Shown here piece after piece: positions 1 to 50,806 of a stretch of 50,806 nt of DNA. Numbering within the stretch: the stretch's first letter is position 1; every line of letters begins with the position of its first letter. The notes beneath the pieces were generated by a model that worked only from the letters and a program-made list of their open reading frames with translations, did not search any database and was not told where the DNA came from. This stretch comes from Methanobacteriota archaeon (GTDB lineage Archaea; Thermoplasmatota; Poseidoniia; Poseidoniales; Poseidoniaceae). Where the stretch lies: NCBI GenBank assembly GCA_002715725.1, contig PAZU01000006.1, forward strand, positions 1 through 50,806, read 5' to 3'. A program made the position numbers and the translations under genes.

Positions 1-232
1 CTAGTCTGTCGACAAGTTTCCCCTTTCCTTCATCTCCCCACTGGGCGCCGAGTACAATTGTGGCTGGCATGCTTCTCAGACCAAGCGCATAGCATATAGT
101 GCATGAACTATGCGCAAGTGACAATTGCCGGTAAACAACCGCATTTTCTGAATTCTGTCCAGTTTTCTAACGATGTTAGGTAGTATATTGTCATCTAGTG
201 GAAAGAGGCCTTTGAAGCAAAAAAACCACGAG

Positions 233-240
233 TTTAAATA
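233..240 (+). promoter_or_regulatory. Candidate archaeal TATA box (TTTAAATA) preceded by an A-rich BRE-like stretch
   Basis: TTTAAATA at 233-240 follows AAAAAACCACGAG. It lies 135 nt upstream of the tfb ATG, so it would give a long leader or drive a small untranslated RNA. A second weaker TATA-like CTATAAA at 330-336 is better spaced for tfb. Confidence 0.25.
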
Positions 241-374
241 GGTCGCAAGCGCATAACTATTGTTCCCGGGTGAAAAAGGTTCTGTGACTTGCAGTCTTCT
301 GCTGAGGCAGAGGGTCTGCCTGCGAAACAACTATAAACCCGTGGCCTAACTACATAACTCGGAGTTGAGAAGAG

Positions 375-1400
375 ATGACGCAAGATGAGACAGTCCGCCG
401 TGAAGCGGAGCAGAAGAAGAATATGCAGAGAGACAACATAGCCCGCAAGGGGCTAGGTTCAAGCCGCCCCCAACGTAGAGTTGTTGACGGACACACTAAG
501 CCTTGCGACGAGTGCGGAGTTGTAGATTGGATAAGCGACAACAGTCGCGGAGAAGTATCTTGTAGAGAATGCGGATTGGTCGTTGAGGAGAATGTGATTG
601 ACCCAGGTATCGACTGGACCAACCACGACAGCACTACAGACCGTTCCCGTATAGGTGCCCCTGCAACTCATACACTTGCTGATAAGGGCTTGAACACTTC
701 TATCTCAAATTCAGATTTGACCTCAAGTGCAGCTGGTAGATTAGGCATGTCTGCAAAAGCTCGTCGTGATTGGCGTCGTCGTAGAGTTATGGACGAGCGC
801 TCCAAGACTCGTGCAAGCCGTGCTCGCAATCTGGTAAAAGCGAACCAGATGGTTCGTGACAGATCTGGTCTTCCAAGGTCGATGCAAGAGGAAGTCTGCA
901 GGTTGTATAAACTTCTTTCACACCAGGGTTTTGTCACTGGCCGTTCTATTGCAGGAGTTACTGCTGCATGCACATATCTAGTAGCTCGTAAGGAAGGTGT
1001 ACCTCGTCAGATTCCGGAGATTGCAGAAACCTTCCAAGTCGATGAGAAGGAACTGTCACGTATGATTCGCCACATATCACGCAAGTTTAACATGCACAAA
1101 ATCTCCTGTCCATCAGATTACTTTAGTCGCTTTATCAGCGACCTAAAGTTGCCTCCGAACACTTCTCTACAGGTCGAGCACTTGTGGAATATTCTCAAGC
1201 CACATGTCGACATATGGCAAGGCAAGAAGCCAATGGGAGTGGCAGCCGCATTAATCTACAAAGCAGCTGCTGAGAACGGACACAAGAGAACTCAGGCCGA
1301 AATTTGCGCAGTTGCAAAGGTTTCAGAGGTTACTCTTCGTCAACTTAACCGTATTATCGCAGGCCTATTCAAGAGTCTAGGCGTAGCTGATAAGAATTGA
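375..1400 (+). CDS. tfb: Transcription initiation factor B (TFB / TFIIB homologue)
   Basis: Zn-ribbon CDECG...CRECG is followed by VIDPGIDW and two cyclin-like repeats (GRSIAGVTAACTYLVAR; KPMGVAAALIYKAAAENG). There are about 44 basic residues before the ribbon, so an internal Met at nt 423 is an alternative start. Confidence 0.95.
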   Translation: MTQDETVRREAEQKKNMQRDNIARKGLGSSRPQRRVVDGHTKPCDECGVVDWISDNSRGEVSCRECGLVVEENVIDPGIDWTNHDSTTDRSRIGAPATHTLADKGLNTSISNSDLTSSAAGRLGMSAKARRDWRRRRVMDERSKTRASRARNLVKANQMVRDRSGLPRSMQEEVCRLYKLLSHQGFVTGRSIAGVTAACTYLVARKEGVPRQIPEIAETFQVDEKELSRMIRHISRKFNMHKISCPSDYFSRFISDLKLPPNTSLQVEHLWNILKPHVDIWQGKKPMGVAAALIYKAAAENGHKRTQAEICAVAKVSEVTLRQLNRIIAGLFKSLGVADKN

Positions 1401-1430
1401 AGATATATTCATTTGTCGAGTATTCTTGCA

Positions 1431-1727
1431 ATGTATATGAGCCGCCGAACGAGCAGTGTCCAGCGCAAAGTCAGGATTCCTTCTGGCAAGTCCAAGAAGT
1501 CTAACGCTAAGAAAGAAGTCAAACCCGGAGAGATACCTTGTGGTATTGCGGATTGCGCTGATTTCGCTGACAAACACATGGGTGGACGTTCTCTAAGTCA
1601 AGAGAATGCAATCGATACTTGGGGCGAAGGAGCATTCACTGTTCGCAAAAACCGAGTTCGAGTATGCAAACCATGTTACAAGATTTGGAAGAAAGACAAC
1701 AAGGATGACATGAACTCTCATTATTGA
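1431..1727 (+). CDS. Small basic Cys-containing protein (putative zinc-binding), function unknown
   Basis: The ORF lies 13-30 nt after tfb on the same strand. It has a Lys/Arg-rich N-terminus, then CGIADC...H and CKPCYK Cys pairs. The tracked ORF begins at TTG 1413; the first ATG is 1431. No family recognised. Confidence 0.5.
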   Translation: MYMSRRTSSVQRKVRIPSGKSKKSNAKKEVKPGEIPCGIADCADFADKHMGGRSLSQENAIDTWGEGAFTVRKNRVRVCKPCYKIWKKDNKDDMNSHY

Positions 1728-1752
1728 TCACTTTCACTTTCACTCACACTCT

Positions 1753-2292
1753 GTGGGAAATGAAAGTAGACCTCCGGCAGTGAATTCAGTTGTCATGAGA
1801 CAATTGAGAACAGTAATCCGCTCGATGATAACCGCAGGTGGTAGCGTCGTAGCAATGGACGATGCAACGATAGTTTGGAAACCTAAGAATGATAGACAAA
1901 GGCGTGTAAAAATTGCAGCGCCCGCTAGTGTATTGCTTGGCTTAATCGGCCCTAATGGGATGGTAGACCGAGTTGTTGCTGGAGATGTGTGTGGAGGGGT
2001 GAACTTGATTTCACTCGACACGATGGAAGTAATAGACAGATTTGTCGTTGGAAACACCAAGATTAGATCTTTGTGCGCATCATCGATTAGTGGTGAGAGT
2101 ATATTGGTCGGCTGTGAGAACGGTTCTGTGTTCATGATTGGAACTAATGTTCCAAATCGTGTTTTGAACTTGTTTGATCTTGATGGACCTGCATCGGCCC
2201 TGAGGATAGTGGGCCAGGATTTGCATATACAGCAAGGTTGGGAAAGAAAAGTTGTAGCATGGACTGGCCAAAAATCAGTTCTTGTCGCTTAG
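1753..2292 (+). CDS. Hypothetical protein (beta-rich, possibly propeller-like)
   Basis: A 179-aa ORF (GTG 1753; first ATG 1795) continues the tfb-strand run. Its composition is beta-strand-like (VVAGDVCGGVNLISLD, ILVGCENGSVFMIG). Its 3' end overlaps the convergent MBL gene by 18 nt. No family recognised. Confidence 0.45.
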   Translation: MGNESRPPAVNSVVMRQLRTVIRSMITAGGSVVAMDDATIVWKPKNDRQRRVKIAAPASVLLGLIGPNGMVDRVVAGDVCGGVNLISLDTMEVIDRFVVGNTKIRSLCASSISGESILVGCENGSVFMIGTNVPNRVLNLFDLDGPASALRIVGQDLHIQQGWERKVVAWTGQKSVLVA

Positions 2293-3060
2293 TTTTTCAT
2301 TTTCCTTCAACGGCCAAGGTGGCTCTGAAGTCAAGAAATATGCGGTCCTAGCAGGTCTTGGCCAGCTCCTCGGTACTTCTCCATCGTTATCTTGGCATTC
2401 TTCAAGGAAGTTGAGATGTTGATTGAGAACCTCATCTATACGCTGGGTTCCTTTGATTGTTGGGCCTCTGGCAGGAACAATGCTCTTTGGTGAAAGGTCG
2501 TGAATCGTCTTTAGAGAGGTTATGAGTTCAGGCAGGCTTCCACCTGGCATATCCCATCTGCATGGAGTGTCCGCTCTAGGTAAGACTGCACCCGTTACTA
2601 AAACGCCGCGTTGCTTTTCGAAGTAACCCATGCCATCACTGCAATGTCCGGGTAAAGATAATGCATGCAATTCTCCATCGCCCAAATCAAAAGTATCCCC
2701 TTGTGCGATTGATTCACACTTAGTACTCGGCATATCAGAATCATATCTGTTAGCCCAAGTTGAGTAAAAATCACCGGTTTCCAAAACTGAAACAGCATCG
2801 CTATGGATATGAATCGGAATGCCGCCAAATGATTCAGAGATATGTTTGGCAGCTCCTGAAAATGGATAACGGCGACTAGTCAGTAAGATTCGATTAAGTT
2901 GAATTCCTGCATTCTTGTTGTTCAGATGCCCTGTAATTCGCTCAACCTGTAGCATTTGGTACCATGTTGTACCTGAATCTACCAATACATTGCTCTCGCT
3001 TCCAGCGAATATGACCGCATTAGCGTCATGGTGTATTCCTGGTAATCTAATGATGCGCAC
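2275..3060 (-). CDS. MBL-fold metallo-hydrolase
   Basis: Order of motifs typical of the metallo-beta-lactamase fold: VLVDSGT, HIHSDA (HxHxD), LPGHCSDG (PGH). GTG start preceded by GGAG. Confidence 0.8.
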
Positions 3061-3146
3061 AAATTACTCCACGAGGCTTTAGTGCTTCAAACATGGGTAT
3101 CTCGAATACGGTTTGGGTTAAATACAGGGAGTGGGTCGGCGGAATC

Positions 3147-3296
3147 ATGGCTAGATTCCCTGAAGCAGAGGCACGTTTGCTTCATGTGAAGATTTGCATG
3201 AAATGCAATGCTCGTAATGCAATGCGTGCAACATCCTGTCGCAAATGTGGATACAAGGGATTGCGTCCAAAGAATGTAGAGCGCAAGGGCGCTTGA
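3147..3296 (+). CDS. rpl40e: 50S ribosomal protein L40e
   Basis: [42 protein letters not shown] is the canonical archaeal L40e zinc-ribbon protein. The tracked ORF from 3093 is an upstream extension. TTAAATA at 3118-3124 sits about 25 nt before this ATG, a leaderless-type spacing. Confidence 0.9.
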
Positions 3297-4280
3297 TCAC
3301 AAAACTCCTAGCAACGGCATGATATATGCCATAGGGCCTCCTACTAAGAATAGTGGAATTATTGCTGGCCATAGGAATACCAACAAGGGATATTTCCTAG
3401 TAACCCACACTTTTTCTACTCCATTTTCCTTTAGAATTGAAATTTCATCGGTTAATTTCTCTTTGCTTGGAGTCATTCTCGGCGCTCTGGTGCGATGAAC
3501 AATTTTCTTTTCTCCACTGGGCATTTCAGCAATAGATGATAGTAGCCATACATGGCTATTGATGACATCGTCTATGTCCATCTTTTCAGCGTGCCAAATC
3601 AATTTGAGCGTAGTATTTCCTTCTTTTAGGTTCTTTAGCACCATAATTATTGGTAAAATCAAGAATGCCAAACCTCCCCAGACAAGTAATGCTATTGCAG
3701 GTGGCATTGCAATCACGGCTTCTTCCATTACATCTGGATAAAATATTGGGATGCTTGACCAAGAAGGGACTAAAATCGCCACCCACATCAATCCTTTACA
3801 ATCAGCCCCACCGTGAATTAATCGCATTCTCCAAGCCATATCTACTAAGAAAATGGGAATGAAAACCGCAAATGTCGACCACCAAAGAGTTGCTTCTTCA
3901 CTACCATCTCCTGACAAAATAGACAGAATTGATTCATCTGAGTGCAACAGTAATCCCTGTACCACTCCGGAGATTCCGATTAGATACCACAGGCTTACTG
4001 CTAGGTCAAGCCGATTTCCGGAGCGGATGTCTGCCAGGGACGGTCTACCAATTACTGCTACAGAAGCATATGCTACCATTCCAGCTGCAGTGGCAAAAAC
4101 ATACCATTGCGCCTCTGAGTTTAACAGGTCTAGAACCCACAAGAATATCGCAGGCTTAGCCCAAGTTATCCAGAATTCATTTGGTACTCTTCGCTCTTTG
4201 TGGTCCAGCCATGCAGCAATTCCGAGTGCCCAAAACAAGACAATTAGGCGAGTCCAGGATATGACTTCCCCCGAATCCAT
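3297..4280 (-). CDS. A24-family prepilin/preflagellin-type signal peptidase (polytopic membrane)
   Basis: Multi-TM protein with the two aspartyl motifs of the family: LDHKERRVPN near the N-terminus and GGADCKGL later. No pilin or archaellin gene is present in the window. Confidence 0.75.
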   Translation of the reverse strand: MDSGEVISWTRLIVLFWALGIAAWLDHKERRVPNEFWITWAKPAIFLWVLDLLNSEAQWYVFATAAGMVAYASVAVIGRPSLADIRSGNRLDLAVSLWYLIGISGVVQGLLLHSDESILSILSGDGSEEATLWWSTFAVFIPIFLVDMAWRMRLIHGGADCKGLMWVAILVPSWSSIPIFYPDVMEEAVIAMPPAIALLVWGGLAFLILPIIMVLKNLKEGNTTLKLIWHAEKMDIDDVINSHVWLLSSIAEMPSGEKKIVHRTRAPRMTPSKEKLTDEISILKENGVEKVWVTRKYPLLVFLWPAIIPLFLVGGPMAYIMPLLGVL

Positions 4281-4359
4281 GTAACTCGGGTGGCGGCAAT
4301 CACCTTAAAGGAGACACTCTTGAGAGAAGCGTGCGCGAGACTTTGTGCAGGTGTAAGTT

Positions 4360-4629
4360 ATGTCCGACATTGAAACTAAGTTGGTGCAAATTGCCACAGT
4401 GATTAACCAGATTGACGATCCTAAAGTTCCAAGGAATATTCGTAAAAGTGCTAAAGATGCATGCGAACAGTGGTTGTTGAATAAATCTAAAGAAATGGAT
4501 ATTCGAATTGCAATTACGCAAGCTAAATTGGAAGAATTGTATGAAGATCCAAATATTCCTCCAGAGTTCGGTACTCTCATACTAATGATAAACACCGAGT
4601 TGGAAAAGTTGCTTAGAGAAACGCTCTAA
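4360..4629 (+). CDS. UPF0147-family small archaeal protein
   Basis: This 89-aa helical protein has the VPRNIRKSAKDA ... EDPNIPPE pattern that I recall as the UPF0147 signature (VPRNIRR..., DPNMP). Confidence 0.7.
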   Translation: MSDIETKLVQIATVINQIDDPKVPRNIRKSAKDACEQWLLNKSKEMDIRIAITQAKLEELYEDPNIPPEFGTLILMINTELEKLLRETL

Positions 4630-6063
4630 TCATTCTTCTTCGGATTCATCTTCTAATTTATCGATGAGATCTTCCAGTTGTGAGCGCAGATTTTTTGGAA
4701 CCTTTCCAGGGGATAAATTCTCTCTAAGTTCAGTGAAATCATCTCGTCCTTCCAATGCATCGATTATGAACTCGATTTCATCAGCACGGGCTCTTCCTCT
4801 TTTCAGGATTGTTTGAGCAGCAGACCTACATGAAATCCTTACTACTTCTTCATCTGAAACTCCTAATGACCTTTGCAATTCGGATAGTTTGTGGAATTCG
4901 CCTGAAGATAAGTATCCATCTTTTAGTGCATCTTGCCATGCTTCTTCCAATGTTGGTGCTCTTTCAGAAAGCAATATTGCAATTGGGCGAGTTTCTTCGA
5001 TGTTCTCTAAGACAATCTTCACAATTGCGAACAGAGGAACTGCTAAAATCATCCCAGTAATACCCCATAGCCAAAATGAGAATGCTGTAATCAACAACAA
5101 AATCACTGGAGACAAATCCAGTGCTCTTCCTGCCCACTTCGTTTCGATATAGTTCCCCCATACCTGTTGATTTATCAGCAGCAATAATGTCATAATCAGC
5201 AACATAGTTGGTGTTAGCAAAATAACTCCGAGAATCAAAGGAGGAATAGTAGCAATTAGGGATCCTATGTATGGGACATAATTCAAAATGAATGTCATAA
5301 CTGCCCACACAAACCACAAATCGATGCCAAACATTAGCATGATGATTGCTGCAATGAATGCACTACCTATACCACATCCAGTTTTTACAATGATGTAGGT
5401 ATTGATTCCCTCTTCAATTTGGGTTTGGATAATTTCAACTCGCCCAGTTGAACTTCCCGGCCAAGCCCTCTCGATTCTTCCTGGTAACAAATGTGCTTCG
5501 AAAATGATGAAGATTAGGAAGAAAAGTACAGTTATACTGGTTGTAACAAATGCACCAACTTCACTTACTACAGAAGCAACGAGGTCGGTGGCAGAACCTC
5601 CTGAACCGATTCCTATACTCTCCAAATCACCTTCCACGGTTCCACTGTCTCCTTTTACAGATTCAGTGATAGCTGGCCCGATAAGGGGAACATTCTTCAG
5701 ATTCGTCCATTTTTTGTTGAGTTTGTCATTATACTCATCTTGCCTGTCTTCATCTTCTATAAGTCCTTGAGCCTGTGACCATGCAAAGAATGCAGTTGAA
5801 ATTAGAATTAATATGAATAACAATAGCATTGTTAGATATGACAGAAATACTGGAAAATTATTCTTGGATAACCAGTCAGCACCAGGTTTTAGGACGAAGT
5901 AAATTCCTAGAGCAATGAAGAATGGTTTGAGTACAGATTCTAGATGAATCATCGCTAGACAGAATACTGTAAGAATGATTGCTGAATGCGAAAACGTAGC
6001 AATTCTTCTGTGAAAAGACGAATTGTTAGTGTCGATTGTACTCTCTCCCATATTTTGGGACAA
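4630..6063 (-). CDS. AI-2E family transporter (UPF0118/PerM-like) with long cytoplasmic C-terminal tail
   Basis: Polytopic membrane protein with the family-typical NYVPYIGSLIATIPPLILG segment. About 110 aa of helical, acidic C-terminal extension ends in EDESEEE. Confidence 0.85.
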   Translation of the reverse strand: MSQNMGESTIDTNNSSFHRRIATFSHSAIILTVFCLAMIHLESVLKPFFIALGIYFVLKPGADWLSKNNFPVFLSYLTMLLLFILILISTAFFAWSQAQGLIEDEDRQDEYNDKLNKKWTNLKNVPLIGPAITESVKGDSGTVEGDLESIGIGSGGSATDLVASVVSEVGAFVTTSITVLFFLIFIIFEAHLLPGRIERAWPGSSTGRVEIIQTQIEEGINTYIIVKTGCGIGSAFIAAIIMLMFGIDLWFVWAVMTFILNYVPYIGSLIATIPPLILGVILLTPTMLLIMTLLLLINQQVWGNYIETKWAGRALDLSPVILLLITAFSFWLWGITGMILAVPLFAIVKIVLENIEETRPIAILLSERAPTLEEAWQDALKDGYLSSGEFHKLSELQRSLGVSDEEVVRISCRSAAQTILKRGRARADEIEFIIDALEGRDDFTELRENLSPGKVPKNLRSQLEDLIDKLEDESEEE

Positions 6064-6122
6064 AAATTTCCAATACTTGAGTTATTCACCTAAATCAGTA
6101 GATTCGACTGAGTTCAGGAACA

Positions 6123-8198
6123 TCATGAGACCTGACTGTTGGGTGCAACATCTGGAGTTAATCTGTCGATGACAGCAGACAAGCGCTCAACTAGACTAGT
6201 CTTCATATCTCCAATTAGTAATGCGTGTTCCATAACTTCGTCTAATGTATCTACGGCAATTACCTCAATGTCCTCAAACTGCTTGTCTAGCAGAACATCT
6301 TGAGCATTGGCACGAGGGATGATTACAGTCTTAATTCCAGACTTAGCAGCAGATTCAATCTTGGCTGTAACTCCACCAATCGGTAGTACTTCGCCGCGCA
6401 CTGACAGGCTTCCAGTCATTGCTAAGTCTTGTCGAATTGGAATATTTTCTAAGGCTGAAATGATCGCTGTTGCAATAGTAATCGATGCGGAGTCGCCGTC
6501 AACACCATGGGTGTCTACGAATTGAATATGAATATCATAATCCGAAACATCCTTGCCGGTTAATTTCTTGATTACCGCACTGACATTTGTTACACTTTCT
6601 TTAGCTAGGTCTGAGAGTCCACCGGTTGCGTAAACTTTCCCGCCACTGGATAATGAAGGGGTTACTAGAGCCTCGACAGGTAGCATTATTCCGCTGTAAT
6701 CTGATAATCCCGAATCTGCACCTAGTACTGCTAATCCATTGACACGACCAATTCTGTTACCAGAATTGACAACTAGAGAGTATTCTTGACGTCTCTCAAT
6801 CATTCTGTCTGCAACTTGTTGCTCCAATGGTTTTGCAATATTTCTTGCTGCAAGCACATGACGGGATGTAGTGTATTGAGCGCCTTCCTCGCAAGCTAGG
6901 TCGCCTGCAATTCTAACCAATCCGCCCAATTCACGTAGCCTCAGAGAAAGTTTGCCACGTCGGCCTGCACGGCGTTGTGCTTCTCTAAGAATAACAGAAA
7001 CTCCGGTTCTATCAAAGTGAGGAATCTCTCTAGAAGTACCCAAATCTCTCTGTACTTCTTGGGCAATAAATCGAATTAGACGTCTGCGATTTGTAGTTGT
7101 ATCTGGCATGTTTGAATTGACATAAACTTCGTATCCATAACCCCGAATACGGCTTCTTAGAGCAGGATGCATTCCTTGGATTGCATCTAGATTTCCTGCA
7201 GCGATTAAGATAAAGTCACATGGAACTGCTTCGGTTTTGGTCAATGCACCGCTTGAGCGCTCAGAACGGCCAGATATTGGGAAAGCACGCTCTTGCATTG
7301 CTGTCAGCAATGCCTGCTGCTCTTCTAGCCTGAGTAGGTTAATCTCGTCGATGTATAGAACGCCACCATGAGCACGGTGGATTGCACCAGGCTCTACTCT
7401 TTCGTGAGCAGGAGTCTCCATGCCACCACTTTGGAAAGGGTCGTGTCTTACATCACCTAGTAAACTTCCAGACAGTGTACCGGTAGCATCCACGAATGGA
7501 GGGGGGTCTTGTCCTTGATGCTTCACTAACACCTTAGGAATACGTGCTTCATCTGCTCCACCCATGCGTGATCTAAGGAACATGTAACCAAACATTAGTA
7601 GCAACATTCCGAATAGCAGAGTAAGAATGTCTCCACTTTGTAAAGCAACTACTGCTAGTAAGAAAGCAATAGCGACAAATCCAATCATCAACATTTTCTG
7701 ACTCTTTTCACGTTGAATCTTTACGGCCTCTTTCTGACTTTTGACGATTCTATCGCCACGTCCTGCAGGTACTGTACGGACTCTAGGTTCATTTTCGTCA
7801 TCATCATTCGGATAACAGAGAATATCTTCCAACTTATCCTGAGGGAGAAGTTCTGTCATTGACCTAGCAAGCATTGATTTGCCTGTTCCAGGATCTCCAA
7901 TCATCATCATGTGCCTGCGTTGCTCTGCAGCCTTACGAATAACGATTGAACCAGCATCTTGTCCTATTACTTGATCTACCAATCTCTCAGGGATTGGTAC
8001 TTCTTCAGTAGTGGTGAAATCTATGCTACGAACCCATTCGTCAACAGGAGTAGAGTTCAACTCGATGTTTTCGGAAGATTCTGGACTCCAAATAGTAACC
8101 ATTGCTTCCTCTTCCTCTGGAGAATTTTCTTCCTCCTGAGTCTCGGAAATTTCGGTTATTTCCTCTTCGGTCACAGTTACTCCTCCTACACAGTCCAT
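6123..8198 (-). CDS. lonB: Archaeal membrane-bound Lon protease (LonB)
   Basis: Walker A GDPGTGKS, two TM helices inserted within the AAA+ module ([32 protein letters not shown]), and a C-terminal Lon Ser-Lys protease domain ([27 protein letters not shown]). Acidic N-terminal extension. Confidence 0.93.
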
Positions 8199-8249
8199 TT
8201 TAGCCGTTTGGCAAACGCCATAGAGCCTAATTCGGACTTATTTAATCAC

Positions 8250-11200
8250 TCACTGTTGGTATTGGTGCCCGTAATAAGCCCACTGCTCCATAGTCCAACC
8301 TGCTGGTAGACCGCCTGGTGGTAGAGGAGGTGCGCCTGGTGGAACCTGAGCAACTGCCGGAGCAGGTGCTGCGACAGGCTGCTGGAAGATTTCTTGTGCC
8401 CCTCCATACATTGAGTTTGCAACAGCATCATTGGCCGGTAGTTCATTGGCCCAATCTACCATCTTTTCAGGAGCGCTTCCATTTCCTCCACGCATGAACA
8501 TTAGTCCTGCTAGCAGAGCAGCGATAATTACTCCAACTACGATTAAGATAACAGTTAGGTCAAGTCCACTTTCGCTAGCAGCTCCGTCGCTGTTGCCTGA
8601 GTTTTGTTCTACGCATGTTGTGTATTCGCATGCTTCTGCAAGGTCTGCTTCTAGTTCACTCAGTTCTGCAACTGCATCGCTGTGTTCGGTTGAACCTTCA
8701 TCCAGTCCTTCGATTTCAGTCTTCTTTGCTGCGATTGAATCTTCTAACTCAGCGACTAATTCTTTGACTTCATCTTCAGTCATTGAATCTGGTCCCGGTG
8801 CAGCATCGACAGCAGTCCAAATTAGAACAGGATCCTTGTATTCGAACTTGTCACCGTTGGATGCAATTGCAGTAATCTTAGTCAGTTTGACGTACCATTG
8901 TGAACCCATTCCTTGGTCAAGCTGTCCTTTAGATGGGTCGAATGTCCAACCAAGGCTCTTCATGGTAATGTCGTGCTCGTGCACTTCGTTAATCATGCAG
9001 ACTTCTATGTTACAGATTTGCCAAGTACTGGTTAGTGAAGTTACAGTAACATCATTCTTGTTTAGGAACATGGTGGATTCTGGAACTTCTCCGATGTAAA
9101 CATTAGATACATCAACTCGCACATCTGCGTCAGGTCCTTGTCCAACAAGCAGAGGCATGCTGTCGTAAACATCTACAACCAGAGTGTAGATGTTAGAATC
9201 GTAGCGGTCTTCTGCTTGGATTGTAACTGTCTGCAAACCTGCAGTGTCCCAAATCATTGTCAGAGTGTTGTCTAAGAAGTTCACACGTGCAGCACCAGGA
9301 GTTGGGTTACTCGCTGTAACTGTAACTTCGTTCACGTTGCCATCAACATCTGTCAGAATCTCGTTCAAGAAGATGACCTTCTGTGTTCCAACCTTCAATC
9401 TAAGGTTCTCAAATTCTGAAAGGTCTAGGCGAGGTGCATCGTTAACTGGGGTAATGGCGATTGTAATCAATTGGTCTGAGTACTGTTCACCGTCGCTAGC
9501 ACGAACTGTGATTGTTGTCTCACCGTTGATGTCTTCATCGCTAGTTGCGAAGTTTAGGGTGAATTCATTCATGGAAATGTCTAGAAGCTCAGGGTTTGTG
9601 TTTTCAACAATCGCCAACATCAAGTTTTCAGAAGAAACAATGTTACCATTGTTGTCAGTGTCTGACAAGTATGGCAGCAAGTATAGTGACGATGTAGATG
9701 CTTCATCCACATACTGTTTCTCAACACCTGCCCATCGTGGCTGTCCATTTTCAATAACATTGAACAGAAGAGTTCCCACTGCAGTGTCTGTACCATCGTT
9801 CACTGAAATTTCAATTCCTGATGCTGTAGGTGCGCCATTGACGAAACGGATGTTTTCGAAGTACACTTCAATTTCTTCGGTAGCAGGATGCCATGCAACA
9901 AAGTTTGGACTGTTACTTGTGATTATCAATTGATCAAGTTGGGTTTCAGCATCTCCAATGTTGTCTATGACTGATACCTTGGTGGAAGTTTGGACCTTCA
10001 CTGTTGGAACAGGTTCTGCTGTGATGACAGGTAGAGCGTTCTTCAACTCAAATCCATTCTGAGTAACTAGCCAAGCGCTTGTTTGCATTCTAGAGTCGAT
10101 AGAACGAACACGGATGTCATAATCTCCCGCTCCCATGTTCATACTTGGCTTGACAAGATATTGTCGGTGCTCATTAGAAGTTCCTTCTTGGAATACCTGG
10201 TCTCCGCCCACTATCATATCGCCGCTCATCCACTGGTTCAAGCCAGCAGGAGATACCTCTACATCGAAAGTAAAGAAGGAGGTGTTGATGTCTACAGCGT
10301 CGTTGATAGTTGTCTTCGCTTCGATTAGGAAGTTATCTCCTCTCTCGATTTGAGTGTTACCAATAACTTGTGCCTTGCGTGCAACAGGAACTAAGTCATG
10401 AGGAGTGATTTCGGTACCTTCGTTGTTAGTTCCAGATTTATCAGCCACTAGGTTAGATAACTCAACTCCGAATGTAGTCTGGTAAGCGTTGCTTGGCAAT
10501 GATGAAGTATCAATCTGTCCCGAGAAGGTTTGAGTGTCACCATTGTTTGCAAAGTTGGATAGAGATTGAGTGGAGCCCACATAATTCTTCATGTTGTTTG
10601 CTTTGTAGAAGAATCTGACATCTCCTCCGTCGCTGTAAGCGTCTACGCCATTGTTGACCACTGTTGCTTCAACGCTGATTACATCGCCATTGATGTATCC
10701 GCCGTTAGGGGCGTTTGGATTCTCAGCAGTAAAAGATTGAATTCCAACATCGATTGTAGGAGCCATGTTAGAATCAGCGGCAGATAGCACGTTACGGTGA
10801 GATGTGTGGTCTCCGTCTAATAGTGCTGCAACAGTGAGGAAGTTGTCAGCTGAACTAATTCCGCTGACTGCTCTTGCGGTTGATGTTGGTACTGTCCAAG
10901 TTTTGGTCACTGGTGTACCTGCTGTTAATGTGAATGTTTCGAATCCACTACTTCCGCTGTTTAGTAGCCACTTTTTCCACAAATTTGGTGGGTGGTCTGA
11001 GCCACTGCCTGCTGTGTACGGTTCGTATCCCTTTTCTTCAGTTACTGCTGCGTAAAGGTATACGTTCTTTGAGCCCGTTCCACTGTATACAGCGGTGATT
11101 TCGATGTCCATGTTATTGCCGTTTTCGGATTGAATGACAGATAATGCGTAATCGTTTGCATTTTGCATGTTTCCACCATTTTGATAGTAACTGTCGTATG

Positions 11201-11633
11201 ACTGCCCACCTACTGTGTAGTATGTGCCGGATGGTGCATCGCCAAAGACCGTAACTGGGATTCCGCCGGTGTATCCAGGAGCATTTTGGATGTGGGATCT
11301 ACGATTGATTGGAGAATCAGCTGGCCATCCAGTTGTTTGAGATTCCCAAAATGATACGAAAGTAAAATCTGCGGATTGGCTTCCTCCTCCTCCGTTAGTG
11401 CTGTACAAATTTTTCAAATTATTTGTAGCTGTAATACAAGGTCCACACCAATGTGCGCCCATATATTCTGCGAATACAGGGTGTCCAGGGCTTGTAGCCT
11501 GGAATTCAGTTGGTTCTTTTTCTAGTTCAGAAACAACGTTTTCATTGTCGGCGATTAGTCCTCCAAAAGAAGCAAGAATGCTAAGTAGCATCAATCCAAC
11601 AATCGAGTAGGCAGTCGTACGTACGGTCGTCAT
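8250..11633 (-). CDS. Large surface protein: signal anchor, thioredoxin-like WCGPC domain, cadherin-like/Ig-like repeats, C-terminal TM and Pro-rich cytoplasmic tail
   Basis: N-terminal hydrophobic segment. HWCGPC with a GGIPV (cis-Pro-loop-like) motif 60 aa later. Beta-rich repeats including ITPVNDAPRL (cadherin/VCBS-like). Acidic coiled-coil, TM (LTVILIVVGVIIAALLAGLMF), and tail ending PPLPPGGLPAGWTMEQWAYYGHQYQQ. Confidence 0.85.
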   Translation of the reverse strand: MTTVRTTAYSIVGLMLLSILASFGGLIADNENVVSELEKEPTEFQATSPGHPVFAEYMGAHWCGPCITATNNLKNLYSTNGGGGSQSADFTFVSFWESQTTGWPADSPINRRSHIQNAPGYTGGIPVTVFGDAPSGTYYTVGGQSYDSYYQNGGNMQNANDYALSVIQSENGNNMDIEITAVYSGTGSKNVYLYAAVTEEKGYEPYTAGSGSDHPPNLWKKWLLNSGSSGFETFTLTAGTPVTKTWTVPTSTARAVSGISSADNFLTVAALLDGDHTSHRNVLSAADSNMAPTIDVGIQSFTAENPNAPNGGYINGDVISVEATVVNNGVDAYSDGGDVRFFYKANNMKNYVGSTQSLSNFANNGDTQTFSGQIDTSSLPSNAYQTTFGVELSNLVADKSGTNNEGTEITPHDLVPVARKAQVIGNTQIERGDNFLIEAKTTINDAVDINTSFFTFDVEVSPAGLNQWMSGDMIVGGDQVFQEGTSNEHRQYLVKPSMNMGAGDYDIRVRSIDSRMQTSAWLVTQNGFELKNALPVITAEPVPTVKVQTSTKVSVIDNIGDAETQLDQLIITSNSPNFVAWHPATEEIEVYFENIRFVNGAPTASGIEISVNDGTDTAVGTLLFNVIENGQPRWAGVEKQYVDEASTSSLYLLPYLSDTDNNGNIVSSENLMLAIVENTNPELLDISMNEFTLNFATSDEDINGETTITVRASDGEQYSDQLITIAITPVNDAPRLDLSEFENLRLKVGTQKVIFLNEILTDVDGNVNEVTVTASNPTPGAARVNFLDNTLTMIWDTAGLQTVTIQAEDRYDSNIYTLVVDVYDSMPLLVGQGPDADVRVDVSNVYIGEVPESTMFLNKNDVTVTSLTSTWQICNIEVCMINEVHEHDITMKSLGWTFDPSKGQLDQGMGSQWYVKLTKITAIASNGDKFEYKDPVLIWTAVDAAPGPDSMTEDEVKELVAELEDSIAAKKTEIEGLDEGSTEHSDAVAELSELEADLAEACEYTTCVEQNSGNSDGAASESGLDLTVILIVVGVIIAALLAGLMFMRGGNGSAPEKMVDWANELPANDAVANSMYGGAQEIFQQPVAAPAPAVAQVPPGAPPLPPGGLPAGWTMEQWAYYGHQYQQ

Positions 11634-11704
11634 GGGATTCGATTACAAAACATGGTATTTGAACATGTGCACAAAATGTCAGCACCCCCTACGGGGGTAT
11701 TTCG

Positions 11705-11711
11705 TATAAAT
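11705..11711 (+). promoter_or_regulatory. Candidate TATA box for trmI
   Basis: TATAAAT lies 41-47 nt upstream of the trmI ATG in the 118-nt divergent spacer. Confidence 0.3.
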
Positions 11712-11751
11712 CGATGCGAATCGTTCTTGGTATATTCCTTCTCGCAGAACC

Positions 11752-12516
11752 ATGGCAGACTACTCAGTCCTGATGGAAAAAGAAGGCAGAATCCATGTTG
11801 TTGAAGTGGTTGACGAAATGGTCAAGCACAAAGGGATCGGGGTGATCAATACTGCAACATTGCTAGCCGGATGCAAGGTTGGCGATGAGGTTCTTGTGGG
11901 TCAAAAGTACCTCACAGTAATGCCTTCGAGATTGCCTGAATTAATCGCAGGAATGGCTAGGAGAGCCCAGACTATTTCTGCAAAGGATGCAGGATTTTTC
12001 ATTACAAAATTGGGAATTGGAACAGGTGATACAGTTCTCGAAGCGGGCCTTGGCTCGGGAGGACTTTCGTTGCACCTTGCAAGAATTCTAGGCGATTCAG
12101 GACATCTAATCACTGCAGAGCCAAGGGCCGAACATGCTAGTGTAGGTCTAACAAATTTACAAAGGGCCAGTGAGTGTTTCACAGGCTTCCCAAAGCACAC
12201 ACATTTGGAAGGAATGGTTGAAGATGTAGTGCCAGATGAAGAATTAGATGCCATCGTTTTAGACATGCCCGTACACGCTCCTGCTATTGCAGCATGTTCT
12301 CCAAAACTTGTGTTTGGAGGGAGAATCGCATGCTATGCACCTACTACTTCACAGTTAGAGGCATGTTGGAAAGCCTGTGAAGAAGCTGATTTAGTTGTAG
12401 AATGGGCTGGAGAATTAATGGAAAGGCAGTGGGGATTGACCTCCAAAGGAGGAATGAGGCCAGTTAATGGACCGTTTGGTCATACAGCATTTCTTTTAGT
12501 TGCTCAAAAGAGATGA
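11752..12516 (+). CDS. trmI: tRNA (adenine-N1)-methyltransferase TrmI (Gcd14 family)
   Basis: An N-terminal small beta domain is followed by the SAM-binding VLEAGLGSGGLSLHLARILGDSGHLITAE and DAIVLDMP motifs typical of TrmI/Gcd14. Confidence 0.85.
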   Translation: MADYSVLMEKEGRIHVVEVVDEMVKHKGIGVINTATLLAGCKVGDEVLVGQKYLTVMPSRLPELIAGMARRAQTISAKDAGFFITKLGIGTGDTVLEAGLGSGGLSLHLARILGDSGHLITAEPRAEHASVGLTNLQRASECFTGFPKHTHLEGMVEDVVPDEELDAIVLDMPVHAPAIAACSPKLVFGGRIACYAPTTSQLEACWKACEEADLVVEWAGELMERQWGLTSKGGMRPVNGPFGHTAFLLVAQKR

Positions 12517-15500
12517 TTATTCTACAACTCTGATTTTTTCGTCACACTTTGGACAGGTGAATCTGAATGGAGGTTCACTACCTTCTGGCACACCTAATCG
12601 TGCATCACATGAACTGCAAGTAACCTTGTTGTATTCATCGATTCGAACCTCATTATGGCCTAATGGAACTTCTTCTTCCTCTTCTTCCTCGACCTCTGCA
12701 GGTTTTCTGAATAACCGAATGTACAATATGAGAATCAGTGCTAAAGCCCAACCGGTTGAAAGTAAGATGATTGAATTCTTGTTATCCAATTCAAATAAAC
12801 CTAGATCCAGTCCACTAGGTGGCAGAACAGGTCCAGCCACATCTGCTCTAAGTTCAGGAGATTTGTCACGGACAGTCTGGCCTAGAACTTGGCTCACTGA
12901 ATTAACAGTCAATGATGCTTCAAATCCATCTAAATTTATTGGAGTAAGCATTAATCGGAAATCTTGACATCCATTGCTGGCTAGACTATATGTGGAATTA
13001 ATTCCAGTTTCCCCAGCCCTGAAAAACACACCATCCATTTGGGGTTCATTTTTCCCAATTAATTCTAGACTTCCTTCTACGAATGTGTTTGCTTGGTTAC
13101 AAATAGTTAGGGAGACAGTATGTTGATCGATACTTTCATCAAATTTCAAATCATTCTGGTCAAATGTGAATGAAATTACTTCATCATTCCACGCCGGTTC
13201 AACAGTGTAAGATTCACTGAATGTCACCATCATGTCGGAACGTGCTGTCGAAGTTAATCTGAAAGTTAGCGCCTTCATTCCAGCGTCTTCTCCATCAGCA
13301 ATCATACAAGACCAAGGGATTGGACTGGAGGACATACTAGGCGACAGAGTCACCTCTGCATCATCGAGATTGCAATCCATCTCTACAGTGTTAATGCGCA
13401 TGGTATCGGAAGCAGTACCAAGATTAGTGATGATGACATTTCCATAAATCATCTCACCAGGTTTAGCTTCATCATTATCGCTCATTACAGTAATCAAACC
13501 GTCGGCAATTTGTGGTATCACTGCAATAGTGATGGAATCCGTGACAGTTGAATCATCTGTGCTAGTTACAGTAATTGTCAAGTCTACACCGGCGAGTGGA
13601 GCGCCATTAGCAATTTCTCTAGCAGATATAGTAATGCTATCCGACTGTCCTGGATTAATACTCAAAGAGAGAGTATCTACACTGATTGTAAACCAATCAC
13701 TCAAAGCGCTGTTGTTAATGTCAGCAACAAATGTCTCTGTGGAAGTACCTAAGTTAGTAACCATCAGTGTCAAATTAGATTCACCTATTGGTGAAGCGAT
13801 AATTCGGTCTTGACTTGAGTCAATCATTACTTCATGTCGGTCAGAAACCTGTAGGTCGATTGTCAATTGAGTAGATGTCCAACCTCCATCAAATGTAATT
13901 GTGAATGTATCACTCATGGGTTGTAATCCTGCAGCAGCCAACAATTCTAATTCGACATCAATAGCATTACCTGCCGCTAAAGAAATTTCTTCAAGCCCTT
14001 CGACGACAGTGATTCCATTTGGTAGACCGCTTATTGATGCACTAAGGTTTAGTCCCTTAGTTCCATCATTAGAAACGTTAAGCATGATAGAAGAATTCTG
14101 TCCAGGGATTATTGTAATTCTATTGTCTGGAGGGCCAGTCATAGATATCTCTGCATATTCCTTAACTTCGAAAATTCCACTATCATTTACATTATTGTTG
14201 CCACTGTTTGTAGAAGACATTGTGAAATCAAGAGTGATATTTCCAACCAAAAATGAGTCGATTAGGACTTCCATCACTACATACTGAGATACACCTCTAT
14301 CTAGTGTTACAGGAGCGGGATTCGTGAATGTAACACCTTCAGCATCAATACCGATTAGGGAAATTGTATCCTGTTCAGTCCCATCGTTATTGATTACGAC
14401 ATTGAATGTTTCAGGAGTATCGACATCGAGTTTGATTGAAGTCGGTAGAACCATCGAAAGACCCCATGACTCTCCAATTGTGACAGTAAATGTGTAATTT
14501 TCTGTAACTGTGACATCTTGGTCTAGAGTACCGTGGAGAGAAATTGTGCATTCATCATTTACATGAGTGTTCATTCCTGCTAAAATTAGGATGTCAAGGT
14601 CGTAAGAATCGCCTTCCATAATTTGAGTTTCCAAATCGTCCAAGTGTGCGGAGCAATCTCCTGAATCAACCATGGTCTGCCATGTCCAATTTCCGTCAGC
14701 AGAGGAGAGGCTGATTATCTCGACAGTTGAGGTCGAGTTGCCACCAGGTAGTAGAATCTCGCCGTTTGAATGCGAGAAAGACAAATCATGAACTGCCGTT
14801 ACTTCAACAACTAATGTTGAGTTTACCGAGAAATTACCTAACACGCTCGCTGCAAATAGATTGTAACCATAGAAACCAGGATCTGCGTCGGTCGGAATTG
14901 AAACATGTAAGGTTGCATATCTTGATTCACTTGGGGTCATCAAATCCATAGTATCGTCCAAGAAACGAATATTCCAACCCGGTGGGTTTGTTTTACTGGA
15001 AATCCCATTAGAAGAATTTCCTGTATTGTTGCCACCGGTATTGTTGCCACCGGTGTTGTTGCCACCGGTGTTGTTGCCGCCGGTATTGTTGCCGCCGGTA
15101 TTGTTGCCACCGGTATTATTGCCGCCGGTATTATTGCCGCCGGTATTGTTGCCGCCGGTATTGTTGCCACCGGTATTGTTGCCACCGGTGTTGTTTGAAC
15201 CACCTCCAGATGTCCAGTTCGACCAGAATGCAACTAAGTCTGGGGCTTGGTCCACGGAAAGAAGCATTGTATCGTTTACATTACCGTTATTCGCCACCAT
15301 TATCGAGAGGTTAACCTCGTCACCAGGGGCCATTTCTACGAGACCGTTATCTCCAGCACTAGATGCATCTATTGCTGGCAAATATTGTGGCAAAACGGAA
15401 AGCTGCACATCGATAGTACTCGAGATGTTGGCATCAGGTTCAGTCACCGTGATTGTGAGAGTTCCTGAGTCATTAGGGAGAGCAGTTGTCGATAGTCTGA

Positions 15501-15789
15501 CAGCAATATTTGTGGTTGCACTGAATGTTGGAATGACTCCACTGACATTGCTATCCGATGGGATCACTTCCCATACAGAGTCAAAACCGGAAACAGCAAT
15601 CGAATAGGTTTCGATAGTAGTTCCATTGTTATTTATTGTAAGAGTAATGTTAGTCGCTTCACCAGGTGACAAAATAACGTGATTAACATCGGTGGAAAGT
15701 CCGATGCTAGGATGTGCACTGGCCATTGGAACCAATGGTGCAATAGCCATAATCATGACCAAAATGAGTGCATCTAATCTGCGCGACAT
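12517..15789 (-). CDS. Large surface protein with CARDB/NEW3-like beta-sandwich repeats, GGNNT repeat linker, C-terminal TM and cytoplasmic zinc ribbon
   Basis: Signal peptide (ILVMIMAIAPLVPMASA). At least six repeats carry the hhxhxNxG(T/N) signature (LTINNNGTT, IMVANNGNV, VVINNDGTE, LNVSNDGTK, LMVTNLGTS, VIITNLGTA). TM (STGWALALILILYIRLF), E7 run, then CSSC...CPKC. Confidence 0.85.
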   Translation of the reverse strand: MSRRLDALILVMIMAIAPLVPMASAHPSIGLSTDVNHVILSPGEATNITLTINNNGTTIETYSIAVSGFDSVWEVIPSDSNVSGVIPTFSATTNIAVRLSTTALPNDSGTLTITVTEPDANISSTIDVQLSVLPQYLPAIDASSAGDNGLVEMAPGDEVNLSIMVANNGNVNDTMLLSVDQAPDLVAFWSNWTSGGGSNNTGGNNTGGNNTGGNNTGGNNTGGNNTGGNNTGGNNTGGNNTGGNNTGGNNTGGNNTGNSSNGISSKTNPPGWNIRFLDDTMDLMTPSESRYATLHVSIPTDADPGFYGYNLFAASVLGNFSVNSTLVVEVTAVHDLSFSHSNGEILLPGGNSTSTVEIISLSSADGNWTWQTMVDSGDCSAHLDDLETQIMEGDSYDLDILILAGMNTHVNDECTISLHGTLDQDVTVTENYTFTVTIGESWGLSMVLPTSIKLDVDTPETFNVVINNDGTEQDTISLIGIDAEGVTFTNPAPVTLDRGVSQYVVMEVLIDSFLVGNITLDFTMSSTNSGNNNVNDSGIFEVKEYAEISMTGPPDNRITIIPGQNSSIMLNVSNDGTKGLNLSASISGLPNGITVVEGLEEISLAAGNAIDVELELLAAAGLQPMSDTFTITFDGGWTSTQLTIDLQVSDRHEVMIDSSQDRIIASPIGESNLTLMVTNLGTSTETFVADINNSALSDWFTISVDTLSLSINPGQSDSITISAREIANGAPLAGVDLTITVTSTDDSTVTDSITIAVIPQIADGLITVMSDNDEAKPGEMIYGNVIITNLGTASDTMRINTVEMDCNLDDAEVTLSPSMSSSPIPWSCMIADGEDAGMKALTFRLTSTARSDMMVTFSESYTVEPAWNDEVISFTFDQNDLKFDESIDQHTVSLTICNQANTFVEGSLELIGKNEPQMDGVFFRAGETGINSTYSLASNGCQDFRLMLTPINLDGFEASLTVNSVSQVLGQTVRDKSPELRADVAGPVLPPSGLDLGLFELDNKNSIILLSTGWALALILILYIRLFRKPAEVEEEEEEEVPLGHNEVRIDEYNKVTCSSCDARLGVPEGSEPPFRFTCPKCDEKIRVVE
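15023..15202 (-). repeat. In-frame 15-bp tandem repeat, 12 units, encoding (GGNNT)11 + GSNNT
   Basis: Units GGT(A/G)TT(G/A)TTGCC(A/G)CC are read directly from the sequence. Variation among the 11 GGNNT units is synonymous on the coding (minus) strand. Confidence 0.95.
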
Positions 15790-15822
15790 GGTTATTGCGA
15801 ATCAATACTGACTTTTCATCCA

Positions 15823-15841
15823 ATCGGCCCTAAGGGCCGAT
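15823..15841 (-). terminator. GC-rich triloop hairpin 6 nt downstream of metK stop
   Basis: ATCGGCCC-TAA-GGGCCGAT, a perfect 8-bp stem. It sits in the 57-nt spacer between the metK stop and the start of the next minus-strand gene. No adjacent oligo-T tract, so terminator function is uncertain. Confidence 0.3.
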
Positions 15842-15846
15842 GAGAA

Positions 15847-17076
15847 TCAGTTCTGAAGGGAATCGATTTTCGCCTGGTCCAAAATCTCCCAAGGGAATTC
15901 TCCATCTACTCCGGGAGTTCTGCCAAAGTGGCCTCCTGCAGCGGTAATATAGTAAATTGGACGCAACAAATCTAGTTCATTAGCGATAGCTTTTGGAGTG
16001 AAGTCGAAAACTCCTTTCACCTTTGCAGTGAGTTCTGAATCTGAGATGGAAGATGTGCCGAATGATTCTACGCGAACACTGACTGGTTTTGCAACGCCGA
16101 TAACATATGACAATTGAATTTCACATTTGCTAGCCAAACCTGCTGCAACAACATGTTTCGCAGCCCATCTAGCCGCATATGCAGCCGACCTATCTACCTT
16201 CGATGGGTCTTTTCCAGAGAATGCACCTCCTCCATGTCTGCCCATTCCCCCGTATGTGTCGACAATGATCTTTCTACCTGTCAATCCAGCATCCGCATAT
16301 GGGCCTCCAGGGTCTGCGAATCTTCCAGTTCCATTGACTACCAAATGATATGGTTCTTGAATCAGTTCTGGCGGAATTGCGTGTTCAACAACATGCTTTC
16401 TAATCTCCTGCCTAACAAAAGATAGTTCCTCATCTTCTGAACCTCCAAATTGTTGCTTCAGGTGTTTGTCATGTTGAATTGCAATAATAATCGTATGGAC
16501 TCGCTTTGGTTTACCATTTTCGTATTCGATTGTAACTTGGCTTTTGGCATCAGGTCTTGCCCATGGCAAAGTTCCGTTCTTACGGGCATTTGTCATTCTA
16601 CGAGTCAATCGTTGTGATAGGGCGGCAGCTAGAGGAAAATACCTTCCTTTAAGTTCGCCAAAATCTTCGGTTTCTAAACAAGCATATCCGAACATAATCC
16701 CTTGATCTCCAGCTCCTTGTTCAGAAGTATTTACTCCTTGGCTGATATTTGCCGCTTGAGCCGTGATTTTTTGGATTACCTCGCATCTTTCTTCGGAAGT
16801 CGAATCAAATCCTATGTCATGAGAATCATAACCAATTTCAGCAGCTGTTCTGCGTGCAATCGATTCATAATTGGGGTGTTCACCAGACAAAGTTACTTCT
16901 CCTGCTAACAGAATTATACCCTTTTCATTTCCACCCTTGACGCTAGTTTCTACCGCAACTCGTGCATTTTGGTCTACCCTAATACAGGCATCCACAATAG
17001 CATCACTAATTGCATCGCACAACTTGTCAGGATGCCCCGAGGCAACGCTTTCCGAAGTGAAAAGGTCCTCTGACAT
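15847..17076 (-). CDS. metK: S-adenosylmethionine synthetase, bacterial/eukaryotic MetK type
   Basis: MSEDLFTSESVASGHPDKLCDAISDAIVD, GAGDQGIMFGYA, GRHGGGAFSGKDPSKVDRSAAYAARW and GHFGR are classic MetK signatures. The tracked ORF extends 43 codons upstream (to 17205), but the MetK N-terminus aligns at the Met at 17076. Confidence 0.93.
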   Translation of the reverse strand: MSEDLFTSESVASGHPDKLCDAISDAIVDACIRVDQNARVAVETSVKGGNEKGIILLAGEVTLSGEHPNYESIARRTAAEIGYDSHDIGFDSTSEERCEVIQKITAQAANISQGVNTSEQGAGDQGIMFGYACLETEDFGELKGRYFPLAAALSQRLTRRMTNARKNGTLPWARPDAKSQVTIEYENGKPKRVHTIIIAIQHDKHLKQQFGGSEDEELSFVRQEIRKHVVEHAIPPELIQEPYHLVVNGTGRFADPGGPYADAGLTGRKIIVDTYGGMGRHGGGAFSGKDPSKVDRSAAYAARWAAKHVVAAGLASKCEIQLSYVIGVAKPVSVRVESFGTSSISDSELTAKVKGVFDFTPKAIANELDLLRPIYYITAAGGHFGRTPGVDGEFPWEILDQAKIDSLQN

Positions 17077-17160
17077 ACCCAAACGGCCAATATTATCACC
17101 TATCAATTCTGTGTTTGTCGCAGCGATGACTTCATGTTCGAAAGTGTCACGCCCCTGTTC

Positions 17161-18570
17161 ATGGCGCGAGACATAGTTTGGCATCCAACCGCATTTCGAA
17201 CACACACTCTAGGGCAGATTCAGAGTGATGGTGGAGAACTTGTTGGTAGTGAGGTGAAGGTTTGTGGTTACATGGAAGCAAACCGCGGGAAAGGCAAGAT
17301 TTGTTTCATGGATGTGAGAGATGGAACTGGTAAAGTTCAAGTTTTCTTGAAGCAAGGTGGAATTAGCGATGAAGAATTGGCTATTGCACAAGGGCTTTCA
17401 CGTGAATCTACCGTTCAGATTATTGGAGAAGTTGCACAAAAGCGACCGCCTAAAGTTGCTGAAGGAGAACCATTGCCTGCACCTACATACGAAGTGGTTG
17501 CATCAAAATTCACAGTTCTTGCACAAGCAGATACTCCTCTCCCATTAGGTGTTACTGACACGGTTACTATTGGGCTTGACACTCGTTTAGATAACCGATT
17601 TTTGGATCTTCGTAGAGCGCATGTCAATGCCATGTTTACACTTAGGGCTAGAGTTCTTGAGTATGGGAGACAGCATTTAATTACAGAGGGATTCAAAGAA
17701 ATCAATTCGCCAAAAATCATTGCTTCAGCATCAGAAGGTGGAACAAATTTGTTCCCAATGATGTATTTTGACACCCCTGCTTTCCTTTCACAAAGTCCAC
17801 AGTTGTACAAGCAGTTAACAGTTCTTGGCGGAATGGAGAGGGTCTTTGAAATTGGACCAGCTTTCCGCGCCGAAAAGCACGACACTTATCGACATTTGAA
17901 CGAATTCATTTCTTTCGATATCGAAGGTGCATGGATGAATGACGACGACGTTATGTGTGTTCAAGAAAGAATGATTCATCACATCTGGAAAATGGTTGCT
18001 GAAAACGATCAAGACCAAATCGAGATTATCAACGAATACAGAGAGAGCCAAGGCGATGAACCAATTACAGTTGAAGTTCCTAGCCTGCCGTTCCCTAGAA
18101 TCGAGTATTGTGATGCAATCAAGATGATACAAGATGCAGGAGTAGAAATCACATGGGGCGATGATATCGAATCATCTCACTGTGATATTATTGCTGCAAA
18201 ATATCCAGGATTTCATTTCCTTCCTCGCTGGCCTATGTCGATGAAACCCTTCTATATCCATCATGTTCCTGGGGAACTTGGTTCTACAGGAGAACAACTA
18301 TCGCGAGGATTTGATTTGAATTATGGCCGTGATGAAATGACAAGCGGTGGTCAAAGAGAACACAATGTAGATGTCCTCGAACAGAATCTACGCAATATGG
18401 AATTAAATCCAGCAGATTTCACATTTTACACAGACGGTTTCCGATATGGAGCACCTCCTCACGCAGGATGGGGTCTCGGTGTAGCACGATTGCTAATGGT
18501 TTTGACCGGTTCTAGAAATGTCCGTGAAACCGTTCTATTCCCAAGAGACCGTAGTAGAGTCACACCTTGA
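17161..18570 (+). CDS. aspS: Aspartyl-tRNA synthetase, archaeal/eukaryotic type
   Basis: FRTHTLGQI start region, OB-fold, RLDNRFLDLRR, class II motif 2 FEIGPAFRAE, GGQREH, and motif 3 GAPPHAGWGLGVARL. Start is ambiguous between 17134 and 17161. Confidence 0.9.
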   Translation: MARDIVWHPTAFRTHTLGQIQSDGGELVGSEVKVCGYMEANRGKGKICFMDVRDGTGKVQVFLKQGGISDEELAIAQGLSRESTVQIIGEVAQKRPPKVAEGEPLPAPTYEVVASKFTVLAQADTPLPLGVTDTVTIGLDTRLDNRFLDLRRAHVNAMFTLRARVLEYGRQHLITEGFKEINSPKIIASASEGGTNLFPMMYFDTPAFLSQSPQLYKQLTVLGGMERVFEIGPAFRAEKHDTYRHLNEFISFDIEGAWMNDDDVMCVQERMIHHIWKMVAENDQDQIEIINEYRESQGDEPITVEVPSLPFPRIEYCDAIKMIQDAGVEITWGDDIESSHCDIIAAKYPGFHFLPRWPMSMKPFYIHHVPGELGSTGEQLSRGFDLNYGRDEMTSGGQREHNVDVLEQNLRNMELNPADFTFYTDGFRYGAPPHAGWGLGVARLLMVLTGSRNVRETVLFPRDRSRVTP

Positions 18571-18595
18571 GTTGGTAAAGTTGCCAGTTGACCGC

Positions 18596-19327
18596 ATGCA
18601 ATGGGGTGCTGAAGATTGGCAGTTCGCTGATCTGTATATGCCAGATGAACCATCCCCGTATCAGAAAGATGAGGGCATCCCTTGTGTGATGCTGATTCAT
18701 GGTGGTTTTTGGAAGAAGAAATTCACTCTAGATTTGATGGCTCCAATTGCTGAAGATTTAGCTGAACAAGGAATTGCTGCATGGAATATCGAATTCAAAG
18801 GATGGGAGTCTGGCGATGAAGGAGTATGGATGGACACTCTTTCAGATGTGATGAGGGCCTGGGGCCAATTAGCATTATTACCGGGCATCGATATTGTGCG
18901 TTCGATGATTTTAGGACACTCCGCAGGAGGGCATTTAGCCCTGATGATGGCGGCGGTTGCAGAAAGAAAACCGTGGCTAACAATTGCACAAGCTCCTATA
19001 GCAGATATTGTAGCGGCAGATCACGCCAAATTATCTGACGACGGTGATGCAGTCCGCCGCTGGATGGGTTGTGCTCCTGAAGGAAACGAAGAGATGTGGC
19101 GGCGAGTAAATCCTGTTGATAATCCTCCCAAAACCTCAGTAGTTCTAATACATGGCAAGGCAGACGAAGATGTACCCTGGATTCAATCAGAATCCTACGC
19201 TAGAGCAATGAAAGCAAAGGGTGTTGAAATCCAAAAATTATGGTTACCTGGCGACCATTATTCCATCATTGATGTTGCCAGTGACGATTGGCTAACTCAA
19301 GTTGAAACAATCAGAGATTGGTTGTAA
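18596..19327 (+). CDS. Alpha/beta hydrolase, arylformamidase/esterase-like (HGGxW + GHSAGG)
   Basis: Oxyanion-hole motif VMLIHGGFW, nucleophile elbow LGHSAGGHLA, and late IHGKADEDVP / GDHYS (Asp/His). Alternative starts: ATG 18518 (53-nt overlap with aspS) or TTG 18572 (1 nt after the aspS stop). Confidence 0.8.
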   Translation: MQWGAEDWQFADLYMPDEPSPYQKDEGIPCVMLIHGGFWKKKFTLDLMAPIAEDLAEQGIAAWNIEFKGWESGDEGVWMDTLSDVMRAWGQLALLPGIDIVRSMILGHSAGGHLALMMAAVAERKPWLTIAQAPIADIVAADHAKLSDDGDAVRRWMGCAPEGNEEMWRRVNPVDNPPKTSVVLIHGKADEDVPWIQSESYARAMKAKGVEIQKLWLPGDHYSIIDVASDDWLTQVETIRDWL

Positions 19328-19340
19328 GGTTCAAAACCTT
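19326..19340 (+). terminator. Triloop hairpin overlapping the hydrolase stop codon
   Basis: AAGGTT-CAA-AACCTT, a 6-bp perfect stem starting within the TAA stop (19325-19327). Confidence 0.2.
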
Positions 19341-19358
19341 GCGCTGCTTGGCGTTGTT

Positions 19359-20144
19359 ATGGACTGGCTAGGAGACGACTTCCCTTTCTCAACTTCTGCT
19401 CTCTCTGGAAAGCACGCAATTGTATGTGGTGCTTCCAAAGGAATTGGGGCAGCAACTGCAAAAATGCTTGCTAAAGCAGGGGCAAAAGTTACTGCAGTCA
19501 GTAGGGATCCTCACAATTTAGTTGCTACTCTCGAGGGAGAGGGTCACACCGGAATTAGCCTTGATTTGGAGAATCAAGAAGCAATTGGCAAATTCATTTC
19601 TTCAATTGAAGAATGCCATATTCTAATCAATAATGCCGCAGGTCCTCCTGGCGGACCTTTGCTAGAAAATGACATCGAAGATTTCGACGCGCCGTTTAAG
19701 CGACACTTGCACGCTTCACACACTTTGGTCAAAGGCGTAGTGCCTATCATGGAGAAAGCAGGTATGGGCAGAATAGTGAACATCATCTCGACATCGGTTA
19801 GAGAGCCAATCCCAAACATTGGACTTTCAAACACATTGAGGGGCGCGATGGCATCTTGGGCTAAGTCCCTTTCACGCGAACTTCCCACCTGTATTACAAT
19901 CAACAATGTGCTTCCTGGATTTACTGATACCGACCGCTTAGGGTCACTGGCGTCCTCGATTAATTCCAAAACAGGAAAAAGCATTGAGGATATTCACGCC
20001 GGTTGGATGTCACAAGTTCCGATTGAAAGGCTGATTGACCCACTTGAAACCGGAGCTGCTGTCGCTTACCTTTGCATGCCTATTTCTGGCGGTATACGAG
20101 GCGTTTCACTAGCAGTAGATGGCGGCCGTATGCGCTCAATTTGA
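19359..20144 (+). CDS. Short-chain dehydrogenase/reductase family protein
   Basis: Rossmann motif VCGASKGIGAATAKMLAKAG, NNAAG, and IVNIISTS. At the position where YxxxK is expected I read SNTLR, so the catalytic tetrad looks non-canonical. Confidence 0.8.
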   Translation: MDWLGDDFPFSTSALSGKHAIVCGASKGIGAATAKMLAKAGAKVTAVSRDPHNLVATLEGEGHTGISLDLENQEAIGKFISSIEECHILINNAAGPPGGPLLENDIEDFDAPFKRHLHASHTLVKGVVPIMEKAGMGRIVNIISTSVREPIPNIGLSNTLRGAMASWAKSLSRELPTCITINNVLPGFTDTDRLGSLASSINSKTGKSIEDIHAGWMSQVPIERLIDPLETGAAVAYLCMPISGGIRGVSLAVDGGRMRSI

Positions 20145-20162
20145 GGTGATGATTTGGCGGAA

Positions 20163-20954
20163 ATGAATCAAGCACAAGCAGAGGAACTCATGGATATGTT
20201 TGCCGACGGCAAATTGATTGAATCGATAAACACGAGTCTAGCATTGCATCTGGTAGATCTTGCTCGAGAGTTAGGTAGAGATGCGTTAGTAGGCAGACTG
20301 TTAGATCATGCTGCGAAAGTTTCTGACAATCCTGAGGACCAGGGTTGGTGTCAATTCGAATTGCTTAAACATGAAGGTGCGAGCAAAGATGAATTAATCG
20401 GATTAGGTGTTCAATCAGAGAAAGAAGAACTTCCAGGTCTTGCAGCGGGGATTTTCCATCATGTTTCACTGATGTCTTTGGGTAGTGAAGAAGCGGGCCT
20501 ATTCGCTAATCGCTCGATGAGGCTGCGTGAAGAAGCGGATGATTTGGAGGGTATGATTTACGGGCATGCACTTTTGGCACATATTGCCAAATCTGAAGGA
20601 GATTTTGAGAAAAGTCAACTTCATCTCCAAAAAAGATTGGAAATTATTCCTGAACCAGAGAAATTTGAGAGGATGGAAGCTTTAGCAGATTTAGCCCATT
20701 CACATTCTTCGTTGGGGGAATTAGAACAAGCGCAAGCATTCTTAATCGATTCATTAGAAATTGCAATTGAATTACAAGAGTTATCTGGAATTTTAGTTGC
20801 TAGATGGGGTCTTGCAGACCTTGCCGAAATTTCGAATCAACCAGATGAAGCGATGGTCCAATTATCTGATATCATGACAGCATTCATGGAAGCAGGTGCA
20901 TTAGTACCCGAGCTTGTTCGAGAACGTATTTCGAAATTAACCGCGCAACAGTGA
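20163..20954 (+). CDS. Hypothetical helical-repeat (TPR-like) protein
   Basis: All-helical, Leu/Ala/Glu-rich protein with TPR-like repeats (ALADLAHSHSSLGELEQAQAFLIDSLEIA). The tracked ORF starts at TTG 20154; the first ATG is 20163. Confidence 0.55.
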   Translation: MNQAQAEELMDMFADGKLIESINTSLALHLVDLARELGRDALVGRLLDHAAKVSDNPEDQGWCQFELLKHEGASKDELIGLGVQSEKEELPGLAAGIFHHVSLMSLGSEEAGLFANRSMRLREEADDLEGMIYGHALLAHIAKSEGDFEKSQLHLQKRLEIIPEPEKFERMEALADLAHSHSSLGELEQAQAFLIDSLEIAIELQELSGILVARWGLADLAEISNQPDEAMVQLSDIMTAFMEAGALVPELVRERISKLTAQQ

Positions 20955-20970
20955 TGTTGATACATCGAGC

Positions 20971-20991
20971 CCCTCTCCCTTAGGGAGAGGG
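20971..20991 (+). promoter_or_regulatory. Perfect 9-bp triloop hairpin whose 3' arm is the SD-like sequence of the next gene
   Basis: CCCTCTCCC-TTA-GGGAGAGGG. The 3' arm ends 6 nt before the GTG start at 20997. Confidence 0.35.
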
Positions 20992-20996
20992 ATTAG

Positions 20997-22208
20997 GTGG
21001 AGTTCGACATATTCTTCTCAATATCGCAGACTCCAGACCACAATGGATTCACTCCTAGTGAATCCGAAATGTTCGCTAATTATTATGCTCAATTAGAAGC
21101 AGCAGACCGTTTAGGATTCGGTGTTGCTTGGATTGCACAAGCACATTTGTCCACCCAAACTCAACAAGAGAACTCGAGTCCAGTAGTTCCTCATTGGAAG
21201 GGCGAAGTTGGTCTTTGCACTGATTTCTGCCAGTTGGCACTAGAATCATTTAGACGTACTAGCAGAATCGATGTAGGTTCTGCTGTTGTAAGTATTCTTG
21301 CCAGTGGCGGCCCTATTGCCCAAGCCGAAAGAATTGCTAACACAGTACAATTCCTTTCACACATGGATGTCAATCGTAAGTTGCACGTGGGATTCAGTGC
21401 AGGTAGGTTTGAATTCATGGCACGCCCATACGGTGTCGTTCCCAGGAATGTTGTAGAAGAGGCGGCTTGGCCGGCATTACGTGCTCAAATTTTCATGGAA
21501 GCAAGTGAGATTTTTCTTAGATTATTGAGAGGCGATACTATCAGGTCTGATGATATTAGAGAGACAGTAATGAATAGAGATAATTTCCGTTCTGATGAAG
21601 ATTGGAATAAAGTTCAAAATGCTGCGGGTGGCTTACCCGATGAAATCGAAATTGACAGACGGTACCAGTTCGAGGAAATCTCAATCGTTCCAAAAACATG
21701 GCCCAGAAATCAATTGGAATTAGTCGCTGGGACACATGATCCTAGAGCCCAAGAATTCGTCAACAAATTCATGCCAGTAAAGGTTTTCAATCTATCCATA
21801 ACTTCGCCCGAAGTGATTGATTCCACCCATGAGAGGATGAGTAAATTTTTCCACAAAGATGGCGGGGAGTGGCAAAGAAGAGATATGCCTCGTACAACAT
21901 TTGTTTTCCTCAATGCGGAGGAAGGGCTATCTCCTGAGGAACAATCGATTGCAGCACATGAAGAAGCTCGACTTGCTTTGGGTGAATATTGGAAGGCACT
22001 AGAAGGAACTCTTGACCCTTCGAAAGTGGAGAAAGCGGCAGATAACGCACTTATCGGTAATCCTGAGCAAGTCGCCAAGCAAGTTTTGGAAAGATTCCAT
22101 CCTGATGACCGTTTGATGTGCTGGTTCGATTTCTTCAATCACGATAGCGAACGAGTGGTTCGAAATATGGAAGCTTGGTGGAGCGAAGTCGTACCACTGC
22201 TGGGGTGA
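20997..22208 (+). CDS. Luciferase-like (LLM class) flavin-dependent oxidoreductase
   Basis: MEFDIFFSIS..., LGFGVAWIAQAHL (the family's GFD..W..EHH region) and C-terminal LIGNPEQVAKQVLER are typical of bacterial-luciferase-family TIM barrels. GTG start. Confidence 0.78.
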   Translation: MEFDIFFSISQTPDHNGFTPSESEMFANYYAQLEAADRLGFGVAWIAQAHLSTQTQQENSSPVVPHWKGEVGLCTDFCQLALESFRRTSRIDVGSAVVSILASGGPIAQAERIANTVQFLSHMDVNRKLHVGFSAGRFEFMARPYGVVPRNVVEEAAWPALRAQIFMEASEIFLRLLRGDTIRSDDIRETVMNRDNFRSDEDWNKVQNAAGGLPDEIEIDRRYQFEEISIVPKTWPRNQLELVAGTHDPRAQEFVNKFMPVKVFNLSITSPEVIDSTHERMSKFFHKDGGEWQRRDMPRTTFVFLNAEEGLSPEEQSIAAHEEARLALGEYWKALEGTLDPSKVEKAADNALIGNPEQVAKQVLERFHPDDRLMCWFDFFNHDSERVVRNMEAWWSEVVPLLG

Positions 22209-22212
22209 AATT

Positions 22213-23328
22213 TTGGATTTAAGGCACGACAAAAATTCTGCAGTTGCCCCTGGTAAACCAGGTTCTGCAATTTATCCAGATTCTCCACTTGGAGAGGATA
22301 TCGAAGGTATACCAACTGGCAGAGATGTAGAGTGGGAGCCATTGGTAGATTATCGTAGGAATGGAGTTTCTGAAACCACCATTCATGGCGCAGTAGCATG
22401 GTGCCATGGCGATGAGGTAATACATTCATTCGGTGGAAATGTTCTATGTTATGGAAGGTCAATGATGAAGCCATTCATGTTGAAGGCGTTCACAAAAGAG
22501 TTGGAAAACCATTCATGGGAGCAAAAAGCAATTTCTGTCGCTAGTCATAACGGGGATACTGAACACGTTGCTGCTGCTCAATCTATGCTCTCTGAGGCTG
22601 AATGGCCACTGATGCTTACCCCTGTGGATGTGCCACTCATTCAATTCGGTAGGCAGGTTAGAAGACCTAGGCGCTGGTATCATACCTGCAGCGGCGAGCA
22701 TGCTGCAATACTTGCAGGATGTAGGGCCAAAGGTTGGAATCGAGCGGGGTATACTCTTCCTACACACAAAGTATTCCACGCATACATGGAACAACTTAGA
22801 AGATTTCTTGGCAAGGATTGGAATCCACAAAGGATAGCTAAGGATGGGTGCGGTCTGCCAACAGTTTCGAACACTGTTGCAGAATTAGCCAAAATTTACG
22901 CAGGATTAGTTCAGGACAAAGATTCAGATTGGATTTGGGAAGCCATGTGCAAGAATCCTGATTTAGTTGGTGGATTCAATAGATTAGACTCGACAATTTT
23001 GAAAATCGGTAATGGTAAAGTTATCGCAAAAGAGGGTGCGGATGGCCTACTTGGAATGGCTATCGAGCACCCTGATTATCCGAATGGATTAGGAATTGTT
23101 GTTAAAATTGCACACGGCTGGAATTCACAGGCTACTTGGTATATCGCTAGAGCAATTTTAGGATGCTTAGGAATTGAATTACGAAACCCATATCCGCTGA
23201 ATAAACAAAAAGCGTTTATTGTCCCAGGAATAGTTCCAGATTCTCTACGCGGTGTACTAGAAACCATTCCGACGTGGGATGAGTGGGATCCGGACCAAGA
23301 CCGCTGGCATTACGAGGTGGATGCATGA
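22213..23328 (+). CDS. Asparaginase II family (Rhizobium-type, PF06089-like) amidohydrolase
   Basis: Collinear matches to the family as I recall it: TIHGAVAW, RSMMKPFM, ASHNGDTEH, CSGEHAAILAGCRA, KDGCGLPT, NPDLVGG, KEGADGLLG and GIVVKIAHG. TTG start at 22213 is uncertain. The stop overlaps the ALDH start (ATGA). Confidence 0.8.
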   Translation: MDLRHDKNSAVAPGKPGSAIYPDSPLGEDIEGIPTGRDVEWEPLVDYRRNGVSETTIHGAVAWCHGDEVIHSFGGNVLCYGRSMMKPFMLKAFTKELENHSWEQKAISVASHNGDTEHVAAAQSMLSEAEWPLMLTPVDVPLIQFGRQVRRPRRWYHTCSGEHAAILAGCRAKGWNRAGYTLPTHKVFHAYMEQLRRFLGKDWNPQRIAKDGCGLPTVSNTVAELAKIYAGLVQDKDSDWIWEAMCKNPDLVGGFNRLDSTILKIGNGKVIAKEGADGLLGMAIEHPDYPNGLGIVVKIAHGWNSQATWYIARAILGCLGIELRNPYPLNKQKAFIVPGIVPDSLRGVLETIPTWDEWDPDQDRWHYEVDA

Positions 23329-24704
23329 TCCAAGTCGAGAATTACATCGGTGGTGAATTCGTTACTTTGGGTGAAGATTTTGACGACATCTCACCGCTAG
23401 ATTTCTCGGTTATTGCCAAAGTTCCTCGAACTAGAAATGTCGATGATGCGGTTGATGCCGCTAAGAAGGCTCAACCTATGTGGGGTGCACTTAGTATCGA
23501 ACAGAGATGTGATTGGTTGGACAAAATTGCAAATGAACTCGAGAATCAAATCGAAGAAATTGCTCGTTTGGAATCAATGGATACTGGAAAACCACACCAT
23601 GTTGCATTGAATGTAGATGCATCTAGGTCTGTAAATAATTTCAGATTTTTTGCAGAGTTTGGACGCAACATGGAATCACAGACTTTCGAAATGTCAGATG
23701 CAACAAATTATGTCGTAAGAAAACCGATTGGTATTGTTGGATTAATTTCACCTTGGAATCTCCCATTGTACCTGCTATCTTGGAAGATAGCACCTGCCTT
23801 GTTAATGGGCAATTCAATAGTTGCTAAGCCAAGCGAAATCACGCCATTAACAGCACATTTCCTAGCAAATATTTGTTCCCAAGTTGGCCTACCTGCTGGT
23901 GTTTTGAACATTGTTCACGGTTATGGGCCAGAAGTAGGGCAAGCCATTGTTGAACATCCTGAAATCAAAGCAATATCCTTCACTGGCGGTACTTCAACCG
24001 GCAAGATAGTGGCTGCAACCGCCGCACCTATGTTCAAGAAATTAAGTCTTGAACTTGGTGGTAAGAATGCATCAATTGTATTGGAAGATGCTGATTTAGA
24101 CGTCGCGGTACCAGGTGTATTGCGAGCATCATTTCTCAACTCAGGGCAAATTTGCTTGTGCGGTTCACGTGTTTTGGTACATTCATCAATCTATGATGAA
24201 TTCATGGAAAGGTATCTCCAAGAATTGAAGAGTTTCGAAATAGGTCCAGTAATTAGTGACGAACACCGTTCAAAGGTTGTATCGTACATCGATTTGGCCA
24301 AGCAAGAAGGAGGTAATATCCTGGCCGGTGGAAATATTCCCGATAAGGTGGGTGCTTGGCTTGAGCCAACAGTGATCTCTGGACTTTCTCACACCTCTAG
24401 AACAGCCACAGAAGAAATCTTTGGACCAGTAGTTACTGTTCACCCATTCGATTCAGATGAAGAAGCGATTGAAATGGCAAACAGTACCCAATATGGGTTG
24501 GCAGGAAGTGTTTGGTCGAAGCGAAAAGGACGAAAAGTTGCAGAAAAGATTGATTCAGGTATGGTTTGGGTTAACACATGGCTGCATAGAGATTTACGCG
24601 TCCCATTCGGAGGAGTCAAAGACAGCGGCGTAGGGCGTGAAGGAGGAATGTGGTCTCTCGGTTTCTTCTCAGAAGCAGTCAATATTTGCGTCATGGAAGA
24701 TTGA
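23325..24704 (+). CDS. NAD(P)-dependent aldehyde dehydrogenase, 2-hydroxy/2-aminomuconic-semialdehyde dehydrogenase-like
   Basis: MIQVENYIGGEFV N-terminus, SPWNLPL, catalytic ELGGKNA and GQICLCGSR, and EEIFGPV. The LCGSR context and N-terminus resemble the XylG/DmpC/AmnC clade (recollection). The start ATG at 23325 overlaps the upstream stop. Confidence 0.88.
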   Translation: MIQVENYIGGEFVTLGEDFDDISPLDFSVIAKVPRTRNVDDAVDAAKKAQPMWGALSIEQRCDWLDKIANELENQIEEIARLESMDTGKPHHVALNVDASRSVNNFRFFAEFGRNMESQTFEMSDATNYVVRKPIGIVGLISPWNLPLYLLSWKIAPALLMGNSIVAKPSEITPLTAHFLANICSQVGLPAGVLNIVHGYGPEVGQAIVEHPEIKAISFTGGTSTGKIVAATAAPMFKKLSLELGGKNASIVLEDADLDVAVPGVLRASFLNSGQICLCGSRVLVHSSIYDEFMERYLQELKSFEIGPVISDEHRSKVVSYIDLAKQEGGNILAGGNIPDKVGAWLEPTVISGLSHTSRTATEEIFGPVVTVHPFDSDEEAIEMANSTQYGLAGSVWSKRKGRKVAEKIDSGMVWVNTWLHRDLRVPFGGVKDSGVGREGGMWSLGFFSEAVNICVMED

Positions 24705-24741
24705 AGGCTGAGATACCTGTCGGAGTGTTGGAGGCAAACTC

Positions 24742-25557
24742 ATGTCAGTCCATGCAAACGCTCGCAAAGTGACAACCCACACTCTTCAAGAAATGAAGAG
24801 AGCCGGTGAAAAAATCACAATGCTAACCGCCTATGACTTCAGTTTAGCTAAGTTGGTTGATAGAGGCGGCGTAGACGTAATTTTGGTAGGAGATTCCGCA
24901 TCAAACGTCATGGCTGGTAGAGATACAACTGTGCCAATGAGTCTCGAGCACATGATCTACCATGCTCAATGTGTTGAGCGTGCAGTCGATAGAGCATTGA
25001 TTGTAGTCGATATGCCATTCGGTTCTTACCAAGGAAATTCCGCAATTGCATTAGAGAGCGCTATTCGAATCATGAAAGAATCGGGTGGGCATGCAGTCAA
25101 GTTAGAAGGTGGTGCTGAAATTGTTGAAAGTATTCAGAGAATTTTGACAGCCGGTATCCCAGTTATGGGGCACTTGGGACTAACTCCTCAATCGATTTAC
25201 AAATTTGGAACTTATACTGTTCGTGCTAAAGAGGAAGAAGAGGCATCCAAATTGATTGCGGATGCTAAGTTACTGGAAGAAGCAGGTTGTTTCGCAGTAG
25301 TTCTAGAGAAAATACCTGCTCATTTGGCTAAACAGGTAAGTGAAGCCTTGTCGATACCAACTATTGGAATCGGTGCTGGACAGAATTGTGACGGTCAGGT
25401 TTTGGTACTGCACGATATGCTAGGAATCACTACAGATTTCAGCCCGAGATTCCTGCGCAGATATCTTGACTTGGAGAGTAAAATTACTGGAGCTGTAGAA
25501 CAGTATTGTGAAGATGTTAGAACTGGAGACTTCCCTAACGAAGAAGAATCTTACTGA
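24742..25557 (+). CDS. panB: 3-methyl-2-oxobutanoate hydroxymethyltransferase (ketopantoate hydroxymethyltransferase)
   Basis: [46 protein letters not shown] and LEKIP are canonical PanB motifs. Confidence 0.92.
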
Positions 25558-26018
25558 GTAAGCGTGGCAATTAACATTGCACCAGGTAGAATACAGGATG
25601 CAATTCCGAAGCCGTGCCATATCCCGTAACGGAATGGAGGATGGTTTTGTTTTGACCAAGAAGCGCATTGCCAAATCCAAATTAGAAATGGAATTGCAAT
25701 GTTGAAATAATTAGGACCTAATACCCAAAATACAGCCATTGGGATGCAAACTACTGCAACTCCAAAAGCATGCTCTCTTATGTCTCCAGAATCAGTAAGT
25801 ATGGCGAGTAATGGAGCGAAAACCACCGATGCAACTAATGCGATCATCATCGGAGGGAATTTATTTTCATTCAGAGTAAGTACACTAACAGCAACTAGGG
25901 AAATAGCGAATATCGAAGGCCACACCACGTGGCGCAACTTCAAGTCAGGTCTCTCTCCCATATTTTGGGCCAAGAGTAGCCGATGAATAGAAGATGCGGA
26001 ACCTTTTGGTCGTGTCAT
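25551..26018 (-). CDS. Hypothetical 4-TM membrane protein
   Basis: A 155-aa hydrophobic ORF fills the only minus-strand gap in the cluster. Its 3' end overlaps panB by 7 nt. Its tracked ATG overlaps the amnB-like ATG (CATG), so the true start may be an internal Met. No family recognised. Confidence 0.45.
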
Positions 26019-26910
26019 GGCGAAGGGGAGTATTGTTGCTGGCTGCCTTGCACCGCATCCACCACATTTGGTTTATGCAGATAACCCTGAGCAAAATGAA
26101 CCGGTCTCAGAAGGGGGCTGGGAGCAACTTAGATGGGGTTATGAGAGGTTGCGAGAATCTCTGGAAGATGTTGATTATGACGTTATTGTAATTCTTTCTC
26201 CTCACTGGCAAACATATGTTGGTACACACTTCATCGGTGTAGAGAAGTGTTCTTCCAAGAGTGTAGACCCGGTTTTTCCAAATCTATTCCGTTTTAATTA
26301 TGATTTGGCAATAGATGTTGAATTAGCAGAGGCAATCCATGACCAAGCTAAATCTGGAGGAATGTCAGTCAAGATGATGACTAATCCCGATTTCAGAGTT
26401 GACTATGGAACGATTGTTTCTTGTCATATGGTCAGGCCTGAATGGGATAAACCGATAGTATCCATTTCTTCTAATCGTAGTCTGTCCTACTATTCAGTAG
26501 AGGTAATGCAGGAAATGATGATTGAACTCGGAAAATCCACTGCCAGAGCGATAGAAGAGAGTGGTAAGAAGTGTCTCTTGATTGCAAGTAATTCACTCTC
26601 ACATCGTCATTTCGTAACAGAAACTAATCCTCCCGAAGATATGAGCAAAGAACACATTACAAGTCATGCAATGCATTTGTGGGATATGCGAATGATTGAG
26701 ATGATGCGCCAAGGAAAATCTCAGCAAATTATCAATGAGATGCCTGAATTCTGTGAACAAGCAATTGCAGAAACAGATGGAGGTGCACTCACTTGGCTGT
26801 TATCGGCGATGGGTGTTCCTAGTGAGCCTGCAATCTTGCATGGCTATGGAACAATTATTGGAACTGGTAATGCAATTATGGAATGGCCATGTCGAAACTG
26901 GGGTGCTTGA
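26017..26910 (+). CDS. LigB-superfamily (class III) extradiol dioxygenase, 2-aminophenol 1,6-dioxygenase beta-subunit-like
   Basis: GCLAPHPPHLVYADNPEQNEP, ILSPHW, SVDPVFPNLFRFNY, DVELAEA, DFRVDYGT, PEDMSKEH, WDMRMIEMMRQGK and GTGNAIMEW closely follow what I remember of AmnB/NbzCb. Metal-ligand His residues are present (HPPH, SPHW). Confidence 0.85.
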   Translation: MAKGSIVAGCLAPHPPHLVYADNPEQNEPVSEGGWEQLRWGYERLRESLEDVDYDVIVILSPHWQTYVGTHFIGVEKCSSKSVDPVFPNLFRFNYDLAIDVELAEAIHDQAKSGGMSVKMMTNPDFRVDYGTIVSCHMVRPEWDKPIVSISSNRSLSYYSVEVMQEMMIELGKSTARAIEESGKKCLLIASNSLSHRHFVTETNPPEDMSKEHITSHAMHLWDMRMIEMMRQGKSQQIINEMPEFCEQAIAETDGGALTWLLSAMGVPSEPAILHGYGTIIGTGNAIMEWPCRNWGA

Positions 26911-28293
26911 ATGACAGGCGAGGTAATCAAATCGCTAATTGTGCCTGCGCATCCCCATCCAGTTTTATGTCCAGAAAAAAACGAAGGTTGGCAAAGAGTT
27001 CGGGATGCTTATGATGGTGCCCGAAAACAAATCGAAGAGAGCGATGCAGACCTGATTATTGTCTATTCAACTCTGTGGCCTAGTGTGATAGGGCACCAAA
27101 TTCAAGCAGATCCCAACCCAGAATGGGTGATGGTAGATGCGGACTTCCACGATTTGGGGAGTATTCACTATTCATTGAAAATTGATACAGAATTTGCGGA
27201 AGCATGGAATCAGGCCAATATCAAACGTGGTTTAGAGTCTAGAACAGTTGCTTATCATGGCTTTCCAGTTGATGTCGGTTCAGTTGTTGCTTTAGAACTA
27301 CTAAATCCTAATAATAGAATTCCAGCAGTAATCTGCTCTACGAATGTCTACTCTAACAGAGCCGAGACTACAGTACTCGCCAAAGCATGTATGGATGTAG
27401 TAAAGGCTCAAGGCAAAAAGGTGGTTGCAGTTTCCGTAATGTCACTATCAAACAGAATGTTCACAGAACCGATTGAGCCCCACGAAGACAGGATTCACTC
27501 GCTGAAAGATGACGAGTGGAATCGCAAAATTTTGGAATTCCTATCTGAAGGCCGCTTGGAAGATGTCGGACAACTTAGCCGAACAATCCATGACCAAATC
27601 CGAGTTAAGAAAGTTGTAGCATTCAAACCAATGTGGTGGCTTTCTGCCATGAATGATAATCGTAATGATTTGACAGGACAGGTACTGGCCTATGAACCAA
27701 TTCATGGAGCAGGAGCAGCAGTTGTTGTATTAGATCCGGAGTCTAATGGAACCGGCGATAAGGAATACGATGAGGATGATGTCGAATTCTATGGCGGTGA
27801 CAGAAATGTGTTAGAATCAGACCTAGAAGAGAATGGAACTGTTAACTCGGGTCCAGCATTGTATGACCCCGTTGAAGGTGCTAATGCGGTTAACACCAGT
27901 AAAGCGCCTAAACCAGTTGGGGCCTACCCCCATGCAAGAAGAGAAGGCGACCTGATTTATCTGTCAGGAGTTGGTCCAAGGCAGCCAGGAGATAATTCGA
28001 TACCGGGTGGGCCTATCAAAGACTCAAATGGCAATCCTTTGAATTATGACATTAAAGCTCAAACAAGAGCAGTGGTAGATAATATTGCTAGAATATTAGA
28101 AGAGGCCGGTTCTTCACTAGAGAAAGTTATTGACGTAACCTCCTTTTTAGTAGATATGGATCGTGATTTTTCAGGATACAATGAAGTTTGGGCTGAAACA
28201 CTCGGTAAAGTAGGGCCTACTCGTACAACACTTGCAATTAGAGCATTACCAACACCTATTGCTGTAGAGATGAAAGTAATCGCCAAAGTTTGA
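26911..28293 (+). CDS. Fusion: AmnA-like (non-catalytic LigB-fold alpha subunit) + acidic linker + RidA/YjgF-family deaminase domain
   Basis: N-terminal ~285 aa are LigB-like, but VYSTLW replaces SPHW (second His ligand lost, as in alpha subunits); YHGFPVD and EDRIHSLKDDEWNRKILEF are also present. The C-terminal ~125 aa are RidA-like (KPVGAYPHARREGDLIYLSGVGP ... GPTRTTLAIRALPTPIAVEMKVIA). The ATG directly follows the upstream TGA. Confidence 0.82.
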   Translation: MTGEVIKSLIVPAHPHPVLCPEKNEGWQRVRDAYDGARKQIEESDADLIIVYSTLWPSVIGHQIQADPNPEWVMVDADFHDLGSIHYSLKIDTEFAEAWNQANIKRGLESRTVAYHGFPVDVGSVVALELLNPNNRIPAVICSTNVYSNRAETTVLAKACMDVVKAQGKKVVAVSVMSLSNRMFTEPIEPHEDRIHSLKDDEWNRKILEFLSEGRLEDVGQLSRTIHDQIRVKKVVAFKPMWWLSAMNDNRNDLTGQVLAYEPIHGAGAAVVVLDPESNGTGDKEYDEDDVEFYGGDRNVLESDLEENGTVNSGPALYDPVEGANAVNTSKAPKPVGAYPHARREGDLIYLSGVGPRQPGDNSIPGGPIKDSNGNPLNYDIKAQTRAVVDNIARILEEAGSSLEKVIDVTSFLVDMDRDFSGYNEVWAETLGKVGPTRTTLAIRALPTPIAVEMKVIAKV

Positions 28294-28420
28294 TTTCCGC
28301 TATCCGGGGTTTTTCGGCGTCAATGTGTAGTAAACAATAACTACCAATTGCGCTTGATTAGCAATAACGGTGTAGTACCGGTCGTAAAAAGGAAATTTGT
28401 TCGCCACAGGAGAGTTTTCA

Positions 28421-29848
28421 ATGGACATCAAATCTACAACTGGCAAGTTGCTAAAAGGCGACATTTCAGGGGTTGTATCTGACGTAAAATCTCAAATTAA
28501 ACGCTCTTTGAGTCTAATCGGAGTTATCATCGTTACAGTTGCAGCAAGCATTGGCGCTGGACTGTTTGTGTTGCCATCATTTGCTGTAGCAATAATGGGG
28601 CCAGGTATTTGGTTGGCCTTCTTGATTGCAGGAATTGTGTTCCTGCCCGGTGCGCTTTCTAAATCAGAATTGTCCTCGGCTATGCCGGTCAATGGCGGTG
28701 CTTATGTCTATGTTGAGCGTTCATTCGGTCCATTGGTTGGAACAATTAGTGGGCTGGGGCTATGGGCCTCCTTTTTGCTGAAATCTGCTTTCGCATTGAT
28801 TGGTTTTTCAGCATATATGTACGCGGTAACAAACTATCTCGACATTTCAACCAATACAACTCTTGTAATTATGGCAGCGCTAGTTCTAATTACTGTTCTG
28901 AACATTTTTGGAATCAAAAAAGTGAAGGCATTTCAAACACCAATTCTAGCGCTTACAACCGCTGTAATCCTAATCATTTGTTTGATTCAATTATTCGATG
29001 CGAACATCGATTTTTCTCGTCCGATTGATGGTGCATTCGATGTATCGAGAAATGACCCGATTTTGGTAGCCGAATCTGCGGCATTAGTCTTTGTTGCATA
29101 TGCAGGCATATACAAGGCTGGAGCCATTGGTGGAGAAGTTAAGGAACCAGAAAAGAACCTGCCTAAGGGCATGTTAATCTCTCTCTTACTGATTACTCTT
29201 CTCTATGTGATTATTACTTTCATCATGATGGCATCGGTTGATGTTGAAACTATGCTTAATTCTGATGGTTCAGCTAGGGAAGATCCGATTTTTGCTTTTG
29301 TCGATGTAATAGCATCTACTAATATTGGGTTAATGGTGGCATTATTAGCTGTTCTAACCATGGTCTCAGGTGCTTTATCTGGACTATTGGCAGCATCTCG
29401 TTTCCTGTTTGGGATGGCAAAGGACAGTTTGTTGCCAGGAACCTTAGGAGAAACAAACAACAAATTTGGAACTCCTCACTGGGCGATAATTATTACAGGT
29501 ATTACTATGGCAATTTCCATAATTACACTCCCTGTAAAGGATGTAGCCAAATTAGCATCCGGTTTCCAAATAATGGTTATTGTTGCATTGAATATCAGTG
29601 TGGTTATTTTACGAAGTGAAAATCCAAAACACGATTGGTACAAACCTACTTTCAAATCTCCACTGTTCCCATGGGTTCAGATTATTGGTACAGTTATAGG
29701 TGGTTACTTGGTATTCATCATGGGAGAGAAAGCGATTATTGGAGCAGTTGCAGCCATCGTAATTGGTGTCGCTACTTACTACATATATGGCAAAAAGAAT
29801 CACCAACTAAAACAATCAATGAGCGTTTCTTCTAATGAAGAAGAATGA
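28421..29848 (+). CDS. APC-superfamily amino acid/polyamine permease
   Basis: About 12 TM segments with family-typical VIIVTVAASIGAGLFVLPS and ELSSAMPVNGGAYVYV. ATG 28421 is preceded by AGGAGAG. The tracked ORF starts at TTG 28397. Confidence 0.88.
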   Translation: MDIKSTTGKLLKGDISGVVSDVKSQIKRSLSLIGVIIVTVAASIGAGLFVLPSFAVAIMGPGIWLAFLIAGIVFLPGALSKSELSSAMPVNGGAYVYVERSFGPLVGTISGLGLWASFLLKSAFALIGFSAYMYAVTNYLDISTNTTLVIMAALVLITVLNIFGIKKVKAFQTPILALTTAVILIICLIQLFDANIDFSRPIDGAFDVSRNDPILVAESAALVFVAYAGIYKAGAIGGEVKEPEKNLPKGMLISLLLITLLYVIITFIMMASVDVETMLNSDGSAREDPIFAFVDVIASTNIGLMVALLAVLTMVSGALSGLLAASRFLFGMAKDSLLPGTLGETNNKFGTPHWAIIITGITMAISIITLPVKDVAKLASGFQIMVIVALNISVVILRSENPKHDWYKPTFKSPLFPWVQIIGTVIGGYLVFIMGEKAIIGAVAAIVIGVATYYIYGKKNHQLKQSMSVSSNEEE

Positions 29849-32437
29849 CTATGACATTCTAGTCCATTCACCAGATTCACTAACTAGCCAAGATGTTAAT
29901 TGTCCATCCGAGTCAATATACCATCCTGTCTTTCCTTGTTCAGTACCAGGAGCGGCTTGCATTACTCCTGTTCTCTTTGCTTCAGCAGCTAATCTTGCTC
30001 GCAAATCCTCCTTAGATTCAGATGGCTGTTCTTCTGTTGTTTCTGCAACTACAGGTACAGGTTCACTCTTCACTTCAGGTTCTTCAATGATTTCTTCCTG
30101 ATGGGTTTCTTCTGCAATTGAATCTTCTTCTTCGTATTCTTCATACTCATCTTCCCAGTAATCAACATCATCTTGATCACCTTTCAATCTGCGAATTAAT
30201 ACTACCATTATGGCAATGAAAAGGAATACGATAATCGAGACCATTGTTAAGGCGGTATTTGAGTCACCAAGACCCCCACCAAACAATACTGCATCAACAT
30301 CGAAGAAACGTTGTGCAACTAAGTCATCCCAGTAAGCATTGCATGATTGAGACTGCCCTGATTGGTCGATTGATACCTCATATGTGTCTCCTGCTAAGTG
30401 CGTGGCAGGTCCAGTAGTACACTTGATTGTGACATCCGCAGGTGGAACTTCTATCCTATTTCCGGCTTGGTCAATTGCATGAATTCTGATAATCATGCTA
30501 CTACCTTCTTCTGGGTTTTGCTCCGGAATATCTGCAAGTAGTCGAACTGCTTGGCCTGGCGAAACAACCACAGCAATGTCTTGTGTTGCAGAACCAGTTG
30601 TTAATCGCAAGTTCCATTCCCCTGCCTCTCCTCCTGTTACAACCCAGTATCCATCTCCCTTCGAAGATGGAGAAACAACACCTTGTGGGTCTTCAAACTC
30701 AAATGTAATATCGGATGCTAAAGCGACATTTCCATGAACATCTAATGTAGAGATTTTGATCTCAACATTTTCGGCACTAGCTACTTCTATTCCATCATCA
30801 AAATCAGTAGAAATATGTCTCGCAGTACCTGCAATAACTTCAACATCTGTAATTGCGAAAACTCCTTGTGACATCGCTCGGATTTCGTGCATTCCGATAC
30901 TTGATGGAGCCCAACGGTCACCTGCAAGGCGAATTTCCATAGTCATATCAATATCATCAATGACCCAAGTAACCAATACTTCGTCGATGACATTACCATA
31001 TTCATCTTCGAAAATCGGTTGAAGTTCTAAAACTCCGTCCGAGGGCACCCTTGTACCGCTTTCTGGCAGAACGATTCTTGCTAATTCTCCAGATGTTACA
31101 TGGACAATAGATTCAACTTCATGAACAAGTTGCGTTTCATTGTCAAACCAGGTGGCAGAGATTGTGAAATTGCCTATGGGGCCTGGTCTGAGTTCCATCC
31201 AATCGCCTTGGTCAACAGCAGATAATTCACTAGGAATTGTCCAAGCACCGTCAACAGCACGTTGATTTCCAGCAGCATCGTAAGCTGAGATAGATGCAAC
31301 AACTAATTCTCCGGATTTTAGCACATTTTCGGATAACAAAATCTCGATTCCAGTAACTTCACCTTGAATGACATTGACTTGCATTGTTGCAGAGAATCCT
31401 TGGTCATTAACTCCAATTGTCCAATCACCAATCTTGGATGGAATCCAAACTACTGAATCACCCTCCATTGAAAGAGAGCCAGTTGGAACCGTCCAGTTTG
31501 CGAGAGGGAGTACGACTTCACCTGAATTCCCAAGAACATCAGTTCGAATCGCTGACAGTGTCACAGGAGAACCGGTTCGTGCTTGAGTAACATCCATTTC
31601 GATATCCAGCCCAGTCGCTTGTGCTGGCAAAACGCGAATCACTCCACTGCCGAATGCTCCCGATGTACTGTTTACGCTGATATTCCACACTCCCGGTGCT
31701 CCTCCAAAGTAAATCCCCGATGGCGAAATTGAACCATTTTCAGAATTCCATGTCAATTCTCCAGCTTTCGATATTCCCACTTCATTGCCTCTAGCATCTT
31801 TGGCAACAGGGATAATGTGTATGGTGTTGCCACTTTGTACAGTTAGGCCAAATGGTATTTCTAGGGAAGTTGGATTGCCCGGGACTACATTGAATACTAC
31901 CTGAATTTCCAATTCAAGATAGATTATTCTCATCACAGCACTACCAACTTCATCGGGTTTCCATGTCATGTTGTCATAGTCGATTTCTCCGTTTTGACAT
32001 CTCCATGTTAAATCACCAGATACAGGATTGCCTGCCCGATCTACTAAAGTTGCGTTAAGAGATATTGTATCATCAATACTCACTTCTGTTAGATTAAATC
32101 CAGATTGAATTCCGACTGGCCAGCCTGCAGTTACTTGAACATTAGTCGTTGAATTGACAGTTCCACTAGTTGCAGTGATAATTGTTTGACCAACCATGCC
32201 TGGAGTAAATAGGCCATCAGAATCGATAGTTCCAGAACTTGCAGACCAAGTTATTTGTTCGTTGATTGGGTTACCTGAGTTGTCTTTGACCACAGCTGTA
32301 AATCTGATGGCTTGATCAGCACTCACAGTTTGTTGATGCGAATCTATGTCAATACTTGCAGGGCTAGATGCCAAAACCGGTGATGAAATTTGAACAAGCA
32401 ACAGGGTGACCAGTAAGGAAAGAATTGCCTTTCTCAC
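29849..32437 (-). CDS. Surface protein with tandem Big_2-like Ig domains, C-terminal TM and long acidic cytoplasmic tail
   Basis: Signal peptide (LLVTLLLVQISSPVLASS). Repeated Ig-like units follow the pattern ..F.A...D..GN.I.....W..S.G.I...G.F. TM (MVSIIVFLFIAIMVVLI), 114-aa tail ending TGWYIDSDGQLTSWLVSESGEWTRMS. GTG start. Confidence 0.85.
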   Translation of the reverse strand: MRKAILSLLVTLLLVQISSPVLASSPASIDIDSHQQTVSADQAIRFTAVVKDNSGNPINEQITWSASSGTIDSDGLFTPGMVGQTIITATSGTVNSTTNVQVTAGWPVGIQSGFNLTEVSIDDTISLNATLVDRAGNPVSGDLTWRCQNGEIDYDNMTWKPDEVGSAVMRIIYLELEIQVVFNVVPGNPTSLEIPFGLTVQSGNTIHIIPVAKDARGNEVGISKAGELTWNSENGSISPSGIYFGGAPGVWNISVNSTSGAFGSGVIRVLPAQATGLDIEMDVTQARTGSPVTLSAIRTDVLGNSGEVVLPLANWTVPTGSLSMEGDSVVWIPSKIGDWTIGVNDQGFSATMQVNVIQGEVTGIEILLSENVLKSGELVVASISAYDAAGNQRAVDGAWTIPSELSAVDQGDWMELRPGPIGNFTISATWFDNETQLVHEVESIVHVTSGELARIVLPESGTRVPSDGVLELQPIFEDEYGNVIDEVLVTWVIDDIDMTMEIRLAGDRWAPSSIGMHEIRAMSQGVFAITDVEVIAGTARHISTDFDDGIEVASAENVEIKISTLDVHGNVALASDITFEFEDPQGVVSPSSKGDGYWVVTGGEAGEWNLRLTTGSATQDIAVVVSPGQAVRLLADIPEQNPEEGSSMIIRIHAIDQAGNRIEVPPADVTIKCTTGPATHLAGDTYEVSIDQSGQSQSCNAYWDDLVAQRFFDVDAVLFGGGLGDSNTALTMVSIIVFLFIAIMVVLIRRLKGDQDDVDYWEDEYEEYEEEDSIAEETHQEEIIEEPEVKSEPVPVVAETTEEQPSESKEDLRARLAAEAKRTGVMQAAPGTEQGKTGWYIDSDGQLTSWLVSESGEWTRMS

Positions 32438-32484
32438 AAAAATCCCCTTTATCCCATTAGTCTCTACCGTTGTTTAGGTTTCGA

Positions 32485-35400
32485 TTAGTCTGCCCATTCG
32501 CTCCATTCAGTAGTGCCAGGGTCGCGGTACCACCATGTACCATTTTCATCCTCGCCCCACTCAACATCTTCTTCATCAAGTCGGTAATCTGTCATCCAAT
32601 CTTCGCGACCACGCTCTACCAATGGAGGTCCAGATGGTCCTGCAGCAGCAGGAGGCTGTTCTTCTTCCTCTTCGTATTGATAATCATCATCGTCGTCATC
32701 ATCATCGTAATCAGACCCTCCAGAACGAAGTACCATTACTATGACAACCAGTAATACAATCACTACAAGAATTGCGAGAATTCCACCAGCATAGTACAGG
32801 GTTCCTCCTGCCTCAAAGAATCCCATGAAGGTGCCTTCGACCACTATTGTGTCAGAGACTTCCTTGTTGTGAACAGATATGGTTACAGTTTGTTCTTCTG
32901 CATCAAGTGTAGTTATTGTCCACTTACCATTTTCTGTTAACTCAGCAGACATCCTACCTGTTAACTTGACTTGAGTTTCAGGTGGTACAGGGATTTCATT
33001 CTCCCAAGCATCGAATGTTCTAACCTCGATATTGAATGTCTCCAACTGCAGTACCGAATCATCGACAATAGTCAACTCTATTCTGTTCACAGTTTGATGA
33101 GCGACAACGGTTACTGTCCAAGTATCTTCAGCACCACTCGGTGAGCGGAACTTGAAGGAATGCTCACCTGCTGTTGTCGCACTCCAGTTGTATTCTCCTC
33201 CTGATCCTTCGATTGTAGAGGCTGGAACGGCCTTATTGTCCTGAGTCCATAGAACGCTCTCAAGGAATGTATTTCCATCAGCATCGGTTCCCGTGATAGT
33301 TAGATCGTACACATCTCCGGCCTTCGCAGTATTTGCGATAACACCAATTTCAACAGTTACAGCATCTCCATGTTCTACTGAAATAGTAACTGTCTCGGAG
33401 ATATTGTATCCGCTACTTGATATCGCCCAAGCCGTGATTGACCAGTTCCCAACAGCAGTTGCTTCCCATACACCAGCATTGCCTACGATTATCGAGGTAA
33501 TGTCCGAGGTTTCTCCGGAATCAAGATTCTCTAATGTATAGGAGACTATGGATGAATCGATTATATTTCCATCACTATCTGTCAATTGTGGAAGGAACTG
33601 CAAACTGTTGTCTGCATCTATATTCTGATTCAAACTCACAGGTTGAATCAGTGAAACGCTCACTAAATCACCATTGTCAACAGATATGTCTAGAGTAACT
33701 TCGATCGTGACATTAGCATCGTTGTAAGTAGCACGTAGTGTGTAGAATGTATCAGATGCAAATATTGGAACAAACATTGTTGTTGAACCGTATGTCATTT
33801 CTTGCAGCACACTTTGGTCAGTGAACTGATTATGCTCAATAGTCCATGCAACATTCTCAGTCCATCTGTTACCATCAGAATCGACAGCCTTGACCTTGAT
33901 TGTGATTTCATCATCAGCTGTAATCTCTTGAAGTGAACCGGTTGAATCTACAGAATCAATTACAAGAACTAGTCCGGTAATCGCACCTTCACTAACTTGT
34001 ACAACGACGCTGCTCTCCATTCCAGCATAACTTGCAGTTAGGGTCTTTGAACCACGTCTTTGTGCATGCCATTCTGCAGGCTGCCCTGCAGTTATCATTC
34101 CATCACTAATAGTCCAATTCTCATGAGGTATCACCACAGATAGTCGGTTACCCATGATATCGATTCTAGTCGTATTTAGCCAGACAATATCATCTGCAGT
34201 AACAAATGTCTCCGATGCGTTCACCTCTAGACTCATCATTTCCCCATGGGTAATCTGAATTGGAATTTCATGGTAAATTCCACCGGTCGAGGTCATGTTG
34301 ATGACATAGTTTCCAACAGTCATTGCGAAGAATGTCCCATTGGATTCAGTAAATACTCCACCGCCTACGGTCCAAGAAATCCCTCCACCTACTTCGAGGT
34401 TGAGCATATTTCCAAACTGGTCGTGTAATGTCCAATTCAGTTGACAAGTTTCTCCAGCGTGAATTATATCCTCGCAACCTGTTGTTTCATAGTAAACCGG
34501 TAAGCCGCCGACTACAGTGATTGTTACATCGATAGTCTGAGTCCCCCAGCCGACAGTTACAGTTTGTACACCAGAATTGTACGGTGCGAAGACTTTGACC
34601 TGTTGCATTGAACCATTTGTCACTTGGTAAGTGATTAGTTCTCCTCCGACCTCGTTACCATGTTGATCCTCAACATGGGCAAAAATCGTGAAGTATTCAT
34701 CTGCAGTAATTGTAGTGGAAGTGTCCTCAACTACTAGAGTCATAGGTGCACCAGGGGTTACAGTGATTGATTCAGTAGTACAAATAACTCCGAAACATGC
34801 AGTCACATCGTGAGTTCCTACAAACTGAGGAGTGAACATTCCAGTAGAGTTAATGCTACCGTCACTAACTGACCAAACTACATCTTCAGCTACCATTCCT
34901 CCCAACGCATCGTTTAGAATGTGTGAGAATTGTACTTGTGTATCTGCATCAGTGGTAGAACCGGATGGTGAGATAGATACAGAATGAACATCTGTATAAT
35001 TGATCATAATCTTTGGTCTTTCATCCAATGAGTTTTCGCTGGAATAGAATTCAACCCATGAAGGTGAACCTGCAGGAGTACTTGCAATAACAATCCAAGC
35101 ATGGTCTCCATCCATCTGCATACTAGCATAACCAATATCTAACCAAACTTCAGTGGTTCCAGAATTAATTGTGACACTCGAGATTGGTGTTGAATCATAT
35201 TCTACACCAGCTGCCATACCGCCTGCACTCCATGGAATACCTGCTTCAGAGTTATTCCATGTAGAACCTGCTTGAGACCAAGCGTTAGTCAGTAATCTGT
35301 GAACGCTTAATGTCATGGTTCCTGCTGCAGCAGATTCGACTTGCAAATTGATTGAAGCCGAATGAATCTTAGCTGCCATAGGTAGAGGAATCTGGCTGTT

Positions 35401-38400
35401 ATCAAGAGCAAATATCATCCTACATTCAGTATTTGCTCCTTCACAATTGGTACCAACCAACATTGATTCAGAACCGTGGTTCATGTTAACAAATCCGCTG
35501 CCAATGTAAGAATCTCTGATGTTGGTGTGTCCTAAATCTGCGACTTCATTTCCGGTTTGGAATGTATATGTCCATGTGTGGTCATTGTTGTATGAGTGGT
35601 CTACAGGACTGCCAATAGCAAACGCTCTGCGGCTTGATGAAGGCCCAGGAATTGAACCGTTAATCGCTTGAACCCACCATGTGTAAACTTCTCCAGCGGT
35701 AAGGTCTTGACTAAATGTAAACGTGGTTCCGTTTATCTCAGTATCTTCCCATGATTTGTATTTCATTTCACCGTTAGTATCTGCAATTGTTACAACGTAA
35801 CCAGTTGCATCGGATACATTGTTCCATGTCAACTGAGGTTTGTCAAGGGATTCTAACTCCCATGTGCTTGTATTGTACAGGATATCTCCATCTCCGGGAT
35901 AGGTTAGAGTTGGTTGTCCCGGAGGGATAACTCCGTCAACATTGTCAACATAATCCAAAACAAGTTTTGGTCTGTATTGGCTGTGGAAGTTATCGTGGAA
36001 TGAATGTCCAGAACTTGGAGTTCCTACCGATTGCAGCATGATAGTTAGAGTGTCATTTCCGTTAGCAGCATTGGATTGTGCTAGTGAAGTAATGTCCCAT
36101 ATTTGCCAACCATTTGTTGGTGTTACTAACATCGTTGAACGAGTAACTTCACTCGAAGAGCAGGTTGGTGCAGTGTTCCATGTCACTGTATCTTCTGCAA
36201 ATGTATCACAAGCATGTGCACTGACAGTCAGAGAAGATGTGCCCGTTACATTGTGTCTGTAAAGCGACAATAATGCGTTTGTAGGCGTCATAGCAGTAGG
36301 GAATGGTAATTCGGATAGGTCGAAAGTTAGGTAAATCTTTGATTCTCCTGAGCCACCTGAAGAGATTCCCAAATCCAATTGTCCATTTTCGCCAAGTGCA
36401 GAATTAGCTCTATTGGAATCAATTGTAGCATCAGGAACGCCAGGCAAATCACCAGTGTCCTCAAACACTGAGCCTTGATACAAAGTTACAGTATTGTTTC
36501 CAGCGCCATCATCACTTCCAATTTCACCAGGTACTCTGAAAGAACTGACTGGAGACCATTTGCCGAGCCGATGGTCTTGGTCAGCTCTTACTCTCCAATA
36601 AAGCCAGTAATCTCCAGTAATGTTATTTTCAATTGTGTAGGCCAAGTTGGAAAGATCCCATATTCCGTCGAATGTACCGTTATCGGTGAAATCGTACAGG
36701 AAAGTCCGGTTTTCAATTGTGAAAGATGATTCTGTAGAGTATTCCATTATCCAACGTGTTTCGTTGTTTACAGATGAACTCCAGTTCATTGTAGTAATAT
36801 CTGCGCCACGAGGTCTTGAAGCAGTCTCATTCCAAATGGTCTCGCCATCTAGAGGATACAGGTTTGTTGGTTTAGATGGGAGCCACTGTGTTCCCGTTCT
36901 CCATTCTAGACTTAATTCAGGCCTTTTTGTCTCGTCAGATGTGTAGTCGCTACTAGCGAAATGCCATTCATCAGTTGTATCATTAATTATCCAGAATGCT
37001 AGATTTACTTTGTCAGTTCCATTTGCATGGGCATGTTGAACAGCGTAGGTGATATCAAAATCAACTGTGTAATCCTCATGATCCATACTTGTAATTTCGA
37101 ATGGTGTATCGCAACCTGAACTATGAGCCTGTTCAGTGTAAGCCGAATTGCCACCAGTAGGGCCGTTCCATGTTGCGCTCTCGTTCCATTCATCAAAAAT
37201 TTCGCACACTGCTATTCTTATGCTCTCCTGTCCATTCTCTCCACCGCTTAGTTTGTTTAATGTCAGTGTGGCAGAGATGAATTCATGTGATGCCGGAATA
37301 GGCATGCTTGACCAATTAACCATCACAAAGGAAACAGACCTGTAATTCAAGGAAGAAGATAGATTAGATCTACCCATCAATAGGCGCTGTGAAGATTCAT
37401 AGGCGGAATTTGTTGAACCTGAATCAATATATGTGTCCATGAAAATGGCTGGATATTCTAGGGCATCTACAATTTGTCCTTCTTGTAGAGAAATTTCTGC
37501 ATCTGTTGAATTGATGCTATTTCCAGTTGCTGCAGGAATGTGGAAGATTGTGTCTTGTCCTTTTGCTCCAAGAATGTCATCGGTAATAGGTTGAACAAAC
37601 CATTCGTATGATTCTCCAGTAGAGAGGTTGTCTGGAGATGTCCAAGCCAAATTAGTAAGATCCCATCCTTCAGAAGAATCACGACTGTCATAAACAGTCC
37701 AACCTGCTCTTTCATCGTTGTAATCTTCCCAGATGAAAATTCTCCAATCATCTACATTTGATGAGTTAGGATGGCTCCATGTGAAACTTGGTGTTGCTCC
37801 TGGTAGCAAAGCATGTGTGGAAGTGTCCCATATGATTTCATCAACTGTTGGGTTAGTATTTGTTCCAGCAACTTCAGGAGATGATGCATTTCCGCTGGAC
37901 CATGTTAGATTTAGCCATGGCCTTTCATTTGCCGTTCCATCAGTAGATGAGAAAATAGTTTGACCCTCGCCAATTGAACCCACTATCATCAGTGAAAGGT
38001 GGGTTTCACTATTTGCAAACGCATCTTGTACCAACTCAGTGACATCAAATTCCATCCAGTCAGCAGAAGCACCTTGTTGAACATCAGACATTCCACCTCG
38101 GTCGGATGTTCCCATCGCACCGGGGCTAGACCAATTGTTTACTCCGTCGTATGTTGTTCCGTTTGCACTAGTATTCCATGCAACTAGTGCAGGATGAATT
38201 GAAACTGCATTTCCTGTGTCAGAGCCGAATTGCGCATACATTTTCAGTACAGCATCGGAGATGTGTGCATTTTGCGGGTTGGGCAATTCGGTAAGTGGAA
38301 TCTTGATTAGAGCAGTCGCATTTTCACCGGCTGAACTAGTTCCGACCTTGAAAGTCGAAGACGACGATTGATCTGAAGTTGCTCCAACGCCAGAATCTGC

Positions 38401-41400
38401 AACCCACGTATCTATGAAATTAGGTAGATTTAGTGCTGGCATAGCTTGTCTGTGATGAAGTTCGACAGCAGCGGTATTAGAGTCAATACTCCAAGTGGTG
38501 ATGTCAGGAAGCAAGAAGTGGAATGGTTCTGACCAATTTCCAATTTGGTTTGTAGCACTGGTTGCTCTAACTCTCCAATACCAAGTATTGCCAGTTTCCA
38601 GTGTTGAGGTCATATCGAATGTTTGGTTGGTTATGTTGAAACCAGTATCTGTCCAACTTGTCGCCATTATCAAATCTGGAGAATTGAAAGTTGAAGTTGT
38701 ATCCATCTCGATGGACCAGCCACCAATGCTAACTCCTGCTGAAGATAAATTCCAAGATAACTGAGGCGAGGTTTCCGGTGCAGGATTTATTCCATTTTCA
38801 ACCGACCACGAGCCATTAAGTGGTGATTGAGGTACAGGTTCTGAAGGCAATGCATCGGAACCAGGAACATACACAAATGAAATCTCAGGCCTGTTAGCAG
38901 CATTCGCACTGTTTGGATAGAAGAGTGCATCTCTATCACCGCCAGAGCCGACTCCAATAATTCCCAGAATTAAATCCACAGAGCGATTTTCACGCATTGC
39001 ATTTTGTACAGCTAGAGTGATGTCCAACTCAACCCAATCCCCTGCAGAATAGGAGTTGCCCAACGATTCGGTATCCAATAGTCCTGCTCTTTCCCATCCT
39101 TTGGCTCCGCTGGTTCCCCAACTGTTTGTACCATCATAGGTTGACCATGTTGCGACTGATTCTGACCAGTTGTGTTGTCTGCTTTCCCATGCGCCCAGTG
39201 TTGGAGTTCCTGAAGGATAATCTGCTAATCTCATCTTGAGAGATGCAGTCTTTACAGCATAGCCACTTGGTAGTAGGTGGCTTGTGAGATCACAACCAAT
39301 CAAAATTGAAGTTTCAGAAGGGAAGGTATTGTATGAAACTTGCATTTCATCTTCGCCATTGTAGTTGTTACTTGCAGTACCGCTGTCGATGTAAGTATCC
39401 TCGCAACTCGGAGCATCTCCTGCGGTTGTAGCATTACCATGTGCTAGTCTCAAACGGTGCTCATCATCTTGCAAATATTCAGATTCTAATCCTGAAACTA
39501 GGAACGAAGATGTTGACCACCAAGAGTGGTGATGGGAACTAGAGTCCACTTGTGCGAGCCTCCAGTGATACATTACTCCATCTTGTAGGGAATCGTTCCC
39601 GGGCACAGACCAGTTTCCATCGGTTTCTGTGAACTCTGATGTTGTTGCAGTATTGAACGAGCGTACAATGTTTCTGTATTCTGAATCAGTAGCAACCTGC
39701 ATCAGCATGTCACCACTCCATGATATACTGCCATCCCAAGACAGTGTAGGCATTGTGTTTCCAGATAGATTGTCGCCGGAAAGATTCCACACTGGATAGC
39801 CATCCAAAGGTGAGACATGGCTAGGGCTTGCAGGCGGCCCATTACTCCCCCAATCGTAGGTGATTTCTAGGGAAGGCTGGTCACAGCCTGTAGCTTCTGT
39901 GCTGCAGAGATTGACGAACTTCGAAGAAGATTCTTCGATACCCCAGGTAGATGCAACCATCATCAATTCAATGGAATCAGATGTTGAAGTTGCGCTGGAA
40001 GATGCAGCATTATTGTCGTCGATCCACTTTTGGATTGCAGCGGTGAGGTTGACTTCAATAGTCGATGAAGATTGGTCGCCTTCGAATAGACCTACAGACA
40101 TTGATGGCATTCTTCCGCCATCATCCCAGTAGTATGTTCCATCGTACTTTCTCCAAGTTACACCTGTTTCAGTCCAGTCTTCTCCATCCATGATGTGGAA
40201 ACTGACAACTGGAGACCCACTGAATGAGAGTCGTTCTAGTGACAATATTGCAGAAACTATCGATGAGTTGTCGTGCATACCGATGTCATCGAGGTTTATT
40301 CTTAGCAATCCATATTGGTCTGTTGAAGACGATGAGCCGACAGTAATGTTTCCATCACTGCCCATGTTTGTATTCTTAGCAACGTTACTTGAATCGATAA
40401 ATGAATCTTCGATTGTTTTCTCAACCAATCCTAAATCGTCGAAACTGAATGAGAACTGGCCATAACCGTCTACAAGAGATACAGAATGGCCAGGTAGATG
40501 GAAATTACCAGTGTTCCAAGCCCCAATAGTTCCTGCGGAATCAATTGCTCTCATCCTGTAGTACATTGTGGTAGAGTTGGATAACTCATGTCCATTTGGA
40601 ACGACCATTGAACCTTCTCCAGCAGCAGTATTAATTGTGAACAAAGAAGAGTTGTCAATTGTGTTGTAATACCAAGCACTATCCGAATCAGATTTGAAGT
40701 CGATGTTGTTTGACAATTGTACCTGAGCATTGTTTCCAGACATGCTTACCCATGATAGTTCAGGATTTGTTGCCGCTTTCAGAAGGAATTCATCCTCATC
40801 CATTAATGCAGCACCATCATCGACGAAGTTAGGTGCCAGACTACCTCCATTGGAATGTGTTCCATTTTGATGGGTAATTGAGAGAGATGGTCTGCTGCTT
40901 GAATCTGTGGATTCAGACATGTGGCAAGTGTATTCGCTACCGGTAGCAGCCAAAATAATGTCAATAGAACCTCGGGAATTAATTACTGCGTCTTGAACAA
41001 TAGCGGTTACGTTGATTGTGAAAGTATTGTTTGCATATCCGTAAAATGGAGGCTCCCATGCGCCATGGTCAGAATCATCGTCTGCACCAGACAATCCCCA
41101 ATTTTGTCCATCATCTGGACTATTCCAAGTTACATTTGCTTCATCCCATGACGTTTTCAATCTAGATGAGAAAATATCGATAGTTCCAATTGTCAGAGGA
41201 TCGATACCGCAAGTCAACTCAAGTGTAGAATCGGTGACCATGTCACCGCTTGGAACCGAATTGTTGAACGAAATCAGAATACGTGATTCACCAGAAACAC
41301 CCAAGCCCAAGGTGGCGGTTTCATCACTTCCATAGTTCGAATTTGGATTCGAAGATTGGATTCCTGCATCCTTGCTAACATTGAATGAGGATGTTGTTTG

Positions 41401-41541
41401 CATGAAGGTTATTGGTTCGTCCAGTTCATTGTTTGTCCAGTTAGGGACTGCTTGTGGCAGAGCTAAATCTGCGAATAAAAACATCAAAACCAATAGCAAA
41501 GAAGTCGTAATTTTACGGCGGTCACGGCTGTTCGTCGACAT
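32485..41541 (-). CDS. Giant (3018 aa) surface protein: ~8 DNRLRE-like + Fn3-like module pairs, then Big_2-like Ig array, TM, acidic tail
   Basis: A single uninterrupted ORF with a signal peptide. Recurrent (D/E)(T/S)(Y/F)I(D/S)SG..(N)..(G) ... h.F.L..(I/L)P ... I..A.L.L modules alternate with P..P.PL(D/N)G...P.L(S/T)W...YYWR(V)RA-type modules (aa ~40-2180). Ig-like repeats span aa ~2185-2930. TM, then D8/E5 runs and the terminal NGTWWYRDPGTTEWSEWAD. Confidence 0.9.
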   Translation of the reverse strand: MSTNSRDRRKITTSLLLVLMFLFADLALPQAVPNWTNNELDEPITFMQTTSSFNVSKDAGIQSSNPNSNYGSDETATLGLGVSGESRILISFNNSVPSGDMVTDSTLELTCGIDPLTIGTIDIFSSRLKTSWDEANVTWNSPDDGQNWGLSGADDDSDHGAWEPPFYGYANNTFTINVTAIVQDAVINSRGSIDIILAATGSEYTCHMSESTDSSSRPSLSITHQNGTHSNGGSLAPNFVDDGAALMDEDEFLLKAATNPELSWVSMSGNNAQVQLSNNIDFKSDSDSAWYYNTIDNSSLFTINTAAGEGSMVVPNGHELSNSTTMYYRMRAIDSAGTIGAWNTGNFHLPGHSVSLVDGYGQFSFSFDDLGLVEKTIEDSFIDSSNVAKNTNMGSDGNITVGSSSSTDQYGLLRINLDDIGMHDNSSIVSAILSLERLSFSGSPVVSFHIMDGEDWTETGVTWRKYDGTYYWDDGGRMPSMSVGLFEGDQSSSTIEVNLTAAIQKWIDDNNAASSSATSTSDSIELMMVASTWGIEESSSKFVNLCSTEATGCDQPSLEITYDWGSNGPPASPSHVSPLDGYPVWNLSGDNLSGNTMPTLSWDGSISWSGDMLMQVATDSEYRNIVRSFNTATTSEFTETDGNWSVPGNDSLQDGVMYHWRLAQVDSSSHHHSWWSTSSFLVSGLESEYLQDDEHRLRLAHGNATTAGDAPSCEDTYIDSGTASNNYNGEDEMQVSYNTFPSETSILIGCDLTSHLLPSGYAVKTASLKMRLADYPSGTPTLGAWESRQHNWSESVATWSTYDGTNSWGTSGAKGWERAGLLDTESLGNSYSAGDWVELDITLAVQNAMRENRSVDLILGIIGVGSGGDRDALFYPNSANAANRPEISFVYVPGSDALPSEPVPQSPLNGSWSVENGINPAPETSPQLSWNLSSAGVSIGGWSIEMDTTSTFNSPDLIMATSWTDTGFNITNQTFDMTSTLETGNTWYWRVRATSATNQIGNWSEPFHFLLPDITTWSIDSNTAAVELHHRQAMPALNLPNFIDTWVADSGVGATSDQSSSSTFKVGTSSAGENATALIKIPLTELPNPQNAHISDAVLKMYAQFGSDTGNAVSIHPALVAWNTSANGTTYDGVNNWSSPGAMGTSDRGGMSDVQQGASADWMEFDVTELVQDAFANSETHLSLMIVGSIGEGQTIFSSTDGTANERPWLNLTWSSGNASSPEVAGTNTNPTVDEIIWDTSTHALLPGATPSFTWSHPNSSNVDDWRIFIWEDYNDERAGWTVYDSRDSSEGWDLTNLAWTSPDNLSTGESYEWFVQPITDDILGAKGQDTIFHIPAATGNSINSTDAEISLQEGQIVDALEYPAIFMDTYIDSGSTNSAYESSQRLLMGRSNLSSSLNYRSVSFVMVNWSSMPIPASHEFISATLTLNKLSGGENGQESIRIAVCEIFDEWNESATWNGPTGGNSAYTEQAHSSGCDTPFEITSMDHEDYTVDFDITYAVQHAHANGTDKVNLAFWIINDTTDEWHFASSDYTSDETKRPELSLEWRTGTQWLPSKPTNLYPLDGETIWNETASRPRGADITTMNWSSSVNNETRWIMEYSTESSFTIENRTFLYDFTDNGTFDGIWDLSNLAYTIENNITGDYWLYWRVRADQDHRLGKWSPVSSFRVPGEIGSDDGAGNNTVTLYQGSVFEDTGDLPGVPDATIDSNRANSALGENGQLDLGISSGGSGESKIYLTFDLSELPFPTAMTPTNALLSLYRHNVTGTSSLTVSAHACDTFAEDTVTWNTAPTCSSSEVTRSTMLVTPTNGWQIWDITSLAQSNAANGNDTLTIMLQSVGTPSSGHSFHDNFHSQYRPKLVLDYVDNVDGVIPPGQPTLTYPGDGDILYNTSTWELESLDKPQLTWNNVSDATGYVVTIADTNGEMKYKSWEDTEINGTTFTFSQDLTAGEVYTWWVQAINGSIPGPSSSRRAFAIGSPVDHSYNNDHTWTYTFQTGNEVADLGHTNIRDSYIGSGFVNMNHGSESMLVGTNCEGANTECRMIFALDNSQIPLPMAAKIHSASINLQVESAAAGTMTLSVHRLLTNAWSQAGSTWNNSEAGIPWSAGGMAAGVEYDSTPISSVTINSGTTEVWLDIGYASMQMDGDHAWIVIASTPAGSPSWVEFYSSENSLDERPKIMINYTDVHSVSISPSGSTTDADTQVQFSHILNDALGGMVAEDVVWSVSDGSINSTGMFTPQFVGTHDVTACFGVICTTESITVTPGAPMTLVVEDTSTTITADEYFTIFAHVEDQHGNEVGGELITYQVTNGSMQQVKVFAPYNSGVQTVTVGWGTQTIDVTITVVGGLPVYYETTGCEDIIHAGETCQLNWTLHDQFGNMLNLEVGGGISWTVGGGVFTESNGTFFAMTVGNYVINMTSTGGIYHEIPIQITHGEMMSLEVNASETFVTADDIVWLNTTRIDIMGNRLSVVIPHENWTISDGMITAGQPAEWHAQRRGSKTLTASYAGMESSVVVQVSEGAITGLVLVIDSVDSTGSLQEITADDEITIKVKAVDSDGNRWTENVAWTIEHNQFTDQSVLQEMTYGSTTMFVPIFASDTFYTLRATYNDANVTIEVTLDISVDNGDLVSVSLIQPVSLNQNIDADNSLQFLPQLTDSDGNIIDSSIVSYTLENLDSGETSDITSIIVGNAGVWEATAVGNWSITAWAISSSGYNISETVTISVEHGDAVTVEIGVIANTAKAGDVYDLTITGTDADGNTFLESVLWTQDNKAVPASTIEGSGGEYNWSATTAGEHSFKFRSPSGAEDTWTVTVVAHQTVNRIELTIVDDSVLQLETFNIEVRTFDAWENEIPVPPETQVKLTGRMSAELTENGKWTITTLDAEEQTVTISVHNKEVSDTIVVEGTFMGFFEAGGTLYYAGGILAILVVIVLLVVIVMVLRSGGSDYDDDDDDDDYQYEEEEEQPPAAAGPSGPPLVERGREDWMTDYRLDEEDVEWGEDENGTWWYRDPGTTEWSEWAD

Positions 41542-41586
41542 GGGGCTCGCACTACCACCGGAGGAGGGGGTATAGGTTCCTTTCGG

Positions 41587-41609
41587 CTGGCCACCCGTAG
41601 GGTGGCCGG
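41587..41609. promoter_or_regulatory. 10-bp GC-rich triloop palindrome in the divergent spacer between the giant gene and rfcS
   Basis: CTGGCCACCC-GTA-GGGTGGCCGG (one G-U). It lies 46 nt upstream of the giant ORF ATG and 65 nt upstream of the rfcS ATG. Confidence 0.3.
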
Positions 41610-41673
41610 TTCAAATGGAGACAATTTTGGCTAAAGCGAAGGTTCAAGTTCGTCCTGTTATGACTAGTGCAGT

Positions 41674-42627
41674 ATGAGCGAACTCTGGGTTGAACGCCAT
41701 CGGCCTCGGACGGTCGGAGACATCCGCGGTCAATCCTCAGTCGTTCAACGATTGGCTTCCTATGCCAATTTGGCAGACTTCCCTCATCTACTATTCGCCG
41801 GACCTCCTGGTACCGGCAAAACAACTGCTGCAATGGCTTTGACAAGGGATGTTTTCGGCCCAGAATTCAGGAATAATCTATTGGAAATGAATGCAAGCGA
41901 TGAAAGGAAGTTGGAAAGCATCAGAACTAAAGTAAAACAATTTGCTAGAACTTCACCCTATGGAGATGCAAAATTCAAAATTATTTTCCTCGACGAAGCG
42001 GATGCCTTAACTCACGATGCACAGGGTGCATTAAGGAGAATAATGGAACAATATGCGCAGACTTGTCGCTTTATTCTATCATGTAATTATTCCAGTAAAA
42101 TTATCGAACCAATTCAGAGCCGATGTGCAGTGTTTAGATTCAGACCTCTTGCCGATGCCGATGTCTTAGAACAAGTCAAATATGTTGCTAATTCGGAAAA
42201 AGTTGGACTTGATGATGAAGCAGCTGAAGCACTAGTTAGAATCTCTCAAGGCGATCTAAGGAAGGCTATTACAGCACTCCAAGTTGCTGCTGCTCTGGAA
42301 AAAAATGTGTCACGTTCTCTGATCTATGAGACGAGTGCAACCGCTCCTCCAGAATCTCTTCATCAGTATCTAATGGCGTGCCGACAAGATGGATTCCATG
42401 CAGCACGTCGTAGATTACGAGAGTTACTTGACAAGTATGGTCTAGCAGGAACAGATTTTGTTAACCAATTACATCGAGAATTGTTTGGTGCAGATTTCTT
42501 GTCTGAAATTCAGAAGTTAGAACTTACAGAACTAATGGCTGAAATCGATTTCAGATTAGTCGAAGGTGGCGGTGAAGCAATCCAATTAGATGCCTTGACT
42601 GCAAGACTGTCAAAATTACTCAGTTGA
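41674..42627 (+). CDS. rfcS: Replication factor C small subunit
   Basis: LWVERHRP, PHLLFAGPPGTGKTT (Walker A), IIFLDEADALT (DEAD-like Walker B), SCNYSSKIIEPIQSRC (SRC motif) and GDLRKAI. Confidence 0.94.
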   Translation: MSELWVERHRPRTVGDIRGQSSVVQRLASYANLADFPHLLFAGPPGTGKTTAAMALTRDVFGPEFRNNLLEMNASDERKLESIRTKVKQFARTSPYGDAKFKIIFLDEADALTHDAQGALRRIMEQYAQTCRFILSCNYSSKIIEPIQSRCAVFRFRPLADADVLEQVKYVANSEKVGLDDEAAEALVRISQGDLRKAITALQVAAALEKNVSRSLIYETSATAPPESLHQYLMACRQDGFHAARRRLRELLDKYGLAGTDFVNQLHRELFGADFLSEIQKLELTELMAEIDFRLVEGGGEAIQLDALTARLSKLLS

Positions 42628-43467
42628 ATCTTCTTCAACCAATTCATCTATGACTAGGGTCATGGTTACCGTCCTTGTATTTTCCCAAGGGTCACCATCT
42701 TCTGTAACCTTGATTACAAAGTCATAACTTCCTTCAGTCAAACCTTCAGGTACAGCGATAGCCACTGGGTAGTCAATATCTTTGTGAGAGCGAACTGAAT
42801 CTAAAGCAGAAGCATCCGAACTTTCGATATCCTGCCATGAATTATTGGCACTATCCCCGTTGAAAGTAATCGTATATTTTGCATCGGAAGCATCGAAATT
42901 ATCGGTGAATGCTAGAACTATGAAATGTGTCCCAGTATAGCCCTCAGTGAGTGTTAATTCACCCTTGGATGATTTTGTGAAATCATAACCTTCTTCGGTC
43001 GATGTAATCATTCCCCATCCATCATCAACTTCGGGAGCGACAATATCTGCGAATGGAGCATTGGTAAGTAAAAATGTCAGAGCTAGCCATGTAAAAATAT
43101 GCAAGAATGAGGCCTTGAACCAGGTTCCTTTGGTATAATGTTCAACGAATTTCTCAGGCAATATTGCACGATGAATCGAAGGTAGTAGGAAAATCGCCAT
43201 CATAGGAATAAACCAAAGCATATCTGCATTATCTTGCGCACTAGGCATTGCAACATATCTCATCAATAGAGACATAGTAGCAGCAAATGAAATCACTAGC
43301 CACATCGAAATTGTATCTGCCTTTTCCTTTGAAACATGTTTGACCGGATCGAAAGATTCGATTCCCATATCTGCACCAGAGCGATTTTTCTTTCTCTCCT
43401 TGTCACCAGTGCCACGATTTCTCCTTTCTCCGGCTGCCGCGGCCATGGCAGTACTGATGTCGACCAT
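42616..43467 (-). CDS. Hypothetical membrane protein with C-terminal extracellular beta-sandwich-like domain
   Basis: A basic N-terminal segment and three predicted TM helices are followed by a ~160-aa Thr/Asp-rich beta-type domain. The tracked ORF starts at TTG 43518; the first ATG is 43467. Its 3' end overlaps rfcS by 12 nt. No family recognised. Confidence 0.55.
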   Translation of the reverse strand: MVDISTAMAAAAGERRNRGTGDKERKKNRSGADMGIESFDPVKHVSKEKADTISMWLVISFAATMSLLMRYVAMPSAQDNADMLWFIPMMAIFLLPSIHRAILPEKFVEHYTKGTWFKASFLHIFTWLALTFLLTNAPFADIVAPEVDDGWGMITSTEEGYDFTKSSKGELTLTEGYTGTHFIVLAFTDNFDASDAKYTITFNGDSANNSWQDIESSDASALDSVRSHKDIDYPVAIAVPEGLTEGSYDFVIKVTEDGDPWENTRTVTMTLVIDELVEEDSTE

Positions 43468-43588
43468 CAGAAGTCCGGATAGTTGCCAGTGAATGAAGCC
43501 TGTGGTCGATAAATCCAATTCGAGCGACCCCTAATCTTGAGATTAGGCCGCATTATTCAAAGAGGGGTGTACGGTGGGCGGATTGCTT

Positions 43589-43717
43589 GCCGGGGTGGCG
43601 TAGTTGGTGGCGCGTCGGACTCATAGGGCAGTTCTAAGGAACTTTTTGTGACGTACCAAAGCCCCTTCACATGTCTGAGACATCCGAAGGTCGCGGGTTC
43701 AAGCCCCGCTCCCGGCA
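43589..43717 (+). tRNA. tRNA with CAT anticodon (elongator Met or Ile2), containing a 56-nt intron
   Basis: Hand-folded cloverleaf: acceptor GCCGGGG/TCCCGGC (G7-U66), D arm GCGT-AGTTGGTG-GCGC, anticodon stem TCGGA/TCCGA with loop CT-CAT-A, T arm GCGGG-TTCAAGC-CCCGC, discriminator A. G1-C72 argues against an initiator. Confidence 0.9.
43626..43681 (+). other. tRNA intron at canonical 37/38 position with bulge-helix-bulge splice motif
   Basis: The central 4-bp helix CTCA (nt 32-35 of the tRNA) pairs with TGAG (43676-43679). The flanking 3-nt bulges TA|G and AC|A each carry a splice site. The outer helix GGCA (43627-43630) pairs with TGTC (43672-43675). Confidence 0.8.
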
Positions 43718-43847
43718 CCTAACAAACTCCAGTGTTGGGTGCTAGACTTCGCGAGTTTCTAACATTAACAAAAAGCGCAGGAATTAATTTACAATTCAAA
43801 CAATGCAATATAACAGATTGAATCCAGAATAAAATAGGTGTGCTTGA

Positions 43848-46610
43848 ATGAAGAGATTTTTCGATGGGATGACTAGTTTCAGTACAGAGAGGCCTAAAAC
43901 GACAATTGCGATAATACTGGTCTTCATTTTTTCATTGACTCCCAATGCTATGTTCATCAATTTTGACAACAGTGAAGATGCATTCTTTCCAGACAATGAA
44001 ACTGTTAGATTGCTAAATGAAGTTGAAGATGAATATCAAGCATCAATCGATTTCATACGCTTCATCGACGATATTGATTCAGGCGACCTGTATGAAGAAT
44101 CCACTTGGCAACAATTAGCAATGCTGGAAGCTATTTTGCTTGAGAATCAAGACTTAGAAGAGTACCAGTATCCGTTATTTGGAATACAGCCGAACAATGG
44201 CATGGCTAGTGCTGCAATACAGTGGCACAACTTGCAAGACCCACTAACTGCAAGTTCATGGATTGAGGATTTACAAATCGCTATCGATGCTGCTGCCTCT
44301 TCTGACAATGCTAGCCTGGCAAGTAATCTTGCAAATCTTACAGAAGCAGGAAACAATCTGCCAAGTCCAGAATTAGTCAGTGCTAGTGATTTGAGGAATT
44401 GGGTACCAGAAGATCCCAATTTATGGCTTGAAAGAATCGATAGTGGAGCTAATCTAACTTCAAATTTGTCAGTACTATCCCTCGACCTTACCAATCTAAT
44501 TCAAGGCCCGAACAGTAGTGAAATTGCAATGGTTGCAGGACCGATTTCCGGAAAAATTGGAATACTAATGGGTATGCAGTCAATTGATTATCGCTCAATG
44601 ATGATTTCTAACCTACCCGCTGAAGATTCAACCGAACCTTGGAACTCTGATGGTCCAGTACTCACTACTTTCGTTGTTGTAACAGAGCCAGGGGAACACG
44701 GTGTTGAAGTGATTGGAGATGTTCAAGAAAAGGTTTCTGAATGGGCTGACGAACTTGCCTCACAAGCCAAATCTGAAACTGGTGATTCAGAAATTACAGT
44801 ATTCTCATTTTCACAACTTGCAACAGGACAAAATGCAAATTTAGGCAAAGAATTGGGAATACTAAACTCCCTATGTTTGCTACTTCTAGGATTCATATTG
44901 TGGACAAAATTCCGAAGCAAGCGAGATACTGCAAATGTATTGATGCTTACAGTTCTAGCAATCCTGTCCACTTATGGTATGGCAGGATTACTGACTTTAT
45001 TGGGTGTGAAAATGGTATTCAATGCGGCAATGAATTCTATCCCAATTCTGTTGTTAGCAATTGGTGTTGACTATGGATTACACGTAGTGGCTAGAATTAG
45101 GGAGGAGTTACAAAACCAAGAGAAGGCCGACCCACAGGGTAGGGAAAATCTGAGAGATTTCTCTGTTGAAGCAAGAAGAATTGCCATTCGTAAAGGAACT
45201 ATACTTACCTCTGCAGCATTGATGGTTGCTATCTTTACAGACATGGTTGGATTCCTTTCATTCCGCTTCTCCTCACAGCAATTCTTAGTTTCATTCGGTA
45301 CAGTTATCGCAATAGGTTTGTTTTTCATCTATCTATTGAGTATCACTGCATTACCTGCATTGATGATGATTATACCACCAAAGAAATTGCCTTTAGAAAA
45401 GTCAGGGAAGAACGACATTGGTCCAATTTCATCATGGATAGGTTCACTTGTGCATGCTCCTCAAAAAGTGATATTGGTTGCGATATTAATTTCAGTTCCA
45501 ATGTTCCTTGGATTCCAACAATTGGAAGTTGGATTCGATACTAGAGAAAATTTCGATGAATCGGTTCCTGTTGTCCAAGATTTCTTCTTAATTGCCGATG
45601 AATTCCAAAGCAGCCCCTCTCCTTTGTATGCCGTGGTTGAAGGTAACGTTATTTCTCAAGATGGAAGAGAACTCTATGACAGTACCATTTCTGAATTGTT
45701 ACAAAATTCAAAGACAGCAGGTCTACCAGTTGGAATATGGGGGATATTAGAGGAATCTCGAGGAACAAATAGCGAACTAGATTCACTGATGAATGATTTG
45801 GGCGATGATGAATCGACTTGGTTTGCTCTAGAAACTTGGCTGCTCAGCGAAGCAGGAAGAAATATTTCTTCAGGAAATTTGAATTCTGATGCATCACAAA
45901 CCGTAATTTCGTTCCAAGCAGCAACTTTGAATTGGCAAGCTACTGTAGATTTTGAATCTGATTTGTCAAAGAATCTTACAGATTTAGCGAAGGAAAGCGA
46001 TGGAGAATTCACGGTTCAATTGTCGGGTAGATCTCTAATTGTAGCACAAGTCACTGCTGATGTAGCAGATTCTGCAGTCGTTTCTACAGGTACTGTTGCA
46101 GCGGTGATTTTGCTAATGCTCGTTGGAATAAATACAGTGAGGCAAAAAAATGTAATTCGAGGCGTAGCGAGAGGTTTCGTAACTTGGGTTCCATTGATGG
46201 TAGTAGTTGTATGGGTCTATGGAATAATGGGCCTTACTGGTTATCAATTGAACTCTCAAACAGTGACAATTGGTGCATTAACTCTTGGTTTGGGTGTTGA
46301 CTATGCCGTACACTTGACCACGAGGCTAGAAGAAGAAGTCGAGCATGCCCCAAGTGCTGACCCTGCCGTTTGGTCATCCAAAACTACCGCAACTACTGGC
46401 CGAGCAATGTTTGGTGCAGCATTAACAACTGCAGGTGGATTTTCAGTTCTAAATTTCTCATCACTTGTCCCATTACAATTGTTCGGACAGGTTTTCGTGG
46501 TTGCAATAGTTCTTGCATTAGTTTCTAGCTTGTTTGTATTACCGGCGCTGTACACTCCATTCCTCAAGCAAGATGCAAAGAAGTATCTTGCGAATACTGA
46601 GAGTGAGTAA
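43848..46610 (+). CDS. RND-superfamily transporter, MMPL / HAE3-like (hydrophobe/amphiphile exporter)
   Basis: A duplicated 1+5 TM architecture with two large extracytoplasmic loops. Paired signature segments GVDYGLHVVARIREE and GVDYAVHLTTRLEEE are typical of MMPL/HAE3 proteins. Confidence 0.85.
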   Translation: MKRFFDGMTSFSTERPKTTIAIILVFIFSLTPNAMFINFDNSEDAFFPDNETVRLLNEVEDEYQASIDFIRFIDDIDSGDLYEESTWQQLAMLEAILLENQDLEEYQYPLFGIQPNNGMASAAIQWHNLQDPLTASSWIEDLQIAIDAAASSDNASLASNLANLTEAGNNLPSPELVSASDLRNWVPEDPNLWLERIDSGANLTSNLSVLSLDLTNLIQGPNSSEIAMVAGPISGKIGILMGMQSIDYRSMMISNLPAEDSTEPWNSDGPVLTTFVVVTEPGEHGVEVIGDVQEKVSEWADELASQAKSETGDSEITVFSFSQLATGQNANLGKELGILNSLCLLLLGFILWTKFRSKRDTANVLMLTVLAILSTYGMAGLLTLLGVKMVFNAAMNSIPILLLAIGVDYGLHVVARIREELQNQEKADPQGRENLRDFSVEARRIAIRKGTILTSAALMVAIFTDMVGFLSFRFSSQQFLVSFGTVIAIGLFFIYLLSITALPALMMIIPPKKLPLEKSGKNDIGPISSWIGSLVHAPQKVILVAILISVPMFLGFQQLEVGFDTRENFDESVPVVQDFFLIADEFQSSPSPLYAVVEGNVISQDGRELYDSTISELLQNSKTAGLPVGIWGILEESRGTNSELDSLMNDLGDDESTWFALETWLLSEAGRNISSGNLNSDASQTVISFQAATLNWQATVDFESDLSKNLTDLAKESDGEFTVQLSGRSLIVAQVTADVADSAVVSTGTVAAVILLMLVGINTVRQKNVIRGVARGFVTWVPLMVVVVWVYGIMGLTGYQLNSQTVTIGALTLGLGVDYAVHLTTRLEEEVEHAPSADPAVWSSKTTATTGRAMFGAALTTAGGFSVLNFSSLVPLQLFGQVFVVAIVLALVSSLFVLPALYTPFLKQDAKKYLANTESE

Positions 46611-46973
46611 TCAAACTGCTCGGTCTTCAAGTAATTCTAGAGGAATGATTTCCAGCGCCTTGACATTGGTTGCTTCTAAATCTACAGGGCATGCTTGTCC
46701 ATGGTTCAAAGCGTCGAGCCATGTACGCGCGCATACACACCATGAATCACCTGGCTTTAGGCCTGGGAAGTTGAAATGCGGTGCTGGTGTAATCAAATCA
46801 TTGCCTTTAGATTTAGCAAATTGCAGGAATTCTTCGGTAACGATAGCGCATATCGTGTGGGAACCCCTGTCCGAATCATCTGTGTTACAATGTCCATCAC
46901 GGTACCAGCCGGTTAGAGGCTTGCATGAGCACTCTCCGATATCATTGCCTATCACATTCTTCTGAGCGCCCAT
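46611..46973 (-). CDS. DUF2237-family protein
   Basis: LTGWYRDGHCNTDDSDRGSHTICAIVTEEFLQFAKSKGNDLITP...FPGLKPGDSWCVCARTW...LEAT matches the conserved DUF2237 pattern as I remember it. Confidence 0.85.
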   Translation of the reverse strand: MGAQKNVIGNDIGECSCKPLTGWYRDGHCNTDDSDRGSHTICAIVTEEFLQFAKSKGNDLITPAPHFNFPGLKPGDSWCVCARTWLDALNHGQACPVDLEATNVKALEIIPLELLEDRAV

Positions 46974-47019
46974 GGGGTGTTGTCAAGAAAATTATACTTG
47001 AAATTATGTATAGTTTCAT

Positions 47020-47226
47020 TCATCTTGGCATAAAGAAAGTATTGGCCCATATTCCAATTGCCATAACTATGTACAAAATCATGCAAAACCAGAATGTTTT
47101 GGGGGCAAATTCTCTTGTTACCCATCCTTTTCCCTTTGCATGTACGCCTTGATTTACCCAGCAATAACCGGCATATAGTAGAATCATTATTGAGATTACT
47201 AAATTGATTATTAGTCGAATTTCCAT
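47020..47226 (-). CDS. Small two-TM membrane protein, hypothetical
   Basis: A 68-aa ORF with two hydrophobic helices separated by a basic loop (HAKGKGWVTREFAPK). It lies 8 nt after the upstream gene on the same strand. Short, and no family recognised. Confidence 0.4.
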   Translation of the reverse strand: MEIRLIINLVISIMILLYAGYCWVNQGVHAKGKGWVTREFAPKTFWFCMILYIVMAIGIWANTFFMPR

Positions 47227-47234
47227 CTAATCAC

Positions 47235-47993
47235 CTATAGTCCACCTTGAGGGGGATTTCCGAAATCAGGTTGTGACATGTGAGTCTGATTTGGCGTAAC
47301 CGCTGGTGTTTGGGCACTGAGCATTTGATTGCCTGCAGGAGGCATGTACATCATTTCCTGGTTTTTGTTGTCCTTCATGGTTAATGCCATGATTCCACCA
47401 ATTATCAAGAATAAAACTCCACAGCAAATGCTGCCGGAACCGCCAACGAATCCGAGAATCATTATTCCTATGTCGTCACCCAATTCTTCACCAACCTTCT
47501 CATCATAGGTTACCCAGACACTTTGATTTGACTCAAATGAAACATTTCCTGCATAACATCCCCAGCAAGCACGGCCAATCTTGACTAGACCCTTGTTATC
47601 TCGATCATAATTCGTGTTTTTGTCATTAGCATCACATTGCTGATTTGCTTGAACTTCGTTGTAGAAATTACCATCTAACAATTCAGCCCATTCCCAAGAA
47701 TTGTTCACATCAGGACTTTCTGTGATTGTAACTTCGGTGTTTTGACAGACATCCCAGATGTCATTTCCATCCTTGTCTTCATAAACACCTTTAACCCAAA
47801 AAGTCAGCCCGACATCTCCCTTTCCATCTACGTCTTCAATCATGATTGTTCCATTAGTGGCATCTTCAAATTCAAATGTGTTCCAACTGTCTTTCAAGTC
47901 ATCTACTTGGCCTGCTCCTAATGCAAAACCTACAATGCCGATGACGGTTGCAATCGTTCCTATAATGAGTAATACTTTTGCTGCTGTATGCAT
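47235..47993 (-). CDS. Hypothetical bitopic membrane protein with Cys-containing extracellular domain and Pro/Gln-rich tail
   Basis: N-terminal TM (VLLIIGTIATVIGIVGFAL), a ~150-aa acidic domain with 5 Cys, a second TM (ICCGVLFLIIGGIMAL) and a P/Q-rich end. It lies 12 nt downstream of the SPFH gene. Confidence 0.6.
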   Translation of the reverse strand: MHTAAKVLLIIGTIATVIGIVGFALGAGQVDDLKDSWNTFEFEDATNGTIMIEDVDGKGDVGLTFWVKGVYEDKDGNDIWDVCQNTEVTITESPDVNNSWEWAELLDGNFYNEVQANQQCDANDKNTNYDRDNKGLVKIGRACWGCYAGNVSFESNQSVWVTYDEKVGEELGDDIGIMILGFVGGSGSICCGVLFLIIGGIMALTMKDNKNQEMMYMPPAGNQMLSAQTPAVTPNQTHMSQPDFGNPPQGGL

Positions 47994-48005
47994 ATTTTCA
48001 CCTCA

Positions 48006-48923
48006 TTAGTTTAGAGATCCAGTGTTGACTACAGGAGTAGTGTCCGTCTCAGAACAAAGTACTACCAGCAGGTTGCTAACCATGGTTGCTTTCTTATCTT
48101 CATCTAGTTCGATGATTCCCTTTGTACTCAATTGTTGTAGTGCAAGTTCGACCATTCCGACTGCACCATCAACGATCTCTCGTCGTGCCGCAACCACTGC
48201 ACTTGCCTGTTGGCGGCGTAGCATTGCTTGTGCAATTTCTGTAGAATATGCAAGGTAAGAGATTCTAGCCTCCAATACTTGGATACCAGCTCTTGCTAGG
48301 CGGGCCTCAACAGATTGTTGCAATTGTTTTGCAATCTCATCTTGGTGACTGGATAGAGTAATTCCTCCGATGTCTTTCTCTTCAATAGCATCGTAAGGAT
48401 ACTTAGTTGCCATTTCACGAAGTGCGGCTTCACTTTGGATTTGTACGTAATGTCCGTAATTTTCCACTTCGAACATAGCCTCTGCAGCATCATAAACCTT
48501 CCAAACAACTACTGCCGCAATATCGATTGGGTTTGCGTTAACATCGTTAACTTTCAACTTGCTAGATTCGAAGTTGTTAATCTTGAACGAGATCTTGGAT
48601 TTACTGTAAAGTGGGTTGAGGAAGAATCTGAAACCTTCAGTCTTTAATGTTGAAACGTATTTTCCAAAGAACTGATTTACAACTGCTTCATTTGGATTTA
48701 CAATCACGTATGAATTCCACATTACTAACCAAATAGGGCCAGTGATAATCAATAGAAGTGCGCCTGGTCCGGTGGCGGTTAATCCTAAATTGAATACACT
48801 CAGTACCAAATGGATGGCTACGCCAATGAATCCATTAATCGATTTCGCATCTTTGTCTTTAAATTGGGGCTCTGTTTGTGGAACCACTACTTGATTCGGT
48901 ATGCTAACGGCTGCGGGCTGCAT
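48006..48923 (-). CDS. SPFH/Band 7 (stomatin/prohibitin-like) domain protein
   Basis: An N-terminal membrane hairpin is followed by an SPFH core (VIVNPNEAVVNQFFGKY ... IDIAAVVVWKV ... ALREMATKY ... GIQVLEARISYLAYSTEIAQAMLRRQQA). Confidence 0.88.
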   Translation of the reverse strand: MQPAAVSIPNQVVVPQTEPQFKDKDAKSINGFIGVAIHLVLSVFNLGLTATGPGALLLIITGPIWLVMWNSYVIVNPNEAVVNQFFGKYVSTLKTEGFRFFLNPLYSKSKISFKINNFESSKLKVNDVNANPIDIAAVVVWKVYDAAEAMFEVENYGHYVQIQSEAALREMATKYPYDAIEEKDIGGITLSSHQDEIAKQLQQSVEARLARAGIQVLEARISYLAYSTEIAQAMLRRQQASAVVAARREIVDGAVGMVELALQQLSTKGIIELDEDKKATMVSNLLVVLCSETDTTPVVNTGSLN

Positions 48924-48988
48924 AATTTCGACTAGTATAGCCGACTATTTTATGCCATCCTATTGACAACATAGTTTTCGATACAGTC

Positions 48989-50806
48989 TCAATCATTTGA
49001 TTGAGGCTCATCGCTAGAATCTTCAATACTATCTTCGACATCACCAGTGAGTTCAGTTGCCTCTGGTTCATCTCCCCATTTTGATTCACCAACTGGATCT
49101 TGTTCTCCCTTGAAAATTAATACAGCACCAACAAGCAGTGATGACAAACCTACAATCCACAGGCTAAGAGCAACATAGTCAGCCCAATGGTCAAAGTTGG
49201 TAAAGAATGCAAAGAAATCTTGGTTGGTTACAATCTGAGATTCCATTGTTTCAGCAGTTTCATCATCGAGTTCAGCAGATGTTTTGATGACGAAAACTTC
49301 CTGCAAATCAGATTGTTCAGGAGCAGTCTTTTGGTCCGTGATATTTCTTGTATCTAGCCAGAAAGTCGATTCCGATTGTCCACCGATGATGGCGCCACTT
49401 AATTGCTCTACTTTGACTTCGACATCACTGCCAAAGAAAACCGGTAATGCTCCAGGAATAGCGTCGAGAAGTTCACCACTGTTGATGAGTTTGGCTTGAA
49501 TCGGCCTGTTCAGCGGGTCCATGCTTGCTGTACAAACGTCTACAGGAATCCCTTTCAGTGTACTCTCTTTTTCACAATAAACATCAGCAGTGCCGTATCC
49601 TGATAAGTCAACTAAATCACCTTCTCCAGTAATGAATCCACCAGTGGTCTCGCCTTGTAATTCAGCTGTAATCAAACCGTAAGTGTCCTTTTGCTTAGAC
49701 AGGTTTCGCCAACTGACATACTCACTATCACCGACTTGGATGGTTTCACCCTTATCGCAAGAATCAACTTCACCGGTACAAATCGTGATTGTAGATGGAT
49801 CTCCTGTGGATATACCTCCTTCAACATAGGCGGCAGAACCGAAGAATGTCTCATTTGCTTCAAGACTTGTCCAACCAGAGGTCATATTTTCTGAATCTCC
49901 AGTGTCGAGATACGCATTTACTGGGTCGTGCCATCCTAGCAACCAGTTGTTGACCGACTGAGTGAGATACTTGCTGGTTCCAAAGGAATCGATTAGGAAA
50001 TCAGGTACGAAATTTTTGAACACTACTTCCATCATCAGTAACTTTGCTGCGCCTGCTGCTTCCACGTCAATTCCGTAAATTTCTGCAACTGTTTCGTTTG
50101 TCCACTCTCTGGCATCTGCATATTCTTCAGTTGTATAATTGATAGGCAGGGTTTTGCCGCTTAATTCACCGTAAAGGAACATATTAGCACCCTTGGCTGT
50201 AGTTAGACCCCAATCGCCGTACAGCATTTCTGCACTTTGTTCTTGAGTTAGGTCGATTGGGTCTGAATCGGGGAATCCATATGTTCCAGTACCCCACATT
50301 CCACCAATATTGAGAGAGTATTCCATGTAACTATCATCGATAGGATTGATTGAACCAAATGTTTGGTTTACGAATTGTGATGCCGAAATATATCCCTCTC
50401 CGCCAACTAAAATTAGTGGTAAAGTGGCGATATTATCCATCCAATCACTACAATAATCCTTCAAAACTTGATGTTGGTTTCCGGTTATTCCGTATGTAGA
50501 AATTGCAGTATCCTTATCCATTTCAAGGAATTCAGATAGTCCAAACGAGGTTCCGGATTCACTAACTGCTAGAATCCCCATTGGGTCATCAGTTCCATCA
50601 CCCATAGTTAGTAAATCGACTGCAACTTCATCCTCTATCTCAATTCCAAACAAGCGTTCTACTCTTACTGAAAGATTTACATCATCTTCAGAGTAATCGG
50701 TCAAGTAGTCATCATTGCCTGCTCCATATTCGAGCATCAATGCACCCATTCCTCCATACAGAGTCCAATCTCTTGCGAGAGTAACATTTAGATCTGTAGG
50801 GTGTGC
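48989..50806 (-). CDS. Large membrane-anchored surface protein, 5'-partial (open to window edge); C-terminal ~290 aa tentatively CD36/LIMP-2/SR-B-like
   Basis: The reading frame stays open upstream of the tracked Met (AHPTDLNVTLARDWTLYGG-M...) to nt 50806. C-terminal TM ALSLWIVGLSSLLVGAVLIF plus an acidic tail. CD36-like collinear motifs are listed in the findings. Confidence 0.8.
   Translation of the reverse strand, partial: AHPTDLNVTLARDWTLYGGMGALMLEYGAGNDDYLTDYSEDDVNLSVRVERLFGIEIEDEVAVDLLTMGDGTDDPMGILAVSESGTSFGLSEFLEMDKDTAISTYGITGNQHQVLKDYCSDWMDNIATLPLILVGGEGYISASQFVNQTFGSINPIDDSYMEYSLNIGGMWGTGTYGFPDSDPIDLTQEQSAEMLYGDWGLTTAKGANMFLYGELSGKTLPINYTTEEYADAREWTNETVAEIYGIDVEAAGAAKLLMMEVVFKNFVPDFLIDSFGTSKYLTQSVNNWLLGWHDPVNAYLDTGDSENMTSGWTSLEANETFFGSAAYVEGGISTGDPSTITICTGEVDSCDKGETIQVGDSEYVSWRNLSKQKDTYGLITAELQGETTGGFITGEGDLVDLSGYGTADVYCEKESTLKGIPVDVCTASMDPLNRPIQAKLINSGELLDAIPGALPVFFGSDVEVKVEQLSGAIIGGQSESTFWLDTRNITDQKTAPEQSDLQEVFVIKTSAELDDETAETMESQIVTNQDFFAFFTNFDHWADYVALSLWIVGLSSLLVGAVLIFKGEQDPVGESKWGDEPEATELTGDVEDSIEDSSDEPQSND

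Follow-up and report, generated by a model that had tools for sequence, protein, structure and literature searches.

What is a gene set for opening the ring of 2-aminophenol doing in a planktonic archaeon, among genes such as aspS and panB? The window, a 50,806-nucleotide stretch of DNA from a Poseidoniales (Marine Group II, MGII) archaeon to whose positions all coordinates below refer, contains such genes. Judged from sequence, a set of genes for 2-aminophenol cleavage is conserved in MGII. We favor, with moderate confidence, the reading that the region is the Poseidoniales copy of a cross-domain module that would degrade tryptophan by a modified kynurenine pathway running through 2-aminophenol. 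If correct, this would be an undescribed route of tryptophan degradation. We found no paper discussing an aminophenol module in MGII, and the main texts of the MGII studies examined never discuss its genes. To that extent the original prediction was right that the module lacks a description in planktonic archaea; the genes themselves, however, are already present in supplementary tables, as the available portions of published MGII core-gene tables list kynA, amnB, amnD and dmpC.

Organization of the locus

The gene run is present with its ORFs at the predicted positions, and scans with Pfam and NCBIfam profiles uphold the family assignments. Eight same-strand genes, from aspS to panB, had been predicted with gaps of −4 to 42 nt, and plausible start codons reproduce this spacing. 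The upstream gap is +10 nt (TTG 18581, which agrees with the starts of aligned relatives) or +25 nt for an alpha/beta hydrolase, +31 nt for a short-chain-type SDR protein, +9 or +18 nt for a TPR-like protein, +42 nt for a luciferase-like protein (LLM), +4 nt for an Asparaginase_II-like hydrolase (AsnII), −4 nt for an ALDH (ATG 23325) and +37 nt for panB. The same-strand run had been drawn as continuing to a permease; here, however, it is broken. The spacing between panB and AmnB is 459 nt and contains a minus-strand ORF encoding a 155-residue membrane protein (25551–26018), which separates the upstream run from AmnB. This ORF, absent from the original prediction and without a match in a Pfam scan, is retained in 63 of 80 related loci. 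All other features described here lie on the plus strand. panB (24742–25557), a ketopantoate hydroxymethyltransferase gene (Pfam 386 bits; TIGR00222 337 bits, above cut-off), is a housekeeping gene within a syntenic block. The TPR-like gene (20154–20954), whose weak TPR matches fall at or below Pfam cut-offs, is an MGII-specific insert conserved within the group at 38–98% identity. As predicted, the lower meta-cleavage pathway is missing from the scanned window ORFs of at least 120 residues.

Predicted ring-cleavage enzymes

AmnB (26017–26910; LigB 85 bits) resembles the catalytic beta subunit of 2-aminophenol 1,6-dioxygenase. Its closest solved structures are 8ihg_A (2e-113) and 3vsg_B (5e-110), with the next class, HpaD-type, at 4e-08. 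It is 55–57% identical to the solved beta subunits and 52–64% identical to enzymes characterized on 2-aminophenol. A neighbor-joining tree places it with AmnB/CnbCb, distant from the alpha subunits. Residues His14, His63, Glu252, His196 and Tyr130 are kept, and the protein is predicted to be catalytically intact. After a gap of zero nucleotides comes a single 460-residue protein in which Pfam detects both LigB (49.5 bits) and Ribonuc_L-PSP (87 bits), bearing out the proposed AmnA-like::RidA fusion; in relatives its length ranges from 457 to 574 residues. Residues 1–275 (26911–27735) form an AmnA-like, non-catalytic alpha-subunit domain (CnbCa, 3vsg_A, 4e-43; 34% identity to CnbCa), with the catalytic histidine and the second iron-ligand histidine replaced (STLW, SLSNR). 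An acidic, low-complexity linker of about 47 residues (27736–27876), evident from the sequence, leads to a domain of the RidA family, 2-aminomuconate deaminase type (27877–28293). This domain matches the solved 2-aminomuconate deaminase 6izh (2.3e-27; 44% identity) better than generic RidA (3e-20), and shares the 12–13-residue insertion of 6izh. The structural matches and the tree place the LigB-like pair within the aminophenol dioxygenase family, and AmnB with the AmnA domain is predicted to make up an intact extradiol dioxygenase of the aminophenol type.

The ALDH (23325–24704; Aldedh 514 bits) belongs to the 2-aminomuconate/2-hydroxymuconate semialdehyde dehydrogenase clade (AmnC/NbaE-like). 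Its best solved relatives are AmnC (7bzv, 2e-137; 47% identity) and NbaE (4i1w, 5e-134), with the next class at 8.5e-112. Catalytic motifs are present, and the protein scores 537 bits on TIGR03216, short of the 693 cut-off. Assignment as a succinate-semialdehyde dehydrogenase was rejected, as the protein groups with 2-aminomuconate-semialdehyde dehydrogenases. For each of the three activities originally proposed (dioxygenase, ALDH and RidA deaminase), the closest solved relatives support a candidate.

Conservation in Poseidoniales and Bacteria

Synteny, which had been suggested as a test, is kept across a set of 80 Poseidoniales species loci. The fusion adjoins AmnB in 78 of the 80, and the LLM-AsnII-ALDH triplet occurs in 46 of the 48 loci that extend far enough upstream, inverted as a single unit in seven loci. 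The alpha/beta hydrolase and SDR occur together in 38/42 loci with sufficient upstream sequence, and the permease adjoins the fusion in 55 of 63 with enough downstream DNA. Within MGII alone this is weak evidence, because the block also holds clearly unrelated genes: aspS, panB, metK, a LON-substrate-binding gene and an Exo_endo_phos gene. Their presence would suit a slowly rearranging housekeeping block in which order is conserved without shared function. We regard this as scarcely credible, since in Bacteria, a separate domain of life, six of the genes cluster with none of the housekeeping genes among them. The cluster SDR-LLM-AsnII-ALDH-AmnB-AmnA::RidA occurs in cultured Oligoflexus tunisiensis and on four other bacterial contigs, its proteins sharing 35–66% identity with those of the window. 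By this comparison, the six genes are inherited as one cluster in Bacteria and Archaea. Since aspS, panB and the TPR gene are found in none of the bacterial clusters, they are probably bystanders to the module, as probably is the minus-strand membrane ORF.

The high identity to AmnB, AmnC and AmnD-type proteins could also be read as a stand-alone upper 2-aminophenol pathway (amn/nbz/cnb), horizontally acquired to detoxify or use exogenous aminophenols, with the LLM, AsnII, SDR and hydrolase genes unrelated to it. Five Poseidoniales loci (L022, L023, L059, L063 and L072) have the AmnB-fusion-permease trio on its own, with other genes upstream, as such a pathway would allow. Bacteria nevertheless have the same four extra genes beside AmnB and the fusion (35–66% identity), TDO (tryptophan 2,3-dioxygenase) and KynB genes lie within bacterial clusters, and the genes are core to a marine archaeal order, which would be odd for a pollutant pathway. 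We therefore consider a stand-alone origin improbable.

Probable link to tryptophan

In four of the five bacterial contigs, a KynB-type arylformamidase gene follows the six-gene cluster. A further group of bacterial contigs (L086, L088 and L090) has TDO immediately 5′ of the LLM orthologue and translationally coupled to it; TDO scores 273 bits on TIGR03036, below the equivalog cut-off. In L090, DmpH-like and DmpE-like genes adjoin TDO in divergent orientation. The module thus stands next to the first two genes of tryptophan breakdown in bacteria, which points to tryptophan degradation. With TDO and KynB in the bacterial clusters, N-formylkynurenine matches what was earlier guessed to be an N-acylated aromatic amine. 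Catabolism of an amino acid, tryptophan, is more likely than the scavenging of nitrogen from an imported, xenobiotic-like compound.

The KynB genes score 193–214 bits on the TIGR03035 arylformamidase model, slightly under its cut-off of 223, and their family, PF04199, also contains isatin hydrolases. The module could then act on another N-heterocycle or arylamine (indole, isatin, oxindole or quinoline-type), with the PF04199 protein isatin-hydrolase-like and AsnII a lactamase; the LLM and SDR resemble indole-oxidation gene pairs. Given the coupling of TDO to LLM in three contigs, and that the PF04199 genes match a single NCBIfam model, that of the tryptophan arylformamidase, we hold this to be very unlikely.

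In the window and in all 80 MGII loci, no TDO or KynB gene lies closer than 10 kb to AmnB. That MGII have TDO is taken from KEGG labels assigned by other authors: one MGII bin carries K00453 in the available part of a published KEGG table, from which K07130, K01556, K00486, K00452 and K03392 are absent. The names of KynB, KynU, KMO, HAAO and ACMSD were likewise not found in the available portions of published MGII supplementary lists, from which we infer that MGII lack the canonical kynurenine genes.

A proposed route through 2-aminophenol

In the tryptophan route that we favor, TDO, encoded elsewhere in MGII genomes, would convert tryptophan to N-formylkynurenine, which would be deformylated by KynB in bacteria and perhaps by the alpha/beta hydrolase in MGII. 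The latter (18581–19327, the longest ORF starting at 18518; BD-FAE 62 bits and Peptidase_S9 54 bits in Pfam) has the motifs HGGFW and GHSAGG and conserved Asp/His residues. Its closest solved relative is the carboxylesterase 9x6a (2e-21), and kynurenine formamidase is absent both from the best 60 of its 64 single-sequence matches and from its seven profile matches with E up to 1e-6. The label "arylformamidase-like" thus finds no sequence support, leaving a formamidase candidate by position only; the bacterial clusters lack this gene and have KynB instead.

LLM (20997–22208) is highly divergent. Its Bac_luciferase match, at 28.8 bits, barely clears the cut-off of 27.9, and a profile of 15 orthologues matches luciferase-like chains weakly (E=0.0014). 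Every bacterial cluster has an orthologue, at 42–50% identity; the cluster shows no obvious flavin reductase. The LLM family includes type II Baeyer-Villiger monooxygenases, and we propose that LLM is a flavin monooxygenase acting on (N-formyl)kynurenine. A Baeyer-Villiger oxidation would insert an oxygen into the bond that joins the ring to its side-chain carbonyl, yielding either a beta-aspartyl 2-aminophenyl ester or the isomeric N-aryl-asparagine.

AsnII (22213–23328; Asparaginase_II 165 bits), a class-3 (R. etli-type) asparaginase-fold hydrolase, may cleave this product to L-aspartate and 2-aminophenol, and we propose that it is a beta-aspartyl amide/ester hydrolase. Similarity to ReAIV/ReAV is modest (1.5e-17), and identity to bacterial orthologues is 57–66%. 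Ser83, Lys86, Ser111 and Lys273 are invariant across 13 orthologues and ReAIV, while Glu162 replaces the lysine zinc ligand. With these catalytic Ser-Lys tandems of the asparaginase fold invariant, the chemistry of each uncharacterized step would be of a kind known in its enzyme family. AmnAB would then open 2-aminophenol to 2-aminomuconate semialdehyde, the ALDH would oxidize this to 2-aminomuconate, and the RidA domain would release NH4+ to give 2-oxohex-3-enedioate. The SDR (19302–20144, likely start ATG 19359; adh_short_C2 type, Pfam 109 bits) may act on that product where DmpH/DmpE genes are missing. Its orthologue, at 35–44% identity, lies immediately 5′ of LLM in L081, L082, L084, L087 and L089, and the SDR belongs to the cross-domain module. 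An APC-family amino-acid permease (28397–29848; AA_permease_2 154 bits in Pfam, also matched in NCBIfam) may bring in the amino-acid substrate. It is an MGII-specific neighbor that the bacterial clusters lack.

The linked TDO and KynB genes are also compatible with a more canonical logic, in which LLM hydroxylates kynurenine as a KMO analogue, AsnII or the alpha/beta hydrolase replaces kynureninase, and cleavage of 3-hydroxyanthranilate or 3-hydroxykynurenine falls to the AmnAB-like enzyme. Carboxylated products would then be the substrates of the ALDH and deaminase, with spontaneous decarboxylation. Catabolism of 4-amino-3-hydroxybenzoate, where deamination is followed by non-enzymatic decarboxylation, provides a precedent, and the available MGII lists, without ACMSD, HAAO, KMO or KynU names, accord with such a logic. 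However, a Ser-Lys amidohydrolase fold would have to cut a C–C bond, no known reaction of that fold, and aromatic hydroxylation is atypical for LLM. The identity of AmnB to enzymes characterized on 2-aminophenol, and the ALDH's proximity to enzymes for the decarboxylated semialdehyde, also argue against this alternative, which we judge rather unlikely.

Comparison with known systems

AsnII belongs to the fold family of the class 3 L-asparaginases (Rhizobium etli ReAV/ReAIV, PF06089) and keeps each of their four catalytic residues, but the zinc-ligand lysine is a glutamate in MGII and in the TDO-linked bacterial contigs. Since its gene always lies within an aromatic-amine cluster, free asparagine is unlikely to be the substrate. 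The proposed middle steps would parallel the 4-hydroxyacetophenone pathway, with its Baeyer-Villiger monooxygenase (hapE), esterase (hapD) and ring cleavage (hapCD): aryl ketone to aryl ester to phenol, followed by dioxygenase ring cleavage. That parallel is one of logic; the enzyme families differ and the substrate of the module would be an amino acid.

The bacterial kynurenine pathway (kynA, kynB, kynU and nbaC-F type, e.g. in Burkholderia cenocepacia) has in common with the module a TDO/KynB start, and AMSDH and a RidA-type deaminase at its end. Unlike that pathway, the module clusters without KMO, kynureninase, cupin HAAO or ACMSD, and has a LigB-type aminophenol dioxygenase, LLM and an asparaginase-fold hydrolase as substitutes. 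The amn-type clusters (amnBACDFEHG of Pseudomonas sp. AP-3 and Burkholderia xenovorans LB400, cnb/nbz and the actinobacterial ARO locus) share the AmnB-then-AmnA order with catalytic beta and non-catalytic alpha subunits, the AmnC-type ALDH and, for the pathway-specific step, a 2-aminomuconate deaminase of the RidA family. In MGII, by contrast, the deaminase is fused to AmnA, the window is without a DmpH/E/G/F-type lower pathway, and conserved LLM, asparaginase-fold and SDR genes are added. The host is an archaeon in whose order the genes are core instead of being carried on a catabolic island, and the bacterial version of the MGII-type module is joined to TDO and KynB.

A conserved archaeal gene run

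The AmnB-like protein (26017–26910, plus strand) was scanned against one genome per GTDB species, giving 157 relatives, and the best 80 loci were analysed. All 80 are titled Poseidoniales, a family of Marine Group II (MGII) or a generic 'Euryarchaeota', 'Methanobacteriota' or 'Thermoplasmatota' MAG, and among them are a single-cell genome that is 99% identical and the first MG-II genome, CM001443. The window belongs to an archaeon of the Poseidoniales (Marine Group II); an intron-containing tRNA and genes for TFIIB, LonB and RFC in it agree with an archaeal origin. The tRNA (43589–43717, plus strand) extends over 129 nt against a 71-position model and was detected with Rfam at 52.4 bits and missed by ARAGORN. 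GC content lies between 0.41 and 0.47 throughout the window, with no anomaly of composition; on this uniformity and the conservation of the genes across the order, a xenobiotic island was rejected. Elsewhere in the window, metK (15847–17205, minus strand) is of the bacterial/eukaryal MAT type, with the Pfam S-AdoMet_synt N, M and C domains, though the host is archaeal, and its longest ORF overlaps that of aspS head to head at 17134–17205. Very large minus-strand ORFs at 32485–41541 (3018 aa), 8250–11633 (1127 aa), 12517–15789 (1090 aa) and 29849–32437 (862 aa) probably encode surface or secreted proteins; the Pfam scan covered the last three and gave a few domains at most (Big_1, NPCBM_assoc).

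ORF calling and searches of Pfam and NCBIfam recovered the ORFs and families described in the original prediction and, with plausible starts, the gaps of -4 to 42 nt between eight same-strand genes: aspS, an alpha/beta hydrolase, an SDR, a TPR gene, a luciferase-like gene (LLM), an asparaginase-fold hydrolase gene (AsnII), an ALDH and panB. The run had been read as continuing into AmnB, the AmnA::RidA fusion and an APC permease, and here the picture changes. Between panB and AmnB, a gap of 459 nt is occupied by a conserved membrane ORF of 155 aa on the minus strand (25551–26018), which has no Pfam match and is not mentioned in the original prediction, so that AmnB, the fusion and the permease form a unit apart from the upstream run. 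The ATG codons of this ORF and of AmnB overlap in one CATG, and the true start of the ORF may be an internal Met near 25961.

The order of the genes is well conserved. The fusion directly follows AmnB in 78 of 80 loci, and the permease directly follows the fusion in 55 of the 63 with enough downstream DNA. Upstream, panB is found in 68/71 loci, the LLM–AsnII–ALDH triplet in 46/48, and the alpha/beta hydrolase with the SDR in 38/42. The triplet is flipped as a single block in seven loci, six loci (L022, L023, L031, L059, L063 and L072) have the AmnB–fusion pair without the usual upstream block, and unrelated insertions (an Exo_endo_phos gene, a LON-substrate-binding gene) occur in relatives. 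What is conserved in MGII as a long run is therefore mixed in content and, alone, weak evidence of shared function.

Candidates for ring cleavage, semialdehyde oxidation and deamination

The closest solved relatives of the AmnB-like protein are beta subunits of 2-aminophenol 1,6-dioxygenase (2e-113 and 5e-110; 55–57% identity), far ahead of the next LigB classes, the HpaD type (4e-08) and DOPA dioxygenases (at least 3e-03). Residues His14, His63, Glu252, His196 and Tyr130 align with His13, His62, Glu251, His195 and Tyr129 of CnbCb, of which we take the first three to be the 2-His-1-carboxylate iron ligands and the last two the catalytic His and Tyr. The fusion begins 0 nt after AmnB, and its N-terminal 275 residues match alpha subunits (3vsg_A, 4e-43). 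Neither the second iron ligand nor the catalytic histidine remains in this domain, where STLW stands for SPHW and SLSNR for SLSHRH, as expected of AmnA. In a neighbour-joining tree, AmnB proteins of MGII, of the bacterial clusters described below and of characterised AmnB/CnbCb enzymes form three groups, 52–64% identical to each other and distant from the alpha subunits. AmnB and the AmnA domain thus have the sequence features of a 2-aminophenol 1,6-dioxygenase (AmnAB/CnbC) of the LigB superfamily. NCBI names the MGII AmnB orthologues 'tRNA U-34 5-methylaminomethyl-2-thiouridine biosynthesis protein', which looks like a misannotation; JGI names them aminophenol dioxygenase beta subunit.

Among solved relatives of the ALDH (23325–24704, plus strand), 2-aminomuconate-semialdehyde dehydrogenases (AMSDH) take the first seven places, at 2e-137 to 4e-129 (7bzv 2e-137, 4i1w 5e-134), and the next class follows at 8.5e-112. 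Its motifs SPWN, ELGGK, CLCGS, SRSVNNFR and RDLRVPFGG supply the catalytic Asn, Glu and Cys and two Arg residues that presumably correspond to those that bind the substrate carboxylate in AMSDH. The protein scores 537 bits against TIGR03216, the 2-hydroxymuconic semialdehyde dehydrogenase equivalog, which is below the cut-off of 693 and still the best-scoring family. These features point to a 2-aminomuconate-6-semialdehyde dehydrogenase (AmnC/NbaE). The RidA domain of the fusion is closer to 6izh, a solved 2-aminomuconate deaminase (2.3e-27), than to generic RidA (3.4e-20), shares with 6izh an insertion of 12–13 residues that is missing from canonical RidA (2csl, 2dyy and 1x25), and keeps the Arg of GPTRTT. 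We therefore place it, as a predicted deaminase, in the AmnD/NbaF 2-aminomuconate deaminase clade, which a 2026 preprint shows to differ in function from generic RidA.

Candidates for the three activities originally proposed, AmnAB, an AMSDH-type ALDH and a RidA-type deaminase, are thus supported by their closest solved relatives, and both the next-class margin and the tree put AmnB inside the aminophenol dioxygenase clade, as predicted. The finding is genuine, and the first reading of the module is supported.

Bacterial clusters point to a link with tryptophan degradation

The decisive evidence is not archaeal. Searching representative sequences with the fusion recovered P0123, a full-length fusion of 42% identity, which has 1553 homologues at E up to 1e-30; LigB and RidA occur together in all of the 120 listed, among which are the cultured bacterium Oligoflexus tunisiensis and MAGs of Bdellovibrionales. 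A tight same-strand array of SDR, LLM-like, Asparaginase_II, ALDH, AmnB and AmnA::RidA genes is present in O. tunisiensis and in a further four contigs, followed in 4/5 contigs by a PF04199 gene, a candidate for the arylformamidase KynB. A second set of contigs has the order TDO (tryptophan 2,3-dioxygenase), LLM, SNase, Asparaginase_II, ALDH, DUF4920, AmnB, AmnA::RidA, PF04199. Genes for FAA hydrolases adjoin TDO in two of these contigs, two divergent genes in L090 and one truncated gene in L088.

Identities to the window proteins are 35–44% for the SDR, 42–50% for LLM, 57–66% for AsnII, 43–48% for the ALDH and 53–57% for AmnB; judged by sequence, the bacterial proteins are orthologues. The tryptophan arylformamidase model is the sole match of the PF04199 genes (193–214 bits, cut-off 223), the bacterial TDO scores 273 bits against TIGR03036, and the best models for the FAA hydrolases are DmpH (245 bits) and DmpE (326 bits). 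None of aspS, panB, the TPR gene, the membrane ORF or the permease occurs in any bacterial cluster.

Other genes in these contigs were also noted. The SNase-domain gene between LLM and AsnII and the DUF4920 gene before AmnB are present in L086, L088, L090, L091 and the P0396 context, and in L085, whose upstream half is missing, DUF4920 alone is visible. The same six contexts have an acyl-CoA carboxylase and methylmalonyl-CoA-mutase set about 2.5 kb downstream. In the Oligoflexus-type contigs L081 (13718–17737) and L089 (14006–17406), genes for a ferredoxin, a molybdopterin oxidoreductase and FdhD lie about 2 kb downstream of the cluster, with a minus-strand cellulase gene between, and the L081 set also has a nitroreductase gene. 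This set may be a partner of the cluster in the handling of formate or in redox reactions.

Kynurenine-pathway genes in MGII

According to published abstracts, Marine Group II are the most abundant planktonic archaea of surface waters; they are thought to live on proteins and peptides. The main texts of the comparative papers by Tully, Rinke and Damashek give no description of tryptophan disposal in MGII and make no mention of dioxygenase, aminophenol, muconate or tryptophan. Literature searches on aminophenol in MGII or Poseidoniales, and on kynurenine with amnB, Baeyer-Villiger or luciferase-like, found nothing relevant. The MGII core functions listed in Tully 2019 include, as automated labels, kynA/TDO2, amnB, amnD, dmpC/xylG/praB, nadA and nadC, and the MGII bin gene table of Damashek 2021, in the part covered, has K00453 (TDO), K15059 and K15067, likewise automated labels. 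That part of the table has no K07130, K01556, K00486, K00452 or K03392, and a name search of part of the supplements of Tully 2019 found no entry for kynB, kynU, arylformamidase, kynurenine, oxalocrotonate, hexenedioate or oxoadipate. KMO, HAAO and ACMSD likewise go unnamed in the parts of the published MGII tables that were searched. The lists are automated and incomplete, so that the missing canonical genes are only suggestive. TDO is found neither in the window nor within 10 kb of AmnB in the 80 MGII loci, KynB neither in the window nor in those loci, and the window ORFs scanned include no KMO, kynureninase, HAAO or ACMSD. By the published lists, then, the enzyme that opens tryptophan degradation is an orphan in MGII, and so is the closing segment of aminophenol cleavage, semialdehyde oxidation and deamination.

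NAD biosynthesis would offer another role for such genes, through cleavage of 3-hydroxyanthranilate to quinolinate; it was rejected, as nadA and nadC are MGII core functions and the ALDH and deaminase would divert carbon from quinolinate.

Candidates for the middle section

LLM and AsnII accompany the last-segment genes, and in bacteria the same genes are joined to TDO and KynB. Travelling with the aminophenol set across two domains of life, they are the obvious candidates to bridge TDO and that set. LLM (20997–22208, plus strand) scores 28.8 bits against Bac_luciferase PF00296 (cut-off 27.9) in its N-terminal half, its C-terminal matches being separate and weak. A profile of 15 sequences gave weak luciferase matches in the PDB, and the AlphaFold model from the single sequence, at pLDDT 34, was unusable. 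The 120 homologues of LLM that were listed are all MGII sequences of at least 85% identity, too little diversity for a better model. The family assignment is marginal.

AsnII (22213–23328, plus strand) keeps the four catalytic residues of both Ser-Lys tandems, Ser83/Lys86 and Ser111/Lys273, all invariant. In its zinc site, Cys159 and Cys213 are retained and the Lys ligand of the R. etli asparaginase is replaced by Glu162; this position is Glu in MGII and the TDO-linked contigs and Lys in Oligoflexus-type clusters. The protein has the features of the class 3 L-asparaginase family (PF06089).

The alpha/beta hydrolase had been called arylformamidase-like, a label that PDB searches did not bear out: it has no specific similarity to known kynurenine formamidases, none of which is among the 60 listed of 64 single-sequence matches or the 7 profile matches, at E up to 1e-6, and its best match is the carboxylesterase 9x6a. 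By its position beside the SDR, it is the sole candidate for an MGII formamidase. The SDR is restricted to clusters without nearby DmpH/E genes and, speculatively, may process 2-oxohex-3-enedioate.

A luciferase-like protein, an amidohydrolase, a RidA protein, an alpha/beta hydrolase and a permease also recall a Rut-like pyrimidine pathway. This was rejected: RutC reaches 29.5 bits where its cut-off is 169, the LLM matches do not include RutA, and the LigB pair and ALDH have no place in such a pathway.

A proposed route from tryptophan to 2-aminophenol

We infer that the most economical chemistry for the middle section combines a Baeyer-Villiger step with an asparaginase-type step. Acting on kynurenine or N-formylkynurenine, LLM would insert oxygen at the aryl ketone to give a beta-aspartyl 2-aminophenyl ester, which might alternatively, after an acyl shift, become N4-aryl-asparagine. 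The asparaginase-type enzyme would then release L-aspartate and 2-aminophenol from either compound, and 2-aminophenol, on which enzymes of the AmnB family are known to act, would enter ring cleavage. Carbon would balance as C11 to formate, C4 and C6. As 2-aminophenol would be produced by these two steps, KMO, kynureninase, HAAO and ACMSD would be dispensable. A bolder reading, less likely than not, is that this Baeyer-Villiger variant replaces those four enzymes, is the main tryptophan-degradation route of MGII and Oligoflexia-type bacteria, and was the natural source of the 'xenobiotic' amn genes.

The ring-cleavage set itself is confirmed in 80 MGII species loci, and O. tunisiensis, as a cultured carrier, makes the proposal directly testable. 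If it is confirmed, a textbook pathway would gain a branch, and two groups of proteins, a divergent luciferase-like family and the class-3 asparaginase fold, itself poorly understood, would be assigned functions. The 2-aminophenol dioxygenases, known from the degradation of pollutants, might then have a natural origin, and database names such as the NCBI tRNA-modification name of MGII AmnB would be corrected.

The logic of ketone to ester to phenol has a parallel in the 4-hydroxyacetophenone pathway, whose steps the proposed Baeyer-Villiger/hydrolase scheme mirrors. The system is best described as a variation on two known pathways, in which the kynurenine pathway runs into aminophenol meta-cleavage; the middle section proposed for it is specific, testable and apparently undescribed.

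What the first reader, a model, noticed from the sequence alone, without database searches (positions are those of the whole stretch)
26911..28293. Rosetta-stone fusion of a non-catalytic extradiol dioxygenase subunit with a RidA-type deaminase
This one ORF joins three parts. The first is a LigB-fold domain that has lost the second His ligand (VYSTLW where the upstream paralogue has SPHW). The second is a ~55-aa acidic low-complexity linker (DPESNGTGDKEYDEDDVEFYGGDRNVLESDLEENG...). The third is a complete RidA/YjgF domain with the conserved Arg context (GPTRTTLAIRALP). In the bacterial pathway the dioxygenase (step 1) and the deaminase (step 3) are separate proteins, with the ALDH acting between them. 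A covalent link implies a complex that would hold the labile enamine and semialdehyde intermediates, which otherwise cyclise to picolinate. Translational coupling with the catalytic subunit (TGA immediately followed by ATG at 26908-26913) supports a heteromer.
Basis: partly seen in the sequence, partly recalled or inferred. Interest (0 to 1): 0.65.

Follow-up and report, generated by a model that had tools for sequence, protein, structure and literature searches.

The report
Fused dioxygenase subunit and aminomuconate deaminase
This archaeal gene really does join the iron-free helper subunit of a 2-aminophenol ring-opening dioxygenase to the deaminase that acts two steps later; the fusion is conserved in hundreds of marine Poseidoniales archaea and also in bacteria, and I found no paper describing it or testing what it does.

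Summary
ORF 26911-28293 (460 aa) has an N-terminal domain most like AmnA/CnbCa, the non-catalytic alpha subunit of 2-aminophenol 1,6-dioxygenase. Its C-terminal domain is an AmnD/AmnE-type RidA (2-aminomuconate deaminase) with every active-site cleft residue conserved. The upstream 297-aa gene is a complete catalytic AmnB (56% identical to Pseudomonas AmnB), and its stop codon abuts the fusion's start. An AMSDH-type aldehyde dehydrogenase lies 2.2 kb upstream.

The fusion is not an assembly artefact. It is uninterrupted in 80 of 80 fetched Poseidoniales genomes and in independent metagenome contigs.

It is not specific to archaea. The same fusion occurs in bacteria such as Oligoflexus tunisiensis, within the same operon (SDR, luciferase-like monooxygenase, asparaginase-II-like, ALDH, AmnB, fusion). 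That operon lacks the classical lower meta-cleavage genes. Unfused versions also exist.

The "low-complexity linker" is only partly that. Residues 280-302 form a strictly conserved acidic motif specific to Poseidoniales, and only residues 303-313 vary.

The idea that the fusion channels intermediates is plausible but untested, and the fusion joins steps 1 and 3, not consecutive steps. Verdict: a new variant of a known kind, of moderate interest.

The parts
26017..26910 (+). amnB-like gene: the catalytic beta subunit of a 2-aminophenol-1,6-dioxygenase-type extradiol dioxygenase (297 aa). It keeps the Fe ligands His14/His63/Glu252 and the second-sphere residues Tyr130/His196.
   Evidence: PDB sequence search gives 8ihg_A at E 2e-113 and 3vsg_B at 5e-110. 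It is 56% and 54% identical to AP-3 AmnB and CnbCb, with the ligand columns conserved.
26908..26913 (+). Stop/start junction TGA|ATG between amnB and the fusion gene, in the same frame in this window.
   Evidence: Read directly from the sequence. In 79 related loci the gap is -4 (ATGA overlap, 38 loci), +2 (25), -1 (8), +1 (7) or 0 (1). Tight coupling is therefore conserved, but the in-frame arrangement is not.
26911..27735 (+). AmnA-like domain (aa 1-275): LigB fold, the non-catalytic alpha subunit. The ligand positions hold Ala13/Leu55/Lys233.
   Evidence: Pfam LigB. The best PDB sequence hits are alpha subunits: 3vsg_A at 4e-43, 7txy_A and 8ihg_B. Foldseek gives 3vsg_A a TM-score of 0.88 normalised to the target. 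The ligand columns are shown.
27748..27816 (+). Conserved acidic motif G-x-G-D-K-E-Y-D-E-D-D-V-E-x-Y-x-G-x-R-x-V-L-(D/E), aa 280-302. It is predicted to be disordered in the monomer. It may be a docking segment.
   Evidence: E285, Y286, D287, E288, D289, V291, G296, R298, V300 and L301 are invariant in 81 Poseidoniales sequences. The motif is present in 118 of 122 archaeal fusions and 0 of 121 bacterial fusions. pLDDT is about 46-52.
27817..27849 (+). Hypervariable tether (aa 303-313) with an insertion hot-spot after aa 306.
   Evidence: Column identity is 0.19-0.33. The whole inter-domain stretch is 43-72 aa across the loci. An in-frame +GTC variant occurs after position 27830 in an independent contig.
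27850..28290 (+). Conserved lead-in (GPxL[W/Y]xP) followed by an AmnD/AmnE-type RidA domain (Pfam aa 330-459). It is the putative 2-aminomuconate deaminase. Cleft residues are Ser352, Gly353, Asp408, Asn424, Arg438, Glu453 and Lys455.
   Evidence: Pfam PF01042 at 1e-24. The best PDB hit is AmnE 6izh at 2e-27, and the long Lp2 loop is shared with it, whereas generic RidAs need a 13-aa gap. The cleft residues are conserved in nearly all of the 243 fused sequences.
23325..24704 (+). AMSDH/AmnC-like aldehyde dehydrogenase, the probable step 2. The start was re-set to the ATG that overlaps the stop of the preceding gene.
   Evidence: The top seven PDB hits are all 2-aminomuconate-6-semialdehyde dehydrogenases (435-462 bits), and the next hit scores 378 bits. 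An ATGA overlap lies at 23325-23328.
20997..23328 (+). Luciferase-like monooxygenase (20997-22208) and an asparaginase-II-family hydrolase (22213-23328). Both are conserved operon partners whose role is unknown.
   Evidence: Pfam. Orthologues sit in the same order in Oligoflexus (46% and 60% identity) and in L081. The LLM-AsnII-ALDH block moves as a unit among Poseidoniales loci.
19302..20144 (+). Short-chain dehydrogenase/reductase, a conserved operon partner in the bacterial relatives.
   Evidence: Pfam adh_short_C2. It is 44% identical to the Oligoflexus operon's SDR.

Best explanation
The 460-aa protein is a natural fusion of AmnA and an AmnD/AmnE-type RidA enzyme. AmnA is the iron-free alpha subunit of a 2-aminophenol-1,6-dioxygenase-type enzyme. 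The RidA domain is a 2-aminomuconate deaminase.

The fusion is made together with the translationally coupled catalytic subunit AmnB, and the two should form the usual alpha/beta dioxygenase. With the nearby AMSDH-like ALDH this gives three steps:
1. AmnB opens an o-aminophenol ring to give 2-aminomuconic semialdehyde.
2. The ALDH oxidises the semialdehyde to 2-aminomuconate.
3. The fused RidA domain hydrolyses 2-aminomuconate to 2-oxohex-3-enedioate plus ammonia.

Shown here: the domain identities, the loss of ligands in alpha and their retention in beta, an intact RidA cleft, conservation of the fusion, and the operon context.

Inferred: the enzyme activities; that the fusion fixes a 1:1 stoichiometry and places the deaminase on the dioxygenase; and the assembly state. 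RidA active sites lie between subunits of a trimer, and alpha-beta pairs dimerise through beta, so the smallest closed assembly would be alpha6-beta6.

The physiological substrate is unknown. The operon (SDR, luciferase-like monooxygenase, asparaginase-II-like hydrolase, plus a cyclase/formamidase in bacteria) differs from the classical amn cluster. This suggests the aminophenol is produced from some other nitrogen-containing aromatic compound.
For: - Domain calls: Pfam; PDB sequence hits to alpha subunits at 4e-43, AmnE at 2e-27 and AmnB at 2e-113. The Foldseek search of the AF2 model (mean pLDDT 78.6) ranks alpha subunits first (TM-score 0.88 to 3vsg_A); AmnE (TM-score 0.86) is its best RidA-family hit by E-value.
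- Ligands: beta has His14/His63/Glu252 and alpha has Ala13/Leu55/Lys233. None of the 243 fused proteins has His/His/Glu at these positions, while the Arg438, Glu453, Lys455, Asn424, Asp408 and Gly353 columns are essentially invariant.
- The ALDH groups with AMSDH structures.
- The fusion is intact in 80 of 80 Poseidoniales loci and always abuts amnB. Independent contigs show no frameshift.
- The same fusion sits in the same six-gene operon in Oligoflexus tunisiensis and in L081, at 41-60% identity gene by gene.
- A split version exists in L087, in the order AmnB, AmnA, a 134-aa ORF, RidA, ALDH.
- Independent fusions place the same RidA subtype directly after the ALDH: ALDH+RidA, ALDH+3xRidA, and ACMSD+ALDH+RidA in haptophytes.
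- Literature: alpha and beta subunits are insoluble when expressed alone and form alpha2-beta2 through beta (PMC10470539). AmnE's conserved residues line the inter-subunit clefts (PMC6742747).
Against: - No activity, complex or substrate has been measured.
- The fusion links non-consecutive steps, and the intermediate most at risk (the semialdehyde) is handled by an unfused enzyme.
- The lower meta-cleavage genes (4-oxalocrotonate decarboxylase, hydratase, aldolase) are absent from the 50.8-kb window, so what happens to the product is unknown.
- Arg56, which AmnE needs to form its hexamer, is Asn375 here, so the back-to-back hexamer is not assured.
- The RidA domain scores below the NCBIfam cut-offs for canonical RidA (82 against 106 bits). 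This fits a specialised subfamily but leaves its specificity unproven.
- RNA evidence is thin: four short metatranscriptome contigs, one of them a partial match and another lying upstream of the fusion in the TPR gene.
Confidence: 0.75

Rival explanations
1. The step order is different. The fused RidA domain acts directly on the dioxygenase product. It would hydrolyse the imine tautomer of 2-aminomuconic semialdehyde to 2-hydroxymuconic semialdehyde before that compound can cyclise to picolinate, and the ALDH would then oxidise the hydroxy compound. The fusion would then join consecutive steps.
For: Fusions usually join consecutive steps. The semialdehyde is the intermediate that is lost to picolinate (PMC10470539). 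The ALDH's best NCBIfam model is 2-hydroxymuconic semialdehyde dehydrogenase, at 537 bits, which is below that model's cut-off.
Against: By PDB comparison the ALDH is closest to the 2-aminomuconate-6-semialdehyde dehydrogenases. The same RidA subtype is fused downstream of the ALDH, and of ACMSD+ALDH, in other lineages, which places it after the ALDH. Its closest characterised relative, AmnE, is a 2-aminomuconate deaminase.
Confidence: 0.12
2. The RidA domain is mainly structural or a general scavenger. It would act either as a trimerisation handle that organises or stabilises the dioxygenase, or as a generic imine scavenger that protects it. It would not be a dedicated pathway step.
For: Alpha and beta subunits are poorly soluble on their own. 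Joining a dimer-forming part to a trimer-forming part forces higher-order assembly. 2-aminomuconate deaminates spontaneously, with a half-life of about 160 min.
Against: All catalytic cleft residues are conserved in nearly all of the 243 fused sequences, which implies selection for catalysis. The domain is of the AmnE type, with the extended Lp2 loop, rather than the housekeeping RidA type. A fungal enzyme of this type does not hydrolyse a generic imine.
Confidence: 0.08
3. The fusion is an artefact of assembly or gene calling, caused by a missed stop or frameshift between two genes.
For: None was found. Before checking, this was a fair concern because the window comes from an uncultured organism.
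Against: The fusion is a continuous ORF of 451-483 aa in 80 of 80 loci from different studies. Contigs from independent runs show zero frameshifts. More than 1500 database proteins score E<=1e-20 against a bacterial fusion, and the 120 listed all have both Pfam domains, among them the protein of the cultured bacterium Oligoflexus tunisiensis, on a 7.6-Mb contig.
Confidence: 0.01

Closest known systems
2-aminophenol 1,6-dioxygenase AmnAB/CnbCaCb together with 2-aminomuconate deaminase AmnD/AmnE (Pseudomonas sp. AP-3, Comamonas CNB-1; PDB 8IHG, 3VSG-3VSJ, 6IZH)
   Same: The enzyme parts are the same. There is a catalytic beta subunit with the His/His/Glu triad, an iron-free LigB-like alpha subunit, an AMSDH-type ALDH, and a RidA-family deaminase with the extended Lp2 loop and the conserved cleft.
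   Different: In those bacteria alpha and the deaminase are separate proteins, encoded in an amn operon that also carries the lower meta-cleavage genes. Here they form one polypeptide. The operon partners are an SDR, a luciferase-like monooxygenase and an asparaginase-II-like hydrolase, and there are no lower-pathway genes nearby. Alpha is only 34% identical to CnbCa.
ARO bacterial microcompartment of Actinobacteria (PMC10470539; PDB 7TXY)
   Same: The upper pathway is the same (AmnAB, ALDH, deaminase). The apparent problem is also the same: co-localising these enzymes so that the semialdehyde is not lost to picolinate.
   Different: Co-localisation there is achieved with a protein shell and encapsulation peptides. 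Here it would be achieved, if at all, by a covalent fusion. No shell genes were seen in the window.
Tandem 3xRidA proteins (Niehaus et al. 2015, PMC4433059)
   Same: They show that RidA domains tolerate fusion and that the functional unit is a trimer.
   Different: Those proteins fuse RidA to itself. This protein fuses one RidA domain to a different enzyme's subunit, so trimerisation has to happen between chains.
Bacterial LigB+RidA fusion proteins named 'Rid family hydrolase' (for example Oligoflexus tunisiensis, 501 aa)
   Same: They have the same architecture, the same adjacent AmnB and the same operon. The domains are 46-59% identical to the window's.
   Different: Their linkers are 11-61 aa, not notably acidic, and lack the Poseidoniales motif. 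A cyclase/formamidase (PF04199) gene follows the fusion. None of them is characterised either.

Membership tests
AmnA/CnbCa (non-catalytic alpha subunit of 2-aminophenol 1,6-dioxygenase, LigB superfamily) | LigB fold | tested here: met
   Pfam PF02900 at 49.5 bits, above the 26.3-bit cut-off. Foldseek TM-score 0.88 to 3vsg_A.
AmnA/CnbCa (non-catalytic alpha subunit of 2-aminophenol 1,6-dioxygenase, LigB superfamily) | Closer to alpha subunits than to beta subunits | tested here: met
   Alpha chains score 120-151 bits and beta chains 87-97 bits.
AmnA/CnbCa (non-catalytic alpha subunit of 2-aminophenol 1,6-dioxygenase, LigB superfamily) | Lacks the His/His/Glu iron triad and the Tyr/His second sphere | tested here: met
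   The positions hold Ala13/Leu55/Lys233 and Val122/Asn181. No fused homologue has the triad.
AmnA/CnbCa (non-catalytic alpha subunit of 2-aminophenol 1,6-dioxygenase, LigB superfamily) | Encoded next to a complete catalytic beta subunit | tested here: met
   The 297-aa AmnB carries the full triad and abuts the fusion gene. The same holds in all related loci that reach far enough upstream to show it.
AmnA/CnbCa (non-catalytic alpha subunit of 2-aminophenol 1,6-dioxygenase, LigB superfamily) | Forms an alpha2-beta2 enzyme that cleaves 2-aminophenol | not testable with these tools
   This needs protein expression and an assay. A pseudo-complex model could not be built.
AmnD/AmnE/NbaF-type 2-aminomuconate deaminase (RidA/YjgF family) | RidA fold with the conserved cleft residues (AmnE Ser35, Gly36, Glu88, Arg117, Lys135) | tested here: met
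   PF01042 at 87 bits. Ser352, Gly353, Asp408 (Glu to Asp), Arg438 and Lys455, plus Glu453, are conserved in nearly all of the 243 sequences.
AmnD/AmnE/NbaF-type 2-aminomuconate deaminase (RidA/YjgF family) | Extended Lp2 loop that distinguishes AmnE from housekeeping RidA | tested here: met
   The domain aligns to 6izh through the loop with only single-residue gaps, whereas generic RidAs need a 13-residue gap. 6izh scores 99 bits and the next hit 76 bits.
AmnD/AmnE/NbaF-type 2-aminomuconate deaminase (RidA/YjgF family) | Genomic association with a 2-aminomuconate-semialdehyde dehydrogenase | tested here: met
   An AMSDH-like ALDH sits in the same conserved gene block. The same RidA type is fused to such ALDHs elsewhere.
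AmnD/AmnE/NbaF-type 2-aminomuconate deaminase (RidA/YjgF family) | Back-to-back homohexamer stabilised by Arg56 | tested here: inconclusive
   Arg56 aligns to Asn375. The hydrophobic base residues Leu125/Pro126/Pro128 are kept as Leu446/Pro447/Pro449.
AmnD/AmnE/NbaF-type 2-aminomuconate deaminase (RidA/YjgF family) | Accelerates deamination of 2-aminomuconate | not testable with these tools
   This requires an enzyme assay.
Canonical housekeeping RidA (TIGR00004 / PRK11401) | Score above the NCBIfam curated cut-off | tested here: not met
   82.3 bits against a 106.25-bit cut-off, and 32.4 bits against 222.
Classical amn/nba/cnb meta-cleavage operon | Lower-pathway genes (4-oxalocrotonate decarboxylase, 2-oxopent-4-enoate hydratase, aldolase, acetaldehyde dehydrogenase) in the cluster | tested here: not met
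   None was found among 36 Pfam-scanned ORFs of the window. They are also absent from the called genes of the Oligoflexus and L081 loci.
Rosetta-stone fusion | The two parts are separate proteins in other genomes and are functionally linked | tested here: met
   They are separate in the PDB source organisms and in L087. Both belong to the 2-aminophenol pathway according to the literature.

The most novel reading that the evidence does not exclude
Joining a part that pairs through beta (a two-fold contact) to a part that must trimerise (a three-fold contact) makes the protein self-assemble into a defined alpha6-beta6 or larger particle. In Poseidoniales, the invariant acidic motif in the linker (aa 280-302) would be a docking peptide that recruits the AMSDH. 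The result would be a shell-less metabolon doing the job that Actinobacteria do with the ARO microcompartment. It would serve a still-unknown pathway for a nitrogen-containing aromatic compound in one of the most abundant groups of archaea in the surface ocean.
Probability: 0.2. Interest if true: 0.75.

Novelty: new variant of a known kind. Interest (0 to 1): 0.5.

Why it matters
Both halves belong to well-studied enzyme families, but the full-text searches made here found no paper describing their fusion, and databases label it only "Rid family hydrolase" or "hypothetical protein". The fusion gives genome-level evidence that the ring-cleaving dioxygenase and the deaminase work in physical association.

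The finding also shows that Poseidoniales (Marine Group II), which are very abundant and have not been cultured, stably carry an upper 2-aminophenol-type cleavage module. That module sits in an operon shared with Bdellovibrionota and distinct from the pollutant-degradation clusters, which points to an unrecognised natural substrate.

The dimer-plus-trimer geometry and the clade-specific conserved linker motif give concrete hypotheses that can be tested about how pathways with labile intermediates are organised without a compartment.

Tried and rejected
- **Assembly artefact.** Rejected after checking 80 loci and independent contigs.
- **A second catalytic dioxygenase.** The idea that the N-terminal domain is itself catalytic was rejected, because all ligand positions are substituted.
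- **Linker made by repeat expansion.** No tandem repeat was found.
- **Stop-codon read-through.** An in-frame TGA could in principle yield a beta-alpha-RidA protein, but the in-frame arrangement occurs in only 1 of 79 related loci, so it was rejected.
- **Recent horizontal transfer into this genome.** The GC content of the operon genes (0.42-0.47) matches the window's (0.435), so there is no sign of it.
- **Single origin of the fusion.** A neighbour-joining tree of alpha domains gave two fused clades that were not sisters. It had no support values, so the question is left unresolved.
- **Modelling the beta/alpha-RidA complex.** A hand-joined sequence produced an alignment in which the beta homologues were laid on the alpha part. 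No prediction was submitted.
- **Unfused AmnA with the acidic tail (P0128).** It lies on a 1.5-kb contig that ends 26 nt after the gene, so it is uninformative.
- **Locus L089.** This is an unfused cluster with LLM and AsnII, but its 'beta' lacks both His ligands and its AsnII gene is split. It was treated as low quality or degenerate.
- **Expression.** The RNA runs gave only four short contigs.
- **Literature.** Searches for the fusion, for Poseidoniales or Marine Group II plus aminophenol, and for the operon partners found nothing specific.
Full report
**1. The observation**

ORF 26911-28293 (+, 460 aa) and the preceding ORF 26017-26910 (+, 297 aa) are present exactly as described. The upstream TGA directly abuts the downstream ATG. 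Pfam places LigB (PF02900) on residues 18-271 and Ribonuc_L-PSP/RidA (PF01042) on residues 330-459 of the 460-aa protein, and LigB on the 297-aa protein. All three hits are above the curated cut-offs. The window is archaeal, since it encodes TFIIB, LonB, RFC and an archaeal A24 peptidase. Its close relatives are all Poseidoniales (Marine Group II) MAGs.

**2. Is the fusion real?**

A scan of one genome per species returned 577 stretches that encode relatives. The best 80 are all from Poseidoniales and match the query over residues 1-460. In every one of the 80 the reading frame runs uninterrupted for 451-483 codons. In 79 of them amnB lies immediately upstream. The gap between its stop and the fusion's start is -4 nt (38 loci), +2 (25), -1 (8), +1 (7) or 0 (1).

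Logan contigs from independent runs tell the same story. A 13.7-kb contig of 2014 and a 5.5-kb contig of 2025 cover the region, along with pieces from a 2024 run. They show substitutions only, plus one in-frame 3-nt insertion in the variable part of the linker. A frameshift-made fusion is therefore excluded.

Evidence of transcription is weak. It consists of four short metatranscriptome contigs, two of which lie on 28105-28255 and 28276-28426.

**3. What the parts are**

*The 297-aa protein.* It is a bona fide AmnB. Its E-value is 2e-113 to the Pseudomonas sp. AP-3 beta subunit (8IHG_A) and 5e-110 to CnbCb, with 56% and 54% identity. The iron ligands of the Comamonas enzyme are His13, His62 and Glu251, and the second-sphere residues are Tyr129 and His195 (PMC5291488 citing Li et al. 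2013). All five are present here as His14, His63, Glu252, Tyr130 and His196.

*The N-terminal domain of the 460-aa protein.* It matches alpha subunits best: 3VSG_A at 4e-43, then 7TXY_A and 8IHG_B. Beta subunits score 30-60 bits lower. At the five positions above it has Ala13, Leu55, Lys233, Val122 and Asn181. The known alpha subunit CnbCa has Gly, Gln, Asp, Thr and Gly at the same positions. None of the 243 full-length fused homologues has the triad.

*The C-terminal domain.* Its best PDB match is AmnE, the 2-aminomuconate deaminase of strain AP-3 (6IZH; 2e-27, 99 bits; the next RidA scores 76 bits). It aligns through AmnE's unusually long Lp2 loop with only single-residue gaps, whereas generic RidAs need a 13-residue gap. 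The cleft residues highlighted for AmnE are Ser35, Gly36, Glu88, Arg117 and Lys135 (PMC6742747). They correspond to Ser352, Gly353, Asp408, Arg438 and Lys455. These residues, together with Asn424 and Glu453, are conserved in nearly all of the 243 fusions. The domain scores below the NCBIfam cut-offs for canonical RidA, as expected for a specialised subfamily.

*Structure model.* An AlphaFold2 model (mean pLDDT 78.6) has two well-predicted domains. Residues 281-313, between the domains, are among the low-confidence segments. The Foldseek search of the model ranks alpha subunits first (TM-score 0.88 to 3VSG_A); AmnE (TM-score 0.86) is its best RidA-family hit by E-value.

**4. The linker**

The inter-domain stretch is acidic (about 30% D/E), but it is not a featureless tether. 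Across 81 Poseidoniales sequences, residues 280-302 (G-x-G-D-K-E-Y-D-E-D-D-V-E-x-Y-x-G-x-R-x-V-L-D/E) include ten invariant positions. Only residues 303-313 are hypervariable, with an insertion hot-spot after residue 306. A conserved G-P-x-L-W/Y-x-P then leads into the RidA domain.

The motif occurs in 118 of 122 archaeal fusions and in none of 121 bacterial fusions. The bacterial linkers are 11-61 aa long and about 12% D/E. A conserved, acidic segment that is predicted to be disordered looks like a short docking motif. Its partner is unknown.

**5. Context and distribution**

In Poseidoniales the neighbourhood is conserved. The order is (SDR), TPR protein, luciferase-like monooxygenase (LLM), asparaginase-II-family hydrolase (AsnII), ALDH, PanB, a small membrane protein on the other strand (present in some genomes), AmnB, the fusion, and an amino-acid permease.

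The ALDH's seven best PDB matches are all 2-aminomuconate-6-semialdehyde dehydrogenases (435-462 bits, against 378 bits for the next family). Steps 1, 2 and 3 of the upper 2-aminophenol pathway are therefore all encoded here.

A search of 1.8 billion representative proteins found other fused clusters at 40-52% identity. A follow-up search showed that the fusion is common in bacteria. Examples are the cultured Oligoflexus tunisiensis (501 aa, named "Rid family hydrolase"), Oligoflexus sp. and Bdellovibrionales MAGs. In that follow-up, 1554 proteins scored E<=1e-20 against the bacterial fusion, and the 120 listed all carry both Pfam domains.

In Oligoflexus the genes form one tight operon: SDR, LLM, AsnII, ALDH, AmnB, fusion, and a cyclase/formamidase (PF04199). 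L081 has the same six genes without the cyclase. The window's proteins are 39-60% identical to these, gene by gene. The cyclase was not found in any Poseidoniales locus.

None of the classical lower meta-cleavage genes is present in the window or in these loci. GC content is uniform across the window, so the operon is a long-standing resident of this lineage.

Unfused counterparts exist. L087 carries AmnB, AmnA (282 aa, 38% identical), a 134-aa ORF, RidA (146 aa, 42% identical, with the long loop) and ALDH. The characterised Pseudomonas and Comamonas systems also have separate proteins. The Rosetta-stone criterion is thus met.

**6. Independent fusions of the same RidA subtype**

RidA domains 41-59% identical to this one are fused to other enzymes of the same pathway:
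- the C-terminus of AMSDH-like ALDHs (P0264 and several fragments);
- an ALDH followed by three tandem RidA domains (P0126; its ALDH is 51% identical to the window's);
- ACMSD plus ALDH in the haptophytes Chrysochromulina parva and C. tobinii.

These fusions place the deaminase directly after the ALDH. They support the canonical step order and the assignment as a 2-aminomuconate deaminase. The three-domain version also fits the view that the working unit is a trimer.

**7. How it most likely works**

*Shown.* The locus encodes a catalytic AmnB, an iron-free AmnA domain covalently joined to an AmnE-type deaminase domain, and an AMSDH-like ALDH. All are conserved together.

*Inferred from the families.* AmnB and AmnA form the dioxygenase. 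In the actinobacterial enzyme neither subunit is soluble alone, and two alpha-beta pairs join through their beta subunits (PMC10470539). RidA active sites lie in clefts between the subunits of a trimer (PMC6742747). A chain that carries both an alpha domain and a RidA domain must therefore satisfy a two-fold and a three-fold contact at once. The smallest closed solution is alpha6-beta6, made of two RidA trimers bridged by three alpha2-beta2 units. Open networks are the alternative.

*The benefit is not shown.* It could be fixed stoichiometry, co-localisation, or recruitment of the ALDH. The compound that cyclises to picolinate is the semialdehyde, which the unfused ALDH handles. 2-aminomuconate decays with a half-life of about 160 min at pH 7.6. 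The fusion helps with the labile step only if the ALDH joins the complex. The conserved acidic motif is a candidate for recruiting it, but that is speculation.

**8. Rivals**

- An altered order in which the RidA domain deaminates the semialdehyde first. This is possible, but the ALDH's affinities and the ALDH-RidA fusions count against it.
- A mainly structural or scavenging RidA domain. This is disfavoured by the near-invariant catalytic residues.
- An artefact. This is excluded.

**9. Comparison with what is known, and novelty**

The protein works like AmnA plus AmnD/AmnE and passes every sequence-level membership test for both. It fails the test for canonical RidA, and its locus fails the test for a classical amn operon.

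The closest functional analogy is the ARO microcompartment of Actinobacteria, which encloses the same three enzymes.

The library searches found no paper that describes the fusion, the operon, or an aminophenol-type pathway in Marine Group II. The Rid-family survey of 2015 mentions fusions only in general terms. The library does not cover most subscription journals, so this absence is not proof. Public databases already hold the protein under generic names.

I class it as a new variant of a known kind. Interest is moderate (0.5). It is real, ancient, and abundant in the ocean, and it has an unexplained conserved motif and an unknown substrate. It remains a fusion of two known enzymes from one known pathway.

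Noticed in passing
P0264, P0126 (locus L090), P0237/P0425 (Chrysochromulina; KOO23627.1): The same AmnE-like RidA subtype is fused elsewhere to an AMSDH-like ALDH, to an ALDH followed by three tandem RidA domains, and, in haptophyte algae, to ACMSD plus ALDH. The haptophyte protein joins three consecutive steps of the kynurenine pathway in one 1014-aa chain.
   Followed up: partly
window 19302-24704 with 26017-28293; loci L081 and L084: A conserved operon of SDR, luciferase-like monooxygenase, asparaginase-II-family hydrolase, AMSDH-like ALDH, AmnB and AmnA::RidA is shared by Poseidoniales and Oligoflexus at 44-60% identity. The bacteria add a PF04199 cyclase/formamidase. It differs from the classical amn clusters, and its substrate is unknown.
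   Followed up: partly
homologues of window 26017-26910 (for example P0438, P0493, P0534): NCBI names several Poseidoniales AmnB homologues 'tRNA U-34 5-methylaminomethyl-2-thiouridine biosynthesis protein'. These proteins are 73-78% identical to a clear AmnB, so the name looks like a misannotation.
   Followed up: no
P0182, P0198: These proteins join a branched-chain amino-acid ABC-transporter permease domain (PF02653) to an AmnA-like LigB domain.
   Followed up: no
window 43589-43717 (+): Rfam finds a tRNA (52 bits) that spans 129 nt against a 71-position model, so it probably contains an intron of about 58 nt. ARAGORN reported no tRNA anywhere in the window.
   Followed up: no
window 26016-26019: The start codons of the minus-strand 155-aa membrane-protein ORF (25551-26018) and of amnB (26017) overlap (tgtCATGgcg), which leaves no intergenic promoter space. 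The membrane ORF is found in only about half of the related loci, and its true start may lie further downstream.
   Followed up: no
window 15847-17205 (-): The S-adenosylmethionine synthetase here matches the three Pfam domains of the bacterial/eukaryotic type (PF00438, PF02772, PF02773), although the window is archaeal.
   Followed up: no
window 24742-25557 (+): In Poseidoniales, panB (ketopantoate hydroxymethyltransferase) sits between the ALDH and amnB. It is absent from the bacterial versions of the operon.
   Followed up: no
locus L089, 2227-7621: This is a divergent unfused cluster (LLM, ALDH, AmnB-like, AmnA-like, AsnII). Its 'beta' protein has Cys and Ser in place of both His ligands, and its AsnII gene is split into two ORFs. 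It may be decaying or misassembled.
   Followed up: partly
window 8250-15789 and 29849-41541 (-): There are very large predicted surface proteins of 1127, 1090, 862 and 3018 aa. The 862-aa and 3018-aa proteins each have a membrane-spanning segment near the C-terminus followed by a strongly acidic tail.
   Followed up: no

Follow-up and report, generated by a model that had tools for sequence, protein, structure and literature searches.

A protein that is partly encoded at the end of the analysed DNA (the whole stretch of 50,806 nucleotides, referred to here as the window) is very probably a genuine but very divergent homologue of the CD36 family. A preliminary description of the window had proposed homology to CD36/LIMP-2/SR-B on the basis of five short motifs. 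The proposal has gained support, mainly through evidence that was not available to that description, namely the Pfam scores of full-length orthologues, profile comparisons and structure models.

The truncated gene and its product

The open reading frame lies on the minus strand and consists of 605 sense codons and a stop codon. It is open at the window end, and the fragment is thus 5'-truncated; the full gene is estimated at about 967 codons. The complete protein would have about 967 amino acids, of which the reading frame encodes the C-terminal 605, and it belongs to a Marine Group IIa (MGIIa) archaeon of the Poseidoniaceae. The orthologue P0001 shares 96% identity with the fragment across 100% of its length, and a locus from a Poseidoniales single-cell genome (L014) shares 97%. 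Residue numbers in P0001 are obtained by adding 362 to the fragment numbers. The features of the reading frame are listed in Table 1. A single C-terminal transmembrane (TM) helix followed by an acidic tail had been described earlier, and both are present (residues 544-565, then a tail of 40 residues). The last 36 residues include 14 Asp or Glu and one Lys or Arg. The ectodomain portion within the window has nine N-x-S/T sequons and five cysteines.

Table 1. Features of the CD36-like reading frame (aa, residues of the encoded fragment; AF2, AlphaFold model)
Feature	Position	Strand	Basis
5'-truncated open reading frame, C-terminal 605 codons and stop	48989..50806	-	ORF reading; P0001 96%, L014 97% identity
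Second half of helical apex insertion, aa 1-238	50093..50806	-	AF2 secondary structure; no detectable relative
CD36-homologous (very probable) C-terminal ectodomain half, aa 242-535	49202..50083	-	hhalign, column shuffles, Pfam stretch, Foldseek
C-terminal TM helix YVALSLWIVGLSSLLVGAVLIF, aa 544-565	49112..49177	-	hydrophobic segment; AF2 helix 903-927 of P0001
Presumably cytoplasmic acidic tail that follows the TM helix, aa 566-605	48992..49111	-	composition
Motif 1 SKYLTQSVNNWLLGWHDP, paired with CD36 168-185 SMFQVRTLRELLWGYRDP	49922..49975	-	string match, hhalign
Motif 2 ESTLKGIPVDV, paired with CD36 282-292 DVNLKGIPVYR	49535..49567	-	string match, BLASTP, hhalign
Motif 3 ALPVFFG, paired with CD36 337-343 RPVYISL	49430..49450	-	string match, hhalign
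Motif 4 STFWLDTRNITD, paired with CD36 368-378 RTYLDIEPITG	49334..49369	-	string match, hhalign
Motif 5 VFVIKTSAELDDETAETMESQI, paired with CD36 412-434; last barrel strand and membrane-proximal helix	49232..49297	-	hhalign, profile search

Sequence evidence for homology to CD36

The Pfam CD36 profile (PF01130, gathering threshold 26.5 bits) was compared with both the fragment and its full-length orthologues, and the check that had been suggested gave a divided answer. The fragment alone scores 12.8 bits (E 0.042), with residues 241-362 aligned to profile positions 123-235. It falls below the threshold because the N-terminal region that matches best is not encoded within the window. Full-length orthologues score 32.7-70.5 bits and exceed the gathering score in all 20 that were scanned individually, P0001 at 50.4 bits, and all 45 full-length members have PF01130 matches at E <= 0.1 (best 1.3e-19). 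The match of the archaeal proteins to this profile is strong over only about 100-150 N-terminal residues and weak elsewhere. BLASTP of P0001 against human CD36 likewise aligns the N-terminal part (E 1e-5).

Whole-length hhalign with default settings aligned the N-terminal part only, and the family alignment was split in order to test the half encoded in the window. The N-terminal part matches CD36 plus LIMP-2 with a probability of 94.7, an E-value of 6e-8 and a column-shuffle z of 20.7. The window-encoded C-terminal part gives a score of 35.6 and covers CD36 residues 133-443 (E 5e-4 to 2e-3, hhalign probability 15-30%). Column shuffles of this part score 15.1 +/- 2.4, and none of the 150 reaches the observed score (z 8.5). 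HMMER stretches below threshold coincide in place with the hhalign pairing of the C-terminal half. When the family profile was searched against PDB sequences, CD36 and LIMP-2 were the sole matches (E 7e-4 to 1.4e-3).

Shuffled sequences, proposed earlier as a control, gave opposite results at the two levels. The profile comparison stands, whereas the pairwise comparison does not: Smith-Waterman alignment of the window-encoded part with human CD36 has a z of 0.9 and is equalled or exceeded by 52 of 300 shuffles, and semi-global alignment has a z of 1.6 with 22 of 300. As stand-alone evidence the five motif matches were set aside as not significant, with pairwise scores no better than shuffles. 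Three other matches were also dismissed. An ACP-like match (phmmer against PDB, E 0.08; NCBIfam, E 0.085) was attributed to chance, since the residue that pairs with the DSL serine of ACP is not a conserved serine in the family. A FixC match of the fragment (phmmer against PDB, E 0.16) was likewise attributed to chance, and a Phage_portal Pfam match (E 0.03-0.05) occurs in only two of the 45 members.

The five motifs were nevertheless described accurately. All are present in the same order as in CD36, the CD36 strings that had been quoted are correct (the human sequence used matches PDB 5lgd_A without differences over residues 1-472), and each pairing is reproduced by hhalign of the family profile with CD36 plus LIMP-2. 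The motifs start at fragment residues 278, 414, 453, 480 and 504, corresponding to CD36 residues 168, 282, 337, 368 and 412. In motif 1 a Trp, a Gly, a second Trp and an Asp are invariant across the family, and LIMP-2 residues 127-163 are aligned to this stretch. The letters LKGIPV of motif 2 are the same in the archaeal protein and in CD36. Motif 5 falls on a strand (863-874) and a helix (877-890) in the AlphaFold model of P0001 and ends 18 residues before the TM helix. Lys164 of CD36, which we take to be a residue implicated in fatty-acid binding, pairs with a serine.

Eight cysteines are invariant in the family alignment of 27 sequences (C49, C54, C126, C134, C705, C712, C773 and C787 of P0001), and four of the five ectodomain cysteines in the window occupy such columns. 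The disulfides of CD36 are presumably C243-C311, C272-C333 and C313-C322. In the hhalign pairing the family cysteines and those of CD36 do not coincide, and the metazoan disulfide pattern is not found in the archaeal family. This ectodomain pattern has been treated as a metazoan feature (PMC10715195), and it does not define the CD36 family as a whole.

Topology and predicted fold

A Kyte-Doolittle scan finds a single hydrophobic segment at either end of all 45 full-length members. The N-terminal one may be an uncleaved anchor, like the first TM segment of CD36, or a cleaved signal peptide. The sequences predict a large ectodomain between the two terminal segments, that is, a large two-anchor surface protein.

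The structure check that had been proposed retrieved the CD36-type fold. In a Foldseek search of the PDB with the AlphaFold model of the full-length protein, the top 13 matches are LIMP-2 and CD36 (E 7.8e-6 to 5.8e-3, probability 1.00, about 300 aligned columns), followed by LmcA. Identity over the structural alignment with LIMP-2/CD36 is about 10-14%. The TM-score of the full model normalised to the target is 0.36-0.40 for the eleven matches at E <= 1e-3, below 0.5, and the confidence of the models is moderate to low (pLDDT 69.5 for the full model and 50.7 for the window-encoded part). The 365 window-encoded residues modelled alone have LIMP-2, CD36 or LmcA as all of their top 17 matches, with LIMP-2/CD36 at E 1.4e-4 and a TM-score of about 0.3; given its pLDDT, this model was used for ranking of Foldseek matches only. 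The ectodomain is thus predicted by modelling to be a CD36-type beta-barrel, with its N-terminal third outside the window and its C-terminal two-thirds encoded at 49202-50083.

The apex insertion

According to the AlphaFold secondary structure, roughly residues 146-640 of P0001 form an insertion of about 490 residues that is largely helical. It sits where CD36 has a small three-helix apex, and the helices at both of its ends align to CD36 133-179. The protein is doubled in size because of this insertion, which makes up half of it and differs in length between clades (proteins of 843-1007 residues). The insertion itself (P0001 200-600) aligns to CD36 plus LIMP-2 with an E-value of 0.25, equal to that of a reversed control, and a Pfam scan of its window-encoded half found no match at a meaningful E-value. 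One indel has Asp-rich loops that are candidates, from their sequence, for Ca2+ binding. An apex that is enlarged and variable would suit protein or glycan ligands equally well.

Distribution and gene neighbourhood

The search for orthologues in Poseidoniales that had been suggested recovered an order-wide family of at least 78 loci. The 78 loci from GTDB species genomes all belong to Poseidoniales or to generically named MAGs. Both MGIIa and MGIIb have the family, the MGIIb members at 28-35% identity, and divergent members come from Thalassarchaeaceae. Identities across the order range from 28 to 99%, and this conservation therefore points to a selected function. Homologues number roughly 840 in all. 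Among 1.84 billion representative proteins 266 relatives were found at E <= 0.001, about 17 of them full length; a short version of about 450 residues was not seen among the best 150 of the 266. A scan of viral contigs gave no relatives.

The neighbouring genes are archaeal (RFC, LonB and pyruvate kinase), on contigs of up to 1.5 Mb, single-cell genomes included. Synteny is kept within the clade of the window, that is, among MGIIa relatives at about 63% identity or more. The preliminary description had pointed to an adjacent SPFH gene. This pairing holds for close relatives, with the SPFH gene directly downstream in 19 loci (each at 68% identity or more), but not as a trait of the family: it is absent from L018, L020-L022, L028, L005/L029 and all of the approximately 50 loci at or below 56% identity. 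An MMPL/Patched-SSD gene lies at 43848-46610, 2.4 kb away and convergent with the CD36-like gene, and an MMPL gene is found 0.5-3 kb off in 14 related loci. The linkage is missing at every locus at or below 56% identity and at the P0070 loci. Neither SPFH nor MMPL was retained as a family-wide functional partner. The neighbours change completely between clades, and across the loci compared the CD36-like gene has no lipid-related gene as a constant companion.

Proposed function and alternative explanations

What could a CD36-like protein do for a marine archaeon? By analogy with CD36, LIMP-2, SR-BI and LmcA/PgfA, the protein would be exposed on the cell surface. The enlarged apex would catch hydrophobic ligands. 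The likeliest of these are lipids such as long-chain fatty acids, derived from particles and algal debris, and the barrel may then guide them, inside or along its wall, to the outer side of the cytoplasmic membrane. There they could supply the fatty-acid degradation pathway, which is encoded by all Poseidoniales genera (PMC6461757, PMC6336850). The lipid role is suggested because lipid binding or transfer is what CD36-fold proteins do wherever their function is known: CD36 has been described with palmitate and LmcA with cavities (PMC8972800), PgfA binds a TMM analogue and interacts with MmpL3 (PMC9678360), and the tunnel is conserved across eukaryotic SR-Bs (PMC10715195). As a mechanism, lipid uptake is a tentative proposal drawn from these relatives. 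The lack of a constantly linked lipid-related gene, the serine opposite Lys164 of CD36 and an apex equally suited to other ligands speak against it. Taken together, a CD36-family homologue with a lipid-uptake mechanism is probably the best explanation of the data.

The archaeal surface protein might be unrelated to CD36 and share its motifs by chance, as pairwise scores at shuffle level, the Pfam E-value of the fragment and the low hhalign probability of the C-terminal half would allow. This is highly improbable and is refuted by full-length Pfam scores over the cut-off, by both column-shuffle tests, by PDB profile matches to CD36 and LIMP-2 only and by Foldseek matches to the CD36 fold only, and the two-anchor topology agrees. 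The family is otherwise eukaryotic in the literature (PMC10715195), and a eukaryotic gene acquired by contamination, mis-binning or very recent transfer could be considered. Such an origin is scarcely credible and is likewise refuted: the neighbours are archaeal, the contigs are long, at least 78 species-level genomes and single-cell genomes carry the gene, synteny is kept in its own clade, MGIIb has members at 28-35% identity and viral relatives were not found in the contigs scanned. Divergence from the Pfam model is also far too large for a recent import; an ancient transfer, in either direction, may have taken place.

If the protein is accepted as a CD36-family homologue, its role could still differ from lipid uptake. 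The nearby MMPL gene has led to the suggestion that the protein works with an RND/MMPL transporter in outward lipid traffic and would carry lipids from the pump to the envelope (S-layer, lipoglycans). Among the structural matches LmcA and PgfA come next after LIMP-2/CD36, the DUF3068/PorA profile gives sub-threshold matches in some members, and by analogy PgfA combines a CD36-like fold with MmpL3 and TMM-analogue interactions (PMC9678360). However, the linkage is absent from distant clades and from the P0070 loci, the convergent genes are not co-transcribed, and similarity is higher to eukaryotic CD36 (33-70 bits) than to DUF3068 (at most 18 bits), with LmcA not found in the PDB sequence search by the family profile. 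Poseidoniales have, as far as is known, a single membrane, and a relay of lipids across a periplasm is less needed. This role is distinctly unlikely. An adhesin or receptor, with the barrel as an anchored stalk and the 490-residue apex binding non-lipid ligands such as algal or particle polymers or partner cells, and possibly serving as a virus receptor, is also unlikely, if slightly less so. The insertion, half of the protein, differs in length from clade to clade and lacks any detectable relative, and the Asp-rich loops of one indel could bind Ca2+. In eukaryotic SR-Bs the apex is used for ligand recognition and has undergone lineage-specific expansions (PMC10715195), and MGII archaea are believed to live attached to particles (PMC6336850). 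On the other hand, conservation in the family is highest in the barrel half, with many invariant aromatic and glycine residues, which suggests that the barrel has a function of its own beyond that of a passive stalk, and Pfam scans of the fragment and the full-length orthologues detected no adhesion-type domain.

Significance

The claim that a prokaryotic CD36 member would be new was overstated. One homologue already carries the automatic NCBI name 'CD36 family protein [Candidatus Thalassarchaeum sp.]', and a bacterial CD36-fold family, DUF3068/PorA with LmcA/PgfA, has been published (PMC8972800). A literature search on CD36 or scavenger receptors in Poseidoniales, Marine Group II, Asgard archaea and Thermoplasmatota found no relevant paper. 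[quoted passage not shown] An order-wide archaeal family above the CD36 sequence threshold means that the fold may predate eukaryotes or may have crossed domains in the ocean. It is a doubtful but attractive idea that there is a pan-domain superfamily in which Poseidoniales form the sequence-level bridge between DUF3068 and eukaryotic SR-Bs, or that an ancient exchange took place between planktonic archaea and early eukaryotes, and that the protein is also the missing lipid uptake device. If true, the CD36/SR-B lipid-tunnel ectodomain would not be a eukaryotic invention, and a fatty-acid or lipid uptake device would have been found for one of the most abundant archaeal groups of the ocean. Uncultured and found in large numbers worldwide, MGII archaea have been predicted to feed on proteins and fatty acids (PMC6461757, PMC6336850). 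The protein is a concrete candidate for their acquisition of hydrophobic substrates, a function that we infer, and a prokaryotic ectodomain of the CD36 type may be more tractable for structural work.

Comparison with known systems

The archaeal proteins resemble eukaryotic CD36/SR-B proteins (CD36, LIMP-2/SCARB2, SR-BI and SNMPs) in several respects. Full-length orthologues exceed the PF01130 gathering score, terminal hydrophobic segments enclose one ectodomain, and the predicted asymmetric beta-barrel has LIMP-2/CD36 as its best match. Collinear motifs include GP(Y/V)TY near the N-terminus, LLWGY/LLGWHDP, LKGIPV and the helix before the TM segment. They differ in their archaeal host, their length (843-1007 residues compared with about 470), the insertion of about 490 residues in place of the three-helix apex, the long acidic, presumably cytoplasmic tail and cysteines at other positions.

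The actinobacterial DUF3068/PorA family (PF11271; LmcA, PDB 7n3v and 7shw; PgfA/MSMEG_0317) is likewise prokaryotic and membrane-anchored, with an extracytoplasmic CD36-like barrel. LmcA has internal cavities and is the second-best structural match of the archaeal protein (E 1e-3 to 2e-2). PF11271 is matched by nine of 45 archaeal members at E <= 0.1 (best E 6.7e-4), and the scores where reported (15.3-17.8 bits) lie under the 29.5-bit gathering threshold. Unlike the archaeal protein, LmcA has about 300 residues and no apex bundle, and its family occurs in Actinobacteria only, where its function is linked to MmpL3 and the lipids of the mycomembrane.

A parallel in architecture is provided by the expanded eukaryotic SR-Bs, proteins of more than 500 residues that also combine a conserved barrel with a large, helical, family-specific apex expansion. 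Most of the Pfam model is generally covered by matches to these proteins. Lineage-specific apex expansions are known, for example, from Phytophthora, Tetrahymena and LmpA of Dictyostelium, and apex architecture varies among the members (PMC10715195), so that a three-helix apex does not strictly define the family. In size, the archaeal expansion ranks with the largest.

Gene fragment and full-length homologues

The CD36-like ORF is still open where the window stops; its 5' end is therefore missing, and 605 C-terminal residues are encoded (the fragment; its residue i is residue i+362 of P0001). Hundreds of homologues of the fragment were found. The closest, P0001, is a full-length protein of 967 aa with 96% identity along the entire fragment, and full-length homologues vary from 843 to 1007 aa. 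The preliminary description noted a single TM helix with a short acidic tail, preceded by five motifs in the same order as in human CD36, and this is confirmed as a description. The helix is followed by a 40-aa tail with 14 Asp/Glu and one Lys/Arg in its last 36 residues. The five motifs start at fragment residues 278, 414, 453, 480 and 504, and the CD36 strings, also correct, are found at CD36 residues 168, 282, 337, 368 and 412 in identical order (the CD36 reference sequence agrees with PDB chain 5lgd_A at each of the 472 residues).

On its own the motif list would not have justified CD36 homology, because the fragment gives a weak Pfam score, noise-level searches and pairwise alignments within the range of shuffles. 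The Pfam CD36 model (PF01130) matched the fragment with E 0.042 and 12.8 bits, under the 26.5-bit cut-off, and a Phage_portal match was as weak. Using the fragment as query, phmmer against PDB sequences and NCBIfam returned weak ACP-like noise and nothing else. Alignments of the last 320 ectodomain residues with CD36 150-440 were inside the shuffle distribution (Smith-Waterman z 0.9, semi-global z 1.6).

The poor Pfam score arises because the strongly matching part, ~aa 40-190 in the complete protein and ~20-170 in the Pfam model, lies past the window end. The Pfam check proposed earlier failed for the fragment; however, every individually scanned full-length member exceeded the gathering score, with 32.7-70.5 bits and E-values from 4e-8 to 1e-19, and CD36 was matched at E <= 0.1 in 45/45 sequences of a set filtered at 80% identity. 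Over the N-terminal region P0001 matched human CD36 by BLASTP with E 1e-5. A family profile searched against all PDB sequences gave eight matches, exclusively CD36 or LIMP-2 (the 45-sequence profile gave E 7e-4 to 1.4e-3; a 27-sequence profile was also used), and sub-threshold extra stretches coincide with motifs 1 and 5. Sub-threshold matches to PF11271 (PorA/DUF3068) were located in the C-terminal barrel half of 9 of the 45 members, including P0015, P0066 and P0129 (best E 6.7e-4, at most 18 bits, below cut-off). These matches hint at an intermediate place for the archaeal family in sequence space, with eukaryotic CD36 on one side and actinobacterial PF11271 on the other.

Features of the window, of the P0001 model and of the hhalign comparison
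Feature	Position	Strand	Remarks
CD36-like ORF	50806 down to 48989	minus	single open frame, 605 sense codons + stop
C-terminal hydrophobic helix YVALSLWIVGLSSLLVGAVLIF	49112-49177 (fragment aa 544-565)	minus	single helix near C-terminus
Apex insertion, second half	50093-50806 (fragment aa 1-238)	minus	no detectable relatives
C part of ectodomain	fragment aa 238-538 = P0001 600-900		aligns to CD36 141-442
SPFH/Band 7 gene	48006-48923	minus	Pfam E 1e-22; 65 nt downstream of CD36-like stop, same strand
252-aa protein	47235-47993	minus	hydrophobic segments at both termini; Cys- and Asp-rich middle; weak DUF4064 match only
68-aa membrane protein	47020-47226	minus	neighbour of 252-aa protein gene
DUF2237 protein	46611-46973	minus	E 2e-50
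MMPL-family RND transporter	43848-46610	plus	920 aa; Patched-SSD match; convergent with CD36-like gene cluster
RFC small subunit	41674-42627	plus	ordinary archaeal gene
Archaeal LonB protease	6123-8198	minus	ordinary archaeal gene
N-terminal helix	P0001 4-19		AlphaFold2 model
Strands	P0001 63-139		AlphaFold2 model
Long mostly helical region	P0001 ~146-640		AlphaFold2 model; some well-predicted stretches, pLDDT 80-93
Strands	P0001 700-874		AlphaFold2 model
Helix (motif 5)	P0001 877-890		AlphaFold2 model
C-terminal TM helix	P0001 903-927		AlphaFold2 model
hhalign N part	P0001 30-200		probability 94.7, E 6e-8; reversed-template control E 0.54
hhalign insertion	P0001 200-600		E 0.25; reversed-template control E 0.34
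hhalign C part	P0001 600-900		E 5e-4, score 35.6, collinear with CD36 141-442; reversed-template control E 0.06

Profile comparison of the window-encoded half

The family was compared by hhalign with a CD36 and LIMP-2 alignment, a profile of only two sequences on the CD36 side. At whole length the N-terminal part aligned and no other part, since the domain is interrupted by a large insertion. The family alignment was therefore divided into three pieces. The C-part alignment reproduced all five motif pairs exactly and contained additional pairings, among them TICTGE with YKVFNGK and YVSWR with LSYW. When alignment columns were shuffled 150 times, C-part scores were 15.1 +/- 2.4 and never exceeded 24.4, while the real alignment scored 35.6 (z 8.5); for the N part z was 20.7. 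The shuffle control suggested in the preliminary description thus has two outcomes: pairwise alignment is no better than shuffles, but at the level of sequence profiles the window-encoded region resembles CD36 well beyond what chance gives.

Predicted fold, topology and apex insertion

An AlphaFold2 model of P0001 from a 27-sequence alignment had a mean pLDDT of 69.5 and pTM of 0.51. In a Foldseek search of the PDB its top 13 chains were LIMP-2 or CD36 (E 7.8e-6 to 5.8e-3, probability 1.00), with ~290-320 aligned columns and target-normalised TM-scores of 0.36-0.40 for the eleven at E <= 1e-3. Four Mycobacterium smegmatis LmcA chains rank next, followed by noise alone. The model of the window's last 365 aa alone was poor (pLDDT 50.7), and its top 17 matches were exclusively LIMP-2, CD36 and LmcA (E 1.4e-4 to 1.7e-2). 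For the full model and the window part alike, the leading matches are CD36-fold proteins, in agreement with the homology first proposed. Since the TM-scores are low, the fold is not argued from tight superposition; with models of moderate or low confidence, the predicted assignment rests on ranking specificity and sequence evidence.

One N-terminal hydrophobic segment, sought beyond the window, and one C-terminal segment were seen in 45/45 diverse full-length members, and a segment at each end is the predicted CD36 hairpin topology. The ectodomain part inside the window has nine N-x-S/T sequons and five Cys residues, four of which are invariant across the 27-sequence alignment; sequons and conserved Cys agree with a location outside the cell. 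What makes the protein longer is an insertion of ~490 aa where the apex helices would be: on the N side the alignment reaches CD36 residue 179, and on the C side it picks up at CD36 133/141.

Within the insertion there is an indel of ~55 aa at P0001 aa ~258-296 (outside the window; ~10770-10890 in L014, a homologous locus). In P0001 it carries two Asp-rich DxDxDG-like loops, WNDDGDGILEPDE and GDLNENGIIDNE, that are absent from P0046 and other members and look like candidate Ca2+-binding sites. A weak ACP-like similarity at 50594-50746 on the minus strand (fragment aa 21-71; PDB 2n57 E 0.08, NCBIfam ACP E 0.085) also lies in the apex insertion and is probably due to chance, since the position matched to the serine that carries phosphopantetheine is not conserved in the family.

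Host range and gene neighbourhood

Scanning one genome per GTDB species gave 97 relatives. All 78 loci kept belong to Poseidoniales, Poseidoniaceae or Poseidonia, or to euryarchaeal MAGs or SAGs with generic names; the single-cell genome locus L014 shares 97% identity with the fragment. Divergent members (28-35% identity) fall in clusters that include Thalassarchaeaceae (MGIIb) proteins, and NCBI already lists one, MCH2637922.1, under the name 'CD36 family protein [Candidatus Thalassarchaeum sp.]'. Among 1.84 billion representative proteins only 266 relatives were found, ~17 of them full length, and the best 150 of the 266 include no short version. A viral contig scan found no viral relatives. 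The RFC small subunit and LonB are archaeal neighbours in the window; these and DUF2237 are ordinary archaeal genes, which confirms the host.

The gene order starts with pyruvate kinase, which falls outside the window and is placed from L014, and continues with CD36-like, SPFH, 252-aa membrane protein, 68-aa membrane protein, DUF2237, MMPL (convergent), orf300 and RFC. This order is common only to relatives at least ~63% identical, SPFH being absent in several of those loci, and none of these neighbours is present at ~50 loci with <= 56% identity. The preliminary description stressed the adjacency to SPFH. It is found only in relatives at least ~68% identical and therefore reflects clade synteny, not a conserved module. 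Flotillin-like proteins are reported among the MGII core genes (PMC6336850). In the clade to which the window belongs, the 252-aa and 68-aa protein genes accompany SPFH. The closeness of the MMPL gene to the CD36-like gene is reminiscent of the mycobacterial PgfA (CD36-fold)/MmpL3 pair and of LIMP-2/NPC1-type pairings. Elsewhere, a 3018-aa ORF (32485-41541, minus strand) has six CBM96 carbohydrate-binding stretches with Ig-like and fn3 domains; its product is a giant glycan-binding protein, probably exposed at the surface.

Possible function

These data show a CD36-family ectodomain, conserved order-wide and predicted to lie at the MGII cell surface. What might it do? To our knowledge, every characterised protein of the CD36 fold has an internal cavity or tunnel in which it handles lipids, LIMP-2 being an example. 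Other examples are CD36 with palmitate and LmcA with cavities (PMC8972800) and PgfA, which handles TMM (PMC9678360); the tunnel is conserved throughout eukaryotic SR-Bs (PMC10715195). Poseidoniales are thought to live on particle-derived proteins and lipids and all their genera encode fatty-acid degradation, and these accounts of MGII name no fatty-acid uptake system (PMC6461757, PMC6336850). Taken together, these precedents, the fatty-acid degradation and the lack of a named uptake system suggest that the protein may bind hydrophobic ligands and hand them to or from the membrane.

Chance similarity and contamination have been excluded as explanations. Among the functional roles, lipid uptake is tentatively favoured, as a possibility rather than a probability. 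The huge apex could instead serve an adhesin or receptor, which is unlikely, and an outward lipid relay of the PgfA type, coupled to MMPL, appears somewhat more doubtful still; the one point in favour of the relay is nearness to the MMPL gene, which is kept only in the window's own clade.

Relationship to known CD36-fold proteins

The archaeal CD36/LIMP-2/SR-B homologue put forward in the preliminary description is supported by full-length Pfam scores, PDB profile matches, hhalign with shuffles and Foldseek ranking. Judged by Pfam gathering score, topology, predicted fold and collinear motifs, it is a CD36/SR-B family member. The claim that a prokaryotic member would be new stands in part. SR-Bs have been treated as eukaryotic, with an origin traced to LECA (PMC10715195), and no paper linking CD36 to Poseidoniales, MGII or other archaea was found in the searchable literature. 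However, automated annotation already marks homologues (precomputed PF01130, NCBI name), and CD36-fold proteins of prokaryotes have been published for Actinobacteria (PMC8972800). It is an unstudied archaeal member of the family, new to the literature searched. Its significance would lie mainly in the evolutionary question and in its candidacy as the lipid-uptake protein of archaea that are abundant but uncultured.

The archaeal protein differs from known CD36/SR-B proteins in host domain, in size, with its apex insertion, in cysteine pattern and in its very low identity, ~10-14% over the structural alignment. Eukaryotic SR-Bs of >500 aa have lineage-specific helical expansions at the apex-helix position (PMC10715195), and the position of the insertion is shared with the archaeal family. 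In sequence the family is nearer to CD36 of eukaryotes than to DUF3068/PorA of Actinobacteria.
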